Positions 1-64,000 of a DNA stretch of 64,000 nucleotides are shown here, one piece after another. Below the pieces are notes generated by a model that was not told where the DNA came from, ran no database searches, and saw only the letters and a program-made list of their open reading frames with translations. The position numbers and the translations under genes were made by a program. The first letter of the stretch is position 1; every line of letters starts with the position of its first letter. The stretch is from Candidatus Melainabacteria bacterium 17Bon1m (GTDB taxonomy: Bacteria; Cyanobacteriota; Vampirovibrionia; Obscuribacterales; Obscuribacteraceae). The stretch covers positions 160,001-224,000 of the forward strand of contig JAVLKG010000006.1 of NCBI GenBank assembly GCA_032128875.1, written 5' to 3'.

Positions 1-164
1 TTCGAATGGAGAACATCGATCGCATGCTTATTTGATATCTGTTCGCTACTCTTCCGATTCTCTGGCGAAAAAGCCGGATTCAAGTGCCGGGCAATGATAA
101 CACAGTAGTCAGAAGGAAACTTTTGAAGACTCCAATCTTCAGTATTAATCTCTTAAGGCGCGTT

Positions 165-854
165 TCATGCGCCCTTTTCGCTTTGTGCCGGACGAACCTG
201 TGATTCGAAAAAGCACATTGAGCACAAACCCTGAGAGCCGTACAGCATGGGGGTTGGCTGCTTACATGTCTGGCATTGAGTGGAAACGTTCGCTTCCATC
301 CATTTGCGCGCCCTTAGTTCCTTTTCATATAAAGCAACTATGCGGTCATGAACTTTTTCATGGTCCCCGTCAGCGGCCGTTAAGCGGGTCTTAAGAGCCT
401 TTATGTCGGCTTCCTCTTCTGGCGTGAGCATTATCGAAGCCAACTCCTCAGGACCAGGCGTGTTGGCCAGGCGTTGTTGGTTTGTCGCTTCCACCGCTTT
501 CCGGTTTTCGACTATCTCTTCTTTTTTGTAGAAGTGCTTCATGTCAAAACGAATGCCGCGGATTTCTACGCCCAGTCCGTTACCAGCAATACGCATCTTC
601 TTGACTAGCTGCGAGCGCATCAAACTCAATTCTTGCCCAACAGCAGCTTCGCTAACGGAGATGACTATATTGCCTTCATGATCGATGAAAAGAGGGCGTG
701 ATTTCATAGCAAAAGGTTCGCCCACAATTGTCGGCCAAAGGCCAAGCAAAGTGTGCTCTTTTAAGCGCCTGTCCAGATTCAAGGAAGAGACAAGCTGATT
801 TAGCACTTTGTTGACGCTGGACATAGTGCGTCTTTTGCCGAATCCGTCAGACAT
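165..854 (-). CDS. DUF721/DciA-family protein with C-terminal Zn-ribbon
   Basis: N-terminal 'LWPTIVGE...RP...IVISVSEAAVGQELSLMRSQLVKKM' is typical of DUF721; C-terminal CQTC...CSMC. Confidence 0.75.
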   Translation of the reverse strand: MSDGFGKRRTMSSVNKVLNQLVSSLNLDRRLKEHTLLGLWPTIVGEPFAMKSRPLFIDHEGNIVISVSEAAVGQELSLMRSQLVKKMRIAGNGLGVEIRGIRFDMKHFYKKEEIVENRKAVEATNQQRLANTPGPEELASIMLTPEEEADIKALKTRLTAADGDHEKVHDRIVALYEKELRARKWMEANVSTQCQTCKQPTPMLYGSQGLCSMCFFESQVRPAQSEKGA

Positions 855-1046
855 TCTTCAAGCCTCCGACTAGTCACTCATTATAAGTAGGGTTTTCAAA
901 GTCCGGCTTCCAATCAACGATGAACAAAATCAAAGAAACAGGCAAAAACCCCATAAGTTCGCCCGTGCGATATAATCAGCCCGATGAGCGGCTTTTCGCC
1001 GAAATTTCGATTGTCATCACATACTTTTTAAATAGGAATTGAGTCA

Positions 1047-1394
1047 GTGTCAGGCATTAACACCATCCAAGAATTGCAAAAGCGCTTCAAACCAGAGGCC
1101 GCCCGCAACGTATCAGCCACTTACCTCTTCGCTGTACGCGGTCAAGACGGCTCGATGGTGCTGACGAAAATTAACGATGGTGAAGTCTCTTTCGAAGACG
1201 TCAGCAATGAAGCCAACCCCAATGGAAAAGCCGATTGCGTCATCTCAGTCAATTCCGACGACTTGAAACAAATCCTCGAAGGCAATATGTCGGCAATGAC
1301 CGCAGCACTTTCCGGAGTGCTTGCAATCGAAGGAGAACTGGGACTGGCCATGCAACTGGTACCGATATTCTTCGACGGACAAGCCTTGATGTAG
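1047..1394 (+). CDS. SCP2 sterol/lipid-binding domain protein
   Basis: 'ADCVISVNSDDLKQILEGNMSAMTAALSGVLAIEGELGLAMQL' matches the SCP2 fold signature; GTG start after AGGA. Confidence 0.85.
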   Translation: MSGINTIQELQKRFKPEAARNVSATYLFAVRGQDGSMVLTKINDGEVSFEDVSNEANPNGKADCVISVNSDDLKQILEGNMSAMTAALSGVLAIEGELGLAMQLVPIFFDGQALM

Positions 1395-1404
1395 TCGAAA
1401 CAGC

Positions 1405-2007
1405 TCACCGCAAGTAAAATTCTGAAAGCCACTGTGGAACATTCTTAAGGGCGTCCTTCAGTTGCTCCTTTTCAATGGATTTATTTGGCATACAGCGGGA
1501 AATTTCCTTCTGAGTAACTTTGTTTTTGCCAATGTGCCACAGTGCTACAAGAGAAAGTCCAGCTCCGCCCTTCTTGACCAGACGAATTTTTCTTTTGCTT
1601 GTCGATTGGAAGACGATTTTGATATTGCCGTACTTAAAAGAGCTTGATGAGCCGTCAATCCATAAAGCGAGCGTTTCTGTATTCCCGGCTGTCTCGATTA
1701 ATTTCAATTGCTGCGCAACTTCATCGCCGTGAGTGGCAATCTTTTTGCCATATGCTTTTGCTTTTATTCTGGCGACCTCTAACGGTGTAGGAAGAGGTGT
1801 ACTCTCATCTCCGCGCATAAATACTCCAGAAGCAAGTCGAACTATTTCGCCTTTTTCAACCAGTCTCTTAAGGGCACAATCTACTGCTTTGCGCGTACCA
1901 AATCGCAATACATCTTTAGTGGTAAACATTTGACCCCTATTGAGGCTATATACGAATCGGCGCAGAAACGTAGAGGCTGACATGGAAATCACCTTCTCAC
2001 TGGGCAT
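1405..2007 (-). CDS. DUF6088/AbiEi-like winged-helix protein (type IV antitoxin-like regulator)
   Basis: 'GQMFTTKDVLRFGTRKAVDCALKRLVEKGEIVRLASGVF...P.PLEVARIKA' resembles DUF6088. Confidence 0.75.
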   Translation of the reverse strand: MPSEKVISMSASTFLRRFVYSLNRGQMFTTKDVLRFGTRKAVDCALKRLVEKGEIVRLASGVFMRGDESTPLPTPLEVARIKAKAYGKKIATHGDEVAQQLKLIETAGNTETLALWIDGSSSSFKYGNIKIVFQSTSKRKIRLVKKGGAGLSLVALWHIGKNKVTQKEISRCMPNKSIEKEQLKDALKNVPQWLSEFYLR

Positions 2008-2134
2008 TTTTTGAAGTTTGGTCGAATACTTTTAAAGACGCAGTAACGGTCAAAAAAGTTCAGAAATTTTGATTGAAAATTCGGTACGACAAAAGGAGCT
2101 GTTTCACCTCTCTGATTTTCATCCCCACCAAGTG

Positions 2135-2524
2135 GAGGGATTTTCTGGAGTTTTTCCCTCATATGAAAAAGCTCGAACTCTTATAATTGGCGCTTTTGCG
2201 GGAATTCGTAAGTCTTTGAATTTACAACTGGTTGTAGAGTTCTGAACTGCTCTTGAATTTGGGCTTCACACCTTAAGGGATTTTCACAGGTTTTTCCCTC
2301 AATCTTCGGTGTCTTTCACTTTTGCACGGTGGGCACGGAAAGATTTAGCAAGTTGAGGGATTTTCTCGAGTTTTTCTCTCATCATGTGATCGATGGAATG
2401 CCCCATCGTTGCGCATTTTTCCTTTCTCACTTTAGATGACCTAGATCTTGCTCGTATGCGAAGTGCCATGAATTCACAAAATGCCAATTTGAGTTTGAGG
2501 GATTTTCCTGAGAAAATCCCTCAA
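2135..2524. repeat. Four copies of a ~27-bp imperfect palindrome GAGGGATTTTC-N4-5-(TTTTT/GAAAAT)CCCTCA
   Basis: Copies at 2135-2161, 2275-2301, 2355-2381 and 2495-2524; the last has perfect 13-bp arms. Confidence 0.85.
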
Positions 2525-2545
2525 CAGGTAGAACACCAAATGCAC

Positions 2546-3430
2546 TCAGCTATTTTTTGAAATTTTGTCCCTTAGGGCGTCTAGCATCACATCTGGTGGC
2601 ACAGGTTTTTCCGTCCAGAATTCGAAAGCCAGGGCGGCCTGGCGCGCTAGCATCTCTTTGCCATCGATGCTTACCACTCCATGTTTAGCCGCTGCCTCGA
2701 TCATTGGAGTCGGTAATTCGTTTTTCGAATAGACCATATCGAAGAAAAATGCACGCTCTGAGGCACGTTTGAACATCACATCAACCCAGTCGGGCAGCGC
2801 ATTTGATGCCTGACCCAGTGGTGTGCAATTGACTATCAGCTGAGGCACATCATGTTCTTCTTGCACAAAGTCTTCACTCCTGTGCATGTTGAAGGTTTCG
2901 CCGGCCAAGAGTTTGTCGCCCAAGTAGAAGTCGCAAAGCGAGTGCTTCTCAGGGTTTCTGACTAAGAGTTGAATGTCTTGAAATTCAAGATCGACAAGTG
3001 CTGCAACTGCCGCTCTAGCCGCACCACCAGCGCCTAAGATGAGCGCTCTCTGCTTGTTTCTATTGCCAAAGTTTTCTTCGAGTGTTTTTCTAAATGCAGG
3101 CAAATCGGTGTTATGCCCGATCAACTTTCCGTCCGGATAGATTTTTACCGTGTTGACAGCGCGCGTGCGCACTGCGTCCTCGGTCTTTCCAACGCAGCGC
3201 GCAAAGATAGACCGCTTGTGCGGGATAGTTACATTGAAGCCTGCGTAACCTTCGCGATGCATTGAAGCGAGCTTCGCATCGAGCTCCTCTTCAACTACAT
3301 CGATGAGACGGTAATCACCATCTCGCCCGATATGTTTCATCGCAGCCAGATGCATCGCTGGTGAAAGCGAGTGAGAGACCGGATGGCCAATCAGTCCTAG
3401 GAGAAGAAATACCTGCAGCTCCGGAGACAT
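2546..3430 (-). CDS. aroE: Shikimate dehydrogenase
   Basis: GHPVSHSLSP, GFNVTIPHK, AVNT, HNTD, GAGGAARA, NCTPLG, DMVY motifs. Confidence 0.95.
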   Translation of the reverse strand: MSPELQVFLLLGLIGHPVSHSLSPAMHLAAMKHIGRDGDYRLIDVVEEELDAKLASMHREGYAGFNVTIPHKRSIFARCVGKTEDAVRTRAVNTVKIYPDGKLIGHNTDLPAFRKTLEENFGNRNKQRALILGAGGAARAAVAALVDLEFQDIQLLVRNPEKHSLCDFYLGDKLLAGETFNMHRSEDFVQEEHDVPQLIVNCTPLGQASNALPDWVDVMFKRASERAFFFDMVYSKNELPTPMIEAAAKHGVVSIDGKEMLARQAALAFEFWTEKPVPPDVMLDALRDKISKNS

Positions 3431-3433
3431 TCT

Positions 3434-3859
3434 CTAGTAAGAGCCTGCTTGCTGCGTCGCTACGCGCATCCGCTTGATGCCTGATTCGGCAGCGGCTTGC
3501 ATGATGGCGACAATATCCTTCTGTTTGGATTCGGCATCTGCGTTGACTGTGCACGCGACGTCTTTCTTGCCCAGCTTCTTCAGCTGTTCTTCTATCTTCT
3601 CTTTGATCACTGCAGGCTCATTGCTGGGCACGAAGCGACCATTGATGGCAATCTGACCCGTTTCATCCACGTCTATGAAGATGCCTTTGCTCTCGTCGTC
3701 TTTCTTGGCGTTCTGAGTTTCTGGCGGCTTGATCTTAAGCTCCGACTTATCGATAAGTGGAGCGATAAGGATCATGATTACGAGCAACACGAGGAATACG
3801 TCGGTCAACGGTGTTACGTTGATCTCTTCGAAATTCGATCCGGCTTCGCCCATCGACAT
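3434..3859 (-). CDS. exbD: ExbD/TolR biopolymer transport protein
   Basis: 'EINVTPLTDVFLVLLVIMILIAP' signature; downstream of exbB. Confidence 0.92.
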   Translation of the reverse strand: MSMGEAGSNFEEINVTPLTDVFLVLLVIMILIAPLIDKSELKIKPPETQNAKKDDESKGIFIDVDETGQIAINGRFVPSNEPAVIKEKIEEQLKKLGKKDVACTVNADAESKQKDIVAIMQAAAESGIKRMRVATQQAGSY

Positions 3860-3896
3860 AGTGCATTACCCCTTTAGAGTTGAAGGTCCAAAAGGA

Positions 3897-4547
3897 TTAG
3901 CGAGCTTGGGCTTGGTTGTTGGCTTCTTCTGTAGCTACGAAGCTCAAGAAGAGGAGCTTCAGCAGAGAGAAGTCATCGTTGAATCGCTTCACTGTGTTGG
4001 TGTAAGTGTTGTTGAAAACAACTGCACCGATAGCGACAATCAGACCGTAACCTGTTGCGATCAGCGCTTTGGCAACGCCGACGACTACGACAGGAGTACC
4101 GCCACCTGCGGCGCCAAGTTGGTCAAGCGTAAAGATAACGCCGACTACGGTTCCGAACAGTCCCAAGAAGGGGCATGTGGCGCCGATGGTTCCGAGGATC
4201 GCTAGGTGTTTTTCCAATTTTCGTGTGACAAGACTGACAGTGATATCGAAAGCCTTGGAGAAGTCTTCCTTTTGCTCCGCCATAAGACGGACGCCTTCTT
4301 CGGCAACTTCACCAACTACACCGCCCAGACGGCTGCATGTAGCTTGTGCTTTCTGCAACTGACCGCTTTCCAGTTCGCGTTGCAGTTGATGGATGAACGA
4401 GGTCACATCGCGACGGTTCTTTTGGTAGTAAAGATACCGCTCAACTGTAACCGCAACTGTCAAGACCGAGCAGACCGTAATCGGAATGGATGCGAACCAG
4501 TCGTGGATCATGAAATCCAGGAAGTACGTAAAAAATTTGCTTTCCAT
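3897..4547 (-). CDS. exbB: MotA/TolQ/ExbB proton channel protein
   Basis: 'LGTIGATCPFLGLFGTVVGVI...ALIATGYGLIVAI'. Confidence 0.92.
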   Translation of the reverse strand: MESKFFTYFLDFMIHDWFASIPITVCSVLTVAVTVERYLYYQKNRRDVTSFIHQLQRELESGQLQKAQATCSRLGGVVGEVAEEGVRLMAEQKEDFSKAFDITVSLVTRKLEKHLAILGTIGATCPFLGLFGTVVGVIFTLDQLGAAGGGTPVVVVGVAKALIATGYGLIVAIGAVVFNNTYTNTVKRFNDDFSLLKLLFLSFVATEEANNQAQAR

Positions 4548-4586
4548 TTCCTCTCCAATTAGATGCGATTGGCTTTGATGAATATA

Positions 4587-6227
4587 TCAGAACTGGCGGA
4601 AGGTGCCACGTCCACCACCTGAAAATACGTTGTAGTCGAACGTAAATTGAATATCAACATCGTCCGGCGCTCCTGCAGGCAGTGGTCTGAAAGGCGCAGC
4701 ATTCTCAACGGCTTTAAGTGCCGCCTGGTCAGCGATTGCTACTCCCGAACCATGGTCCAATCTGAGGTGAGACAACTCTCCTCCCCTGTGTACCTTGAAA
4801 ACAACTACGACGCGTTTTGATTCGTTACCTTTCGGTGGGAACCAAGCACGTTTGATACGTCTTTGTAGGTCTGCCATATATGGTCCGAAGTCCACATCGG
4901 CTTGTGCTGCTACAGAAGGTCTGCCGCCCGGGTTGTTGTTGGCGTCAGGGTTGCCTTTCTGGCCTTCTCCCCCGCCTCCGCCGGCTGGTCTGGGCACCGA
5001 GGGTGCCACCGCGATGGCTGGTCCGCCGCCGCCACCGCCGCCGCCACCACCGGATCTAGCCCGGGTTGGAGCAGGCGCTGCCGAAGGTCCGGAGCCGCCG
5101 CCACGAGTAGGTGATCCGCCACCACCGGCAATTGGAACTGGAGTCGTTACGCCGGAGCCGCCGCCCGATCCTGATGCAGATACAGGGGCAATTCCGGGAC
5201 TCGGTGCCGATGAAGATCCAGAGCCGGAGCCGACTCTAGGAGATGCGGAGAAGGTTGGAGAACCGCTCTTGCCAAAACTCATAGGCGCCGGTGAAGGCGA
5301 GGGATTTGGCGACGGTGCAGCCGATGGATGTGCAAATGGATTGGGCAATGCCATCGGACGTGCCATAGGAGCAGGCGACGGTGAAGGTGATGGCGAAGGC
5401 GTCGGAGATGGACGCGGTGATGGCGACGGAGACGGACTTGGTGATGGCACCGGCCGTGGTGACGGTGTCGGTCTGGGACTTGGGCTCGGCGTCGGTGTAG
5501 GAGTCGGTCTTGGTGCCGGTGTCGGTGTCGGCGGATGGGGCGTCGGATGCGCTTGCGGGGTAGGACGCGGTGCCGGAGAAGGTTGGCTTGGTGCCTTAGG
5601 AGCAGGTGAAGGAGCTCTTACTTCTTGCTTGGGATCGTGTTTTCCGGAATTTTCGGAAGCCTTTTGTGCACGACGTTTTGAAACGATTTTCTTTTGAGTA
5701 GGCGGCTGGTTTTGAACAAACTCGATGTCCGTCACCTGTGTTCTAGGGGGCGGTGGAATCAAGAAGAAGAATGCAAGAATGAAACACGCAACAATAAAAG
5801 AGAAGTGGAATATGTACGATCCGCTGGTTGCTTCCGGCAATTCGATTACGTATTCCGGATATATCTGTTTGCGCTGAATGACACGCGCTCTGTCGTATGC
5901 ATCTCTTGCTGTATATGCGAAGTATGCAAGAAACAGCCCCATTATGACCATGGATGCCGGCGATCCGAAGTGTCCTTGTGAGAGCGAAGCAACTAACTCA
6001 CGGTTCGGCTTCATATGAAAGGATTGCCCGAATGAAACCAGTCCGCGCAGGAACGGGTCCATAAACAGCATCAACAAGAAACATATGAAGTTGATGGCGG
6101 TCACCGCCAAGAACAACATTCCTTTTCTTGTCTCACCGTTGTAAAGCTGACCAAGTCCCGGAATCACCGAGAGTATGACCGCCATGTTGGGGTCACGCTG
6201 ATTATTTTGTCTTGCTGAGCTTGTCAT
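4587..6227 (-). CDS. tonB: TonB/TolA-like energy transducer with N-terminal multi-pass membrane domain and long Pro/Ser/Gly linker
   Basis: C-terminal '[16 protein letters not shown]...[18 protein letters not shown]...IQFTFDY'; (SP/TP)n linker; operon with exbB-exbD. Confidence 0.85.
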
Positions 6228-6874
6228 TCCGTGCTTTGCCTGGTGGTTTAGGGCTTGAAGTCTAAAGATGCTTTCTGAGGTAAAACGTTCCTCAAATCTC
6301 GCGGCTTTCCAAGCAGTTTCGCCAAACTAGTAAGGTTTTGGTGATGCCCTGATGCTTCTCTCAAAGCTTCATTTGATTGGGCATTCGGGGTTTCTAACAA
6401 CTGGTTAAGTATAACACAGCGGTCCACCCAGCCTTTATTTCGGCGGTTCTTGGCCTCGGTCCAGCTTAGCCGTGAGCAGTAAGCTCTAATTTCTTTCCAC
6501 GATCGCGGTCTGAGGAATCCAATTCAACCGTATAAGTCGAAATCGATAATCTCTCACCCTCAGTTTGGCAGAGTTTTTACCTAGTTGCTGGCCTGTTTTT
6601 GCGGAACTGATCAAAGTGAATTTACTGGTTCAAGATCAGGGTAAACCCTGATCGATACGAACGACATTGGTAAGTCTCAACAAGGAATATCCGAACCATA
6701 TGCACGACAGGGTTTTGCCCCGTACGTCATAAACGACAGAGTAATTGCCGATTGTTTCAATGGCGTGTTACACACTGATAAAAGAAGACACTCGGCTGAG
6801 CGAGGCTAAAGCTCTGCTCAATCAGTTTTGATAGTCGGTTTTGACAGTCTTAGCTTCCGGGCGCGAAGTCCGAA

Positions 6875-7978
6875 TTACATCGTAGGCATCGCCAGTTCTT
6901 CTGCTAACTCGATTTTGAGCTCGTCGCCGGGTCTAACATCAACACGCTTACCTTTTTTGGAAAGCAGGACAGCAAGACCGATTGCAGCACCGATACCGGC
7001 TCCGATAACAGCACCGCCGCCAGCACCGATCGAGGATGAGCTCGAGGCGTTACCGGCAATAAGACCGATACCCAAGCCAACGCCGACCGGAATCGAAACG
7101 GCACCAACATCGATGGCAATGTCCTTGAGACCGCGCTTCGCATGGACAACACCACCGCGTGCTACCAGGTTGGCAACAATCGGGATCTGCTTATTATCAG
7201 GCGTTGTCACTGTATCGAACTTGAGCGCAACGTGACCGGAACGATTGAGAGCGCGTGGCAAAGTGATTCTGGCAATACGACCTTTGATGATCGAGCCGGC
7301 CGGAACAGCAACTTGTCCGTCGATGCTCAAATCTTCTGCCGTACGAGCAGCGAATTCGTCACCTTCTTGGCTGGTATCAGAATCAACAGCGGTGTCCATG
7401 ATGATTGGAATTTTTGTGTCTTTAGGCACGACTCGAACGAAGCCTTGCAAAACTTGCTTCTTCGTTTCTTTAGTCGTAGTGGTTGCGGCAGTAGCTTCCT
7501 TTTTCACTTCAGGATCAATCAAAGAATCAATCGGTTGGCTGGCTGAACCAGCAGTGGTGGTTGATTCGCTCGATGATGTCGCATCTGAAGCGGTGCTTTC
7601 GCTCGATGTTGCAGATGTTTCGGTCGCTTCTGCAGCAGGAGTCTTCGGAGCTTCTTCGACAATTTTGTCTTCGGTAGGTGTTTCTTCTTTTAACAATCCA
7701 CCGACTTCACCCGCAGGCTCTGATTTAGCGCCGGCAGTGTCTTCAGCCGGTGCAGCGGAAGATTCTGGGCTGTAAATCTTGAAGTTGAGCCCATCGGCAG
7801 CAAATGCTGCAGGGTGCGCAGAAAAGACGATAAGCGCGCTCATTATCACCGGCAATGCGCGATTGATCTTAAGCAAATCCGTTCTCCTTGAGTAACTTGA
7901 GACGTCTCTGTCTGTCTCTTCTGGTGGCTCGATTGGCGTGACCGTGGCAGTTGCGGCGTTTGCGCTCCTGATTTCCAT
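6875..7978 (-). CDS. Secreted protein with TrbI/VirB10-like beta domain and Gly-zipper
   Basis: Signal-like segment ending AAFA; 'TKIPIIMDTAVDSDTSQEGDEFAA...VPAGSIIKGRI'; GAVIGAGIGAAIG. Confidence 0.6.
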   Translation of the reverse strand: MEIRSANAATATVTPIEPPEETDRDVSSYSRRTDLLKINRALPVIMSALIVFSAHPAAFAADGLNFKIYSPESSAAPAEDTAGAKSEPAGEVGGLLKEETPTEDKIVEEAPKTPAAEATETSATSSESTASDATSSSESTTTAGSASQPIDSLIDPEVKKEATAATTTTKETKKQVLQGFVRVVPKDTKIPIIMDTAVDSDTSQEGDEFAARTAEDLSIDGQVAVPAGSIIKGRIARITLPRALNRSGHVALKFDTVTTPDNKQIPIVANLVARGGVVHAKRGLKDIAIDVGAVSIPVGVGLGIGLIAGNASSSSSIGAGGGAVIGAGIGAAIGLAVLLSKKGKRVDVRPGDELKIELAEELAMPTM

Positions 7979-8138
7979 TAGTCAAGCGGACCGGCTCGAC
8001 AGTCTACCATGCCTTCAGCAGGTTACAAATTAGTGGATTTTGATCCTGTTTATTGACGGTATTAACACTTATTTTTGGGTTCAATTAAACTAGGAGCAGA
8101 GCTTCCCAAAATTATTGTTCTTTTAGAGGACGAATTAA

Positions 8139-9764
8139 GTGATTGAATGCCCGATTTGCCATGTGATGAATGACGATGGCGCTCACTTTTGTGCAGAATG
8201 CGGGCAACGTTTTTCACCGGCGGGGCCTCCTCAACCTCCCGCCCTGGGGTCTGTTCAGCCTGGTTTTGCCCAGCCGCCTGGACCTCCTCTAAACCCAGGT
8301 TTTACTACGCCACAACCTCCCAATCCCGCCGATACTCAGTGGAATCAAATGCCTAACTCTTACAATTCTCCGGACCAACCAAATCAGCCCAACCAGGCAA
8401 ACCAGGGCGGTCAGCCGGAACAACCGAAGAAGCGCTTACACTCTCCAATTTTGGGAGGCGGCTATGAAGACGAGCCGGAACCCGAACCGGAAGTCAAGCG
8501 CGGCAGACCAGCTATGCGCGGTGGTGGACAAGAATCGGGCGGCAAGCCGAAACATTTGAGATCACCGCTTTTGGGCGGCGATGATGTTGATGATGACGAT
8601 TTTGATGAACCTCGCCGCGCCCCCAGTGCCAGAGGCGGCAAGCCGGCTACGAAAGGCGGATTGAGATCGCCATTGTTAGGCGGTGCCGATGACGATGAAG
8701 ATGATTATGACGAACCGCAGTCTAGAGGCGGATTTCCACACCGTTCGCGCGATATTCATGACGAAGGACCTCATGATAGAGGTTCGGCAAAAGGCTTACG
8801 GTCGCCACTTTTGGGCGGCGGCAGCGGTGATGAAGACGACAGCGCGTTCTCCAGTCTAAGGCGCACCACAAAGCCCAGCGGCAGTTTCCCTAATGACAGA
8901 CGATCGAAGCCTGATGTTTGGGACCCAGGTTCTGAAGGCGGTTCTGGCAAGAGACCACGCCTGCGCTCCAATCTTCTCGGCGGTGGAGCCGCTGATGATT
9001 ACGACGATTACGAAGAAGAGGAAGAAGAGATTGCCGATCCAAAGGCTCTTAGATCGCCTTTGTTGCGTGCAGTTACATCACAACACGATCAGGTTCCTGC
9101 GGCAAAAGCGCAACCGCATCAACAGCCTCCTGTCCAACAGCAACCGGCTCCGCAGCCGTATCAGCAGGCTTCGCCGCAGTATCAACAAGCTCCTGAGCCC
9201 GGATACGGGCAGCCGCAGGATCCCAATTCACCTTTGTTCCGTCAGCCTCTGACGCCGCCACAACCGGCAAGCAACTATGCTGACCCGCAGCAGATGATGC
9301 AGCAACAGATGCAGCAAATGCAGCAGTCACAGCAAAGTTATGCTCCAACGCCTCCGGCTCCTCCCACTCAACCGGCTCTCCAGCAGGCATCTTCTCCATT
9401 TGCACGCAACAATGAGCCAGAACCGATGTCCGGCTCCTCTCGTCTTTCTACCTCTAATATGCCGACTACGGTCAAGCCCTCGAAGCCTGCTCGTTTTCAA
9501 CCGGACGAATCTGATGCGCCAATGCGTCCATCATTCGATAAATTTGCCTCCGATGCGCCCGAGCATGGCGGCAGTGGCGGTGGTTCGGTCTCACCAGCTA
9601 TCGCAGGATTGTGCGTACTCGGCATCATCCTTAAAGGATGGTATTTCTTCAGTTACCCGACGATGTGGAACCAAGCTCCGTTCGTCGCAGATCAGTTTGC
9701 TGAAATACTTGTCATGGTGGCGGTGATTATAGTTGTCATGGGTGTTTCCAAGGGGCGCAGTTGA
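8139..9764 (+). CDS. Zn-ribbon membrane protein with disordered region and repeated LRSPLLGG motifs
   Basis: CPIC...CAEC N-terminus; six L[RH]S[PN][IL]L motifs; two C-terminal hydrophobic helices. Confidence 0.75.
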   Translation: MIECPICHVMNDDGAHFCAECGQRFSPAGPPQPPALGSVQPGFAQPPGPPLNPGFTTPQPPNPADTQWNQMPNSYNSPDQPNQPNQANQGGQPEQPKKRLHSPILGGGYEDEPEPEPEVKRGRPAMRGGGQESGGKPKHLRSPLLGGDDVDDDDFDEPRRAPSARGGKPATKGGLRSPLLGGADDDEDDYDEPQSRGGFPHRSRDIHDEGPHDRGSAKGLRSPLLGGGSGDEDDSAFSSLRRTTKPSGSFPNDRRSKPDVWDPGSEGGSGKRPRLRSNLLGGGAADDYDDYEEEEEEIADPKALRSPLLRAVTSQHDQVPAAKAQPHQQPPVQQQPAPQPYQQASPQYQQAPEPGYGQPQDPNSPLFRQPLTPPQPASNYADPQQMMQQQMQQMQQSQQSYAPTPPAPPTQPALQQASSPFARNNEPEPMSGSSRLSTSNMPTTVKPSKPARFQPDESDAPMRPSFDKFASDAPEHGGSGGGSVSPAIAGLCVLGIILKGWYFFSYPTMWNQAPFVADQFAEILVMVAVIIVVMGVSKGRS

Positions 9765-9970
9765 AGCTTGCAAGCCAGCACCTGAGCCAATCCCCGACTT
9801 CACACATTGACAAAAGGTAACTTTCAAAGGGGTTGCATCATGCTATATTGGCGACTGCATTAGACGAGTGTTCTAATCAGGATTTCATGTCCGGAACATG
9901 TTTTTCTCTGCCCTCGTCTTTCCCGACTTATGTGGGTTGCTGTCCAGAATTACTGGGAAGGTTGGTCTAA

Positions 9971-11425
9971 ATGCTCGCCTCTAGGTCTCGCGATTGGCAC
10001 AGGAGTGCAACCACTCCTCTGACCGTAGCGTTGACGATTTCGCTTTGCGCGCAGGCACTTGTTGTTGGTCCTGCGGAAGCTCTGTCGTTCATTTCGGCAA
10101 AGAAATCTCAATTGCAGACACCGATGGAAGCAAAATTGGATGATGAATCCGGTCCGTCTGCTGATACCGTATCTGGTGATGCAGCCGAGGCTCCCGCTGC
10201 AGTGACTGCAGCTTCTAGTGAAAAACCAAGTTCTAACGAAAAGCCAAGCTCTAGCGAAAAGTCGAAATCGAAGAAAGACACCAAGCACGTAAAAGAAACT
10301 GCAAAGGCTACACCTAAGAAGGATGAGCCCGTAAGCTTGGCTCCGGTCAGCCTTAGTGATGACAAAGCTTCTGATTCGGCCTCTGAGTCCAATTCACAAA
10401 CAGCTTCAGAATCCACTGAACCAGCAGCAGCGACAAATGGTGAGAAGGGTGACGCGCAGTACATGAAGCTTCACGCAGAGACTATGGGTATTGCTCCTAA
10501 GGGACCTCTCGATGGAGAAGGACCGGGCACTCCCACGACACTCCCGACTAAATCACTTAAGTCTGAAATTGCTCCCGGAAAAGGACGTCTTGTTGATCAG
10601 GCCGGTTCTGTCAATCTTCTGCCGACAGCCTTGATGAACACCGACGCCGAAGAAGATCAAAAGACAATTACCGATCTGGACTGCGAACGCGCTCAGATTT
10701 CCGATCTCTGGGAAGCGACGTTGACACGGTCGCAAGATATTCAATTTGTTGTTCAAAAGCTATTGCCTTCCAGTGACAAGAGTCACACCACAACGGCTTT
10801 GATGCGCATGATTTCTTCGACGCTCTGCAGTGGTGTCAGCGCTGCTGCGATGATGTCGCCGAGCCCAATGACATATGGTGCGACTCAAGCAGGCTCTCAG
10901 ATGATCATGAACGTCATGGGCGCCTTTGATGCTAAAGCTGCCAGAAAAGCCCAGATCGATCAGGGGCAGGCAATCACTCTCTATCAAATGGTAAGAAGTA
11001 CTGCCGACAAAGTCACAGAGACCTATAGAGACTATAAGAAGTTCGTACGCCGTCTCGACCGTGCGCAGACCATCACATCTGATTTGCAAAACATGATCAG
11101 GGATGCTCGCGCTGGGCAAGATGCCGCAAAACAAATCGAGATGGAATACACACTTGCGAAGTCAAAAGGTGACATCGAAGAAGCTGTCTATGACGCACGG
11201 CGCTACCGCCAAAGCTTGATCGACCTCGCCGGTGCCGAAGCTGTTAACAAACTCGATCAATCTTTGCAAGATCAAATGCTCGCGGAAAAAGAGCTGGAGA
11301 AGAAATCTCAAATAGCTGAAAAGCCAGTTGCCGCGCCAACCAAAGAAAGTAAGAAAACTATGGATGCTTTGATCAAGTTGAACAACATGGTTCAACCGCA
11401 ACAGCAAAATAATGCAAATATGTAG
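9971..11425 (+). CDS. Hypothetical secreted coiled-coil protein
   Basis: 484-aa ORF with signal-like N-terminus, low-complexity linker and helical C-terminal half; no family recognised. Confidence 0.7.
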   Translation: MLASRSRDWHRSATTPLTVALTISLCAQALVVGPAEALSFISAKKSQLQTPMEAKLDDESGPSADTVSGDAAEAPAAVTAASSEKPSSNEKPSSSEKSKSKKDTKHVKETAKATPKKDEPVSLAPVSLSDDKASDSASESNSQTASESTEPAAATNGEKGDAQYMKLHAETMGIAPKGPLDGEGPGTPTTLPTKSLKSEIAPGKGRLVDQAGSVNLLPTALMNTDAEEDQKTITDLDCERAQISDLWEATLTRSQDIQFVVQKLLPSSDKSHTTTALMRMISSTLCSGVSAAAMMSPSPMTYGATQAGSQMIMNVMGAFDAKAARKAQIDQGQAITLYQMVRSTADKVTETYRDYKKFVRRLDRAQTITSDLQNMIRDARAGQDAAKQIEMEYTLAKSKGDIEEAVYDARRYRQSLIDLAGAEAVNKLDQSLQDQMLAEKELEKKSQIAEKPVAAPTKESKKTMDALIKLNNMVQPQQQNNANM

Positions 11426-11502
11426 TTCGTATTTGATGCGGATGGCATACTTGAACTAGTTTTTAACCAAAACTGCTACCCGCAAAAATAAAGGACTTCG
11501 AA

Positions 11503-12522
11503 GTGCGTATCAATCAAAGATGGTTTGTATGGATCATCCTCATACTTTGTATTGCCGCTATTCCAGCGGGTTTAATTGACCAGAAGAGGTCAGCCGCAGC
11601 TGATGACACAGATTCAGATGACCACGATTTCTTTGTCAACTCAATGCTCAAAAAAGATCGCATCAAAGTGATCAGGCTTGAGGGCATGATTGTCGACAAA
11701 ACTGATTCCTCAATTCTGCCTTCTAAAACCGGCTCGGCAAGCGCTTGTACGCGAGCACTACGCAAAGCTGCAAAAGATAAACATATAAAAGGTATTTTGA
11801 TCAGGATGAATACTCCTGGCGGAACAGTTGCAACCTCTCAGGAAATCACCGACGCCGTAAATGCTGTAAAAGCGGAGGGAAAGCCGGTCTACGTATCAAT
11901 GGCTGATCTGTCTGCTTCGGGTGGATATTACGTTGCAGCAGCCTCAGACAAGATCTATGCCTTGCCTGGATCGATTACAGGCTCCATCGGCGTAATAATG
12001 CATCTAATGAACTTTAAGACGCTTGGCGAGAAAGTAGGCATCGCTGACGTAGTCATCAAGTCCGGTCCGTTCAAAGACATTGCTTCTCCATATCGCGCCA
12101 TGACAGATGAAGAACGCAGCATCTTACAAGCAATGATCGCGGATTCATACGATCAGTTTGTGACCTCTGTTGCGAAAGGTCGAAAAATGAAAGTCGAAGA
12201 CGTGAAGAAGCTTGCCGACGGTCGCATCTATACAGGCAGACAAGCGAAGAAAAATGGTCTAATCGATGAGCTTGGCGGCTACGATGAAGCCCTTGATGCT
12301 CTGCAGGCAGTTTGCATGAAGGAAAACAACCTCATCGATAAATTGCCTGTCGAAGACAAAGCGGATTCCAGCTTCTTACGAAATCTTCTCGAGTCAACAA
12401 ACGGCACAAATCTGTTTTCTCAAAATCACTACCGGATCAGCTCGGGATTAGGCGCAGAAGAAATAGTGACCGACTATTTTATGAACAAGCTTTACAAGCA
12501 GCCTTTATGGATGCTGCAGTAG
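11503..12522 (+). CDS. sppA: Signal peptide peptidase SppA (S49)
   Basis: MNTPGG, SASGGYY, TGSIGV, KSGPFKD, ADGRIYTGRQA motifs. Confidence 0.95.
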   Translation: MRINQRWFVWIILILCIAAIPAGLIDQKRSAAADDTDSDDHDFFVNSMLKKDRIKVIRLEGMIVDKTDSSILPSKTGSASACTRALRKAAKDKHIKGILIRMNTPGGTVATSQEITDAVNAVKAEGKPVYVSMADLSASGGYYVAAASDKIYALPGSITGSIGVIMHLMNFKTLGEKVGIADVVIKSGPFKDIASPYRAMTDEERSILQAMIADSYDQFVTSVAKGRKMKVEDVKKLADGRIYTGRQAKKNGLIDELGGYDEALDALQAVCMKENNLIDKLPVEDKADSSFLRNLLESTNGTNLFSQNHYRISSGLGAEEIVTDYFMNKLYKQPLWMLQ

Positions 12523-12544
12523 CAGATGTCTGGGCTATATCAAA

Positions 12545-13159
12545 ATGACTGAAAGCGCAAACGAACTTGAACTGAACAAAGCACCCGGCGAGACTGTCGG
12601 TATTCATCATTGGGCGGATGTTTTCTACGGGGTGCTAGTGGCGCCTGGGCAGACAATGAGGGTGCTTTCTGATGCATCTCAGTACAAGCCGACCGATACG
12701 GCTGTTCTCTTTTCGTTGGCGACTGTATTGACCAGCTCATGGATAGCATCATTTGGCGCGTCGGGCGGAGATGCAGGAGTGGCGGCTCAGGTTGGAATTT
12801 CCATTTGCACTTTGTTGGGAGTGCTTTGGTGGGTAGGTTTTTCACTTTTGCTCTTTGTACTTTCTCGGTTGTGCCGTTCGTCGAAGCATAATCTTGCATC
12901 GGCGCTCATCGCCACCGGCTGGGCGTTTGTGCCTGTTTATTTCATCAATCCGGCCAAATGTCTGTTATCTGTTCCGGTTTTGGGCTCAGTTGTAATCGTT
13001 GGGCTCGTTGTCTGGATGTGCGCGCTTCAATGGTTCGCTTTCATGTCCATGCTCGATTTCAATCACAAGCGAATGTTCGCGCTTGGCTTTGCATTGCCTC
13101 TTCTCTATAAGCTGACTTTGCTCATCGGATTGCTTTTCCTGCTCGGGATTGTCTTTTAA
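12545..13159 (+). CDS. Yip1-family membrane protein
   Basis: 'FYGVLVAPGQTMR' followed by about five hydrophobic helices; next to sppA. Confidence 0.65.
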   Translation: MTESANELELNKAPGETVGIHHWADVFYGVLVAPGQTMRVLSDASQYKPTDTAVLFSLATVLTSSWIASFGASGGDAGVAAQVGISICTLLGVLWWVGFSLLLFVLSRLCRSSKHNLASALIATGWAFVPVYFINPAKCLLSVPVLGSVVIVGLVVWMCALQWFAFMSMLDFNHKRMFALGFALPLLYKLTLLIGLLFLLGIVF

Positions 13160-14101
13160 GTGCCGAAGCCCGTCATAGCCATCGTCGGACCGACAGCTTC
13201 CGGCAAAACAGCCTTGAGCTTGAGGTTGGCCGAAAGGTTGCCTGTCGAGATAGTTGCTTGCGATTCTCGAACTATATATAGGCGAATGGACATAGGCACG
13301 GCAAAACCATCAGTCGAAGAACAGGCGAAGGTCAAACATCATCTTCTCGATGTTGCCGATGTAGACCAGAATTACACGGTAGCGAACTATAAGGATGATG
13401 CCGCTCGGGCGATTGAAGACATTCATGCGCGAGGAAAAATTCCAATTGTTTGTGGTGGAACCGGCTTTTATGCTCGTGCCTTGCTTGAAGGACTCTCCAT
13501 CCCGGAAGTGCCACCCAATCAGGCTTTGCGGGATGAGCTCAATGAATTTGCAGATAAAAATGGCAACGAGCAGCTTTTTGCTCGGCTGGCAGAACTCGAT
13601 CCTGTGAGTGCGGAACGTTTGAACGCGAACGATCGCTATAGAGTCGTGCGCGCGCTTGAAGTTTCAATCACACTGGGAAAACCCTTTTCGCAGGCGGCAA
13701 CACTAAGACCGGCGCCTTATCCCACTATATGGATTGGGCTTGGCGTGCAGAATCGACAATATATAAAGGATTTGATTGAGACTCGTCTTGATGAGCAAAT
13801 CAGTGCAGGATTGATTGATGAAGTGAAAGATTTGCTCAGTGATTACGGACCTACAAGGGCACTTCTCAATGCTGTTCCGTATAAAGAAGTAATTGCATAT
13901 TTAGATGGGAATTGCTCTCTTGAGCAAGCGCGTCTCGATGCTCAAAAGCACAACTATCAGCTCGCCAGACGGCAGATCATGTGGTTTCGTGCAAACGAAA
14001 ACACGACATGGTTTATGGTCGATGTAGAAGAGCGTGAAAGTATTTTTTCGCAAGTGCAGGATCTGATTTATCGAAAAATCACTGATGTGCAAAACATTTG
14101 A
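13160..14101 (+). CDS. miaA: tRNA dimethylallyltransferase
   Basis: GPTASGKT, DSRTIYRRMDIGTAKP, CGGTGFY, RVVRALEV, LARRQIMWF. Confidence 0.96.
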   Translation: MPKPVIAIVGPTASGKTALSLRLAERLPVEIVACDSRTIYRRMDIGTAKPSVEEQAKVKHHLLDVADVDQNYTVANYKDDAARAIEDIHARGKIPIVCGGTGFYARALLEGLSIPEVPPNQALRDELNEFADKNGNEQLFARLAELDPVSAERLNANDRYRVVRALEVSITLGKPFSQAATLRPAPYPTIWIGLGVQNRQYIKDLIETRLDEQISAGLIDEVKDLLSDYGPTRALLNAVPYKEVIAYLDGNCSLEQARLDAQKHNYQLARRQIMWFRANENTTWFMVDVEERESIFSQVQDLIYRKITDVQNI

Positions 14102-14436
14102 ACACAATAATTTTGCAAAATTGCAGTTTGAATTCTGTTCGAATTGAAAAAATCGCACCCATCACCCTTGCGTGGTAGGGCTCGTAAAGCCTTTATCAGT
14201 AAGCGTTTGCGGAGTTGGTTGTGCTGAAGCTCTGACTTATCTTCACTCGTAATTGAGAATGAGCATTTCAATTTCTTCCGCATGTGATGCTCATTTTCCT
14301 GATCTTCGATCTAGACGCCAAGAGATTTAGAGTTATACTGGTAAAAGTTTTTACACCCCAGATCAAGCTCAGTTAGAAGTTTTCGATCAATTCAATTGAG
14401 TTTGTAGAGATAGCAAATACAAGGCGGCACTCTGGG

Positions 14437-14775
14437 ATGAAGCGATCGACAACTGATGAATACAGAGAAGTGGCATTGCCCTGGAGCGACGGCACACTCT
14501 CAGCAAGACTTTGGAAGGCACGCGGACGCGTTGTTGTAGGTGTCCCGGAGCTGGGTTTGCACTGCTATGGTGCTACAGAGCCGGAAGCCGTCTTTCGACT
14601 TTTCACTTCGTTGCTCAAGTATTATCGCCAGCTAAGAGCATTCAAGGCGCGGCTTGGGGACAAAGGACTTGAGCATCTCGATTTACTCAAAGGCTGGGTG
14701 GAGTCCATCGAGGATCGCATGAAGGCTCCTTCGATTGACAATAAAGTCGTTGCGCTTTCCCGGTCACGTCGATAG
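14437..14775 (+). CDS. HicB-like fold protein, no adjacent HicA
   Basis: 'VVGVPELGLHCYGATEPEAVFRL' resembles the HicB partial RNase H motif. Confidence 0.55.
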   Translation: MKRSTTDEYREVALPWSDGTLSARLWKARGRVVVGVPELGLHCYGATEPEAVFRLFTSLLKYYRQLRAFKARLGDKGLEHLDLLKGWVESIEDRMKAPSIDNKVVALSRSRR

Positions 14776-14830
14776 TTCAAAAGATCCGTTCTCTGGAAGT
14801 CGCCGGCTTCCTACAAGTCAAAAGTCATAG

Positions 14831-14856
14831 CAACTGCAGTATCTGCAGTTGTTTTT
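14831..14856 (+). terminator. Intrinsic terminator
   Basis: CAACTGCAG-TAT-CTGCAGTTG followed by TTTTT. Confidence 0.7.
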
Positions 14857-15031
14857 GTTCTTGAAGAGTTATTCAAATCGAAGATTCCAAATTGAAATTC
14901 CAAGCGAAAGTCCAAACCAAATTTCTAATTAGAAGACCACACTGCGAGTCCGTACCGAAAATCCGTATCGATTGAACTTTTTGAGTGTCGATTACGTATT
15001 TATCGATAGAGAGCTTTTTCGAGTGATACTC

Positions 15032-15436
15032 ATGTCCAAAAACTTCCTTATTTTGGGGACGGCAATATTGTTGTCTGGCTGGAGTTTGCCCGCTCGGGGC
15101 GACGAGCTTAGAGGGACTAATAAAGAGAGCGATTCGGGGGCGACTTGTGTCTCTTCCGGTTCCTCATCGGTGTCTTTGCCGAATAGCGAACTGCCAGTGA
15201 AATACATAGGTAATTCGCAGAGCCACAAGTTTCACAGACCGTCCTGTCCTTTTGCTCGGATAATGGCCCCCAGCAAGAGGATGCAGTTTTATTTCAGGCG
15301 CCAGGCCGTTGGATATGGGCAAAAGCCCTGCCGTTATTGCCTTCCTGCTCTCTGGAAAGTAGTAAGAGCGCGCCTGCTTACGCCGCTTGATAGCGAAAAG
15401 GCCAAAGCCGCGCAGCCGGTTACCGCTCCCCCTTAA
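15032..15436 (+). CDS. Secreted protein with Ada-type metal-binding domain
   Basis: Signal peptide from MSKNFL; 'YIGNSQSHKFHRPSC...GQKPCRYC'. Confidence 0.75.
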   Translation: MSKNFLILGTAILLSGWSLPARGDELRGTNKESDSGATCVSSGSSSVSLPNSELPVKYIGNSQSHKFHRPSCPFARIMAPSKRMQFYFRRQAVGYGQKPCRYCLPALWKVVRARLLTPLDSEKAKAAQPVTAPP

Positions 15437-15614
15437 ATCTGCCGTCTCTTGAATTCAGCGGAGTCTGGAAACGCAACGCATATATAGGAAAAGTCCTATG
15501 CTCGACCCTACTTTATCTTGCTATTCTAGGTATGAGTCATCATTTGGAGCTGGCGCTCAAATAGTGGTATAACGACTCGAGAAGGCACCTTCCATCGGAA
15601 TTGCGACTTAAAAA

Positions 15615-18239
15615 ATGAGCTTTGACAGTCTCCAACAAAACTTCGCTCACGCTACTGGTTTTATCTACGATCGAACAATCAGTCCCCGCAAGATGCTGGG
15701 ACAGTGCTTCATCGTATCCAAGAGCCGTGCAGTAACGACAGCCAATAACCTCTACAATTACTCGGAAGCTCCGTGGGCGCTGGAAATTTACTTTCCGCAC
15801 CCGGATGTCACCATCGGCATTAAGTCGATCGCTATCCACAACGACTTCGACCGCCGTGAAGCTCGTAACTATTATCTGCAACAAACCGGCTCACCACTCG
15901 ATGTGCCGCCGGTTCTTCTGAACGACCTGGCAACCATTGTCATGGACAGCCAGTTGTCCGAGCTGCAAGCCGACAAAGTGGCTGAGATCAACCGTGCTCT
16001 TTCTATCCCATTCTCTAATCAAGGCGTGGAAGCGTCTGGAAACGTACGCGGGACGGAGCTTTTCTCTGTTATCAATTCGGTGTTGGAGTCGCGCCGTGAA
16101 GGACTCTTGACTTTGTATGATAAGCGCAACATCCCTATGGCTCGTCTGCAGCTGGGACAAGGCACGATTCTCAAATGTCACTATCGGGCAATGATTGGCG
16201 AAATGGCCTTCGCCGAACTGGTTTATAGAAAACCGGCGGAGGGTTATTCTTTCCAGCCCATGGCTTCTTTCAACTGGGGCGGTGTGCGTGACATAACAGT
16301 CCCGACCGATCAGTTAATTCAAGAAGCTGTTCGTCGGGCTAATGAAGTACCTCAAATCGTCAACTATTTGAGCTCCACTGGTATGGAAGCGAGATTCCAG
16401 CGCAGCGTCGGCGAAATGAATCCCGAGAATTGCTCGGAGAACATACGTTGGTTTGTCGAACTGCTCTGGCAAGCGCTTGATGGCTACATCACTGTAGACA
16501 GATTGCCTGAGCGCCTCGGCGTTGATACTTACACGATTCTCCAGGCGTTGCGTGAGCTGGTGAACAAGGGCTATGTTGCGCTGCTCAACCGCGCTTCGCC
16601 CTTCCCGTGCAATGGTCAGCTTGGTACTCCCCTCGTTTCGCACACTGACTTCGATATCAATCCAGGCGATTCGGTCACAGCGTTCTATCTAGATCCATTA
16701 TCGGGTGCTGCAACCTGGCAGCAAGGCACATTCTTCGGTGTTTCCAGCGTCCTGCAGCCGAAAAACTTGCTGCACACGATCCCGATTTTGCCCGGTGCTG
16801 CCGGCGCGTTGATCTTGAAAAACTACAAGCTTGTAGGGGTTCATGGCGGCGCCATTGCACCAAAGCCCGGTCAGGAGTCGCAGCGTCTTTTCCAGATGAT
16901 GTGGATTGGAGCGTTGCTCGACATGAGTGCTCGCAAACTCAGAACAGCACAAGAAGGCGCGGAAGAAGAGACAGACGGCATCGCCGGTTTGCGATCCAAG
17001 TTGGAAAGCGAAAGCACTGCGGCAGCCGCTGAAAAGGCCGCATTGCAATGTCCGAATTGCATGTCCTTTAATTCCAAGCCCGGCCCGTGCATCACTTGCG
17101 GGACCGAAATCGAGGCTCCTCCGGAAGAAGTCGTCCCGGAAAACAAAGTTGAGATGGTCGTCTACAAGGCGAAGAAGCTCAAAGAAAAATACAACGTCAC
17201 CAACAAGCAACTGGCGATTGCCGGCGCGGTCGTTGCTCTGCCTCTGGTAATGATGATGATGTGCAGTTCTCCGCAGCCTCCAACTCCCGGAGTTAAGGAC
17301 GGAGGAGCTGGAACAGCAACCGATACTGCAGCACCGACAGTGCACCAGAATTCCGACAAGGCAATGCAAAATGCAGTTGAATATGCGGGATTCAAGGCCA
17401 CTCCTCCACCCGGTTATTGGTTTGAAGACACAAGCCCACTTACAGGAGAGCAAAAGTCTTTCGGGCTGTACTCAGAGCGCGCCAATCAGAAAATCATCTT
17501 CCTTATTTACGATGATCTTTCCGGCGGCGAGAACAATCTGAAGAACTTCTTCCAGAAGCCGCCTTTCGTCACCGTGCCTCCGGGCGGCGGCGAGGCAAAA
17601 GAGATTGACAGTCAACGTGTGCCGTTTGGAGAAGAGGGTCAATTCTTCACTTATCACGCACTGAAATACGGCTTCATGGAAAATGAAATGACAGCCCTGG
17701 TCGGTTCTATTCCGCCGGTCGATCCTAAGAAATCCATTCTTATGGTTGGGCAGTCCTTGAAAGAAAAAGAACCGTACAACTACAGATCGGCTACTTGGCT
17801 GGTTGACCAGATGGGTTCTGACCGCACAAAACGCGGCAATCAGGCGATGATGTCGAAGACTGATGAAAAAGGCGGTACCACCACCGATGGTACTAGTACG
17901 GATTCTGAAGTCGCAACACCGGAGCAAATGACTGAGTTTCTCACCAAAACAGGAGAGAAAATCAAAGGTAATTTGACTCTGCCTAATGAAGTTGCCGATG
18001 AGCTGAAGAAGAAAAAGTCCAAGAAGTTGAAAGTCAGAGTTGTTGTCGCCGTTGATGCGGAAGGCAAGCTAACGAAGATAGAAATTTCTGAGCCATCGGA
18101 ATTGGAATCAGTCACAAACGCTGTCGTGAAGGCGATCAATAATTCGACGCCGATTGAGAACATACCTAAGACTAAGGACGGCAAGCTCTCGCTGAAGATC
18201 AGTCTCGATATGGACAAGATTACCGTCGAGCAACTTTAG
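15615..18239 (+). CDS. Multidomain membrane protein: split inactive trypsin-like fold / DUF4388 + wHTH / Zn-ribbon / TM / TonB-C-like domain
   Basis: GQCFIVS..AVTTANNL, NDLA, DUF4388-like SGNVRGTELFSVINSVLESRREGLL, PGAAGALILKNYKLVGVH, CPNC..CITC, TM, 'VVVAVDAEGKLTKIEISEPS'. Confidence 0.75.
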   Translation: MSFDSLQQNFAHATGFIYDRTISPRKMLGQCFIVSKSRAVTTANNLYNYSEAPWALEIYFPHPDVTIGIKSIAIHNDFDRREARNYYLQQTGSPLDVPPVLLNDLATIVMDSQLSELQADKVAEINRALSIPFSNQGVEASGNVRGTELFSVINSVLESRREGLLTLYDKRNIPMARLQLGQGTILKCHYRAMIGEMAFAELVYRKPAEGYSFQPMASFNWGGVRDITVPTDQLIQEAVRRANEVPQIVNYLSSTGMEARFQRSVGEMNPENCSENIRWFVELLWQALDGYITVDRLPERLGVDTYTILQALRELVNKGYVALLNRASPFPCNGQLGTPLVSHTDFDINPGDSVTAFYLDPLSGAATWQQGTFFGVSSVLQPKNLLHTIPILPGAAGALILKNYKLVGVHGGAIAPKPGQESQRLFQMMWIGALLDMSARKLRTAQEGAEEETDGIAGLRSKLESESTAAAAEKAALQCPNCMSFNSKPGPCITCGTEIEAPPEEVVPENKVEMVVYKAKKLKEKYNVTNKQLAIAGAVVALPLVMMMMCSSPQPPTPGVKDGGAGTATDTAAPTVHQNSDKAMQNAVEYAGFKATPPPGYWFEDTSPLTGEQKSFGLYSERANQKIIFLIYDDLSGGENNLKNFFQKPPFVTVPPGGGEAKEIDSQRVPFGEEGQFFTYHALKYGFMENEMTALVGSIPPVDPKKSILMVGQSLKEKEPYNYRSATWLVDQMGSDRTKRGNQAMMSKTDEKGGTTTDGTSTDSEVATPEQMTEFLTKTGEKIKGNLTLPNEVADELKKKKSKKLKVRVVVAVDAEGKLTKIEISEPSELESVTNAVVKAINNSTPIENIPKTKDGKLSLKISLDMDKITVEQL

Positions 18240-18423
18240 GCTTCGGCACTGGCTTGATTGCATGTTATTGCACGAAAGTGCAAAGTTCTGGCATGTTCAG
18301 ATCACAGGCATGTTCAGATCTCTTTCGTAATTGAAATCAGAAGTATTGTATTTTTAAATGCGCTGATATGCGCGCAAACTCAATACCTGCGCGCATATAC
18401 AAGTTTTTTAACAGCGGAAGAAT

Positions 18424-18996
18424 TTAGTGTTTCTTCTTCGGCTTTTTGTCTTTGGTAGAACTAGCCTTTTTCTTCATCTCTTCGGCGCCGTAGTTATCTT
18501 CGGTCTTGATGCCATATTCGATGATTTTTGATTTGACGAAATCAAAGTCTTTCACCAGATCTTGAGTTTCGCGAGCCTTTGGCTCGAATTTGACTTTCAG
18601 GGGCACGAGGCGCTTGTAAGTCATATAAGCCAATCTCCACTCGCCTTGCGCGCGATAGATCTGGCTCAAATAACCCATTGCAGTAACTGACTGACCACTT
18701 TCAGGTCCGTATTTCGTATCTGCTTCTTTCAACGCTTTGCTGTAGCAGTCAATTGCGTTGGTGTAGTCGTTATTCTTCTTGTAGTCGTTGCCCATGACGA
18801 TCAAGCCCATGTAATTTTGCTTGGTTTCGCCTAGCCCTCCGCAAGCACCCAGTGCGAGCGACAGCGCGACAACTAGAGCAAACGCGAGCGGTCTGCGCGT
18901 TTTGATCTTTTGCAATCCACCCCAAGAGCCGCTTGTTGCGTGCTTTGTTTTTGACAGAGATTCTTGATCCATCCGGTTTCTCAGATCTGTTGGCAT
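18424..18996 (-). CDS. TPR-containing lipoprotein
   Basis: Lipobox-like LALGAC; TPR-like 'GNDYKKNNDYTNAIDCYSKAL'. Confidence 0.7.
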   Translation of the reverse strand: MPTDLRNRMDQESLSKTKHATSGSWGGLQKIKTRRPLAFALVVALSLALGACGGLGETKQNYMGLIVMGNDYKKNNDYTNAIDCYSKALKEADTKYGPESGQSVTAMGYLSQIYRAQGEWRLAYMTYKRLVPLKVKFEPKARETQDLVKDFDFVKSKIIEYGIKTEDNYGAEEMKKKASSTKDKKPKKKH

Positions 18997-19085
18997 ATCC
19001 GCACAGGTTCCCTTCGCTAACGAAAAACTAGAGCAAGCTTATCAAGAGCAATACTCAATCTCCTCCGCGATTATAGCAGCGGCAA

Positions 19086-20429
19086 TCACGAACCAATTTT
19101 ATGGATCTGAGCATTTGTAAAGTAGTGAGCGAGAATCTCTCGGTAGTTTTTACCGAGCAGAGCCATGCCTTGAGCACCAGTTTGTTGGAGCCCTACACCG
19201 TGCCCCCAGCCCAACCCACGCACCGTTACGGCGCTTAGCAAACCAAGGCGATCGTGCTCATGTTCGAAGAAAATCTTTGCACTCTTGAGGCGTACCAGTT
19301 TTATCTCAGGGTTTCTAAATGTGCTTCTGATGACCAATTCCTTTTTTACCCGCCACTGACCATGCGATGTATGAATCGAAAGTTCGGTAGCCACCCCAGA
19401 GATGCCTCGTCCGGTCACTTCAAACTTTTGAATATGACCAAATTTCCCATCCTCAGGTGGTATCACAAATGGTGCCGTTTCCTGCTCTTTTGCCAGCATG
19501 GATAATTCATGGTGCATGTGTGCTTCCAGCGACTGCGCAGGCATGTGCACAGACCATTTGTAGTGCGGCGACCAACTGTCGAAAGTGGCGTGCTTTTGGC
19601 CATTCCAGCTGTCTTTTAAGCGCTTTTCAATTTCTTGAGCTGATACCTTGGGCTCAAACATTGGCGCATTTAGTTTTTCCGGCACGGCTTTCAAATATGG
19701 AATCGGTGCCGGCGGGAAAATGTTGGTCTTTGGATCGGAAAAACAGTCTTCGTAATTTGATGTATAACCACCGGCGTTCGAACTGAACAACGCCAAAATA
19801 GCCCGGGTGCCGTACTTCAGGATTTCGCTTGATGTCGCCTCAATCGCTTGAGTATGTTTTGCCGAACCGACTGCTTTATGACCGGCGAAATATTGGCAGC
19901 ACAAATACGAATCACAAACGTCCGCATTGTCTTTGTCATGGCTGATGCGCGGGTTGATGGCATACGTGCGAGCGGCAACTGCTTGAGCTTTGAGCGCTTC
20001 AATGTGATAGCTGGCAGGAATTTCGCTTTCCAAAACTCCCTTCAAATAAAGTTCAATATCAAGCACGAGGACTAGCCGGAGATGCCCGTTTTGAGGCGTG
20101 ATGTCTAGCTCGTAGCCGCGATACTCTGGGTGCTCCTGACCTTTTGCACGCGCGCGTTTGATTGAGTTTATAAAAGCAGAATGACCACTTTTGGTCATGT
20201 CGACAGCAACCCTGGAAGCTGTGAAATGCCCGCCACTTCCCGTAATTAAGACATCCAGGTCTTCGCCTTTCGGAGTAACTTTGAGTTGTTGTGCACCATT
20301 GAGAGTGAGCGTTTTTACGCGCTTTTCACTTTCGACTTGTACAGAAAGCCCCAAAGGTGAGGAAACGACAACCTGCTTATGCTCAAGGCTGGAAAGGTCT
20401 GTCGTGGTAAGGGCGACCCGTAACTTCAT
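19086..20429 (-). CDS. SpoIID/LytB domain protein (lytic transglycosylase family)
   Basis: 'ELYLKGVLESEI...EALKAQAVAARTYA', 'GWGHGVGLQQTGA...YREILAHYF'. Confidence 0.92.
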   Translation of the reverse strand: MKLRVALTTTDLSSLEHKQVVVSSPLGLSVQVESEKRVKTLTLNGAQQLKVTPKGEDLDVLITGSGGHFTASRVAVDMTKSGHSAFINSIKRARAKGQEHPEYRGYELDITPQNGHLRLVLVLDIELYLKGVLESEIPASYHIEALKAQAVAARTYAINPRISHDKDNADVCDSYLCCQYFAGHKAVGSAKHTQAIEATSSEILKYGTRAILALFSSNAGGYTSNYEDCFSDPKTNIFPPAPIPYLKAVPEKLNAPMFEPKVSAQEIEKRLKDSWNGQKHATFDSWSPHYKWSVHMPAQSLEAHMHHELSMLAKEQETAPFVIPPEDGKFGHIQKFEVTGRGISGVATELSIHTSHGQWRVKKELVIRSTFRNPEIKLVRLKSAKIFFEHEHDRLGLLSAVTVRGLGWGHGVGLQQTGAQGMALLGKNYREILAHYFTNAQIHKIGS

Positions 20430-20495
20430 GAAAAAATAGAGCGCTTCCTATCGATATGTGGAGATCGCGCTTTGCTCGGTTGTATCTTTGAAAAG

Positions 20496-20581
20496 TGGCG
20501 GAGCAGGAGGGACTCGAACCCCCAACCCCTTTCGAGGCAGCCGCTTTCAAGGCGGTGTCTTCATCCAGCCAGGTCTGCTCC
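20496..20581 (-). tRNA. tRNA-Ser (anticodon UGA), CCA encoded, atypical D-arm
   Basis: Acceptor GGAGCAG/CTGCTCC, G73, CCA; anticodon arm CCGC-CTTGAAA-GCGG; long variable arm GCCTC-GAAA-GGGGT; T-arm GGGGG-TTCGAGT-CCCTC. Confidence 0.88.
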
Positions 20582-20807
20582 ATAGCCAAGAACACTATTT
20601 TACTTTCTTCCGCCCGGAGTTCAATCACTGAAGCTCCAACATGTCGATAGATGCACGAATGAATAAGAATGTTTCGTATGTTTTCGATCAAACAGAAAGT
20701 TTTCAATAGCTAGGATGCTCAACAGTTCTGGCTATGAACCCTTGCCATTTGACTGAACTCGGACACTAAATACCACCTGTTGGAAACAATCGGATAAAGT
20801 TACATAG

Positions 20808-21647
20808 ATGGCAAAGTCTGGAAATATTGAACGGCTGGACACGATCGTCGTTGAGAGGGGACTCTTTGCGACGAAAGAATCCGCACGCACTGCAATCATG
20901 GAAGGCTTGGTACTTGTTGATGGACAACCGGTAACCAAGCCAGGTCACTCTGTGAAATCTCAGTCCAAGGTGGAGCTTTCACCGTCTTACCAGCCCCCTA
21001 AGTTCGTCAGCAGGGGTGGGTTGAAGTTGGAAAAGGCACTCGATGAGTTTCATATCGATCTTTCAAATAGAGTGTGTCTCGACATCGGCGCTTCTACCGG
21101 TGGTTTTACCGACTGCATGTTGAAGCGTGGCGCCAGTTATGTCTATGCTGTTGATGTCGGCTATGGGCAACTGGACTGGACTCTGAGGCAGAATGAGCGA
21201 GTCAAAGTGATGGAACGCGTCAATGCGCGCAATTTGACTCCAGCTATGTTGTATTCAGAAAGCGAAACAGCTGCGCGAGTTGATTTCGCGAGCATGGATG
21301 TTTCTTTCATATCAGCATTTAAAGTTTTGCCGTCGGTGCTGCAGTCGATGGACGAGAAGAAATCTGAGTTCGTCATTCTGGTCAAGCCGCAATTCGAAGC
21401 TGGGCGGCAGTTTGTAGGGCACGGAGGCGTTGTGCGTGACCCGGCTGTTCACCTTGATGTTTTGAATATGGCGAAAGAAAAGTCTACGGAATTAGGATTG
21501 CATGCTCAATCTGTTAGTTACTCTCCAATAAAAGGTCCAAAAGGAAACATCGAATTCTTGCTCCATCTTTCGCGTGAAAAAACGGCTGCAGATGCGGATC
21601 TTGCAGCCGTTGTTCAAAGAGCGCACTCCGAACTTACTGTTTTGTAA
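20808..21647 (+). CDS. tlyA: TlyA-family rRNA 2'-O-methyltransferase
   Basis: S4 domain, FVSRGGLKL, DIGASTGGFTD, DVSFIS, LVKPQFE, GPKGNIEF. Confidence 0.95.
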   Translation: MAKSGNIERLDTIVVERGLFATKESARTAIMEGLVLVDGQPVTKPGHSVKSQSKVELSPSYQPPKFVSRGGLKLEKALDEFHIDLSNRVCLDIGASTGGFTDCMLKRGASYVYAVDVGYGQLDWTLRQNERVKVMERVNARNLTPAMLYSESETAARVDFASMDVSFISAFKVLPSVLQSMDEKKSEFVILVKPQFEAGRQFVGHGGVVRDPAVHLDVLNMAKEKSTELGLHAQSVSYSPIKGPKGNIEFLLHLSREKTAADADLAAVVQRAHSELTVL

Positions 21648-21685
21648 GGGTGCCGGGTGTGCCTCCCCTCCAGAACGAGAGTGAG

Positions 21686-22339
21686 CTACTGTTTTGTCAC
21701 ATCACGTTTGGCGGTGGCAGAAATCGTGACAATGACTGTATCTGCTAGCTTTTGGAAAACCACTTCCGGTCGCTTGATTTGGTGATCTTTGAACGGAACG
21801 TTGAATGTGCTCTTGATCTGAATCAGATCGCAGTCTTCAAACTTGCTTTTGGTGGTTTCGCAGTTCTTGTAGAAGGTCAGATCGACAGGCACTGTCTTTT
21901 TCACAGTGACTCCGTGCAGTGCGAAGTCTCCGGTCGCCTTGATAGTGACCTTTTGCTTGTCTTTCAAAACACCCGTCACGCCTGGCTGCGACTTGACTGT
22001 AAAGGTCGCTTTGGGAAATTTTTTGGTCTCCAGAAAATTGTCGCGCATGTGCTCGTTGCGCAGCGGGATTCCAGTGTCAATCGATGCGAGGTCAACGTCG
22101 AATGTCGCGGTGAATGGCTTGGAAAGATCCATTGATTCGTCGACGCTGATTTTGCCTTTTACTGCGCTTGTTTTGCCAACGATAAGCTCAATAGGAGCGT
22201 CGGACGTAAAGCTAATGGAGTCGCGCTTTTTCTCATCGTCGACAACAAAATTCAATTGCTTTGCATTGACTGATGTCGAAGCTACGCTCAGTGCGATTCC
22301 TGTCGCTGCGATGGCAGCGAAAAATACCTTGTTTTGCAT
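21686..22339 (-). CDS. YceI-family secreted lipid/isoprenoid-binding protein
   Basis: Signal peptide; 'SIDTGIPLRNEHMRDNFLETKKFPKATF...GDFALHGVT'. Confidence 0.9.
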   Translation of the reverse strand: MQNKVFFAAIAATGIALSVASTSVNAKQLNFVVDDEKKRDSISFTSDAPIELIVGKTSAVKGKISVDESMDLSKPFTATFDVDLASIDTGIPLRNEHMRDNFLETKKFPKATFTVKSQPGVTGVLKDKQKVTIKATGDFALHGVTVKKTVPVDLTFYKNCETTKSKFEDCDLIQIKSTFNVPFKDHQIKRPEVVFQKLADTVIVTISATAKRDVTKQ

Positions 22340-22342
22340 GAT

Positions 22343-23149
22343 TTATTTACCCACTTTTCTGTCGCCCACAAACAAATTGATTTCATGGAATTGTTCGATC
22401 AATTCAATCAAGTCAGTCACTGCTGACTGGGGATTGCGCTCAGGATTCAGTTCTACACAGCGTTTTGCTAGTTGTCCATACGAGCTGACATCCGCTTCGG
22501 AAAGAAGAACCTGTGCATTGTCATCAAGTTCTACGATTCGTACACGGTGAGAAAACGGATCGCGATACATTGCAACGTGCGATTTTTCCGGCGCAAATTT
22601 TTTGCGGCTGCCTTTTCCCTCGTCAAGAAGGTCGACAATCTTTTGAATTGGATACTTATAAGTTTTTACTGCCAGAGTTGGATTCAAGACTGGACCAAGC
22701 GATACAAACGCTTCCGGATCGCTAAGCGGAGTCCTTTCAGTGACACTAACTGTAGTATCAACTTCAAGAAGCTCCATTTCCAGCCATTCGTAGTCGGCAA
22801 GCTCTGCAAGGTATGGACGCTTTTCTAGAAGGTCTGCGCAGTGCTCTCTTATGAATTGTGGAAACCGTCTTGCTGAGCTGTTTAAATGAAAGTGATCGGG
22901 TGGAAAAACGCTTACATATTTCTTGACCAGCTTTTCCCAACTGTTGCCCAGGAGCTCGGCGCAATATGGATAAATTGATGTCAGAACATCCTCATGTCCA
23001 TAGCCAATCAAGCGAGCGTAAAGCCGCGCACCATCAGCATCAAATTGATCTGATTCCAAAAGACAGCTAAGTGACTGAGCACTTTCGATCGGTTGTCTTT
23101 GCATCCAAACGGAGGTCAGTGTCTTTTCAATTTCATGCAGAGAGGACAC
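22343..23149 (-). CDS. DUF2063 MNIO partner protein (HvfC/BufC-like)
   Basis: 'ARLYARLI...LTSIYP...F..FI...PYLAELADYEWLEMEL'; overlaps the DUF692 stop. Confidence 0.85.
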   Translation of the reverse strand: MSSLHEIEKTLTSVWMQRQPIESAQSLSCLLESDQFDADGARLYARLIGYGHEDVLTSIYPYCAELLGNSWEKLVKKYVSVFPPDHFHLNSSARRFPQFIREHCADLLEKRPYLAELADYEWLEMELLEVDTTVSVTERTPLSDPEAFVSLGPVLNPTLAVKTYKYPIQKIVDLLDEGKGSRKKFAPEKSHVAMYRDPFSHRVRIVELDDNAQVLLSEADVSSYGQLAKRCVELNPERNPQSAVTDLIELIEQFHEINLFVGDRKVGK

Positions 23150-24098
23150 GAGCGTGTTTTACCTCCGCCAAATCTCTATGACCTGCAGGTGCCGCTTTTC
23201 TATCAAAGTGTTTTGGAGCTGAAGCTGCTTTTGGAGGCATTCCTGATCTCCGCACTTGAGCTGCGGCGTCACTGATTGCGCGGATTCGGTCCACTTCCAT
23301 AAGTATTTCCTCGAATTCGGGGAAATTTTGATCGCGCTCCAGCATTACGCCTTTTGCTTCCACTCTTTCCAGTACGTATTGGAGTAGTTCGAACACCGGT
23401 TCAACAACAGCAGAACCGTGCGTATCAATTACATATTCGCTGCCCTGCTTGTGACCGGCAACGTGAATCTGAACGGTTCTTTCCAGCGGGATTTGATCTA
23501 AATATTGATATGGATCAAAGCCGTGATTGAGGCTGTTTACATAAACATTGTTGACGTCTAAAAGCAGCCCGCAATCTGCTTTTTCAGCGACTTCTGCAAG
23601 AAATTGCGAGTCATTCATCTCGCAACCGGGGACGTTCATGTAATAGGAAATGTTTTCGAGAAGAAACGGTCTGCCGATCGTTTCCTGCACTCGCTTTACC
23701 TTCTCAGCGATCAATTTGATCGCTTCTTTAGAGCGGGGCAGCGGCAACAAGTCGTGCATGTAAATGCCGTCGCAGCTCGTGAAGCAGAGATGATCGCTGA
23801 ACCAAGGTGCATCAATGAGGTCGAGCAATTTTTTCAGTTTGCTCAAATACTCACTGTTGAGGTCATCTGTGCTTCCGATAGATAGATTGATACCATGCGT
23901 GACTAGAGGGAACTTGTTACGCGCCGACTCGAGTCGTTCGCGGCAAGCCCCCCCTAGTCCCATATAGTTTTCTGGCACCAACTCTAGCCAGTCGATCCGG
24001 CTTTTGCTCTCCAGTGTTTGTGTTGCTAACTCTCTGCGCAAACCCAACCCAATACCAAGATTGGGAAGACGTTTTTTCGTGTCGAGAAAGTCAGGCAT
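23133..24098 (-). CDS. DUF692 multinuclear non-heme iron oxidative enzyme (MNIO)
   Basis: GIGLGLR, ELVPENY, HGINLSIG, FSDHLC, LLENI, LLDVNNVYVN, IHVAGH, IDTHG, LERD. Confidence 0.95.
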   Translation of the reverse strand: MPDFLDTKKRLPNLGIGLGLRRELATQTLESKSRIDWLELVPENYMGLGGACRERLESARNKFPLVTHGINLSIGSTDDLNSEYLSKLKKLLDLIDAPWFSDHLCFTSCDGIYMHDLLPLPRSKEAIKLIAEKVKRVQETIGRPFLLENISYYMNVPGCEMNDSQFLAEVAEKADCGLLLDVNNVYVNSLNHGFDPYQYLDQIPLERTVQIHVAGHKQGSEYVIDTHGSAVVEPVFELLQYVLERVEAKGVMLERDQNFPEFEEILMEVDRIRAISDAAAQVRRSGMPPKAASAPKHFDRKAAPAGHRDLAEVKHARVLSA

Positions 24099-24146
24099 AA
24101 CATCTCAGGCGAACTAAAGCTGAATCCGACTGGCAAAAAGCTGATG

Positions 24147-24180
24147 AAAAAATAGCGCCACACCAATAGTGAGCGCTATT
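24147..24180 (-). terminator. Hairpin plus U-tract between precursor 1 and the MNIO gene
   Basis: Minus strand AATAGCGCTCAC-TATTGGT-GTGGCGCTATT then TTTT, starting 3 nt after the precursor stop. Confidence 0.65.
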
Positions 24181-24182
24181 TC

Positions 24183-24488
24183 TTACTTGGATTCTTTGCT
24201 TTTGCAGGCGCTTTCTTTGCCTTTGCAAGAGCTTTCTTTGCCTTTGCAGGATCCTTCTTTTCCTTTGCAGGATCCTTCTTTGCCTTTTTCTTTGCTCTTG
24301 CATGAGCTTTCTTTGCCCTTGCAGGAAGCTTCAGAGCCTTTTGCTTTCTTGGTGCTCTTTTCGGTCTTCTTTTCTACCTTTGTTGTTTCTTTGGTTTCGG
24401 TAGTTGTTTCATCAGCAGCGCGTGCGGCGCCGTTGAGGGTAAGTCCGAGTACTGCCAAGAGAGCAGCGGCCAATTGTGTTTTTTGCAT
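24183..24488 (-). CDS. Putative secreted MNIO RiPP precursor 1 (six Cys heptad repeats)
   Basis: GGAGG RBS, Sec signal ending AARA; EASCKGK ESSCKSK EGSCKGK EGSCKGK ESSCKGK ESACKSK; directly upstream of DUF692. Confidence 0.88.
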   Translation of the reverse strand: MQKTQLAAALLAVLGLTLNGAARAADETTTETKETTKVEKKTEKSTKKAKGSEASCKGKESSCKSKEKGKEGSCKGKEGSCKGKESSCKGKESACKSKESK

Positions 24489-24583
24489 GTTGTCCTCCCT
24501 GAACGTTTAGACAATGAACCCCAAGGGAGACAATCTCCCTATTCCTGGGCACATGTGGGTCATCCTAGGTCACTGTGATTAAC

Positions 24584-24608
24584 AAAAAGCCATTTGTATG
24601 TAATGGCT
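24584..24608 (-). terminator. Possible terminator after precursor 2
   Basis: Minus strand AGCCATT-ACATACA-AATGGCT-TTTT. Confidence 0.5.
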
Positions 24609-24674
24609 GTGTAAAATCGCAAACCCACTGAATACTACGGCTTAGCGGGTTTTAAGATTCTTCACAAAAGTGAG

Positions 24675-25040
24675 CTATTTCTTTTCGACCTTGGTCTCTT
24701 TCTTTACTTCGGTTTTGGAATGAGCTTCAGATGCTGCTTTTGCACCTTTCTCATCGGTTCCGCAAGAGCCTTTGCCGCATGCTGATTCTTTTCCAGCCTT
24801 CTTGGTGGTCTTTTCAGTAGCTTTTACAGTGGTTTTTGGAGCTTTCCCGTCTTCCTTGGTCGTGGTTTTTTCTTTGACTTTGGTAGTTACGGAATCCTTT
24901 TTATCGGACACTGTAGTGGTTTTGTCGGTAGTAGTCGCGCTCTTTGTTACTTCCTTATCCGCTGCCATTGCGGCGTTGGCGGTAACAAGACTGACTACCG
25001 CGGCAATGAGAGCCGCGTCGAATCTAGATTTTGCTTCCAT
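24675..25040 (-). CDS. Putative secreted MNIO RiPP precursor 2 (ESACGKGSCG)
   Basis: Likely start at MEAKSRF after GAAGGA; signal ending AMA; Lys/Thr-rich; two Cys in KESACGKGSCG. Confidence 0.78.
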   Translation of the reverse strand: MEAKSRFDAALIAAVVSLVTANAAMAADKEVTKSATTTDKTTTVSDKKDSVTTKVKEKTTTKEDGKAPKTTVKATEKTTKKAGKESACGKGSCGTDEKGAKAASEAHSKTEVKKETKVEKK

Positions 25041-25235
25041 TTTTTTTGAACATCCTTCAAATGAGGGGTGTAATCTCGAACAAGAAATATTTACCAACAA
25101 GCTTGGGTTGAGTTCAACGGCATATTATTGACCGTTAAGAAATTCGCGCAAATTCGTTTGCTCAAGTCGCGGAATACATATATATAGGTACGAAACCACC
25201 GCGGTTGTCATTGGGGGGCTGGGAGAGAAGAGCTG

Positions 25236-25919
25236 ATGGCTGGAAATACTAAGTCTGCGCAACTGAATGTTTTGTATCTGCATGGATTTGGGTCATCGCC
25301 TACTTCGCAAAAAGCGATTCGCTTCAAATCGATGCTTGAAGATAATGGCGCGCAAGTTGAAATTCCAGATTTGAATTTTCCATCGTTTAGAGAGATGACT
25401 CTCGCTACTCAACTTGATCTTCTCGATAGCAAAATAGATCAACTGTCATCTGGTATTCCGCTTGTTCTCTTTGGATCAAGCATGGGCGGTTTGCTCGCAT
25501 CACTTCTTGCTGTGAAAAAGAAACCGATCGCAGCGCTTGTTCTTCTTGCTCCGGGATTTGGAATTGCAAGACGCTGGAAAGAGTTTGTCACAGCAGAAGA
25601 ATACGAAAAGTGGCAGAAGACCGGAGAGCATCACTTCTATCATCACGCGCATGACGCGCACATGCCTTTAGGATACGAATTCGCAAGAGTGATGGAGAGC
25701 ATGCAGACAGAAGATCTTTCTATTGAAGTTCCGTGTCTTGTCTTTCACGGAATGCACGATAAGACTGTGCCGGTAGAAGAGAGTAAAAAGTTTGCGAGTA
25801 TCAACAAGACAGTCGATCTCAGAATTCTTGATGACGATCATCAACTGCTGAACTCTGTAGAACACATGTTGGTCGAGTCAAAGCTGTTTTTGCAGTCCCA
25901 TCAACTCGTGCGAGCATGA
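25236..25919 (+). CDS. YqiA/YcfP-like alpha/beta hydrolase (esterase)
   Basis: YLHGFGSSP, GSSMGG, HGMHDKTVP, DDHQL. Confidence 0.9.
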   Translation: MAGNTKSAQLNVLYLHGFGSSPTSQKAIRFKSMLEDNGAQVEIPDLNFPSFREMTLATQLDLLDSKIDQLSSGIPLVLFGSSMGGLLASLLAVKKKPIAALVLLAPGFGIARRWKEFVTAEEYEKWQKTGEHHFYHHAHDAHMPLGYEFARVMESMQTEDLSIEVPCLVFHGMHDKTVPVEESKKFASINKTVDLRILDDDHQLLNSVEHMLVESKLFLQSHQLVRA

Positions 25920-25942
25920 ATATTATCGGCAGGTAATAAGAA

Positions 25943-25969
25943 AGAGGCACCGGTAAAACCGATGCCTCT
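25943..25969. terminator. Hairpin between convergent genes
   Basis: AGAGGCACCGGT-AAA-ACCGATGCCTCT. Confidence 0.6.
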
Positions 25970-26001
25970 CAATGGATTAGGTCTTATTTCCTTTCGGAAG
26001 C

Positions 26002-26547
26002 TTAGCCCATACCGCCTTCAGCTGCCGGAGCGGCTACTTTCTTTTTGGCGGTTGCTTTTTTCTTCTTTGCTGGTGCCTTTTTAGCGCCGGCTTTCTTTGC
26101 TGGGGCCTTTTTGGCTGCAGCTTTCTTGGCGGGTGCTTTCTTTGCTGCTGCTTTTTTCTTAGGAGCGGCTTTTTTGGCTGCAGCTTTTTTAGGAGCTGCT
26201 TTCTTTGCTGCTGCTTTCTTCTTAGGAGCGGCTTTCTTAGCTGCTTTCTTCGGAGCTGCTTTCTTAGCGGCTTTCTTAGGAGCAGCTTTCTTAGCAGTGG
26301 TCTTCTTAGCTGCAGCTTTCTTAGGAGCAGCCTTCTTCGCTGCTGCCTTCTTAGGAGCTGCTTTCTTAGCAGTAGTCTTCTTAGCTGCTTTCTTAGGAGC
26401 TGCTTTCTTAGCGGTTGCTTTCTTAGCGGTTCTCTTCTTAGCGGCTTTCTTCGGCTTAGCGGTTTCAGCGCCGGCTTCGTCGGCCATAGCTGCAGCTGGA
26501 TTTACTTTCTTAGCTGCTGCTTTTCTCTTCTTAGGTTTAGCTGCCAT
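26002..26547 (-). CDS. Histone H1-like Lys/Ala/Pro-rich nucleoid protein
   Basis: Many KKAAP/KKAAA pentapeptides; GGAGG RBS upstream. Confidence 0.88.
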   Translation of the reverse strand: MAAKPKKRKAAAKKVNPAAAMADEAGAETAKPKKAAKKRTAKKATAKKAAPKKAAKKTTAKKAAPKKAAAKKAAPKKAAAKKTTAKKAAPKKAAKKAAPKKAAKKAAPKKKAAAKKAAPKKAAAKKAAPKKKAAAKKAPAKKAAAKKAPAKKAGAKKAPAKKKKATAKKKVAAPAAEGGMG

Positions 26548-27393
26548 TATTTCTCCTCCCGAGAATTTGTTTGGCGGTTAGGAAGTTGCTTTGCACTGGA
26601 CTAGTAATAGTTTGTGCTTAGAACCGTGTCACTGTCTCTAATTGAGTCGGACCCTTGCCACCATTGATACTAAGAGTACGAATTCATTTCAATTTGCACT
26701 CTATCAATCACACCACACGTTTAATACATTACTTTCTCTTGGCCGAAATTGCAATATATGGATCACCTCGCGCAAGCGATCGAGTTGCTCGAATTCGATC
26801 ATCGATCAGTGATCGCATTTCATTGAAACCCGCATGATAACTCGCTTCTATTTAGGCACCACTGCTGATGGCCCCTCGTTTGGGGGACGAAAAAAAAATT
26901 TTTCGAGTTTGAAACATTTTTTTCGAGGTTTTGGATCTGTTGGTCGCAAAAGTTTCAATTTCGACCTTGATCGAAGCGCAATTTTCTTTTGTTCACTGCT
27001 GGTTTTGCAGTGTGTGAAAACCCGCATGATAAGCGTGTTGGCGAAGAGTGTAAAACAATCGCGCACTGCGTTTTTTTGTTTCCAAATTGTTCTTTTGATC
27101 GGACCAAAAAGTGGCGTATCAGGATTTTCACAACTTTGAAAAATTTTGGTCGTGTATTTAACATGCATATACACTTTCTGAAAAATCGAACAGAAATCAC
27201 TCGAAGAAAAAGGCTGTTTGGACTTTTGCTCCAATCTAAATTTTGAGGTTCGAAATATACGCGCCTGTTTGCATTTGCGAACGCAGGACAATTGCAAATG
27301 GAATTTCCCATTTTCGCTGACGTCAGAATGCGCGTGCGGAAAATTTCCCGCAAAGCTATGTGTAGCTTCCGAAAGAGAATTGCGTGACTAAAA

Positions 27394-28377
27394 TTAGAGT
27401 CTTCCGACGAATCCAAAGGCAGATCGGAAACCTTCAGTCTGCAACTGAGGTAAATCAGTAAAATCGATCACATCATGATCGATCAAGCGTTCGTATTCAC
27501 CAGGAAGCGTACAGGGCGCGGGATTCCGGCCTGGGTTGTCCGTACAAATCGCAATCGCAACTCCATATTCTTTACACCGCTCAAACACAACTTTCAATTC
27601 GCTCAGATCCTTGATTGAACCGGTCTGTAAGTAGCTTGTCGGACAAACTTCCAGAGTGATCTGACGTTTTGCAACTTCCTTCAACAGATCAGGACGCGAA
27701 ATTGGAATGTGAATGCCATGACCAATCCTATCGAGGACTGAAAAGTAATCTGGGTGGACATTCTCGGCGCTTGTCTCGCCGAGGTGGCAGGTTGTTTTAA
27801 GACCAAACGATCTGGCCTTGCGAAGGAGGTTTACCCAAACCTCATATTTTTCCGGATCGATTTCCGGACCGGCGAGATCAATTCCAACCACAGGACCCAG
27901 ATTCTCTTTTGCAACATTGAGAATCGCTTCATTGAGATGTTGCGGAAGTCGTCTATCGAGACAGAGGATCTGCTTCACGGTAATGGGATACTCAGCCGGT
28001 CTTACGTTGGCAGAGATGATTTCTATAATCTCCTGCATCAACTCAATTCTGCGTTCGGGAGGTTGAGTGTGATCGGTTCGAAAGTAAGGATTGTATCGAA
28101 GTTCGAGATATTGAAGATTTTCGAAAGTGTATGCGCCTCTGCAAAGTCGTTTGCAGAAATACGGAAGGTGCTTTGCACTCTGTAATTCTTCAACCAGTGT
28201 GTGGATTTTGACAAACTCTTCTAATGTTTTGCACTGGCGCGTAAACCAAGTGTAGAAGCCGTCATAGTCAGGAAAGTAACTCAATACTGCATGATCATGC
28301 AATTGCAGGAATTTGTAGATGATTCTCGGGTGAAGTGCGCCGCCGAGATGTCGATGAAGATCAGCGTATAAAGCCAT
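27394..28377 (-). CDS. add: Adenosine deaminase family protein
   Basis: DLHRHLGG, YLELR, GIDLAGPE, HLGE, RIGHG, EVCPTS, TDNP. Confidence 0.88.
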   Translation of the reverse strand: MALYADLHRHLGGALHPRIIYKFLQLHDHAVLSYFPDYDGFYTWFTRQCKTLEEFVKIHTLVEELQSAKHLPYFCKRLCRGAYTFENLQYLELRYNPYFRTDHTQPPERRIELMQEIIEIISANVRPAEYPITVKQILCLDRRLPQHLNEAILNVAKENLGPVVGIDLAGPEIDPEKYEVWVNLLRKARSFGLKTTCHLGETSAENVHPDYFSVLDRIGHGIHIPISRPDLLKEVAKRQITLEVCPTSYLQTGSIKDLSELKVVFERCKEYGVAIAICTDNPGRNPAPCTLPGEYERLIDHDVIDFTDLPQLQTEGFRSAFGFVGRL

Positions 28378-28571
28378 TAGGTTTGAAACTCACTAGGAAG
28401 GGGCTGCCGTATTTTGCAAATGCATTGGATTCTACAGAACTTATACCTCGCATTCGCAGTCACTCATTTTTGTAGGGAATAACAAACAGTGTAAGAACGG
28501 CCGGCGAGGTGCCGATTTCACTTGCACTGTACTATATATATGGAATGTCGTATAAAAGGTCCTGACATAAC

Positions 28572-29282
28572 ATGAAAAGCATGGCCCAGTTACCGTTTGC
28601 CAGTTTTATGCGGCGCGCACTCCCGTTGACAATGCTATCGACGGCGCTCGTAACTCTTTCTTTTTTCCAGACGACCATGCCGGCTTTTGCAAGTGACCCT
28701 GTTGTTTGTTTGAACACGACCAAAGGGCCGATTTACATCCGTGTATTCGTAGGTATGGTTCCGAATACCGGCGGCGCTTTTCTTGATCTGGTGCAGCGAG
28801 GATTTTATAGCGGTTCTGCTTTTCACCGTGTGGAAAGTTGGTGTATTCAAGGCGGCGGTCCGAATGGTAATCCCAATGGCGTCTTCGTACACCCTGAATC
28901 AGGACAGGTGCGCAGATTGCGGCTCGAAATCAATCGCAACTTATCGCATAGCGGCCCTGGTGTAGTTGCAATGGCGCGCACGCAAGATCGAAATTCTGCA
29001 AGCTGCCAATTCTACATAACAAAACAGCAGACACGTTTCCTGGATGGCAATTACGCGATTTTCGGCGGCGTTGTTCAAGGTATGAATACTGTTTTTTCAA
29101 TTCGCCCAGGCGATGGAATTTTGAGTGCGGAAATTGTTTCGGATGGCTCAGCCCCACCGCCTCAGCAACAACAAGTCGAAGAAACTCCTCCGCCGACTCC
29201 TCAACCTCGTGGAAGAAGAGGAACCGGCGGTTCGCAAACACCTGCGATACAGCAAGGAAAACCGCAAGACAGCGGATTCTAG
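28572..29282 (+). CDS. Secreted cyclophilin-type peptidyl-prolyl isomerase
   Basis: FYSGSAFHRV, IQGG, VAMART, SASCQFYI, LDGNYAIFG. Confidence 0.93.
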   Translation: MKSMAQLPFASFMRRALPLTMLSTALVTLSFFQTTMPAFASDPVVCLNTTKGPIYIRVFVGMVPNTGGAFLDLVQRGFYSGSAFHRVESWCIQGGGPNGNPNGVFVHPESGQVRRLRLEINRNLSHSGPGVVAMARTQDRNSASCQFYITKQQTRFLDGNYAIFGGVVQGMNTVFSIRPGDGILSAEIVSDGSAPPPQQQQVEETPPPTPQPRGRRGTGGSQTPAIQQGKPQDSGF

Positions 29283-29517
29283 CGCAGGCTGTTGATGATT
29301 TTAATGCCACTGTATATGGTGGCGAAAACTAAACTCTTGTTCACTCGAATACTCGTATAAAAGCCACTAGTCAAGTGGTGAAAAATAGCTTGCCAAGCGT
29401 TTTGGATATTTGATTCGGGTGCATAAAACAAACAGCGAATTGCGTTTGATGTTTATACCAATGTTTGTGGGCGGTATTCACCGCACACAGCAGACCTTCG
29501 TTGCTTAGGAGGCTTCC

Positions 29518-30792
29518 ATGTCGACCCGTTTAACACGGGCACTTCTTTCGTGCCTTTTTGTACAGACATTCGTTGCATCTTCAGTGCCAGTAATGGCTAT
29601 GGAGCCGACGTCTATGAATCTGGGACCCGGAAACAATTTGTCGATCACAATCGACGGCCCAATCACTAATGATGATGTTGCCGGTCCGACAGAAAAGGTG
29701 AAGACGCCGACATTTGCAGTCGACGCTCCGCAAGGTTGGGATCAAGTTGCTCCCGTATCTAAAGTAGCTCCTCTCTCGAGCGCTGCTCCCAAGCATGCAC
29801 CAATGCCAGGACCGACCCTGAGAGTCAGTCATCCTACTGTTCAAAAGAAAGTAGAAGGACCGTCGTCACCTAGAATTCTCGCAATGGCAACTCTGCCTTG
29901 CGATACTGCAGAATCCGGTGACACTCAAATCATTGTCGTTGATAATGATCTTGAAAATGAAAAAGAGATTCTCAAAGAAGAATCCTATTGCAATGAAATC
30001 GTTGACGAGAATGGAAACTCTAGAATCTCGGCCGGTTCACGTTTTCGAGTTGCCGTTCTTTCGACTTTGAATAGCCACACTGCCAAAGTAAATGATCCGG
30101 TTGAAGCTCGTCTGAAAAACGACCTGGTCATACACGGAAAACTAATTGCCAAAGCAGGCAGCATTGTTCACGGAAAAGTAAGCACAGCTGCACCAGCCCG
30201 TAGAATGCTCACAGCCGAACTCTCAAGCAAGAGATGGATGAGAGCCAACGGAGCGCTAGGGCTCAATTTCTACGAAATCGTAACTGATAGTGGAGAACAC
30301 CTTCCACTTTCAGCTGCACCTGCTCGTCAGGCACGCATCGTGAAAAACGTCAACGAAGGAAGAGTACTCGGCGTAAATCACAACGGCGAAGTTGTATCTC
30401 CACTTTCAACTCAGTTGAAACACCAGGCCGCTCACCTGGCTATCCGCGGAGCCGCATCGGCAACCGGTGTCTTCAGTTTCGGCGCAGTACCACTGGCTTA
30501 CGGGGTAGTCGGCGCAATCAACCCATCGTTTGCATTCTTGCATCCAGTTGGCAAAAACGTTCGTCACAGAAGATTGAAAGGGTTTGGCATGGGAGTAATC
30601 TCAGGTTTGCCCGGCGGATTTTTGATTGCTGATTCGATCATCAAAGGTGTTGAAGCAGTTGTAAAACCTGGCGATGAATTCCTCGCCGAGTTCAAACAAG
30701 ACTTCACCGGCGAGCCCGAAACCGACGCCAGCATTCTGTCTTCGGGTCAAGGCAAAGTTCATGGACAAGTTTTGAAGACGGACGGTAAATAA
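29518..30792 (+). CDS. Secreted protein with TrbI/VirB10-like beta domain
   Basis: Signal peptide; 'AGSRFRVAVLSTLNSHTAKVNDPVEARL...IAKAGSIVHGKV', similar to 6875-7978. Confidence 0.6.
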   Translation: MSTRLTRALLSCLFVQTFVASSVPVMAMEPTSMNLGPGNNLSITIDGPITNDDVAGPTEKVKTPTFAVDAPQGWDQVAPVSKVAPLSSAAPKHAPMPGPTLRVSHPTVQKKVEGPSSPRILAMATLPCDTAESGDTQIIVVDNDLENEKEILKEESYCNEIVDENGNSRISAGSRFRVAVLSTLNSHTAKVNDPVEARLKNDLVIHGKLIAKAGSIVHGKVSTAAPARRMLTAELSSKRWMRANGALGLNFYEIVTDSGEHLPLSAAPARQARIVKNVNEGRVLGVNHNGEVVSPLSTQLKHQAAHLAIRGAASATGVFSFGAVPLAYGVVGAINPSFAFLHPVGKNVRHRRLKGFGMGVISGLPGGFLIADSIIKGVEAVVKPGDEFLAEFKQDFTGEPETDASILSSGQGKVHGQVLKTDGK

Positions 30793-30816
30793 ACCGTTCA
30801 AACGCAACGCAGATCT

Positions 30817-30846
30817 AAGAGGGTGCCCCTGATCAGGTGCCCTCTT
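30817..30846. terminator. Hairpin between convergent genes
   Basis: AAGAGGGTGCC-N8-GGTGCCCTCTT with a nearby T-run. Confidence 0.55.
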
Positions 30847-30893
30847 CGATTTTTTAGTCGTATTTACTCAAATTGAACTTTGCGAATTGTTGT

Positions 30894-32279
30894 TTAGCGA
30901 GCGTTTGCCAACCGCATCGACATAATCAAGTTTGGATTGCCCGCTTTGTCGGTCAACTTTCCATTCTTCATCAAGTCCCTTTCCTCAAGCCAGGACTCGA
31001 ATTCCGGCGCCGGTCTCAAATTCATCAGCGCTCTGAGAGATGCTGCGTCATGAAAACTGGTTGACTGATACGAGAGCATCACATCGTCACCCATCGGCAC
31101 ACCCATAAAATAATTCACGCCGGCAAGTATAAGCAGCATGGAAAGATTTTCTAGATCGTTTTGATCTGCATTCATGTGATTCGTGTAGCAAGCATCGATT
31201 CCCATAGGAACCCCCAAAAGCTTGCCCATGAAGTGGTCTTCAAGCCCAGCCCGTATCATTTGCCTGCCGTCTTTCAAATATTCAGGTCCGATAAAGCCAA
31301 CCACATCGTTGACGAGAAATGGATTGAATTGTCTTGCCAGTGCATAACAACGTGCTTCAAGCGTAACTTGATCCGCACCCTCGTGCGTATGCGAAGAAAG
31401 TTCGGAGCCTTGTCCTGTTTCAAAATACATGTACTGTCCACCGGCTACCCGAGCCAATTTTGAGCCGAGTGCCGTGCCTTCTTTCAACATGTCGTTGTCG
31501 ATGCCGAATGCCTTATTGCCTTTTTCGCAACCAGCAATGCTCTGAAAAATTAGTCCGGCAGGCGCACCTCTTTCAATCGCTTTTAACTGCGTTGTAAGGT
31601 GACTGAGGATGCAGTTTTGAGTCGGAAGGGATAATTCCTCGATCAAAGAATTTGTCGCCTCCAGGAGCCGAGCAACTGTGTCTGGTGTGTCATACGCAGG
31701 ATTTATTCCTATGACCGCGTCACCAACACCGTATGACAAACCTTCGTAAATCGATGCCAAAATTCCATCGAGCGAATCAGATGGATGATTAGGTTGTAAT
31801 CGAATCGCCAGTCGGCCTTTCAACCCGAGAGTCGTTTTGGCTCTTGCAATAACTCGCAGCTTCGATGCCGCCAAAACCAGGTCCATACTGGACATCAACT
31901 TGGTTACAGCGGCCGCCATCTCGCCCGTCAAGGCATTGCCGATTTTTCTCTCACTAAGAGTTTCCTCGTCTTCACTAAGCAAAAATTCCCTTAGCTCGCC
32001 GACAGTCCACGATTTGATTTTTTCGAATTGAACCTTGTCGAGATTATCGTCGATAATGCGTGTTACTTCATCACGCTCGTAAGGCATAACGGGCTCTTGT
32101 CGCAATTGTTCGAGCGTGACTTGGGCTAGAAGTTCTTTTGCAGCAACTCTTTCCAGCTCGCTCGCCGCAGCAATGCCTGCCAATTGGTCGCCAGATTTTT
32201 CCTCGTTGGCTTTTGCCAGCAAGTCTTTCAAATCGGCAAAGTGGAATTTCTTGCCGCCCGCTTGAATGGACAGACTCAT
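30894..32279 (-). CDS. eutB: Ethanolamine ammonia-lyase large subunit
   Basis: KANEEKSGDQLAG, RLQPNHPSD, YFETGQGS, VVGFIGPEY, MLSYQSTSFHD. Confidence 0.96.
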   Translation of the reverse strand: MSLSIQAGGKKFHFADLKDLLAKANEEKSGDQLAGIAAASELERVAAKELLAQVTLEQLRQEPVMPYERDEVTRIIDDNLDKVQFEKIKSWTVGELREFLLSEDEETLSERKIGNALTGEMAAAVTKLMSSMDLVLAASKLRVIARAKTTLGLKGRLAIRLQPNHPSDSLDGILASIYEGLSYGVGDAVIGINPAYDTPDTVARLLEATNSLIEELSLPTQNCILSHLTTQLKAIERGAPAGLIFQSIAGCEKGNKAFGIDNDMLKEGTALGSKLARVAGGQYMYFETGQGSELSSHTHEGADQVTLEARCYALARQFNPFLVNDVVGFIGPEYLKDGRQMIRAGLEDHFMGKLLGVPMGIDACYTNHMNADQNDLENLSMLLILAGVNYFMGVPMGDDVMLSYQSTSFHDAASLRALMNLRPAPEFESWLEERDLMKNGKLTDKAGNPNLIMSMRLANAR

Positions 32280-32367
32280 GCGCTGATTTCTCTACAAACG
32301 CATACAGAGGAAGCTCAATAGTGTATCGTATTCGGTCCCGATTCTCATAAGTTTTCGGTTTGTTTCC

Positions 32368-33105
32368 ATGAGCGCGGACTCAAAAGCCAGTAATCACGAT
32401 GCGGCGGATTTTTCGTCGAAGACTCCGGCTCGCGTTGCCGTCGGGCGCGCAGGCACTCGCCCTATAACATCTGCCTGGCTTAAGTTTCGCGTCGATCACG
32501 CGCTCGCTCGTGACGCCATCTCCAGTGAGTTGGATACGGACTTCATTCAAAAATTTGCTGTCGCCAATGGTTATCCGATCGTTCAGTCATCGGTCGCTTC
32601 TAAAGACGAGTTCATCCAATACCCCCCACGCGGAAAAGTTGTCGAGGAAAAAACACTCGCACAACTGAGGACGCAATGCTCAAGCGGCAATGATGTTCAA
32701 ATCGTGATCAGCGACGGGCTTTCAGCAAAAGCTGTGGAAAAAAACGCAGCCAATCTTTTGCCGATGATAGTCGATGGTCTGAAGATGAACAATATTTCCT
32801 GCGGACTTCCCGTTATAGTTCGCTATGGACGTGTCGCTGTGGGCGATCAAATTGCATTCGCCCTCACGTCACGAGTGGTCATCAACCTCATTGGCGAGCG
32901 CCCCGGATTATCTTCCGCAGAAGGGCTCTCTGCCTACATTACGTACAATCCATCGCCGCAAACAATCAGCTCTGATCGAACTGTTGTTTCCAACATTCAC
33001 GAGCGCGGAACTCCCGCTGTCGAAGCTGGCGCTTACATTGTCCGATTGGTCAAAACTATCTTGGAAAGAAAAGTATCTGGCGTAGAACTTCAGAAGTTGA
33101 GCTGA
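32368..33105 (+). CDS. eutC: Ethanolamine ammonia-lyase small subunit
   Basis: TPARVAVGRAG, DHALARDA, ISDGLSA, LIGERPGL, VSNIH. Confidence 0.95.
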   Translation: MSADSKASNHDAADFSSKTPARVAVGRAGTRPITSAWLKFRVDHALARDAISSELDTDFIQKFAVANGYPIVQSSVASKDEFIQYPPRGKVVEEKTLAQLRTQCSSGNDVQIVISDGLSAKAVEKNAANLLPMIVDGLKMNNISCGLPVIVRYGRVAVGDQIAFALTSRVVINLIGERPGLSSAEGLSAYITYNPSPQTISSDRTVVSNIHERGTPAVEAGAYIVRLVKTILERKVSGVELQKLS

Positions 33106-33117
33106 GTCGATTCAACC

Positions 33118-34629
33118 ATGACGACTTTTCTCAGTGTTGGAATCGATGTGGGTACAACCTCCACCCACCTTACGTTTACGCGATTGACTGTGGTCAATGC
33201 TGCGCTTGTAAACCAATCGCCGCTTCCAAAAATCGAAAGCCGCGAGATCATATTTCAAAGTCCCATTCATTTGACTCCGCTTACCTCAGACGGCGTAATC
33301 GATGCTCAATCGGTTTTCAAACTAATCGAAGCCGAGTATGAACGTGCTGAAATAAAACGCGAAGACATAAAAGTCGGAGCGGCGATAGTGACTGGTGAGA
33401 CAGCGCTGAAACGCAACGCCCGTGAGGTTGTTGAGCAACTTTGCCTGCTGTCCGGTGATCTCGTTGCTGTCAGCGCTGGTCCACATCTCGAAGCTGTTCT
33501 TTCCGCTCGCGGATCAGGTGCAGTTGCAGCGTCAGCGCAAAATTGCTCGACAATTTTGAACATCGACATCGGTGGTGGAACGATGAATTTGGCGCTCTAT
33601 AAAAATGGCGCGTTGATTTCTACTCACTGTCTTGGAATTGGTGGTAGATGTTTTCAGTTCAAACATGGACAGAGCGCGGATTCCGAAGAATTTGAAGTAA
33701 GTGCTATCAACGAGAGTGGATTTTTCTATCTGCCTGCTGGTTTCAAAATTGGCGAAAAGTTGAAATGCGAGCAGCTGACTCGAATTGCAAATTTGATTGC
33801 ATCAGATGTGGTCGATTTCATAAATCAGAAAGGCGACGACACGAAGTTGAAAAATCTTCCTCTCACTACGTTCGAACCTGACTGGTCTTCGCCTGATGAA
33901 ATATGGCTCTGTGGCGGCATTGCAGAGTTTCTTCTGGATGAAAAACTGAATCGTTTCCAATTCTGTGACATGGGTGGTCTGATAGCTGACGCATTGCTTT
34001 CAAACTTGAAAACCGCCAAATTGAATTTCAAAATTCCTCAGCAGCCGATTCGCGCGACAGTAACCGGCGCCGGAATGTATTCGATGCAAGTGAGTGGATC
34101 AACGATCGATTTTGATATCGAGCATCTGCCGTTGCGCAATGTCCCCTTGCTGAGACCGTTTGAAGACAAAAGTCAATTATCGGATGAAGACGAAATCGTG
34201 GACAGAATAAAATCAGCAATCGAGCGCATTGATCCTGAAATGCGAGTTAACACAATTGCATTCGAGTTACCCTCGCTCGAAAAATCTCTCGATTACAATT
34301 CGCTGAAGCAAATCGCTCACGGGTTGGCAGCTGCAGCAATTAAAATTGCTAGATTGCGTCCTTTTGTTCTAGTCTTGCAGGAAGACTTGGGAATGGCTCT
34401 GGGGCAGCTTTTCCGGCTTTCGAGTCAGGAGATTCTTAGGCCAGAAGCCGAGCCAAATTCCGGCGACAAAAAAAACGCTGTCGACTCTTGTCCATTGATT
34501 GTTTTAGACGGTATTACAACCACTGATGGCGATTTTATTGATATTGGTAAACCGGTGAGTTTGGATTCGAACGGAATCGCGCGCACGGTTCCTGTCGTGT
34601 TGAAAACGCTAGTGTTCGGAAACCCATAG
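33118..34629 (+). CDS. eutA: Ethanolamine ammonia-lyase reactivating factor
   Basis: SVGIDVGTTSTH, IVTGETA, AGPHLEAVLSARGSGA, DIGGGT, IRATVTGAG, GDFIDIG, PVVLKTL. Confidence 0.93.
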   Translation: MTTFLSVGIDVGTTSTHLTFTRLTVVNAALVNQSPLPKIESREIIFQSPIHLTPLTSDGVIDAQSVFKLIEAEYERAEIKREDIKVGAAIVTGETALKRNAREVVEQLCLLSGDLVAVSAGPHLEAVLSARGSGAVAASAQNCSTILNIDIGGGTMNLALYKNGALISTHCLGIGGRCFQFKHGQSADSEEFEVSAINESGFFYLPAGFKIGEKLKCEQLTRIANLIASDVVDFINQKGDDTKLKNLPLTTFEPDWSSPDEIWLCGGIAEFLLDEKLNRFQFCDMGGLIADALLSNLKTAKLNFKIPQQPIRATVTGAGMYSMQVSGSTIDFDIEHLPLRNVPLLRPFEDKSQLSDEDEIVDRIKSAIERIDPEMRVNTIAFELPSLEKSLDYNSLKQIAHGLAAAAIKIARLRPFVLVLQEDLGMALGQLFRLSSQEILRPEAEPNSGDKKNAVDSCPLIVLDGITTTDGDFIDIGKPVSLDSNGIARTVPVVLKTLVFGNP

Positions 34630-34641
34630 TGGTTCTATCGT

Positions 34642-34661
34642 GGGTCGCATTGCATGCGCCC
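34642..34661. repeat. REP-like palindrome (GGGCGCATTGCATGCGCCC type)
   Basis: GGGTCGCATTGCATGCGCCC; related copies at about 155-176 and 44077-44098. Confidence 0.5.
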
Positions 34662-34709
34662 TTGAAAAATTTTCTAGAGACTTACCCGCTCCACCGTAGC
34701 CTGCTTTGA

Positions 34710-35309
34710 CTAGTCAAACACACACTTCAATGTGAGCGCATGTTTAAGTCGCTCCAAATATTCTTTACGCGAAATCTGTAACGCATTGAATGTGCTCAAG
34801 TGATCCGTCACGTACTGGGAATCGAGTAGCACAAAACCTCGCTCCTTCATGCGTTCTACTAGATAAACGAGACTGACTTTCGAAGCGTCAGTGACGCGGT
34901 GAAACATCGACTCGCCCATAAACGCACCGCCAATACTTACGCCATATAAACCGCCTGCAATTTCGCCCTCAAAATATGCTTCGACCGAATGCGCAAAACC
35001 GTGCTCATGCAGTTCGCAATAGACGCGCAAAATGTCTTCAGTAATCCACGTGCTATCGCGTTCAGCACACAATCGCATGATGCCTTCAAAGTCATGATTC
35101 ACTCTCATTTCGAATTTACCGCTGCGAACCGTTCGCATCAAACGCTTGGACGCGTGAAAATCGTCCAGCGGAATAATGCAACGCGGATCAGGCGAGTACC
35201 AACGAATAATGCCATCATCGTGACCCATCGGAAAAATTCCAGCGGTGTACGCGCGCAGCACGAGTTCGGCAGTAAACTCGGGCTCAATCTTGTCACGTAA
35301 CCATTTCAT
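34710..35309 (-). CDS. aat: Leucyl/phenylalanyl-tRNA--protein transferase
   Basis: AYTAGIFPM, WYSPDPR, AHSVE, GGLYGV, FMGESMF, DASKV. Confidence 0.95.
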   Translation of the reverse strand: MKWLRDKIEPEFTAELVLRAYTAGIFPMGHDDGIIRWYSPDPRCIIPLDDFHASKRLMRTVRSGKFEMRVNHDFEGIMRLCAERDSTWITEDILRVYCELHEHGFAHSVEAYFEGEIAGGLYGVSIGGAFMGESMFHRVTDASKVSLVYLVERMKERGFVLLDSQYVTDHLSTFNALQISRKEYLERLKHALTLKCVFD

Positions 35310-35336
35310 CGATTGCTTTGCTTATCAGACCGGAAT

Positions 35337-35909
35337 TTACTTCTTCAATTCATTCTTCGCTGATGCTGGGGTCAAGCTTCGAATGTACGCAATTAAGTCT
35401 GTCATGTCATTGTCGTCGACTCGAGCCTTACTAAAGGATGGCATACCTGCTTTTAGAACGCCCGTCCGGATTAACTGTTCTATTTGCCCATCTTCTTTAT
35501 AGCGAGCGAGAAAGCCGGGACCTTTGAGCGGGCGGTATGGGTGTAGCGAATTTTCGCCATTGGGGTGGCATCCCGAACAGGTCAGCTTATTGAATAAAAA
35601 TTTGCCTCTGGCGATCTTGTCGGGCGATGGTTTCGCTGACTTTGGTTTTCCCTCGCCCGCTTTACCTGCAGATGTTTTGTCTGCACTCGCTTTTCCGGCA
35701 CCCGTTTTGTTATCAGTGGATTTGCCGGCGGGTTTTGCCTGAACTTCTTTAGCCGCGGAAGTTTTAGCAATTTGGGTGGTGACGGGTTTTGATGCAAGCA
35801 CTGGGCTAAAAACTCCCAGAACAAGCGCCAAAATTATCAGCGTGTTTCTTCTCGTTGCCGAGCCCGGGTGCCAAACTGGGATTCCAAAAAAATGTTTTTG
35901 CCGCTTCAT
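35337..35909 (-). CDS. Monoheme c-type cytochrome (c6-like)
   Basis: Signal/TM, Lys-rich linker, CSGCH heme motif, AGMPSF axial Met. Confidence 0.88.
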   Translation of the reverse strand: MKRQKHFFGIPVWHPGSATRRNTLIILALVLGVFSPVLASKPVTTQIAKTSAAKEVQAKPAGKSTDNKTGAGKASADKTSAGKAGEGKPKSAKPSPDKIARGKFLFNKLTCSGCHPNGENSLHPYRPLKGPGFLARYKEDGQIEQLIRTGVLKAGMPSFSKARVDDNDMTDLIAYIRSLTPASAKNELKK

Positions 35910-36117
35910 GTTCTAAATTCTAGCGCTCACCAGGGCGTTTCATCTTTATAGACCAAATTTGCCCAACTTCATTGTTACCGTGCCAGTGTAGGTTCACCAC
36001 CACCGAGCCTTCTTACTAAGCCAACCTCTCCTCCTTTTTTCCCATTCTTTTCAGCAACTACAGATTTCGAGCAATTTGCTTTTGGGATCTTAGGGCTCGA
36101 TTTTCAGGTAAAAGCCT

Positions 36118-37029
36118 GTGAGTGAATCATCCACTATTAGACAGCAAGATGCGAAAACTGGTTCCGAGACCTTGCGCTCATCCACGGAACATCATGCATC
36201 AGCACGCTTGTTCGATGAAGCAGATGCGTTGCGTGCTTCTGCAATTACGGATGTGAAACAAGCACAATGCGCACGCCAGCCCTCTGCGGGTGAAGTACCT
36301 GTGATGAAGCCAGGGAAGGCGACAAGCGGATGTGACTATCAAGATCTGAAGAGAGTGGCGCAGGACTCTGGAGTGTTGAATGTTCCCAATCTCTGGGCTA
36401 CCGGTTCTGAATCTACTGCGCGGATTGTCTTGCACGCGAAAAAAGGAACTGAAGACGGCATCACTCAAGGTACTGGTGTAGCTATCGGGAAAGTCGGTGA
36501 CCAGTGTGTGATGGCAACAGCGCGCCACGTTGTCGAAAGTACTTCAAAGCGCCAAATAGTTGCCAGCGCGGTAGAAATGAACGACGGTAATTTCTACAAA
36601 TACGATGTGAAAATCATGGACCCGCTCAGCGATCGCGCGGTGATTGCTGTGAAGACCGGCGCTAAGACTGATGAACTTTGTCATCCTGTTGTAGCTGGCG
36701 AATCAGTTATGAACTCTGGAAAAGCCGCGATAGTCAGCTATCCGGGCAATTCGAATTCGAAGCATTTGTCGATGGCGCGCGTTGAAGGCGTTAAGGACAG
36801 TGCGCCATACACGGCTGATGCGAAGGGAAGTACGAAGGAAATTTATACCGAAGCGCACACGAAGAAGGGAAGTTCTGGCGCGCCGATGTTCGACACCACC
36901 GGCAAACTCCGCGCATTAGTTACGCGCGGACCAATTGATGGTCGCCCGGATGACGATGTGACCGTGCTTGCGCCCGTCACAACTCAAGACCAGCGGCGCT
37001 GGATGGAAGAATTCCGTAAAGCTAGATAG
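36118..37029 (+). CDS. Trypsin-like serine protease
   Basis: GTG..TARHVV, DRAVI, KGSSGAPMFD; triad intact, no clear signal peptide. Confidence 0.8.
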   Translation: MSESSTIRQQDAKTGSETLRSSTEHHASARLFDEADALRASAITDVKQAQCARQPSAGEVPVMKPGKATSGCDYQDLKRVAQDSGVLNVPNLWATGSESTARIVLHAKKGTEDGITQGTGVAIGKVGDQCVMATARHVVESTSKRQIVASAVEMNDGNFYKYDVKIMDPLSDRAVIAVKTGAKTDELCHPVVAGESVMNSGKAAIVSYPGNSNSKHLSMARVEGVKDSAPYTADAKGSTKEIYTEAHTKKGSSGAPMFDTTGKLRALVTRGPIDGRPDDDVTVLAPVTTQDQRRWMEEFRKAR

Positions 37030-37037
37030 ATTTTCTT

Positions 37038-37700
37038 CTATTCTTCGAAGTTCAGATTCATTGGCGTGGCTGAATATCCGGTGCCATGTGCGTACTTGCC
37101 GGTGAGAGGAACGTCCTTACCGACTTCTTCAAGACTCACATCGTCAACCCACACCTGTCCTTTTCCAATTAACATCATTCCGAACGCTATGCCTGTGGAC
37201 TTTGCCGGCAGCTGAACAACCAAATCATACTTCTTCCAATCCGTAATTCCATTGATGGGTCTATCGTCCATGTTATCGAAAGCCCCAGTTTTCGTGTCAG
37301 ATTCCCACTCACCGTCGATGCGTATCCATAGTTGACAGGTTCCGGATTCAATTTTTGATTTGACCCATGCGGACAGCTTTACTCGCTTTCCCACGTAGTT
37401 CTTAGCGTCAATGTATTGCATCAAATTGCCGAATGGTCTTGGCTTTTTGACGATAGATCTCAGAGTCGCGCAAGACTTACCGCTATGCTTTTCGCTTGTA
37501 TCAATGAATGTCTCGTAGTCGCTCTCATGTTCAGCGCAATACATCCAGCCCTTTGGCGTTTTAGTTTTTGAAGCGACGTCAGCTGCAGCGTCTTTCGCTG
37601 CTTCGTTGGCGCGAGCCGGTGTAACAAAAGCCAGCATATTTGAAATTGCTAGGAGTGTTCCTAGGAAAGTCATTGCATTGATTCTCGATGGCTGTTTCAT
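37038..37700 (-). CDS. Secreted galactose-binding-like (CBM-like beta-sandwich) protein
   Basis: Signal peptide; 'FGNLMQYIDAKNYVGKRVKLSAWVK...FDNMDDRPINGITDWKKY...GQVWVDD'. Confidence 0.7.
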   Translation of the reverse strand: MKQPSRINAMTFLGTLLAISNMLAFVTPARANEAAKDAAADVASKTKTPKGWMYCAEHESDYETFIDTSEKHSGKSCATLRSIVKKPRPFGNLMQYIDAKNYVGKRVKLSAWVKSKIESGTCQLWIRIDGEWESDTKTGAFDNMDDRPINGITDWKKYDLVVQLPAKSTGIAFGMMLIGKGQVWVDDVSLEEVGKDVPLTGKYAHGTGYSATPMNLNFEE

Positions 37701-37794
37701 GCTTTGCCTCGTATCAAACGTTTCGAGTGACTGTGAGTAAGTTACTATGGAACTATGGTCTTATCATTCCCGCGTTCGAGAGAGAAACTAAACC

Positions 37795-38151
37795 TTGCGC
37801 TGGAAATACCTAAAGATTGCTTTGATTGGCGCCCTCCTTGGGTTTCTTGGGCAATTTTTGTTTGATTTTTTCACGCCAAATATTGATGTCGATTATCACG
37901 GGCACAGGCAAAAAGATTCGGCGTTCCAAATCTTCTGTTCTATGCACGGTAATTCAAAGTTGTGTGCCGAAGATCAAAACCTTGTGATGCAATGCATACC
38001 GTTGTTTTTTCAAGCGTTAACATTGATATGGTTATCGGAAAGTTCGGAAGGCGCCTTGCGTACTGCTGCTATTTCCGCCCTATTGCTGGTCGCGATTGTT
38101 CAATCTATTGAACACCTGAAGCGCAATAAGCTGATGGCGAACAATTCCTAA
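37795..38151 (+). CDS. Hypothetical membrane protein
   Basis: 118-aa ORF with three hydrophobic segments filling the gap. Confidence 0.5.
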   Translation: MRWKYLKIALIGALLGFLGQFLFDFFTPNIDVDYHGHRQKDSAFQIFCSMHGNSKLCAEDQNLVMQCIPLFFQALTLIWLSESSEGALRTAAISALLLVAIVQSIEHLKRNKLMANNS

Positions 38152-38669
38152 AGCCCCGGAGTGCTAGGTGGGCGGAGTTCGCCGAGTTCGCCTTTGATGT
38201 TGCCGAACCAAACGCGCGGAATCAATCCTATTCCCCGAATCAGAGGTGGTGGTTCCGGCAAATCGGCTCCATATGTGTGCAGCACACTAAATGTTTGATG
38301 AACGCAATTGTTTTTTAGCAAATTCCATCCACCTGCACCACTAGCTGCCGCCGCTTGTATCGCCTCTTTCGGTTTAGGATTTTGAACTGGGAAGGCTTTG
38401 AAGTGATGGTATCGTATATGGTGTCCAGACTTCATGATGTCCATCATCGAAGCCAGCGTTCCTTCCTGGCACCAGTAGTCTACATCGGCGCCAACTGGAA
38501 CACTTGCGTATCGCATCCAAGCCATAAAATCGTGCATATCGTGGTGGATCAAATGATCAGTAGAGCCAAATAGGTAGCGGTCGTATCCATCGAGCTTTAA
38601 GCCCCAGCCGATGTGTCCTAGATGAGCTGCTTGTTTGAAATTGATAAAGACAAAAGCGCGACCGATCAT
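38148..38669 (-). CDS. Hypothetical protein, possible permuted papain-like (NlpC/P60) hydrolase
   Basis: Likely start MIGRAFVF just after folA; GHIGWG and WNLLKNNCVH (His before NC). Confidence 0.55.
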   Translation of the reverse strand: MIGRAFVFINFKQAAHLGHIGWGLKLDGYDRYLFGSTDHLIHHDMHDFMAWMRYASVPVGADVDYWCQEGTLASMMDIMKSGHHIRYHHFKAFPVQNPKPKEAIQAAAASGAGGWNLLKNNCVHQTFSVLHTYGADLPEPPPLIRGIGLIPRVWFGNIKGELGELRPPSTPGL

Positions 38670-38688
38670 GGGATTCCTGTTCGAAAGC

Positions 38689-39222
38689 CTACAAAGCCGA
38701 CTTCTTCTCGTATCGCTGAAAGCGGTATTCGATGTCGTTCTCTTCCATGGTATCCGATACGGCAGCAAGCGCGAAGCGGTCGTCTATAGCGGGAAAATGC
38801 GCATCGCAGTCAAACTCTTGCAGAATGCGCGTCAAATGAATTGTGGTGAGCATCGGGTGCTGTAATGCTTCTTTGTAAATCTGTGCGCCGCCTATGATAT
38901 AGCAGTGTTCGTGCGGGATGCTCTCAAGTTTCTCAAGCGCAGATTCCAAACTGTTGCAGACTAAAACACCATCAGGTACGTCGATTTCAGTCTGTTTTGT
39001 AAGGATGATATTCAATCGATCTTTTAGCGGGCGGCGTTTTTCCGGAATTGACTCCCAGGTTTTGCGCCCGACAATAATCGCGTTTTTGTGCTCGCCCGTC
39101 GTACCCGTCGTGAGCGACTGGAAAAACTTCATGTCGCCAGGGATGCGCCACGGCAGTGAATTATCTTTACCAATTCCATTATCGAGATCGGCCGCAACAA
39201 CTATTTCGAGTTTTTCTGCCAC
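38689..39222 (-). CDS. folA: Dihydrofolate reductase
   Basis: GIGKDNSLPWRIPGDMKFF, GRKTWESI, RPLKDRLNII, IIGGAQIY. Confidence 0.96.
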   Translation of the reverse strand: MAEKLEIVVAADLDNGIGKDNSLPWRIPGDMKFFQSLTTGTTGEHKNAIIVGRKTWESIPEKRRPLKDRLNIILTKQTEIDVPDGVLVCNSLESALEKLESIPHEHCYIIGGAQIYKEALQHPMLTTIHLTRILQEFDCDAHFPAIDDRFALAAVSDTMEENDIEYRFQRYEKKSAL

Positions 39223-39278
39223 TGAATGCTCCTGAGAAACTATTTCATCCCGACAGAATTACTTTCAGGAAAGACTAT

Positions 39279-39304
39279 GTCGGCTGGAAGCCGGCGCTCC
39301 GGCC
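39279..39304 (-). repeat. REP-like element GGCCGGAGCGCCGGCTTCCAGCCGAC
   Basis: 24/26 identical to 44017-44042 on the opposite strand. Confidence 0.6.
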
Positions 39305-39307
39305 GGC

Positions 39308-40123
39308 TTATACGGCAACAGGGAATTTGATAAAGCCCTGGTGATCGTAATTTTTCAGAACGAAATCTTCAAACTTGACTTCGAGCACCGGTTTTACAGG
39401 AATCTCAACCTCAGGCAATTGCCCAGGCTGTCTTTGCAGTTGCTTTTGCAGACCTTCCAAATGATTTTGATAAATGTGCGCGTCGCCAATAGTGTGGGTG
39501 AAAATGCCTGGGGTCAGTCCGCACTCTTGCGCCATCATTATCATCAGCAGTGAATAGCTGGCAATGTTGAATGGAACGCCCACCGCAAGGTCGGCAGAGC
39601 GTTGATAGAGTTGGCAATCCAGTCTGCCGTTTATTACATAGAACTGGAACATCATGTGACAAGGCGGAAGCGCCATTTTGGGAATGTCGGCGACATTCCA
39701 TGCTGTGACGATAATGCGGCGCGAGTCAGGATTGTTCTTTATCAGATCAATCGCATTTTGAATTTGGTCGACATGCCGCATCTTGTAAAGTCCGGTCTTT
39801 TCGTCGAGGTCGTATGCCGGCCACTTTCGCCATTGATAACCGTAAATAGGACCGAGTTCACCATCGGGATTCGCCCAAGCATCCCAAATATTGGTGTGCT
39901 CGTGGAGGTCTTCATTGATATTTGTCGAACCCTTGAGAAACCACAGCAGCTCTCTGACAACGGCCGCGAAATTGACTTTCTTGGTCGTCAATAGCGGAAA
40001 GCCCTTGCGCAGGTCGTATTTTGTCTGTGTGCCGAACAGAGAGATAGTGCCCGTGCCTGTCCTATCCTCGCGCTTTTCGCCTTCCTCGAGGACAGTTCTG
40101 ATCAAGTCAAGGTATTGTTGCAT
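39308..40123 (-). CDS. thyA: Thymidylate synthase
   Basis: [43 protein letters not shown]. Confidence 0.97.
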
Positions 40124-40381
40124 CCTGCTACCTCTCTCATTATTCGGCGATTTGCGCCGGTTTCAACAGCATAAAGAATAGCAGGAAAGCCGCATCGCTG
40201 CCAGGTTCTGTCGTATTTCGAGTCTGTATAAACTCTATATCTTTCGCGGCTCTCATCTGTTTTTATCCATCTTAAAACTAAGCTGAAAACGGAAGGATTT
40301 TGCGATTTGGCACCTTAATATGGTGCGTCCAGATCAAACATTCTTTTGTCTGGTTTTACAGGATGCAGCCAGGAGTTTCCA

Positions 40382-41941
40382 ATGCTTACCGAGTATCGCA
40401 ACGAGCCATTCACGGATTTTTCCAACGCCGACAATCAAAAGGCTTTCACACATGCACTTGATGTGGTCAAAAAGACGTTAGGTAAAGATCATCCGCTCGT
40501 CGTCGGCGGTGAGCGCTTGCCGGTTGAGGGCGATGATTGGTTGGTTTCTACCAATCCGTCTCATCCAAAACAAGTTGTCGGTCGCTACGCGAAAGCCACG
40601 CAACAGCAAGCTGAACGCGCCATGAAAGTTGCCTGCGAAGCATTCGAGAGTTGGAAGCGCGTGCCGGGACCAGAGCGCGCACGTTTCCTTTTCCGCGCCG
40701 CTGCGATTATGCGCCGCCGCAAACATGAGTTCTCTGCATTCATGGTCATGGAAATCGGCAAGAGCTGGGCGGAAGCAGATGCTGATACCGCCGAAGCGAT
40801 TGACTTCATGGAATTCTATGGTCGCGAAATGATTCGCCTCAGCGAGCCTCAGCCGCTGACGAAAAACCCCGGCGAAGAAAACGAATTGCATTACATTCCA
40901 CTGGGCGTCGGCATTGTTATTCCACCATGGAATTTCCCGCTGGCAATTCTTGTCGGCATGACCACCGCATCGATTGTTTGCGGCAACACAGTCATTTTGA
41001 AACCGTCGAGCGAAACACCAGGCATCGCTTGGAAGTTCTTCGAATTGATGGAAGAGTGCGGACTTCCCCCGGGCGTTCTAAACTTCCTTCCGGGCGCTGG
41101 TTCTACAATCGGCGACTTCCTCGTTGAGCACCCGAAGACTCGCTACATCGCATTCACCGGTTCGAAAGAAGTTGGTCTGCGCATCAACGAGTTGGCAGCT
41201 AAGCCCCAGCCCGGACAAATGTGGATCAAGCGTGTTGTTGCAGAAATGGGCGGCAAGGACTCCATCATCGTCGACAACTGCGCCGACCTCGATGAAGCTG
41301 CAGACGGCGTCGTCGCCAGCGCATTCGGATTTGGCGGACAGAAGTGCTCTGCCTGCTCACGCGCAATCATCCACAAAGATGTGTACGACGAGCTGGTCAA
41401 GAAAATCAAAGAGCGTGTCGACAAGCTCGCAATCGGCAACCCTGAGGATCGCAAGCACTATATGGGACCTGTCGCATCCAAGTCTCAGTACAAGAGCGTG
41501 CTTGAATACATCGAAATCGGCAAGAAAGAAGGCAAACTGCTTTGCGGCGGCAACGCAATCAAGAACAAAGAAGAAGGCTTCTTCATCGAGCCGACCGTGA
41601 TTGCTGATGTCAGCCCGACTGCGCGCATTGCGCAAGAAGAAATCTTCGGACCCGTACTCGCGCTCATCAAGGCAGACGGCTGGAGGCACGGATTGGAAAT
41701 CGCCAACAACACCGAATTTGGTTTGACCGGTGCCGTCTACTCCAAAAACCGCCGCAACCTCGAACAAGCTCGCCACGACTTCCATGTCGGCAACTTGTAC
41801 ATCAACAGAAAGTGCACAGGCGCGCTCGTCGGTGTTCATCCGTTCGGTGGTTTCAATATGAGTGGAACCGATTCCAAGGCTGGCGGTAGAGATTATCTGC
41901 TGCTCTTCACACAAGCAAAATCAATCGCAGAACGTTATTAA
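40382..41941 (+). CDS. pruA: 1-pyrroline-5-carboxylate dehydrogenase (RocA/PruA type)
   Basis: YRNEPFTDF start, PPWNFP, FTGSKEVG, AEMGGKD, GQKCSACSR, EEIFGP, SGTDSKAGG. Confidence 0.92.
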   Translation: MLTEYRNEPFTDFSNADNQKAFTHALDVVKKTLGKDHPLVVGGERLPVEGDDWLVSTNPSHPKQVVGRYAKATQQQAERAMKVACEAFESWKRVPGPERARFLFRAAAIMRRRKHEFSAFMVMEIGKSWAEADADTAEAIDFMEFYGREMIRLSEPQPLTKNPGEENELHYIPLGVGIVIPPWNFPLAILVGMTTASIVCGNTVILKPSSETPGIAWKFFELMEECGLPPGVLNFLPGAGSTIGDFLVEHPKTRYIAFTGSKEVGLRINELAAKPQPGQMWIKRVVAEMGGKDSIIVDNCADLDEAADGVVASAFGFGGQKCSACSRAIIHKDVYDELVKKIKERVDKLAIGNPEDRKHYMGPVASKSQYKSVLEYIEIGKKEGKLLCGGNAIKNKEEGFFIEPTVIADVSPTARIAQEEIFGPVLALIKADGWRHGLEIANNTEFGLTGAVYSKNRRNLEQARHDFHVGNLYINRKCTGALVGVHPFGGFNMSGTDSKAGGRDYLLLFTQAKSIAERY

Positions 41942-42097
41942 TTCCCGCGATTGAATCTTTGATTTCGAATTTTCAAAAGGACGTATCCGCGTCCTATCAT
42001 GCATCACAGCCGTTTTTACGGCATTTGCGGCATGGTTACCGATTGGCGTTTCAGGGAACATCTGGGACATACCCTGCTGCCTCTCAGGTTCTGAAAT

Positions 42098-43321
42098 TTG
42101 ACGGACGATTCCGAACGGGATACCGTTTTCGTCCCTACCGGACAAGTGCCGGTGGGGAATATGCCTTTGCTCAACGCCAACCTCGAAAATTTTGAGGGTG
42201 TCGATCCCTTTATCGGGACTCAAATCGATAACAAATACGATGTTTTGGAAAACGTCGGGCAAGGCGGGATGAGCGTTGTTTATAAGGCGATGCAGACAGC
42301 GATGAATCGCGTCGTTGCGTTGAAGATGTTAAAGATGGGCTTGTCGTCCGACCCAATCTTCAAACAGCGTTTTGTACGCGAAGTTTCACTGCTCGGAAAG
42401 CTCAATCACCCAAACATTGTCACTGTTTTTGACTCAGGCACAACACCTGATGGTCACCTTTATCTGGCGATGGACTTTCTCTCCGGCTCTACGTTGCAGG
42501 ACGTCCTTGATAAATCAGGTGCTATGCCGATAGAGCGCGCCGCGCCACTCATCTTGCAGATCTGCGATGCTCTCAATCATGCCCATAAGCGCGACATTAT
42601 TCACCGTGATCTGAAGCCAGGCAACATCATGATTGAAACAGATCATCGCGGGCAGGAGGTCGTGAAGATTGTCGACTTTGGTCTTGCGAAGATGGGCGAG
42701 GGCAGCGAACGATTGACGCGCGCTGGAGAACTTTGGGGAAGTTCATTCTATATGAGCCCTGAGCAATGCAATGGCGCAGAGTCGGATGTACGCACTGATA
42801 TTTATTCTTTCGGCATCGTAATGTATCAAATGGTCACTGGCAAAGTTCCGTTTCGCGGCAGCGGATTTATGGAAACCGTAACTAAGCAACTGAATGAGCC
42901 TCCGCCCCCTTTGAAGATCACGAAAGCTGATCTCAACTTGCCCGACATGCTTGAAATTGTTATGTTCAAGTGTCTTGAGAAAGCCCCGGAGAACCGCTTT
43001 CAGTCAGTGGCGGATTTGAAATCGGCATTACAAACAGCATTGCCGGATCCTCGCAAGAACGACGTTCGAGCTTCCACCGGTCCCCAACGAAAGATTGCCC
43101 CACCTCCACCTCCACCACCTCCGAGGAAAGTAGAGGTGAAGAAGGCAAAAACCGGAAGCAGTTCAACCATGAAAGGCATTATCGTTTTGGTTGTTGTAGT
43201 CGTCATTTGTGCGCTTGCAGTCTTCTTTGTGTTGAAAGGACGTAACCCAGCACTGGCACCAGATACGGTGCCCGCCGCTTCGGCTCCAAATGCTCCTGCA
43301 TCCACCGTCAAGAAACATTGA
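42098..43321 (+). CDS. Membrane-anchored Ser/Thr protein kinase
   Basis: GQGGMSVVY, VALK, HRDLKPGN, DFG, YMSPE; C-terminal TM. Confidence 0.95.
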   Translation: MTDDSERDTVFVPTGQVPVGNMPLLNANLENFEGVDPFIGTQIDNKYDVLENVGQGGMSVVYKAMQTAMNRVVALKMLKMGLSSDPIFKQRFVREVSLLGKLNHPNIVTVFDSGTTPDGHLYLAMDFLSGSTLQDVLDKSGAMPIERAAPLILQICDALNHAHKRDIIHRDLKPGNIMIETDHRGQEVVKIVDFGLAKMGEGSERLTRAGELWGSSFYMSPEQCNGAESDVRTDIYSFGIVMYQMVTGKVPFRGSGFMETVTKQLNEPPPPLKITKADLNLPDMLEIVMFKCLEKAPENRFQSVADLKSALQTALPDPRKNDVRASTGPQRKIAPPPPPPPPRKVEVKKAKTGSSSTMKGIIVLVVVVVICALAVFFVLKGRNPALAPDTVPAASAPNAPASTVKKH

Positions 43322-43416
43322 CCTTTTCAAATGTCTCAAAATTCGCCTGAAATTCGAAATCAGCGCGCTGCTTGTCTATAATTTCCTGTGCTGTGACTGT
43401 TGTGCGATTGAATACC

Positions 43417-44007
43417 ATGCAAGAAATAGAAAAAACAGACAAAAGAAGTTCGTTCTCTAAAAGCAAAGCGGCAATGGTCTTGGGTATTGTTGTCCTGCTT
43501 GGCGTTATCGGGTTTCTCGTCTATTTGAGTCAGCCGAAAGATCAAACGGCTCAGGCTCCAGCGGAAGAAGGTCATAAGCGCACCAAGCAGTCTATAGGGG
43601 TTTATTCTCGCTTAAAGTCGGACGTCACCGAAGTCACCGACTCGAAGGATAAATCGCAGCCCAGGGAGAAAGTGGAACTGCCAGTTGCGGAAGAGAAAAG
43701 CTTACCAAAGACAGAGAAACAACCCGCCGCCGCCGAGAGAACTGAGCCTCCTATTCCTGTTGAAGTTTTGAAAGGCGAAACAACAAACGCTGCGACTAGT
43801 GATTCTGATGCTGCTGCACCAAAGGCGACGGAAAAGGCGACAGGGAAATCTGCTGAAATATCCGCTCGCAAAACTGCCGACAAACCTGCAATGGTCGCAG
43901 CGCCACATCATATAAAGAAGCATCATAGAAGCGAAGTGACGTTTTTCGAACTGGCGCCAAATAGTGGAAAGCACTCGCCCGACAATCTTGATCGAGTGGC
44001 TAACTAA
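43417..44007 (+). CDS. Hypothetical single-pass membrane protein
   Basis: N-terminal TM followed by a low-complexity region; start uncertain. Confidence 0.6.
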   Translation: MQEIEKTDKRSSFSKSKAAMVLGIVVLLGVIGFLVYLSQPKDQTAQAPAEEGHKRTKQSIGVYSRLKSDVTEVTDSKDKSQPREKVELPVAEEKSLPKTEKQPAAAERTEPPIPVEVLKGETTNAATSDSDAAAPKATEKATGKSAEISARKTADKPAMVAAPHHIKKHHRSEVTFFELAPNSGKHSPDNLDRVAN

Positions 44008-44016
44008 TTGAAGTTT

Positions 44017-44098
44017 GGCCGGAGCGTCGGCTTCCAGCCGGCAGTTGAAACAGCCAGGATGGCGGCGCTCCGTCCAGGCGCATACAATGCGCCGCTAC
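44017..44098. repeat. Cluster of REP-like palindromes between convergent genes
   Basis: 44017-44042, an inverted variant at 44053-44071, and GGCGCATACAATGCGCC at 44077. Confidence 0.6.
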
Positions 44099-44107
44099 GT
44101 TTTGAAT

Positions 44108-45970
44108 CTAATATGTGTAAGAAGTCTGATATGCGCGGCGGCGCGGCACATCGCTGTTTTCCGAACGAATTTGACTTCTGAGCTCGTTTGCTCTGGCGCC
44201 GGAAGTATGCGGCTCGCGAGTAGCACGAACGACCGACGCGTCCGATATCTGTTGTTTGCGTTTGTATGGGGGTTCGCCTTCGAAATTGACTGGCTCGCCT
44301 GGTTTTACCGGAACTTCCGGCGCTTCTTGGTTTACGGCGCCAGAGTCTTTCACTTCACCTGACTGATTGTCGGCGCCTGATTGGTTTCCACCAGATTTTT
44401 GAGAACCTTGATCAGTAAGATCAGCAGGATGGTTTGCATTCGTCGCGTCAGTTGCAATTGTCGTGAAATTCGACAGATCTTGAGCGCTCGATTGCTGTGA
44501 ATCTATTTGTGCTGCATTATTTTGCGCAAGTGCAGTGTTACTTTGTTTTGTTTGCGACTCTTCGACAGGCGAGTCATCTTTTGCCGCTAGCAATCGCTTC
44601 GAAATTTCAGGCATTCTTTGCTGCAGTTCCAATGCCTCACGTTCGGCATCTTTGGCATTCATTGCATGGCGAACATTTACCGTTGCGACAAAGCCGATGA
44701 CGCCTGCCATTACTGCGGCAGTTAGATAGAGAGGAACTTCAAACTTCTTGGAGCCAAGAGTCTGAATCTTCGCTGCTTCCTTTTGCATGGCAGCAACGTC
44801 TGCTTTGTGACGTGCTTCTGCTTTTGCGCGGGCGCGTGCTTCGGCTTTTGCTTTTGTGTCGCCTTCTTTCGCCAATGCTTTTGCTTTTGCGGCATCAGCA
44901 GGAGTTATCGAGGAAACGGGGGTGATGATTGGCGAAGATTTTGCAGCCGCTTGCACGACTTCAGCAACAGGAACAACCACAGGCGCGAAATCAGATACCT
45001 TCGGAGTTCCAATTGCATTGAGCTCATCAAGGCTGTATGTCTTTTTGACTTTTGCGACCGGTCTTTCCGGTTCTGGCTCAACTTGTTGAGAAGCATGTCT
45101 CCATGAGCGCATCCATTTGGCTAAATCCTGAGCATTTTGGAAGCGATCTTCCTTCTCTTTGGCGAGACATTTGAATACTGTTGCTTCGACGTGAAATGGA
45201 ATATCCAATTCCGGTGCGGACTCTTTGAAGCGGCGCGGCAGTCCACTCTTCTGATTGGCAATTAGCTGCTCGACGTCTTCGCAGACGTAAGGCAATCTGC
45301 CTGTGAGCGTCATATAAAGAACAACGCCGACACTGTAGATATCGGAACGCTCATCTGTTTCATCGCCGTTTAAGGCTTCCGGACTTGCATATTCCGGTTT
45401 GAAAGTCTTTGGCTCGTGGCGCTGCACCGCATCATCTTTGATTGTGGCGCCACCGAAGTCGGTGAGTTTTGCAATCTGTGAGGATTCGTTGTCTCCCAGC
45501 AGGAAGATGCATGAGGGGGTGATTTCGTTGTGGACAACGCCGGCCTCGTGCGCGGCATTAAGCGCTTCGGCAACTTCAAGGAATATTGGATAGACCAATT
45601 CCGCCGGCAATGGACCTTCGGCGGTGAGCATTTCGCCAAGGCACATGCCTGTAACGTGTTCGAAAACTATGTACAAATTCCCGCGGTCGGAAAAATGATC
45701 CAGCATTAATGGAAGGTTGTGATGCCGGGCTCGGTTGAGAGCTCGGATTTCCGACTGGAAAAGGTCAGCCTGCGCTTCTTTCGAAATCTTGGCGCGGGTC
45801 AATTCTTTGATGGTTACCAAACGACTAGTGCGGCGGTCGCGGGCGCGATAGAGGTTGTACCTGCCGGTCGAGCAGATAATTCCAGTCACGCTGTAAATGC
45901 CGTTGAGCGTGGCGCCGATTGGATATGCGCGGGCTAATTCAAAGGTGGTTTTCGGCTTGCTGGTGACCAA
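44108..45970 (-). CDS. Ser/Thr kinase-like membrane protein, probable pseudokinase
   Basis: Kinase fold with TIK, DFG and YASPE, but catalytic loop HNEITPSC and degenerate Gly-loop; central TM. Confidence 0.85.
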   Translation of the reverse strand: MVTSKPKTTFELARAYPIGATLNGIYSVTGIICSTGRYNLYRARDRRTSRLVTIKELTRAKISKEAQADLFQSEIRALNRARHHNLPLMLDHFSDRGNLYIVFEHVTGMCLGEMLTAEGPLPAELVYPIFLEVAEALNAAHEAGVVHNEITPSCIFLLGDNESSQIAKLTDFGGATIKDDAVQRHEPKTFKPEYASPEALNGDETDERSDIYSVGVVLYMTLTGRLPYVCEDVEQLIANQKSGLPRRFKESAPELDIPFHVEATVFKCLAKEKEDRFQNAQDLAKWMRSWRHASQQVEPEPERPVAKVKKTYSLDELNAIGTPKVSDFAPVVVPVAEVVQAAAKSSPIITPVSSITPADAAKAKALAKEGDTKAKAEARARAKAEARHKADVAAMQKEAAKIQTLGSKKFEVPLYLTAAVMAGVIGFVATVNVRHAMNAKDAEREALELQQRMPEISKRLLAAKDDSPVEESQTKQSNTALAQNNAAQIDSQQSSAQDLSNFTTIATDATNANHPADLTDQGSQKSGGNQSGADNQSGEVKDSGAVNQEAPEVPVKPGEPVNFEGEPPYKRKQQISDASVVRATREPHTSGARANELRSQIRSENSDVPRRRAYQTSYTY

Positions 45971-46372
45971 GCGCAGCTTCCCTCATGCGTCTGTAGTTCA
46001 ATACTAAAGCCATTTGGGCGCTAACCCTAATAAGAAACCATTCACCAACATGAGCTAACTTTAGCCAAATTTGTTTTTGTTGTGAAATTGATGAATGTCC
46101 GCTGTGCGTCGGCGATTTGTTGAGGTTTTGATTGAATGGTTTTGAGCAAATTTTCTTAGACAAGCTGGCATTATATTTGGTATCAGTCTCGTGCTCGTCG
46201 AATCGGATGGATGTGTTGACATCTCCGCTGTTCTGAATTTGTTTTGTACGATGTAGATGCGCTTGACTACGCCTTTGACGATTCACGGGTAACTGTTCTG
46301 ATAGAATCTAACAGTGCTATTCGCGCACAATTACTAGTAGTCCGCTGGCAGCTTGGTTTGGAGGTTCGTTAG

Positions 46373-46810
46373 ATGGTTGAAACCATTCAACTCGTGAGAC
46401 AGATTGCAGTTAGAGCGATCGTCACGGAGAACTTCAAAGGGCAAGTCGGCGGGGAAATCGCGCGCAATCTTCAGCAAATCGATGCTGAATTGCAGCAATT
46501 GGAATTTAAAGGAAAACGTGCCATCGCTGATATCGAAAAGCGCAGTGGCGGAGCTGTTACAGCCGACGCACGAGTGCAAATCGAGACAATAAGACAGCAG
46601 ATCGAGGCTGAAAAGATGCGCCTCCTCCAATATAAAGAGGAAATGCAAGGACAAAGCCAGGCGCTGACAGAATTGCCGGTCGGCAGTGTAGTAACTCAGT
46701 TTACGGTTGAAAATCCCGTCGAAGTTCGCGTTGGAGAAAACATCTTCCAGCGCTTGGAAGGCGGCGAGATTCTTGTCAAGGACGGCATCATTCAAGAGAT
46801 TCGCGTCTAA
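46373..46810 (+). CDS. YlqD-family protein
   Basis: 'IAVRAIVTENFK...QQIDAELQQLEF...VEVRVGENIFQRLEGGEILVKDGIIQEIR'; GGAGG RBS. Confidence 0.85.
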   Translation: MVETIQLVRQIAVRAIVTENFKGQVGGEIARNLQQIDAELQQLEFKGKRAIADIEKRSGGAVTADARVQIETIRQQIEAEKMRLLQYKEEMQGQSQALTELPVGSVVTQFTVENPVEVRVGENIFQRLEGGEILVKDGIIQEIRV

Positions 46811-46933
46811 GTTCAACTGACCTGGTTTGATTCCATTGTTTTGGAACAGATTCAAAAGGTTCGTTTGTTTTAGCGCGTCTTGAAATGACGCCGTCCAAGC
46901 AATTGTTCTTCTTTGTGCTTCGAGATGATCTTC

Positions 46934-47998
46934 TTATAGATACTCTTTCAGCCTAAGCGTAATGTTGCTTTGGCGAAGAGCTCTCAAAGCCTTCAGCTCA
47001 ATTTGTCGAGTTCGCTCGCGGGTGATACCCACAAGTTTTCCAACTTGCTCGAGAGTGCGTTGCTTACCGTCATTCAGTCCGAATCGTAGGATTAGAACCT
47101 CGCGCTCACGCGGAGTGAGCATAGACAATACGCCACGAATGTCGCTAGACATCAGGCTCGCCTCAGTTGAATCCTCAGGGCGAGAAGAATTCTCGTCCTC
47201 AACAATCTCTGAAAGTGAGTTGTCATCGTCCTCTCCGTATGGAGTGTCCAGTGACAGTGGTGAGCGGTTAGCGGCAAGGATCTCTTTGATCTTCACTACA
47301 GACACACCCATGCCCTTCGCTAGATCCTCGAGATTAGGTCTGCGACCCATTTCTTGAGAGAGCTTGCGAGTTACTTTTCTGAGGTTGTTGATTGTCTCGA
47401 CCATGTGGACAGGCACGCGAATAGTGCGTGATTTATCGGCGATGGCGCGAGTGATGCCCTGACGAATCCACCAAGTTGCATAGGTAGAGAACTTGTAGCC
47501 TCGCTCCGCATCGAACTTCTCAGCGGCGCGAATCAGACCGAGGTTGCCCTCTTGAATCAAATCAAGGAATGGAAGACCGCGACCTTGATACTTTTTGGCT
47601 ACTGATACAACCAGTCGAAGATTGGCTTGTACCAGGCGCTTTTTAGCCAGCATGTCGCCGGCGGCAATGCGTCTGGCCAGTTCGATCTCCTCTGAGGCGG
47701 TCAACAGTTTGATTCGTCCGATTGAGCGCAGATAGAATTGAACCGGGTCCTCTGACGTACCAGCGCGACGTCCGATCGGCGCGTATGAAGACGCGTCGTC
47801 GTCTGAGTCGTCACCGACTGCACCAAGCTCTACTTCATCATCCGTATTGAATGCTGCTGAGTATCCCGGCACTAGGTCGTCCAGAGTGTATTCATCGATA
47901 GATGGAGCGTACTTCCTAATCATTTTCCTGACGGCTTTAGCCGCTGTACGGTAATACAACGAGGTCCGAAATCGGATCTCAGAATTTTGGGGATGCAA
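46934..47998 (-). CDS. RpoD/SigA-family sigma-70 factor (true start probably internal, e.g. 47923)
   Basis: [51 protein letters not shown]. Confidence 0.95.
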
Positions 47999-48132
47999 AT
48001 GCCCCGCCCTTTGGGGCAGTTACATATCTATTTGTTTGTCCCACCAACGCTTGAGACGGTACTTCTATTTAAATGTTCCGACCCACTACTTGAAAAGTGG
48101 GTTATCCCTAGATCTGAACAGGGGCTGGGTTT

Positions 48133-49125
48133 TTACTTGAACTTGCCGTAACTGTGCAGCCCGCCCAGTCCTAGGGAGTTGAATCCCAGGTAAGTCATCA
48201 GTGTTAAAAGTAGACCGACGATGGAAACCAGCGCCAACCTTTCAGCGGAGCACTCGCGATGCACTCTCAAATGGATGTATGCCGCATAACTCAGCCAGGT
48301 AACAAGGGCCATGGACTCTTTCGGGTCCCAGGACCAGTAGGTGCCCCACGCGTGATTCGCCCACAAACCGCCTGTAATAATCCCGAAAGTGAGGGCCGGC
48401 ATACCGATCGCGATGCATCGATAGCTGACGTCATCGTAGACTTCGGCGAGTTTTGCATCCCCGATTTTTTTATCAACTCTCTGTAATAGTTTGAAACTAA
48501 TCACCGAACCAACCAAACTGGCTCCGGCAAAGAGTATTTGAAGCCATGCTGTATCAACAGTGGTGAAAGTGCCGAGCACGACTGCCAGCAACGCCAAACA
48601 AACAGTGACTATTGCTGTAATCAGGCTCTGGATGCGCCCAGCCATGTAGAGCTGGATAAAACCTGCAAGTCCGCCAAGGAAAAACAAGGCATAGGAGACG
48701 ATCAATGGTGGAACGTGAATCCAGCGCCAATAGCTGACAAGCGCTGGAACCAGCGGTTGGATGTCGTGCTGCGATTGCGGCAGCCAGCTACCGTAGAGAA
48801 ACATCAGCAGCGCCGTCAAGCTGGCGAGCCATCCCAATTGCCTTACTCCATAAGCTTTTGCAAGTACGAGGTAAGAACCCATTGTTGCCCAGGCAAACCA
48901 GAGCAGAGACTCGTACAGATTAGCCAGGGGGAAACGCTGTGCATCGATGCCCCGAATAATGATGGCTGCTGTCAGACTCACAAACGCTAAAACCATCGCC
49001 CCGGAGCCGATTTTGACCATCAGGTCTTTGCGTTGTTTGAACCCGTTAGAAGCAGCAAAAACCCAGAAGGACATCACCGACGTGATGCCTGCCGTGTTTG
49101 TTAGTGCCATCTGCATCTCGGACAT
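48133..49125 (-). CDS. ccsA: Cytochrome c biogenesis protein CcsA/ResC (system II)
   Basis: FPLANLYESL, WANHAWGTYWSWDPKE, GLHSYG. Confidence 0.95.
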   Translation of the reverse strand: MSEMQMALTNTAGITSVMSFWVFAASNGFKQRKDLMVKIGSGAMVLAFVSLTAAIIIRGIDAQRFPLANLYESLLWFAWATMGSYLVLAKAYGVRQLGWLASLTALLMFLYGSWLPQSQHDIQPLVPALVSYWRWIHVPPLIVSYALFFLGGLAGFIQLYMAGRIQSLITAIVTVCLALLAVVLGTFTTVDTAWLQILFAGASLVGSVISFKLLQRVDKKIGDAKLAEVYDDVSYRCIAIGMPALTFGIITGGLWANHAWGTYWSWDPKESMALVTWLSYAAYIHLRVHRECSAERLALVSIVGLLLTLMTYLGFNSLGLGGLHSYGKFK

Positions 49126-50708
49126 TAGCTATCTCCTTGGGCATTTTCCGTGTTGCCTGAGCCGGGTGCGCTTGCCGCCAGCTCTTTTTTGTTCTGTTTG
49201 CTGGGTGAACTTGTTTTCTTCGTGTCCGCATCAGAACTGGACTGCGCCTGGGCATCAGAATCAGAGGATTGCGAACTGGAACTTTGCTGCGTTTCTGCAT
49301 CAGTGTTCGGCTGCGTTTCCAACGAAATTTCCGGCTTTGGTTCGCCAAAGTCTTTTGTGAGCTGGGTTTCGAATGCTTTGATCAAGCGTTCAAACCCGAC
49401 TTTGTCTTTGACTGAACGTCCACCGAAATAGAGCACGTTGTTTTCAAAACTGACCCAAACGTGTCTGTGCGGAATTGCAGCCATCAGTACGCCGACAATT
49501 ATGAAACCGAATGCAATATAAGTGATTGGCAATCCCGGATCGCATTTATATTGAAGCCCCGTCACCGGCATTGTTTTTATCAGCGAAATCGTGACGGGAC
49601 CAAGCTTTGCGGGTTTATCCTTCGAGAGTTCGGTGAGCATGCGCGGACCCTCCCAATCTGGGCGCTTTGCAAAGACTTTGATTGGCTTGCCATCTGCGCG
49701 TACAGAGAAAAGCATCATCGTGTCCTGGTCTAGTGGAAGGAAAGCGGCATAGAGTTTGCCCATCGGTCTCAAATCGAGACGCCTTTCGTTGCCGTTGAAA
49801 TTCAAGATGAGATGATCGAGTCCCCAGCTGGATTGATAAATGTCGACGCCATCATAAGAAAGCGGGTTGTTGACTGAGATCTCTTGAGTTTTGACCTCTT
49901 TGCCATTCTTGTCGATGACAGTCAATTTGGAAAACCACTGTTTTGCTTCGCCTGTCGGGTGGTCTTCTCTGCGAGTCTCATCAACTCTTACTGTCCAGTC
50001 AGGTAATTTGCCGATCCAAAGCTTGGAGTGTTCGGATTCGTGGAAATCGAGATGGGAATTGAGAAGTACTGGTTGAAAACCTGAGAATCCCGTCCATGAA
50101 GTGATTGTCACTCCGACTAGCAAAGTAAGCAGGCCTATATGGGTGACTGTCGCCGCCAGACGTCCGTACTTCCCATATTCCGCGAGCAAGCGTTCTTCGT
50201 TGGTTGAAACCTTGAATCCTTTCGACGCAAGCTTCAGTGCAATGGCTGTGAAAGCTGACTTCTCGCCCTTTGTTATGTTGACTGATGTGTTGACCGGAAG
50301 CTTGCCGATTTCTCTTCCACCGATAAAGGGTAGCGGCTTGTTCAACAATTTGACGCGAGGAAAAACTCTCATGAAGCTGCACGCGATCATATTGACGGTG
50401 AGCATTGCAATGAGGGAGAGGAACCACGGGCTGTGATAGATGTCTGTAATTCCAAACTGCGTAAGCAATTTCGCTGTCTCTGCACCGAATTGCTCGACGA
50501 CTTTCTCTTTGCCGTTGGCTGATTCTTGTGGGCACCAGGCACCAATAAGCACTGTTAGCGCTGTCAAAGACATCAGGAAAATCGTGAGCTTCACCGAAGC
50601 AAGCACATTTTTGACGCTTGTTTGCGGCTTCAGGTCTGTCTTTTCGCTTTCAGTGTTCACGTGTGTCCGGGTTTCCTGTCTTGTGTTTTGCTTTGTCGGT
50701 CGACGCAT
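49125..50708 (-). CDS. resB: Cytochrome c biogenesis protein Ccs1/ResB
   Basis: 'DIYHSPWF...ACSFMR', THIGL, SVNNPLSYDG..IYQSSW, DPGLPITY. Confidence 0.92.
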   Translation of the reverse strand: MRRPTKQNTRQETRTHVNTESEKTDLKPQTSVKNVLASVKLTIFLMSLTALTVLIGAWCPQESANGKEKVVEQFGAETAKLLTQFGITDIYHSPWFLSLIAMLTVNMIACSFMRVFPRVKLLNKPLPFIGGREIGKLPVNTSVNITKGEKSAFTAIALKLASKGFKVSTNEERLLAEYGKYGRLAATVTHIGLLTLLVGVTITSWTGFSGFQPVLLNSHLDFHESEHSKLWIGKLPDWTVRVDETRREDHPTGEAKQWFSKLTVIDKNGKEVKTQEISVNNPLSYDGVDIYQSSWGLDHLILNFNGNERRLDLRPMGKLYAAFLPLDQDTMMLFSVRADGKPIKVFAKRPDWEGPRMLTELSKDKPAKLGPVTISLIKTMPVTGLQYKCDPGLPITYIAFGFIIVGVLMAAIPHRHVWVSFENNVLYFGGRSVKDKVGFERLIKAFETQLTKDFGEPKPEISLETQPNTDAETQQSSSSQSSDSDAQAQSSSDADTKKTSSPSKQNKKELAASAPGSGNTENAQGDS

Positions 50709-50739
50709 GGCGTCGACCCTACAATAAAAATGCTGTCTC

Positions 50740-51462
50740 TTAAAATGCTGTCTCCTGGTGGGTTCCGCTCAAAATTTGATCGGTCAGACGTCGCGCTTCG
50801 TCAAAGTTGCCGCGACTGACTGCGCGATAAATATCTTCCGATTCTGCAAGTTCTCGCATGAATCCTTGTTTTTGCTCGTCTGAAAACGCGTTGTCTTGAG
50901 CCGTTTTTTTGAGCTTATCGGCGAGTGCGTTGAGGAACAAAACGTAGTTATCGATATCGTTTACAAGCACGCCCTCCAATCTTCCGATCAAAGCTCTTTC
51001 CAGTGCGTGACTGATTCCATCGGTCGATACTGCAAGTTTCAAATGTCCACGCTTGACTGATTGACCAAAGACAATGTCGCAGTCGGCGTTGAAATCTTCG
51101 GATGCGCTCAAGATCTTCGCTTCCGCTGCCGCTTCCAAAATCCTTTCATTCTCTTCTGCGTCTGCGCCGGTGGTCACGACCATAAAGAAATGACCGGAGT
51201 GAATGCGTTCGAAATCTCTGACGCCCATTTCTCTCTTTGTCAGAGTCAAACGATTCGAGTGCGAGAGTTTTAACTCTTCAATCTCGCTGGCAAATACAGG
51301 TGCAATTGCTTCCACCTTCGCGCCATATTCAATGAATCTGCTTATTTCTCTGAGCGCGCGTTTGCCGCCGCCAGCAATAAGAACATTACGTCCATCCACT
51401 TTCAAATTGACTGGCAGAAGATTGGCTAGATTTGCGTCTTTGGTTTGATGCGCGGATGTCAT
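50740..51462 (-). CDS. Precorrin-2 dehydrogenase/sirohydrochlorin ferrochelatase (SirC/CysG-N-like)
   Basis: LPVNLKVDGRNVLIAGGG, RGHLKLAVSTDGIS. Confidence 0.85.
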   Translation of the reverse strand: MTSAHQTKDANLANLLPVNLKVDGRNVLIAGGGKRALREISRFIEYGAKVEAIAPVFASEIEELKLSHSNRLTLTKREMGVRDFERIHSGHFFMVVTTGADAEENERILEAAAEAKILSASEDFNADCDIVFGQSVKRGHLKLAVSTDGISHALERALIGRLEGVLVNDIDNYVLFLNALADKLKKTAQDNAFSDEQKQGFMRELAESEDIYRAVSRGNFDEARRLTDQILSGTHQETAF

Positions 51463-51463
51463 C

Positions 51464-52489
51464 TCATTTCGTCCTTACAAGCACGTAATTAATGAGGTTC
51501 TCCAAGGAGTCCCTAGCATCTGAAGGAGCAAGTTTGCTCAACGATTGTTTGGCGAGATCGCCATAGTGACCGGCGAGTTTGACGGTGGCTTCGACGCCGC
51601 CGTTGGCTTTGATGAGCGCAATGCCCTCTTCCGAGCCTTCGTCCGAAACAATTTGTCTGGTTTTAATCAATTCGCGCAGCCTGTTAGCAGCATCGTCATT
51701 TCTTTCGAGAATGTAGAGCGCCGGCGCCGTAACCACTCCGGCTCTAAGATCGCTGCCCGGCTGTTTGCCGAGTTCGGTAGCTTCGCCGGTAATGTCCAGA
51801 AGGTCGTCGACTATCTGGAAGCAAATGCCCAGGTTGACCCCGTAGTCTTTCAAAGCTTGCACGACTTCGTCGGATGCGGCGTTGAGAATTGCCCCGGCAT
51901 GTGCGCCTGCGGCAAACAGGGATGCGGTTTTGGCGATCGACTTGTTGATATAGCCTTCCCAATTGACCTCAGTATTAAATTGGCTGCGCATTTGCTTAAT
52001 TTCACCTGCGCAAAGGTCGCCGAGAACTTGCCCGTATATGCCAACAACAACCGGATTCATAATTCTGGCAAGGCAAATGGAAGCTTGGGCGAAGAGTAAA
52101 TCGCCCAAAAGTACAGCCAGTCTGTCATTGAAGCGTTTGTTGACGGTTTCTTTGCCGCGGCGAAGCGAGGCAGAGTCAATGACATCGTCGTGGACGAGGC
52201 TGGCGGTATGGATGAGTTCCGTCAAAACGGCTTGAATAATGTTGAGGCGCCCGAGCTCGCGACCTTCAATCAGGCTGGCTTTCGAGCCCAGAAGGGCAAT
52301 CGCCACGCGAATTCGTTTTCCGCCTGACTGAAAAACCTGGGTAAGCAACTCGCCGACAAACGGGTTGTCGTCAATTAGGTTGGAGGTCAACCAGGTCTCG
52401 ACGATAGCCAGCTCCTCTTGAATCGGAGCGATGATGGCTTTGAGGTCGTCTTTCGCCTGTGTGGCGGCTTTGATTGGCGCGCTGGTCAT
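51464..52489 (-). CDS. Polyprenyl (solanesyl-type) diphosphate synthase
   Basis: GGKRIR, ASLVHDDVID..LRRG, KTASL, FQIVDDLLD, GKQPGSDL. Confidence 0.93.
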   Translation of the reverse strand: MTSAPIKAATQAKDDLKAIIAPIQEELAIVETWLTSNLIDDNPFVGELLTQVFQSGGKRIRVAIALLGSKASLIEGRELGRLNIIQAVLTELIHTASLVHDDVIDSASLRRGKETVNKRFNDRLAVLLGDLLFAQASICLARIMNPVVVGIYGQVLGDLCAGEIKQMRSQFNTEVNWEGYINKSIAKTASLFAAGAHAGAILNAASDEVVQALKDYGVNLGICFQIVDDLLDITGEATELGKQPGSDLRAGVVTAPALYILERNDDAANRLRELIKTRQIVSDEGSEEGIALIKANGGVEATVKLAGHYGDLAKQSLSKLAPSDARDSLENLINYVLVRTK

Positions 52490-52778
52490 TGGATTTGTCT
52501 GAGTTCCCTATAGTTTTGCCAGCCGGGCTACCAGCAGATGCCTCCGGCAGATCTACCGGATGTCATCTGGTTTTGCTAAGCTTTTCATATAAGGCCAATA
52601 CACGTCAACAAATCCACCTTACTAAGCAACTAAGAGAAACTTATTAGGTTTTTAGCCAGTGATCTGGCTTATACCTAGCTAAGAATCTATACTCGTGTGC
52701 GGCCTCTTTAAATTGTCCTCTTTGAAGCCGGAAATCCGGTGTTTCTGGCGGAACTGACCGACAGCGGAGCACCCTATA

Positions 52779-53291
52779 GTGGAGCAGAATCCCTTGCAAG
52801 ATCTCAAAAGACAAATTACTAACAAAGAAATCACACTACCTGACGCGCTTGCTAGGGCATTGCCATTGTTACGGGGCAAGGTCACGGACGAAAAACTGAT
52901 GTGGCTGGCGTCTGAATTGCAAGGCTTCCAAAATGGATTGGAATTTTTCCAGAAGCACGCCAATGACACTGCTCTGGCGGAATTCCCTGCTTACCGAATC
53001 GTCACCGGCAAAATCTGGTTGTTGACACCGCAAGGTACGCTGGCTGAACTCAACAATCCGATGACCCAACGTGAGAGAGTCTTCCTTTCTGCACCAGTGT
53101 CGTGGTTGGAAGAAGCGCTCAATGATCCCAACGATACTTGCCTAGTAGACATGACTGAGTTGACCAACCTTTTTGCAAAGGGCGTAGGCAATGTTGTATG
53201 CGAATGCCCGAAAGAACACTTGCGCGGCATTCTTTCTATCTTCCGCCAGCGCTTCATTCAAGTGCTCGACGAAGCAAGCCAAGTCAACTAA
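52779..53291 (+). CDS. AbiTii-like domain protein
   Basis: 'LPDALARAL...LMWLASELQGF...FPAYRIVTG' parallels the AbiTii W..ELNGY..LPDYR pattern. Confidence 0.6.
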   Translation: MEQNPLQDLKRQITNKEITLPDALARALPLLRGKVTDEKLMWLASELQGFQNGLEFFQKHANDTALAEFPAYRIVTGKIWLLTPQGTLAELNNPMTQRERVFLSAPVSWLEEALNDPNDTCLVDMTELTNLFAKGVGNVVCECPKEHLRGILSIFRQRFIQVLDEASQVN

Positions 53292-53422
53292 CCTGGCAGC
53301 GCGGGCGGCTCGCCCGCTTTGCTGTTCGAAAGGGCGGCTTGTACGCGCCCTTTCAATTGTTTGAACGATTTATGCGCTCAGTTAGAACTGGGCGTATAAA
53401 ATGCGGTTCTACACTGCTCTAT

Positions 53423-53830
53423 TTAGAACTCGTGGTATCCGAGCACAACTAGAACGCAGGCGCCGCCGTAGATCACGTTGAGCCCTGCATCTTCAGCGCG
53501 TTTGATAGCAGCTCGGCTTTCTGCCCCAGGCTGCATCCAAAGGTGTTTGACGCCAGCTTTGATAGCATCATCGACGACCTTTTCTGTCACCGCAGGTGGT
53601 GTGATGATGGAAACAGATTCGACCGGTTCTGGCAGGTCAAGTAAGGACGGATATGTGATTAGACCCTCAACCTCGCCCTCTGTTGGGTTGATCGGGATTG
53701 CCGGCCGATTGTTTTGCATGTAGCAGCGCAAAACTTTGTTGCCATACTTGTGGCGATTTGAAGATGCACCCGCTACCGCGAATTTAGGTGCGGCGAGGAA
53801 TTGATTGATTTTGCTGCCTTCTGCGTCCAT
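53423..53830 (-). CDS. CoA-binding protein (YccU-like)
   Basis: AVAGASSNRHKYG, PINP, YPSLLDLP, LWMQPG. Confidence 0.92.
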   Translation of the reverse strand: MDAEGSKINQFLAAPKFAVAGASSNRHKYGNKVLRCYMQNNRPAIPINPTEGEVEGLITYPSLLDLPEPVESVSIITPPAVTEKVVDDAIKAGVKHLWMQPGAESRAAIKRAEDAGLNVIYGGACVLVVLGYHEF

Positions 53831-53920
53831 ATAAATGTCTCCAGATGAAACTTTAGTTTAACCGACATGGCAAGCGACTGGTGATGCACGCGCCTCTGCG
53901 AAACCTCCGATGGCGTCGCC

Positions 53921-55003
53921 CTACATTCTGTAAATCAGTTGCTCTTTACTAATAACTGCATTTGATTCAGCTGCGGCGATTTTTTCTTTCACCAGGTCAT
54001 GATGTGGGGAAAGCTTGCAGACAGGGTCGGCTTGAGCTGCATCACCCGCGAGGAGAAACGCCTGACAGCGGCAGCCGCCTAGGTCTTTCTCTCGAAACTC
54101 GCATGTACGGCAAGGCTCGACCATCCAATCGAAACCGCGAAAAGCGTTGAACGCCGGCGACTCCTTCCAAATCCATTCCAGTGTGTTTTCTTTGGTAGAT
54201 GGAAAAGATAATGTTTTGATCGCGCTCGCTGCAAGGCATGGATAAGCAGTTCCATTTACTGAAATAACCATATGTTGGCTTGCCCAGCCGCCCATGCAGG
54301 GTTTTGGTGAACTTTCAATATAGTCGCCGATTATCCAACTGAGGTGCATTTTTCCCTGCAATTGATTTTTCTTTGTTTCATAAACAACTAGTGCGTCGCT
54401 CATTTGTTGTTGCGTCGGCAAAAGGTGGTCCATATTAGCGGCAGCAAAACCGTAATACTGTGTATTCGCTAGCTCAAGACGTTTTACGCCGAGGCTATGC
54501 GCCAGATCTATTATTTCGGCAACCTCATGAAGGTTGTGGCGATGCAGTACCACATTCAGTGCTAAAGGTAATTTCGAATTCGCGACCAATTTTAAAGCAG
54601 CTAATTTTTGCTGTTGCGCATCCCGGCCTGCAATCAATTGCGCGGTTTGCGAACTGGCTGATTGTATGCTGATTTGTATACTTTCTAGCCCGCAACTAAT
54701 TAACTCTGATACAACCATTTCAGTTAGCCCGATACCGCTTGTAATCAAATTGCTGTAGATGTCGTGTTTTTTCAAACGCTCGATGATTCGTGGTAAACCT
54801 GCATAGGCAAGAGGTTCTCCACCGGTAAGATTAGCCTGCACCACTGAGAGCTTTGCTGCCTGATCGATGATTGAAAGCCATTCTTCAACAAGCAGTTCAT
54901 TATCGGCGCGCACCAGTTCCAGAGGATTGGAGCAGTACAGGCACCGCAAAGGACAACGATGAGTCAGCTCCATCGTCAGGGTGTATGGATTAGAAACCGT
55001 CAT
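53921..55003 (-). CDS. pqqE: PQQ biosynthesis radical SAM enzyme
   Basis: ELTHRCPLRCLYCSNP, ELANTQYYG, PKPCMGGW, GGCRCQAFLLAGDA..DPVC. Confidence 0.96.
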   Translation of the reverse strand: MTVSNPYTLTMELTHRCPLRCLYCSNPLELVRADNELLVEEWLSIIDQAAKLSVVQANLTGGEPLAYAGLPRIIERLKKHDIYSNLITSGIGLTEMVVSELISCGLESIQISIQSASSQTAQLIAGRDAQQQKLAALKLVANSKLPLALNVVLHRHNLHEVAEIIDLAHSLGVKRLELANTQYYGFAAANMDHLLPTQQQMSDALVVYETKKNQLQGKMHLSWIIGDYIESSPKPCMGGWASQHMVISVNGTAYPCLAASAIKTLSFPSTKENTLEWIWKESPAFNAFRGFDWMVEPCRTCEFREKDLGGCRCQAFLLAGDAAQADPVCKLSPHHDLVKEKIAAAESNAVISKEQLIYRM

Positions 55004-55290
55004 TGTTTTAGCTCGATCCAGCCGCGAGACAGCGCGTCCATGAGAAATTCCGCAAGGTCTCTGTGCAATGTGTCATCTTCGTAGCGTACCGCAAGCTCAG
55101 AATAAATCATCTCTATGGTGCGATTGCCGTCGACTAGCTCAAGAACTTCCGACGCCGAATGATTGAGTTTGACGATGCATTCAGGCATGAGCAGTAGTTT
55201 GCATTGCCTTTCTTCGTCGTCTTTTAAACGGACGCCATGCGCCATCTGGAGGACTGATTCTTTGACAATGTTTTCTAGTCCGTCTGCCAT
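55000..55290 (-). CDS. pqqD: PQQ biosynthesis peptide chaperone
   Basis: 'LLMPECIVKLNHSASEVLELVDGNRT...RGWI'; position in operon. Confidence 0.93.
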   Translation of the reverse strand: MADGLENIVKESVLQMAHGVRLKDDEERQCKLLLMPECIVKLNHSASEVLELVDGNRTIEMIYSELAVRYEDDTLHRDLAEFLMDALSRGWIELKQ

Positions 55291-55295
55291 TCAAA

Positions 55296-56021
55296 TCACC
55301 GCACAACCTTGGAGGCGCATTCGTTTCCTTGAATCGCGTCCAGCATCGACCACAATACATCGCATTTGAATTCTACGGCTTTTAGCGCCTGAAGCTGTTT
55401 TTCCGGCGTGTTTGCTGCTGCTAAAACAATGGACAGTCCGTGTTCGGAATCTCGCGGTGCTTGACTCAGGCGATTGCGAAAGTATGTTAGACCGTCCTTG
55501 TCGATCCAATGATAATGCCTTTCTATGACTTCGATTCGATAGCTAACGAGTGTGGGTGCAAAGACTTCAGTGAGTGATGATGCGACAGCTAGCCACCATT
55601 CATTGTTGCGGCAATAATTTACGTACGCGTCAACCGCGAATATCACGCCCGGCAAAAAATGTTTTCCGTCGAGAAGCTCGTTGCGACTGATTCCGGCTGC
55701 TTCTGCAAACTTCAACCAAGCGTGAATGCCTCCATCATCTTCGGCGCGTCCGTCGTGGTCGACAATGCGTTCGCGCCATTTGATGCGGTCGGCTCGTTGA
55801 GGGAGTTTCGACAGAACAATGCCGTCTTTGATTGGCAAGCATTTTTGATAATAAAAACGATTTGCGATCCATCGCTGCATCTCGTCTTTGCTCAACAAAC
55901 CCTCGTGCATGCGGGCGTGAAACGGATGTTTGTCGTGATACTTCTCTTCCCCGATTTTTTTCAGGCGCGCGACAAACTGCTCTTCGCTTAAAAGTTGACG
56001 GCTCGACTGTAAATCAATCAC
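55296..56021 (-). CDS. pqqC: PQQ synthase
   Basis: YHDKHPFH, NRFYYQ..PIKD, RIVDHDG, FAVDAYV, ASSLTE, FKCDVLWSMLD; GTG start overlaps the pqqB stop. Confidence 0.95.
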   Translation of the reverse strand: MIDLQSSRQLLSEEQFVARLKKIGEEKYHDKHPFHARMHEGLLSKDEMQRWIANRFYYQKCLPIKDGIVLSKLPQRADRIKWRERIVDHDGRAEDDGGIHAWLKFAEAAGISRNELLDGKHFLPGVIFAVDAYVNYCRNNEWWLAVASSLTEVFAPTLVSYRIEVIERHYHWIDKDGLTYFRNRLSQAPRDSEHGLSIVLAAANTPEKQLQALKAVEFKCDVLWSMLDAIQGNECASKVVR

Positions 56022-57090
56022 GAATCTTGTTCCTGCAAGAGTTAACCGATTTGCTCGTTGCAAGCGAGAACGGCGCGCCGCTGCAAACAGACATTCCGTC
56101 GACTGCAATGTGGACTCCGGCGGTTTCGACCGCCCGTCTTTCCGTGGAATTATCGCGCAAAATCGGGTTGCTGTTGTTGATATGAGTGAGGAATTTTGCT
56201 CTTGCTTTCACCTTTTCAAGTTTTGCCAAAATGCCGCCTGCGCCGCTCAGTGGTAAGTGCCCCATCGTCTCGGCGTCAGGGGCGTTGCCGTCCAATGCCT
56301 GCAGCTCATTTGATGTATAAAAAGTACCGTCGACGAGTACTGTGTCGCAGCCGTCGAGTAGCCAGAGGAGTGCTTCGTCCCAAGCGCCGATTTGAGGGGC
56401 GTAGGCAATGGCGTCGGATGTGTCGTGTTTTGGCTCAGGCTCGACTTGGTTTCCCTCTGCCTCGACGTGCTTTCCGTTTAACTTTTCTTGGCTGCTTTCG
56501 AACTTCAGACCGATGACGGCGTCAGCGGTTTGGTTCGTGTTGGCGGATTGTTCCTCGGTTTGGGCGCCAATTTTCGAGGCGCCCACGTATCGCGGTTGTC
56601 TATTGCTGAGGCCCGCCGCTGTTACCGTCATAGAGTCGCCTAGCTTGAATGGAACGCCTGGCACAATCGTGAAAAATTCGAGATGGGCGTAGTTTTTCAG
56701 GACTGCCTTAACGGGGAAGGCTTTTTCCATCAAGCCCAGAACCGACGCTGTGGCATAGACCCGCAGACGTGAGCCTTCGCGCAGATTAATTAGTCCCATC
56801 GTATGGTCAAGCTCACCATCAGTGAGGATCACAGATTTAATAGGACTATTTCGAACAGGTCCATTCGGCGGCGGGTGGAGCTCGCAATGTCGTGCCAGCT
56901 GGTGTCTGAGGTCGACGCTCGGATTGACTATTGCCCAGGACGTTTCCCCGTTTTCCTCATACTCGACCGCCAAGGAGTCGGTCGTGCGCGCGCTCTCTGG
57001 GTTGTTTCTTGCAAAATTGCAATTTTCGCAGCCGCAATTCCATTGCGGACAGCCGCCACCGGCGCCCGTGCCCAGAACAATCAGGCGCAC
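56014..57090 (-). CDS. pqqB: PQQ biosynthesis protein B
   Basis: LGTGAGGGCPQWNCGCENC, LTDGELDHTMGLINLRE, VDGTFY, MGH, HINNSNP. Confidence 0.95.
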   Translation of the reverse strand: MRLIVLGTGAGGGCPQWNCGCENCNFARNNPESARTTDSLAVEYEENGETSWAIVNPSVDLRHQLARHCELHPPPNGPVRNSPIKSVILTDGELDHTMGLINLREGSRLRVYATASVLGLMEKAFPVKAVLKNYAHLEFFTIVPGVPFKLGDSMTVTAAGLSNRQPRYVGASKIGAQTEEQSANTNQTADAVIGLKFESSQEKLNGKHVEAEGNQVEPEPKHDTSDAIAYAPQIGAWDEALLWLLDGCDTVLVDGTFYTSNELQALDGNAPDAETMGHLPLSGAGGILAKLEKVKARAKFLTHINNSNPILRDNSTERRAVETAGVHIAVDGMSVCSGAPFSLATSKSVNSCRNKIRD

Positions 57091-57092
57091 GT

Positions 57093-57164
57093 TTACCTCT
57101 TGTGAATGTAGGCTGTCACCTCAGCGCCCGCGCTGATGATTTCGTAGCTGGGTTTTTCCCACAT
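57093..57164 (-). CDS. pqqA: PQQ precursor peptide MWEKPSYEIISAGAEVTAYIHKR (not in ORF track)
   Basis: Translated by hand; W.KP...E-V-T-A-Y (ExxxY) motif, GGAGG RBS, stop 2 nt before the pqqB start. Confidence 0.95.
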   Translation of the reverse strand: MWEKPSYEIISAGAEVTAYIHKR

Positions 57165-57320
57165 AAAGCCTCCAATTAATTTCTGCCCTGTTAAATTCGA
57201 ATGGGCGGATTCACATATGGTTTCAATCAGGATCATGCACGCGTTGCGCCAAACTAAACTATCATTTGTAGATTAAAGGCCAATCTATTTAGATTAAACG
57301 GTGATTGACAAGGGGGCGCC

Positions 57321-58556
57321 ATGAAGGCGAGTGTAGCCAAGAAATCCGAAGAGGCGAAAAGCGATAAGCATTTCGACCTGAAAGCTGTGCAGGCTGCGAT
57401 TCAAGATGAAGACCTAGACGGATGGCTTTTCTATTTCTTTCATGACAATGATCCGTTGGCGCTCAGTATTCTGCAACTGGAACAAGGCCACTTCACGCGC
57501 CGCTGGTTTTATTTTGTGCCGAAATCCGGCGAGCCTATCAAAATCGTTCATCGTATTGAGATGGACGCGCTGGATTCGCTGCCTGGAGAGAAACGCGTTT
57601 ACCTTGGTTGGAAACAGCTAGAGAGTGTGCTCAAGGAGACTTTGTCTGGTGTTAAAGAAGTGGCGATGCAATACTCGCCGATGAATCACATTCCTTATGT
57701 GTCAAGAGTCGACAGCGGCATTGTGGAGCTTGTTCGCTCCGCTGGCACGGAAGTTGCAACATCCGCCAACCTCGTCCAGAAGTTCGAAGCTGTGTGGAGT
57801 GACGACCAATTGAAGAGTCACGTCACTGCTGCTGAAAATCTGCGAAAGTTCATTTTCCTTGCATTTCAGTTCATCAAAGAACGCATTAATGGAGGCAAGC
57901 CGGTCAACGAGTACGAAGTTCAACAATATATTTGCAAGCTCTACGAAGAACACGGCATGGTGACCTCTTCACCGCCTATAGTGGCAGTGAATGGACACAG
58001 CGGATTGCCGCACTATCAACCAAACAAAGATTCTTTCAGCGAGATAAAGAAAGGCGACTTCGTTTTGCTCGATATCTGGGCAAAGCAGGGCACGCCGCAC
58101 AATGCAATATACGCCGACATTACTTGGACCGGTTATGTAGGTGATGCAGTTCCACAGAAATACACCGATATTTTTGAAGTCGTTCGCGGCGCGCGCGATG
58201 CTGCTCTTGCTTATGTTTCAGAGCGAATTGCCGGAAAGCATATTGTGCACGGATACCAGGTTGATGATGTCTCGCGTAACTACATAACTGAGCGCGGTTA
58301 TGGAGATAAGTTCGTCCATCGCACGGGGCATTCGATTTGTACCGAAGTGCATGCAAATGGCGCGAACATCGACAATTTGGAAACCAAAGACGAGAGAGAA
58401 ATTATTGCGCACACGGGTTTTTCCATTGAGCCCGGCGTGTACCTGGAAGAATTTGGTGTCCGCAGCGAAATCGATGCTTACGTGGGTGATGATGAGGTTT
58501 TGGTTTTTGGGCAACCTATACAGACAGAGATAATTCCGATACTTGCGCTCAAGTAA
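57321..58556 (+). CDS. M24 family (Xaa-Pro) metallopeptidase
   Basis: LLDIWAK, YADITW, HRTGHSI..EVH, FSIEPGVY..FGVRSE. Confidence 0.9.
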   Translation: MKASVAKKSEEAKSDKHFDLKAVQAAIQDEDLDGWLFYFFHDNDPLALSILQLEQGHFTRRWFYFVPKSGEPIKIVHRIEMDALDSLPGEKRVYLGWKQLESVLKETLSGVKEVAMQYSPMNHIPYVSRVDSGIVELVRSAGTEVATSANLVQKFEAVWSDDQLKSHVTAAENLRKFIFLAFQFIKERINGGKPVNEYEVQQYICKLYEEHGMVTSSPPIVAVNGHSGLPHYQPNKDSFSEIKKGDFVLLDIWAKQGTPHNAIYADITWTGYVGDAVPQKYTDIFEVVRGARDAALAYVSERIAGKHIVHGYQVDDVSRNYITERGYGDKFVHRTGHSICTEVHANGANIDNLETKDEREIIAHTGFSIEPGVYLEEFGVRSEIDAYVGDDEVLVFGQPIQTEIIPILALK

Positions 58557-58565
58557 GGAGCACCC

Positions 58566-59786
58566 GTGCCAGTCGAGAACTGTCTAATGAATGTTGGCGA
58601 GTGGGTTACTGACCTGGCGGCCATTTCGTGTCTTGGTGCCGGACTGGCTGCGTTGGTGCTGACCTTGTTGCCCGGTAAGCGACTGACGGGAAAGGCTGAA
58701 TCCGCAGATCCTTCATCTTTCATCGATCCGGGGGCCGGCGAAACAGCGCGCTATCGCCTCGCCTTCAAAGACCTTATCACTGTGAAGAATTCGGGTTTGG
58801 ACGTCACGCAGGTTTCTGGCACTGTACCGGAGCCTGGTGTTGGGCTTGAAGGAACGCGCGCAATGTCTGCAAGCGAACTGGCAATCACGATGTTCGACCA
58901 GGGTATTTTAGGTGTTGGTCTCGGCGAGAAGAGTCTGGAAGCGACAAAGTCTTTCTCGAAAACCAAATTCGAAAAGACGAAAGTCGATTCGAAAACCAAG
59001 ATTGATTCAAAAACAAAAATAGAAAAGAAGGTCGACACCAAGACAAAAATTGAGCCGCGAGCCAAGGAAGAGAAGCCGAAGCCCGAATCGAAGAAGGACG
59101 CGAAGAAAGAAGCGAAACCAGATCCAAAAGATCAGAAGAACCAGAAAGACCAGAAGAAAGATCCGAAGAAAGACACAAAGAAGGGCGACGAGAAGGATTT
59201 GCAGCTTCATATGGCGGTGCGCAAAATCACTTATGGTTCAAAGAAAACTGACCCATATGTTTCAAAGCCGGTCATTGATGAGAATACGGGAGAGCAAACT
59301 CCCGATCCATTGAAGCCAACATACTTTAGTGAAGATATTTTGGACGCGATGGATAGGCAGCCGGCAAGTTTTCTGAATCAGTCGAAGGAGCCTGACCCAA
59401 GTCCACTCCCTGCAGAAAAACCAAACGCAGCTCCAGGTTTCCCAACGGCAGCCGGTCCAGCGCAACGAGTTCCGCTGCCGCCGCAGCCTCCGGCTCAAGG
59501 TTTCCCGCAACCACCGCAGCCTCCGGCTCAAGGTTTCCCGATGCCGCCGCAACCGCCGACTCCGGGTTTCCCTCAACCACCGCAACCTCCGGCTCAAGGT
59601 TTCCCTGTGTCTCCCCTACCTCCAACTCCGCCTCAACCGCAGAATCCAAAGGAAGGGCAACAGTCTCAGCCAGAAGAAATCGATCCAAGCAAAGACCCGA
59701 AGAAGGTTGGACGCTCGACACTGATTGAGCCCAAACGCAATCTTCAACAAGACAGAGAGCCGCCGCCGCCGGAGTACTTCAAGTGA
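58566..59786 (+). CDS. Membrane-anchored Lys/Pro-rich hypothetical protein
   Basis: N-terminal TM; Lys/Asp-rich and Pro-rich regions; stop overlaps the next start (GTGA). Confidence 0.65.
   Translation: MPVENCLMNVGEWVTDLAAISCLGAGLAALVLTLLPGKRLTGKAESADPSSFIDPGAGETARYRLAFKDLITVKNSGLDVTQVSGTVPEPGVGLEGTRAMSASELAITMFDQGILGVGLGEKSLEATKSFSKTKFEKTKVDSKTKIDSKTKIEKKVDTKTKIEPRAKEEKPKPESKKDAKKEAKPDPKDQKNQKDQKKDPKKDTKKGDEKDLQLHMAVRKITYGSKKTDPYVSKPVIDENTGEQTPDPLKPTYFSEDILDAMDRQPASFLNQSKEPDPSPLPAEKPNAAPGFPTAAGPAQRVPLPPQPPAQGFPQPPQPPAQGFPMPPQPPTPGFPQPPQPPAQGFPVSPLPPTPPQPQNPKEGQQSQPEEIDPSKDPKKVGRSTLIEPKRNLQQDREPPPPEYFK
59478..59609 (+). repeat. 4 x 33-bp coding tandem repeat (PPQPP[AT][QP]GFPx)
   Basis: CCGCCGCAGCCTCCGGCTCAAGGTTTCCCGCAA and variants. 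Confidence 0.8.
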
Positions 59787-61900
59787 CCGAGACAAGAACT
59801 CCAGAAGCGAAAGCCGCGCCTGAGAAAAAGGCGAAGCAAGACAGCCAGGGTGTGAAGCCCTGGTCTTTGCGCCTGCTCATTATTTACGTCGGCATTGGTT
59901 TCTACGTTCTTTTTGCGTGGTCGCAAATAGGGCCCAGCATACTTTCGGCGATTGCGTTCAACCTGGCTGTTCTCGCCATTCTCGCCGTCATCTCTAGTTG
60001 TACTCGAACGCTAGTGTTGCGCCGGATGTTGTCGCTCTTTCTTTGGGGCGCATTTATGACTGGTGTTGCCGTCATGGTGTCGCATGTTGCTGTGAACGCC
60101 TTCGCTTTCTCTGGTCGTGGCGGCACTGAAATTGCCATGGCAGCAATCGAGGAAGTAATAAAACTAATACCGCTTGTGGTGCTTATGATCGTTGGCCGGA
60201 AATTCAGCACATTTACCATGGGCATGACCGATTTTATTCTTGCTGGTGCCGCGCTTGGTGCTGGTTTTTCCTGTCTGGAGTACGCTGCCGCTCACAAAAA
60301 CGCAGCTGCCTATGGGCAACTTGCCTGGCTTCCGACCGCTGAGATTGTGAACGGGCGCATGATTTCAGGTCACCTCATTTGGTCATCGCTGGCGGCAGCA
60401 GGGATCGGATTTGGCTTTTTCTTCAAGACCAGATGGAAGGTTGCAGCAATTGGTGCAGCGATTGGATTAGCCGTCACCATCATCGATCATGCTGCCTACA
60501 ACTATTCAATTGTCAGCAACGATTGGATGTCCGGTATTCTCAATGCGATTGCGCTCAACGGCTATCTTGCCTTTGGTTTGTGGATCGCGTCGATGGTGAT
60601 TGCGTTGGTGGTGGATGCTCGCGTTTTGATAAAGGCGGTTCCACAGTTTAGCGAATTCAAAGTGCCGAAGGGACTTGAAGGGCTCGATGGATTGATGGCG
60701 ATGTGGGACTTCGTTATCGATCGCAGGAGATTGGCGTATTCGCTGCATCACTATGAAAACGCGCCTGAGGCTTTGAAAAAAGACGCTGCTGTTACCTCGT
60801 CGCTGCTTGCGCAAACACTGATCAACTTTCATATTCCCGAGCGCAGATTGCGCACTCTTGATGCGATGACGCGAGAAGATCTGACGCTTGTCGCAGGAAT
60901 CAACGATATAGGTAGAGAAGGCGATCCGGATAGCCTCGATGATATTGATCTACCGAAGCATATTAAACTGAATGCGCCTCTCAGTCAGGGCGGGATGGGC
61001 ATCATTTACAGTGGTGAGCACATTCACACTGGGCAAAAACTTGCCATCAAGCTTTTGCATCCAACGTTTGCGCGGCAACAGCAGGCTGTTGAGCGTTTCA
61101 AACATGAGGCAAAAGCAGTTGGCGCCCTCCAGCATCCCAACCTGGTTACCATCACCGACTTTGGCATCACCGAGCGGAGAAAAATTCCCTATTTGGTGAT
61201 GGAATTGATTCAAGGAGAAAATTTGGAGCAGGTGATCAAGGATGGCAAAGGCATGCATCCTCAGCGTTTCTTCACCATCTTCGATCAAGTCATCGACGCG
61301 CTGTCTCACGCGCACAAGCGTATGGTCATTCACCGCGATATGAAGCCGAGCAACATCCTTTTGACTCAAACCGAAGACGGACGCGACATGATCAAGATTG
61401 TTGACTTCGGTATTGCGAAAATTATGACCGGCGAGGGTGAAGAAGGCGCCAATGCGCAAGAGTTGACGCGTACCGGCGATCTCATCGGTAGCCCACTTTA
61501 TATGAGTCCTGAGCAAGGTCTGGGGACGAAACTGGATGCCAGATCGGATATTTATTCCGTTGGTTGCGTTATGTATGAATGCATTGTTGGTGAGCCACCG
61601 TTGCTAGGAAACACCGCTGTGCAAACGATTATGATGCATATCAATGAGTCGCCGAAGACGTTGCGTGAAGCAAAACCGGAATTGAATATTCCAGCTGGAA
61701 TAGATCACTTCGTTATGAAGTGTTTGGCGAAGAATCCGAATCACCGTTTTCAAACTATGGACGAGATGAGAGAGGCTCTGCACAACGTGAGGGCTAATCC
61801 GTTTGGACCACAAGGAGGAGGAAGCCCCCAGAGCCCTCCCAATCCGCATAATCCTCAAAACCCGCAAAATCCACCGCATCCACCAAATGTGATGGCATAG
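59783..61900 (+). CDS. PrsW-family intramembrane protease fused to a Ser/Thr kinase
   Basis: PrsW motifs EEVIK, FSCLE, GHLIWS, HAAYN in a multi-TM N-terminal half; kinase motifs AIK, HRDMKPSN, DFG, YMSPE. Confidence 0.88.
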   Translation: MTETRTPEAKAAPEKKAKQDSQGVKPWSLRLLIIYVGIGFYVLFAWSQIGPSILSAIAFNLAVLAILAVISSCTRTLVLRRMLSLFLWGAFMTGVAVMVSHVAVNAFAFSGRGGTEIAMAAIEEVIKLIPLVVLMIVGRKFSTFTMGMTDFILAGAALGAGFSCLEYAAAHKNAAAYGQLAWLPTAEIVNGRMISGHLIWSSLAAAGIGFGFFFKTRWKVAAIGAAIGLAVTIIDHAAYNYSIVSNDWMSGILNAIALNGYLAFGLWIASMVIALVVDARVLIKAVPQFSEFKVPKGLEGLDGLMAMWDFVIDRRRLAYSLHHYENAPEALKKDAAVTSSLLAQTLINFHIPERRLRTLDAMTREDLTLVAGINDIGREGDPDSLDDIDLPKHIKLNAPLSQGGMGIIYSGEHIHTGQKLAIKLLHPTFARQQQAVERFKHEAKAVGALQHPNLVTITDFGITERRKIPYLVMELIQGENLEQVIKDGKGMHPQRFFTIFDQVIDALSHAHKRMVIHRDMKPSNILLTQTEDGRDMIKIVDFGIAKIMTGEGEEGANAQELTRTGDLIGSPLYMSPEQGLGTKLDARSDIYSVGCVMYECIVGEPPLLGNTAVQTIMMHINESPKTLREAKPELNIPAGIDHFVMKCLAKNPNHRFQTMDEMREALHNVRANPFGPQGGGSPQSPPNPHNPQNPQNPPHPPNVMA

Positions 61901-61954
61901 CAAGTACAATGATTTAGGCGTCCGTGTAAAGCACCAAGCGAGAAAAGGACAGTT

Positions 61955-62623
61955 ATGACAGCTCGAAATCACGCCGGCAAATACATGCGCAGCAAGTTCG
62001 GGAATGTCTCCCGAAATGAAAGGGGTCTGGCAACCTGGGTCAAGATTCTGATTGGGGTGATGATTGTCGGAACGATTTCGATTGTTGCGATTATCGGTAG
62101 TGTTGCTTGGTTGGCTGGTTCTGCATACAAGGACATGACTGACCCTAAGAAGTCCAAAGCTACCTTAGAATCAATCGCCAAGTTCGAAGATCCATTGCCT
62201 AAGGGCTGGCAGTTTGGCATGGCTCTTCCACTCGGCCCGATAAGCGTCGCCATGATTTCTAATGACAAAGCGAAGCTAAATATCACCTTGTTGAAGTTGC
62301 CTAGTGGTGGCAAAGATATGACCAACGAAGTAGTAGTTGGAGAATACGCTGCAAAAGGGGTTCCTGATATGTCGGGCAGCGGCACTAAGTCGTCGGGCCC
62401 AATTACTGTTGAAAACAAGGGCAAGATGAATGTCGGCGGCGAAGAGCTCGCATATGTGACTGGCGTCGGCAGCGACACCAGCAAGAAATTTGCGCAATTC
62501 ATTGGAAGTGTCATTCCGAAGAACAAAGATTCGGTGATTATTGTGCAAGGTCAATCACTCGACTCAGGGGAATATCCAATGGAAGAGACAAAAGCTTTGC
62601 TGGGTGCCATCAAGGGTTTTTAG
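61955..62623 (+). CDS. Hypothetical single-pass membrane protein
   Basis: 222-aa ORF with N-terminal TM and AGGA RBS. Confidence 0.65.
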   Translation: MTARNHAGKYMRSKFGNVSRNERGLATWVKILIGVMIVGTISIVAIIGSVAWLAGSAYKDMTDPKKSKATLESIAKFEDPLPKGWQFGMALPLGPISVAMISNDKAKLNITLLKLPSGGKDMTNEVVVGEYAAKGVPDMSGSGTKSSGPITVENKGKMNVGGEELAYVTGVGSDTSKKFAQFIGSVIPKNKDSVIIVQGQSLDSGEYPMEETKALLGAIKGF

Positions 62624-62651
62624 CTTGTCCTGCGCCAGAGGGCATTTGAAA

Positions 62652-63101
62652 ATGGATAAATATACCTCCATGCTGGCGCTTTATGCTCGTTTTCTATTGA
62701 GCATGTCGATGTTTTGGGCTGCTTTTTTCAACTTCGCTGGTTGGAATGATCAAATGACGATGTTGTTTCCGGTGGCGCAGCAATTGTCAGCGCCGCTTTT
62801 GGCTGCAACTACAGCCGCGGAGATAGTGCTCGGCATCTCCGTTTTGATTGGTTATGCAACGAAGTACATGGCTTGGTTGTCATTGCTTTATACGATGGTT
62901 ATGGCGTGCGTGACGCACCAGTTCTGGGTTGTGGAGCCGGGTCTGCAAGCGAGGGAAGCGATGAACTTCCTGCATGCGTTCGGTTCTGCCGGCGGTTTTC
63001 TCTTGCTAATCGCCCTTGGACCCGGAACCTTCAGTATCGACGAGTTCTTGAAAGAGCCCGTGTCAACAAGTTCTGCACCAGCGACGGACACGAGGTCATA
63101 A
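62652..63101 (+). CDS. DoxX-family membrane protein
   Basis: 'LYARFLLSMSMFWAA...EIVLGISVLIGY.TK...HQFW...GGFLLLIALGPGTFSID'. Confidence 0.88.
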   Translation: MDKYTSMLALYARFLLSMSMFWAAFFNFAGWNDQMTMLFPVAQQLSAPLLAATTAAEIVLGISVLIGYATKYMAWLSLLYTMVMACVTHQFWVVEPGLQAREAMNFLHAFGSAGGFLLLIALGPGTFSIDEFLKEPVSTSSAPATDTRS

Positions 63102-63122
63102 AGATAGCTCTCTGCAGAGCTG

Positions 63123-64000
63123 CTATTTCTTGATTGATTGTACTTTTGGCTCAAACCCATCAAACACGCTCAGGAGCGTCTTATCATCGTTTTCTGCGTT
63201 GGCTATTGTAATGAATGCAATGCGCGCTTCCAATTCATTCGGAAAATCTTTGATGATTGAAGCAAACCCAGTTTTGACTTTATCCCAATCAAAATGGTCT
63301 TTACTGTCCGCATCGCTTCCATAGCAGTCGTCAAAAAATTCGAATGCCATTCGTGCGTAATACTTGTCTCCTTCTGAGCCACCCATTGAGTCAGCACGTT
63401 TCTTTGCGTACGCAATTCGATCAATTTTTTCTCCAAGTGTTTCGTAATCCTGAAATTTGAATGCCCACGAGTCAATACAGAAATAATGCGGCCAACGCTT
63501 GTTGGCAGCATCGATGACCTTGAATAAATCAGCCTTTTCGTGTTTTGCAGCAGCAAGCCGCAGCGCTGGAACGAATGCTTTGGGGAACCGATTCGGGAGG
63601 TCTGGATCAACATCCATAACGTCGTTTGCTTTTTGAATTAATGCTTTGTAGTTGGTATCTTCTTCGTCATCATCAATCTCCCATGCACGATAAATGTGCG
63701 TTTGGGCTAGACAGGTACGTGCTAAATCGGATTTTGGATATTTTTTCAACCAGCGTTCGAGACGCGCCACCCAAATTTTGTAATTCTTTTCATTGTTGTT
63801 GCTTTCGCCTTCAATCGCTGTAGAGAAATAATCAAGTTGTTCAAAACCAGTCCAGTAGAGTTGATGGCTCTTAAGGTATTCCTTACTCAATCGATCAAGT
63901 TCTGCAAAATCCTCTTCGGCAAACAAATGTCTCGCCAGTGCAGTCTCCGGTTTCTTTCGATTGCTACCGTGCCGAAGGCCGAAGACCAGTTCTTTCCATC
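63123..64000 (-). CDS. DUF4034-like helical protein, 5' end beyond the window
   Basis: Frame stays open to the window edge; 'FAELDRL...WLKKYPKS..AR..LA..HIYRAWEI'. Confidence 0.6.
   Translation of the reverse strand, partial: WKELVFGLRHGSNRKKPETALARHLFAEEDFAELDRLSKEYLKSHQLYWTGFEQLDYFSTAIEGESNNNEKNYKIWVARLERWLKKYPKSDLARTCLAQTHIYRAWEIDDDEEDTNYKALIQKANDVMDVDPDLPNRFPKAFVPALRLAAAKHEKADLFKVIDAANKRWPHYFCIDSWAFKFQDYETLGEKIDRIAYAKKRADSMGGSEGDKYYARMAFEFFDDCYGSDADSKDHFDWDKVKTGFASIIKDFPNELEARIAFITIANAENDDKTLLSVFDGFEPKVQSIKK

Follow-up and report, generated by a model that had tools for sequence, protein, structure and literature searches.

Gene content and organization of the cluster

The window, which is the whole 64-kb stretch of DNA analysed here, comes from a genome of the Obscuribacterales (Vampirovibrionia), non-photosynthetic relatives of cyanobacteria. 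The ORF listing revealed five co-oriented minus-strand genes in the order preA, preB, MNIO, DUF2063/PME1, and YceI (Table 1), in agreement with an earlier note on this DNA. The close packing described in that note was borne out by the coordinates: the MNIO and DUF2063 genes share 17 nt (23133-23149), and 3 nt (22340-22342) separate the DUF2063 stop codon from the YceI ATG. The whole gene order recurs in related genomes, as do, within the same family, the flanking alpha/beta hydrolase and TlyA-like genes; because the entire order is repeated, the arrangement is not a product of chance. A DUF2063 gene adjoins the MNIO gene in 62 of 79 related loci, preB-like genes were found in 30 of the 79 by tblastn, ORF reading added two further cases (L004 and L029), and YceI is present in 31. 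A survey of the class returned an MNIO match in 159 of 301 genomes, with 91/96 in the family of the window and 0/98 in family f6. In RNA-labelled runs the stretch appeared only as contigs of 13-64 kb identical to the window, which probably reflects DNA content or the source sample itself.

Table 1. Features of the cluster, with positions counted along the window (profile scores in bits)
Feature	Position	Strand	Description
preA	24675-25040	minus	121 aa from ATG at 25040; two Cys (88, 93) in ACGKGSCGTDEKGAKAA
preB	24183-24488	minus	101 aa; Cys 56, 63, 74, 81, 88, 95 in 77-aa mature part
MNIO (DUF692)	23133-24098	minus	321 aa, no signal peptide; PF05114 340.6
DUF2063/PME1 partner	22343-23149	minus	268 aa, GTG start; PF09836 31.7 (cut-off 27.2)
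YceI	21686-22339	minus	217 aa, signal peptide 1-26; PF04264 76.9 (cut-off 23.7)
Terminator-like hairpin and U-run after preA	24588..24608	minus	consensus scan; putative function
17-bp hairpin and U-run in preB/MNIO interval	24147..24184	minus	fold; putative function
Conserved non-coding region 5' of preA	25088..25210	minus	window aligned with 8 same-genus loci
Conserved element 5' of preB	24524..24582	minus	alignment of 27 sequences

The MNIO and its partner protein

The family assignments made in the earlier note held up in profile searches: the MNIO far exceeded the PF05114 (MbnB_TglH_ChrH) cut-off of 25 bits (residues 15-275 spanning model positions 1-261 of 263), and its partner also scored above threshold. 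Among the NCBIfam models, the MNIO passed the BufB equivalog (NF050167) marginally, at 312.8 bits versus a cut-off of 310, and fell short of the HvfB equivalog (NF003818; 305 versus 360), and the partner missed the HvfC cut-off (NF050145; 72.2 versus 142). The pair is of the bufferin/HvfBC type, and the narrow pass and the two missed cut-offs count against a captophorin reading. The best solved relative of the MNIO was 3BWW (E 9.8e-61, full-length alignment), with which the THG, SDHL, EN, DVNN, HxAGH, DTHG, and ERD motifs all aligned; further landmarks are R21-R22, D225/H227 (IDTHG), and E254-R-D256-Q257. HvfB activity depends on the site-3 residues N175, D242, and H244 (bioRxiv 10.64898/2026.07.17.739211). 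Mapped by numbering offset rather than by structural overlay, these correspond to DVNN and D225/H227 of the window MNIO, and the catalytic D249 of FonB corresponds to D256.

In an AF2 model of the partner (pLDDT 84.7), the N-terminal domain is helical and the C-terminal one RRE-like. Its top Foldseek match was gonococcal PME1 (3DEE; E 8.4e-7, TM 0.69 by target), with TglI (8HI7_A) next, and its C-terminal part gave weak matches to the PqqD and lasso B1 RREs (probability 0.92-0.97, E >0.4).

The precursor peptides

At the N-terminus of preA, preB, and YceI alike, a basic segment, a hydrophobic segment, and a cleavage site of the AxA type can be read from the sequence; residues 1-26 of preA and 1-24 of preB are predicted Sec-type signal peptides, with cleavage at AMA/A and ARA/A, respectively. 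Each of the six preB Cys sits in a G[KS]E[GSA][SA]CK heptad unit, and neighbouring Cys are 7 residues apart in four of five pairs and 11 apart in the 63-74 pair. A GGAGG located 6 nt 5' of the preB ATG constitutes a strong ribosome-binding site. The 87 homologues of preB, of which all named ones are annotated as hypothetical, contain 1 to 8 Cys each; the spacing of 7 recurs in 274 of 331 neighbouring pairs, Lys occupies position +1 at 375 of 399 Cys sites, and Glu or Asp occupies position -3 at 371 of the 399. With Lys after 6/6 Cys and its gene beside the MNIO-PME1 pair, preB is, by its sequence, a Cys-Lys-style repeat peptide, one of three precursor groups catalogued in PMC13097082.

For preA, a longer ORF with a TTG start (24675-25100) is also present, and the ATG at 25040 is the start kept in 15 orthologues. 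The mature peptide is 95 aa long, rich in Lys and Thr, and free of aromatic residues. Its core, CGKG[SA]CG[TV]DEKGA.AA, is invariant in 15/15 orthologues while the flanks diverge and overall identity drops to 34%, indicating strong selection. The single CGKGSCG unit has the HvfA-type CxxxxC spacing; both Cys are followed by Gly and neither precedes Lys, which places preA outside the Cys-Lys group. In Vampirovibrionales, the KCG-type precursors look like its counterparts.

Neither precursor matched a Pfam family at E 0.01 or an NCBIfam precursor model at E up to 10, and DUF2282 (Bufferin 1) and the other named bufferin precursor models of Pfam and NCBIfam likewise gave no match; the NCBIfam matches returned were CopL_fam, at 20.2 against a cut-off of 40, and otherwise chance-level. 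The description of the two substrates as dissimilar to each other and distinct in core motif from the HvfA/EGKCG and bufferin examples was upheld. Their presumed novelty survived in part: both fall outside every described family model, but Cys-Lys repeat precursors have already been catalogued and preA keeps the HvfA-type spacing.

Comparison with characterized systems

According to PMC13097082, installation of 5-thiooxazoles and Cu binding are common to all characterized MNIO-PME1 clusters. In gene content and motifs, the cluster fits this recently described captophorin class, which includes bufferins and oxazolin (HvfABC of Haemophilus influenzae; PMC11252979), as a variant with preB, preA, and YceI. 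As in oxazolin, fontiphorin, and gonophorin ('Lys-Cys'/EGKCG captophorins; PMC13097082), an MNIO is paired with a DUF2063/PME1 protein, both N-terminal Arg are kept in the MNIO, and the precursors look like disordered, repetitive peptides exported through Sec, with Glu at position -3 of each Cys; the KCGExKCG unit of that group and preA are alike in CxxxxC spacing. By contrast, Lys precedes Cys with a period of 5 in the oxazolin group and follows Cys with a period of 7 in preB, the Phe after the catalytic Asp of FonB is Gln in the window MNIO, the DoxX place is taken by YceI, and the HvfA models NF050137 and NF050188 hit neither of the two precursors at E up to 10. Among the other loci, NF050137 (cut-off 19.5 bits) was passed by the precursors of L077 (53.8) and L047 (22.4), both from Vampirovibrionales, and by that of the Myxococcota-labelled L070 (22.2).

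Bufferin 2 of Caulobacter vibrioides (BufA2B2C2; PMC11626156, PMC13097082) resembles the window system in the Cys-Lys dyads of its precursor, shared with preB, in the Sec signal peptide, in an operon without a DoxX gene, and in an MNIO that passes the BufB equivalog cut-off. However, Buf2 folds as a small protein with 6 Cys, whereas preB is a low-complexity heptad repeat, and Cys-Lys MNIOs are reported to carry Asp where the window enzyme carries Gln. CK-style repeats are also listed in Dataset S2 of PMC13097082, in which, for example, the rows WP_091056841.1 and WP_220165998.1 (keys in the partner-protein accession column) show a signal peptide followed by [SG]CK[GA]K[DE] runs. These peptides, none of them characterized, adjoin an MNIO-PME1 pair as preB does, and their near-identical hexads (SCKGKD) have a period of 6, versus 7 with Glu fixed at -3 in preB; 'SCKGKE' and 'CGKGSCG' do not occur in the available text of the dataset. 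New here is the heptad-repeat peptide preB, accompanied by a second, older-type peptide, preA, and by YceI as a conserved extra member.

YceI as a proposed accessory of the cluster

The AF2 model of the cluster YceI (pLDDT 83.4) matched 1Y0G, 1WUB, and 7BWL in Foldseek (E ~1e-11, TM 0.77-0.81 by target), and the predicted fold is the 8-stranded barrel of the YceI lipocalins (E. coli YceI 1Y0G, TT1927b 1WUB, BcnA/BcnB, and the X158 domain 2X32/2X34; PMC9113575, PMC8981238), with which it also has in common secretion, with predicted cleavage at VNA/K, and the region of the R-x-E-H-x-R-D-x-F motif. The cluster YceI is just 17-21% identical to the solved proteins of the family, and the usual genomic partner of YceI is cytochrome b561 (PMC9113575), as opposed to the MNIO-PME1 pair of the window. 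In an alignment of the subfamily, a C160-C170 pair was confined to Obscuribacterales copies. A canonical second YceI encoded elsewhere in the genome scored 185.6 bits versus 76.6 for the cluster copy, which is a divergent paralogue occurring almost only beside such MNIOs. The class survey found the subfamily in 58 of 301 genomes, and among the matches listed, 51 of 60 lie ~2 kb or less from an MNIO match, across two orders (tables read by eye). In its Obscuribacterales host this putatively lipid-binding YceI is a conserved additional cluster member; a literature search found no paper tying YceI to MNIO clusters.

The earlier note had observed that YceI stands at a place often held by DoxX, and among the 79 related loci one (L062) does have DoxX there. 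The same position is held by thioredoxin in L041 and L042, by thioredoxin and a 2Fe-2S thioredoxin-like protein in L040, and by AhpC in L073. We propose that YceI, a secreted protein whose gene is translationally coupled, serves clusters of this type in Vampirovibrionia as a dedicated accessory, taking the place of the DoxX, thioredoxin, or AhpC genes of other clusters. In the periplasm it would most likely have a redox or protective function linked to lipids or quinones, and the Cys modification itself is expected to proceed without it.

Many Obscuribacteraceae genera that retain the MNIO gave no YceI match with this query (for example g2 0/6, g9 0/14, g14 0/8), and YceI is thus not essential. 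In family f8, a YceI match lies apart from the MNIO in three genomes (G056, G014, and G071; read by eye), and DoxX, the usual fourth gene, is itself dispensable, as bufferin modification and function proceed without it (PMC11626156). These observations would suit a mere passenger, that is, a periplasmic stress lipocalin co-transcribed with the cluster and without functional tie to the peptides, which we consider possible but somewhat unlikely: the gene begins just 3 nt from the DUF2063 gene, is a divergent paralogue in a genome with a canonical copy elsewhere, and belongs to a subfamily of which 51 of the 60 matches listed adjoin an MNIO, across two orders.

Proposed mechanism and role

We consider it likely that the cluster as a whole is a captophorin-type (bufferin/oxazolin-like) RiPP operon working as follows. 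In the cytoplasm, by analogy with the characterized systems, the MNIO and its PME1 partner would use O2 and a di- or tri-iron site to convert precursor Cys to 5-thiooxazoles, with a change of -4 Da each. There would be two substrates, preB with six E-[GS]-[SA]-C-K heptad units and preA with one CGKGSCG unit. As both carry Sec signal peptides, the modified peptides would be exported and cleaved. In the periplasm or envelope, the highly basic, disordered mature peptides would act as Cu(I) chelators against copper stress, in analogy to bufferins, oxazolin, and fontiphorin. Conversion of the Cys of exported peptides to Cu-binding rings by an iron enzyme is the most likely activity, and we infer both the Cys modification and the metal binding from family membership.

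The peptides might instead serve metal acquisition, bind another soft metal, or protect the envelope against redox or oxidative stress. Family scans of the 64-kb window detected neither a metal regulator nor a sigma/anti-sigma pair nor a copper-resistance gene; conservation of the locus is vertical, with housekeeping genes as neighbours; the accessory genes at the YceI position in other loci encode redox proteins; and the authors of PMC13097082 call physiological roles and metal specificity open. We nevertheless judge a function other than copper detoxification improbable, given that, according to PMC13097082 and PMC11626156, every characterized member binds Cu, with copper, gold, or oxidative stress as inducers.

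Substrate specificity

In FonB, R15/R16 touch the Glu at position 1 and F250 governs the residues around Cys (PMC13097082). In the window MNIO, R21/R22 would be placed against the Glu at -3 of each unit, and Gln257, which corresponds to Phe250 of FonB and adjoins the catalytic Asp256, may accommodate the Lys after Cys; the residue at this site in published Cys-Lys MNIOs is Asp (PMC13097082). The ERD motif was located in 78 loci, and in 37 of them the next residue is Gln. Counting ties, Lys is the most frequent neighbour on the C-terminal side of Cys in the precursors of 31 of the 37, and the most frequent in 0/41 non-Gln loci, 21 of which have candidate precursors. Gln at the specificity site tracks Cys-Lys precursors across related loci, but essentially in one clade: this link, like those involving YceI, falls nearly entirely within single clades, with only 1 independent pair on well-supported branches and 4 across all branches.

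FonBC leaves substrates unprocessed when the residue that follows Cys is charged (PMC13097082), and a single enzyme for the Cys-Gly sites of preA and the Cys-Lys sites of preB is therefore not a given. This sharp discrimination, together with a specificity-site residue that is not the same in clades of CG-type precursors as in those of CK-type ones, would agree with only one of the two peptides being a substrate, preA being either a leftover of the older KCG/CG type that the Gln257 enzyme has ceased to modify or a peptide handled elsewhere. We regard this as doubtful, since the preA core has stayed invariant while its flanks diverged, and the only other MNIO of the genome (98 bits, contig C11) adjoins neither a DUF2063 gene nor a signal-peptide precursor. 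That both small ORFs are plain unmodified Lys-rich secreted proteins, or no genes at all, is highly improbable, for although they are of low complexity and lack family matches, both are kept directly upstream of orthologous MNIOs (the conservation on which the earlier note had staked its reading), with intact signal peptides, invariant Cys motifs, and variable repeat number, and preB has its strong ribosome-binding site.

A bolder proposal, which we offer as a long shot, joins these threads. YceI carrying a quinone or isoprenoid would be the dedicated periplasmic partner of the thiooxazole peptides, moving electrons so that Cu(II) is reduced or the thiooxazole thiolates are kept reduced, the job of DoxX or thioredoxin; Obscuribacterales YceI would be retained only where a CGxGxCG preA is retained, and the Gln-bearing MNIO would accept both Cys-Gly and Cys-Lys cores. 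If true, the operon records a new repeat substrate arising by precursor duplication and one active-site change.

Non-coding elements

The region around the hairpin after preA (24575-24680) folds at -26.3 kcal/mol (z -2.85), and that around the preB/MNIO hairpin (24100-24185) at -27 kcal/mol (z -2.83); the latter hairpin is possibly a partial terminator. Such terminator-like hairpins 3' of each precursor gene would yield more peptide than enzyme.

The conserved region upstream of preA contains TGACAA-18 nt-TATATA at 25210-25181, TTGAAC-18 nt-TAAATA at 25117-25088, and a dyad, AACGG-N11-CCGTT, at 25136-25116, with a compensating double change in L004; it may act as a promoter or operator. The element upstream of preB could be its own promoter: TTAAT (24582-24578) and TAGGAT (24567-24562) correspond to columns invariant as TTAA and TA..AT across the 27 aligned sequences, and the palindrome AGGGAGAttgTCTCCCT (24540-24524) is found in the genus only.

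Organization of the gene cluster and family assignment of its products

ORF and Pfam analyses of the window agreed with the earlier reading of a co-oriented cluster of MNIO, DUF2063 and YceI genes preceded by two precursor genes, preA and preB, and HMM searches confirmed both PF05114 and DUF2063 with scores above cutoff (table below). The MNIO and DUF2063 genes overlap by 17 nt, and the DUF2063 and YceI genes are separated by 3 nt. By eye, preA, preB and YceI each begin with a signal peptide (a basic stretch, then a hydrophobic one, then an AxA-type site), and the MNIO and DUF2063 proteins have none. A profile scan assigned preA and preB to no Pfam family.

Genes of the cluster and of the PQQ biosynthesis locus
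Feature	Position in window	Strand	Description
preA	24675–25040 (from ATG)	minus	ORF, 121 aa
preB	24183–24488	minus	ORF, 101 aa
MNIO	23133–24098	minus	321 aa; Pfam MbnB_TglH_ChrH, 340.6 bits
DUF2063	22343–23149	minus	268 aa; Pfam 31.7 bits (cutoff 27.2)
YceI	21686–22339	minus	217 aa; Pfam 76.9 bits
PqqB	56014–57090	minus	Lactamase_B_2
PqqC	55296–56021	minus	part of PQQ cluster
PqqE	53921–55003	minus	radical SAM/SPASM

All conserved motifs of the MNIO are retained in its alignment with 3BWW, a structure from Histophilus somni (E 9.8e-61). HvfB of the Haemophilus oxazolin system shares 72% identity with 3BWW and needs N175, D242 and H244 for activity (bioRxiv 10.64898/2026.07.17.739211); these residues correspond to the DVNN and IDTHG motifs of the window MNIO. 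The enzyme scored 312.8 bits against the NCBIfam BufB model (cutoff 310) and 305 bits against HvfB (cutoff 360), and by these profile scores is placed between the bufferin and oxazolin maturases; its DUF2063 (PME1) partner reached 72 bits against HvfC (cutoff 142). Sequence comparison of the DUF2063 protein with solved structures returned no relative at E 0.01, and a fold search with its AF2 model (pLDDT 84.7) gave gonococcal PME1 (3DEE) as the closest structure and TglI as the next. This kind of system is already known: according to PMC13097082, the characterised MNIO–PME1 clusters all make 5-thiooxazoles, the oxazolin structure having been revised to match, and the authors of that study named the class captophorins.

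A second, distant MNIO (PF05114, 98.4 bits) is encoded elsewhere in the same genome, at 1408–2286 (minus) of locus L081, which corresponds to the 40243–40878 region of contig C11, with an 80-aa acidic ORF (L081, 1173–1415) directly downstream. We rejected it as the enzyme for preA, since neither a DUF2063 gene nor a signal-peptide precursor lies alongside. In genome G057, from the same genus and with a main MNIO 97% identical to that of the window, a second MNIO (51% identical) adjoins a second YceI of the cluster subfamily (contig C6, 3342–5598); no second MNIO–YceI cluster like it was found in the window's own assembly. Paralogous MNIO matches in Obscuribacteraceae (e.g. G218, G230, G246 and G112) lie in open frames of 600–850 aa, which may be MNIO–DUF2063 fusions.

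Conservation and distribution of the cluster

MNIO–PME1 clusters are among the commonest bacterial peptide-modifying systems, and to our knowledge nearly all work on them so far has concerned Pseudomonadota. The window's assembly comprises 7.55 Mb in 35 contigs and is 93% complete. Relatives of its MNIO were sought in one-genome-per-species contigs, where 187 of 207 candidate stretches were confirmed and 79 loci were kept. The source MAGs carry the labels Melainabacteria, Obscuribacterales or Vampirovibrionales, and the closest relatives were 84–97% identical. tblastn searches with the proteins of the window located a DUF2063 gene after the MNIO in 62 of the 79 loci and a preB-like gene ahead of it in 30 (ORF reading added L004 and L029), and placed YceI within the cluster in 31, downstream in 30 and upstream in one (L058). 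Vampirovibrio chlorellavorus (L061) likewise has the MNIO, PME1 and YceI genes in this arrangement. ORF reading and alignment identified a preA-like gene in 15 loci. The precursor-like ORFs picked out in the earlier note are thus kept beside orthologous MNIOs. Retention within the family extends to the neighbouring alpha/beta hydrolase and TlyA-like genes, so the locus looks vertically inherited rather than mobile.

Across 301 genomes sampled from the class, 159 gave an MNIO match at E 1e-30 or better, including 91/96 in the window's family, 27/30 in family f4, 19/25 in f9 and 9/12 in f8. At the same threshold, family f6 gave no match in 98 genomes, those listed being small (1.6–2.0 Mb). The window's family, a group of non-photosynthetic relatives of cyanobacteria, carries the system almost throughout, and in f6 it was not found; we would guess that the absence of an O2-dependent enzyme from that whole family fits an anaerobic lineage.

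Two precursor types beside one MNIO

The mature preA and preB peptides are basic (pI 9.3–9.5), rich in Lys, Thr and Ser, and devoid of aromatic residues. preB has six Cys, each within G[KS]E[GSA][SA]CK and mostly spaced by 7 residues, and preA has two, in ACGKGSCG. A large protein collection contained 87 preB homologues with 1 to 8 Cys each; all that bear a name are called hypothetical, the named sources are all Obscuribacterales or Cyanobacteria MAGs, and no Pfam domain was found in any of the 87. Their repeat is regular, with Ser directly before Cys at 348 of 399 sites, Lys at +1 at 375/399, Glu or Asp at −3 at 371/399, and a spacing of 7 in 274 of 331 neighbouring Cys pairs. The preA family shares a 15-residue core, CGKG[SA]CG[TV]DEKGA.AA, invariant in 15/15, with identity over the remainder falling to 34–41%.

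Vampirovibrionales loci encode a single precursor type, starting with ...KCG[AKET]G.CG... and continuing with more HKCG or KCA units. The NCBIfam HvfA-family repeat model (cutoff 19.5 bits) was passed by precursors of two Vampirovibrionales loci, L077 (53.8 bits) and L047 (22.4 bits), and of L070 (22.2 bits), labelled Deltaproteobacteria/Myxococcota; preA and preB gave zero matches to it even at E 10. We infer that preA is the counterpart of an older HvfA-like precursor, cut down to one CxxxxC unit, and that preB is a newer paralogue bearing the Cys-Lys heptad. With preB, the locus contributes a heptad repeat peptide recognised by no family model.

Published precursors are grouped as DUF2282, Lys-Cys (EGKCG) and Cys-Lys types. 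In the maturase FonB, D249 serves as catalytic base, the Glu at position 1 is contacted by R15 and R16, and selectivity around Cys is set by F250, a site that carries Phe in enzymes of the Lys-Cys type and Asp in those of the Cys-Lys type (PMC13097082). R15, R16, D249 and F250 correspond to R21, R22, D256 and Q257 of the window MNIO (numbering offset +6 and +7). Retention of both Arg fits the preB units, with their Glu at −3. The selectivity site, which directly follows the ERD motif, holds Gln, a third residue type besides Phe and Asp.

The ERD motif was found in 78 loci, and in 37 of them the next residue is Gln. Among these 37, 31 have Lys as the most frequent residue after Cys, alone or in a tie; five others had no candidate precursor passing the filters, and one (L028) has other residues. 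The 41 non-Gln loci include 21 with candidate precursors, none with Lys as the commonest residue, Gly or Ala following Cys instead. The pattern is consistent, but because the Gln loci fall into what is essentially a single clade, they do not count as independent evidence. Nor does the published Asp rule hold everywhere, since locus L036 combines ERDD with KC-type units (seen by ORF reading, and dropped by the precursor filter). The natural pair of Cys-Gly and Cys-Lys substrates beside one Gln enzyme provides a ready test of Cys choice.

YceI as an accessory component

The model of the cluster YceI (pLDDT 83.4) is a YceI barrel, matching 1Y0G, 1WUB and 7BWL at E ~1e-11 with 17–21% identity, and alignment showed the protein to be a member of a well-conserved subfamily. 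The genome also encodes a second, canonical YceI (185.6 bits, versus 76.6 for the cluster YceI) and five DoxX proteins, none of them near the cluster. Among the 301 class genomes, the subfamily (E 1e-25 or better) was present in 58, distributed as f1 35/96, f9 18/25, f8 3/12, f5 1/19, f4 0/30 and f6 0/98. When the match tables were compared by eye, 51 of the 60 YceI matches listed shared a contig with an MNIO match no more than about 2 kb away, and five did not (G056, G014, G071, G134 and one of two in G152). The other four were unjudgeable, as G244 lies at the end of a contig and no MNIO place is listed for G191, G090 or G138. Its occurrence within the family is patchy (g6 6/6 and g10 5/5; g9 0/14 and g14 0/8), which marks it as an accessory and not a core part.

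Obscuribacterales loci that have YceI and enough upstream sequence always carry a preA-type gene, and those lacking YceI never do. Over 61 long-flank loci, YceI and a CG-type precursor were both present in 25 and both absent in 27, with the precursor alone in 6 and YceI alone in 3. On a quick tree, from which L038, L055, L064 and L079 were omitted for stops or short length, these counts reduce to one independent pair on well-supported branches and four on all branches, so that shared ancestry explains the co-occurrence equally well. Co-evolution of the two genes was set aside, these contrasts being too few for a test. For YceI paired with the preA core (residues 60–121), complex prediction returned no answer (scores 0.00 and 0.00), and was counted neither for nor against binding.

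At other loci, the position of YceI is taken by DoxX (L062), AhpC (L073) or thioredoxin (L040, L041 and L042). The last three belong to one Melainabacteria clade with ERDF-type MNIOs, in which, at about 6350–7280, the thioredoxin gene comes after the MNIO–DUF2063 pair. In L040, the one locus of the three in which the next ORF was scanned, the thioredoxin gene is followed by a gene for a 2Fe-2S thioredoxin-like ferredoxin, and a short ORF containing KCGEGQCG sits immediately upstream.

Isoprenoids such as ubiquinone-8 are bound by YceI proteins, which have been linked to periplasmic redox and antioxidant roles (PMC9113575, PMC8981238), and bufferin modification and function do not need DoxX (PMC11626156). 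Purely by analogy, these reports suggest a redox or protective accessory role for the cluster YceI. This well-conserved case of a YceI lipocalin as fourth gene may be relevant to the puzzling role of DoxX in such clusters.

Relation to published systems

Novelty is more limited than the earlier note implied. Cys-Lys-style repeat precursors are already catalogued, as hexad SCKGKD and SCKAKE repeats in Dataset S2 of PMC13097082, whereas the preB heptad family was not found in print; the strings SCKGKE and CGKGSCG each have 0 occurrences in the searchable text of that dataset. A pair of CG-type and CK-type precursors under one MNIO with Gln at the selectivity site was likewise not found in print. 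Dataset S1 of the same study includes Vampirovibrio MNIO–PME1 pairs, and hundreds of unclassified signal-peptide precursors adjoin such MNIOs (PMC12452194). Literature searches for YceI with DUF2063, MNIO or DUF692 found no paper, their scope lying outside SI PDFs (including Table S1 of PMC13097082) and bioRxiv supplements. YceI with bufferin returned only papers unrelated by title, and, judged by titles and the openings of abstracts, no relevant paper came up for Melainabacteria, Obscuribacter or Vampirovibrio with copper and RiPP. In the searchable supplements, YceI has 0 occurrences in PMC13097082, and YceI, Melainabacteria, Vampirovibrio and Obscuribacter have 0 in PMC12452194.

Regulatory elements and other genes in the window

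Terminator-like hairpins follow both preA and preB, and GGAGG lies 6 bases ahead of the preB ATG. Conserved non-coding elements upstream of the two precursor genes look like promoters with a possible operator dyad. The dyad, AACGG-N11-CCGTT (25116–25136, minus), is flanked by two promoter-like elements ahead of preA and is kept in nine same-genus sequences, with a compensating double change in L004; it may act as an operator or form a hairpin in the 5'-UTR. The palindrome-like TACCTATATATATGTA, also upstream of preA, was considered as a metal-regulator site and set aside, since the −10 region of a conserved promoter-like element is the simpler reading. Within the window, neither a copper gene nor a regulator was seen.

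Four RNA-labelled sequencing runs from one sample contain all sampled words of the stretch. Over 20600–26100, these runs yield single contigs of 13–64 kb identical to the window, which leaves them silent on transcription, and they were rejected as evidence of expression; they probably contain DNA or represent the source sample itself.

A PQQ biosynthesis cluster that looks complete occupies 53921–57164 (minus). By eye, it also includes a 96-aa PqqD-sized ORF (55000–55290, minus), which we take to be PqqD, and, inside 57093–57236 (minus), a small ORF ending in ...AEVTAYIHKR, presumably PqqA-like. A 181-aa Lys/Ala-rich protein of AAKKAAPKK-type repeats (26002–26547, minus) matched the chlamydial histone-like HC2 family weakly, at 28.7 bits, below the cutoff of 40. 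Ethanolamine ammonia-lyase genes are present at 30897–34626, with eutB on the minus strand and eutC and eutA on the plus strand.
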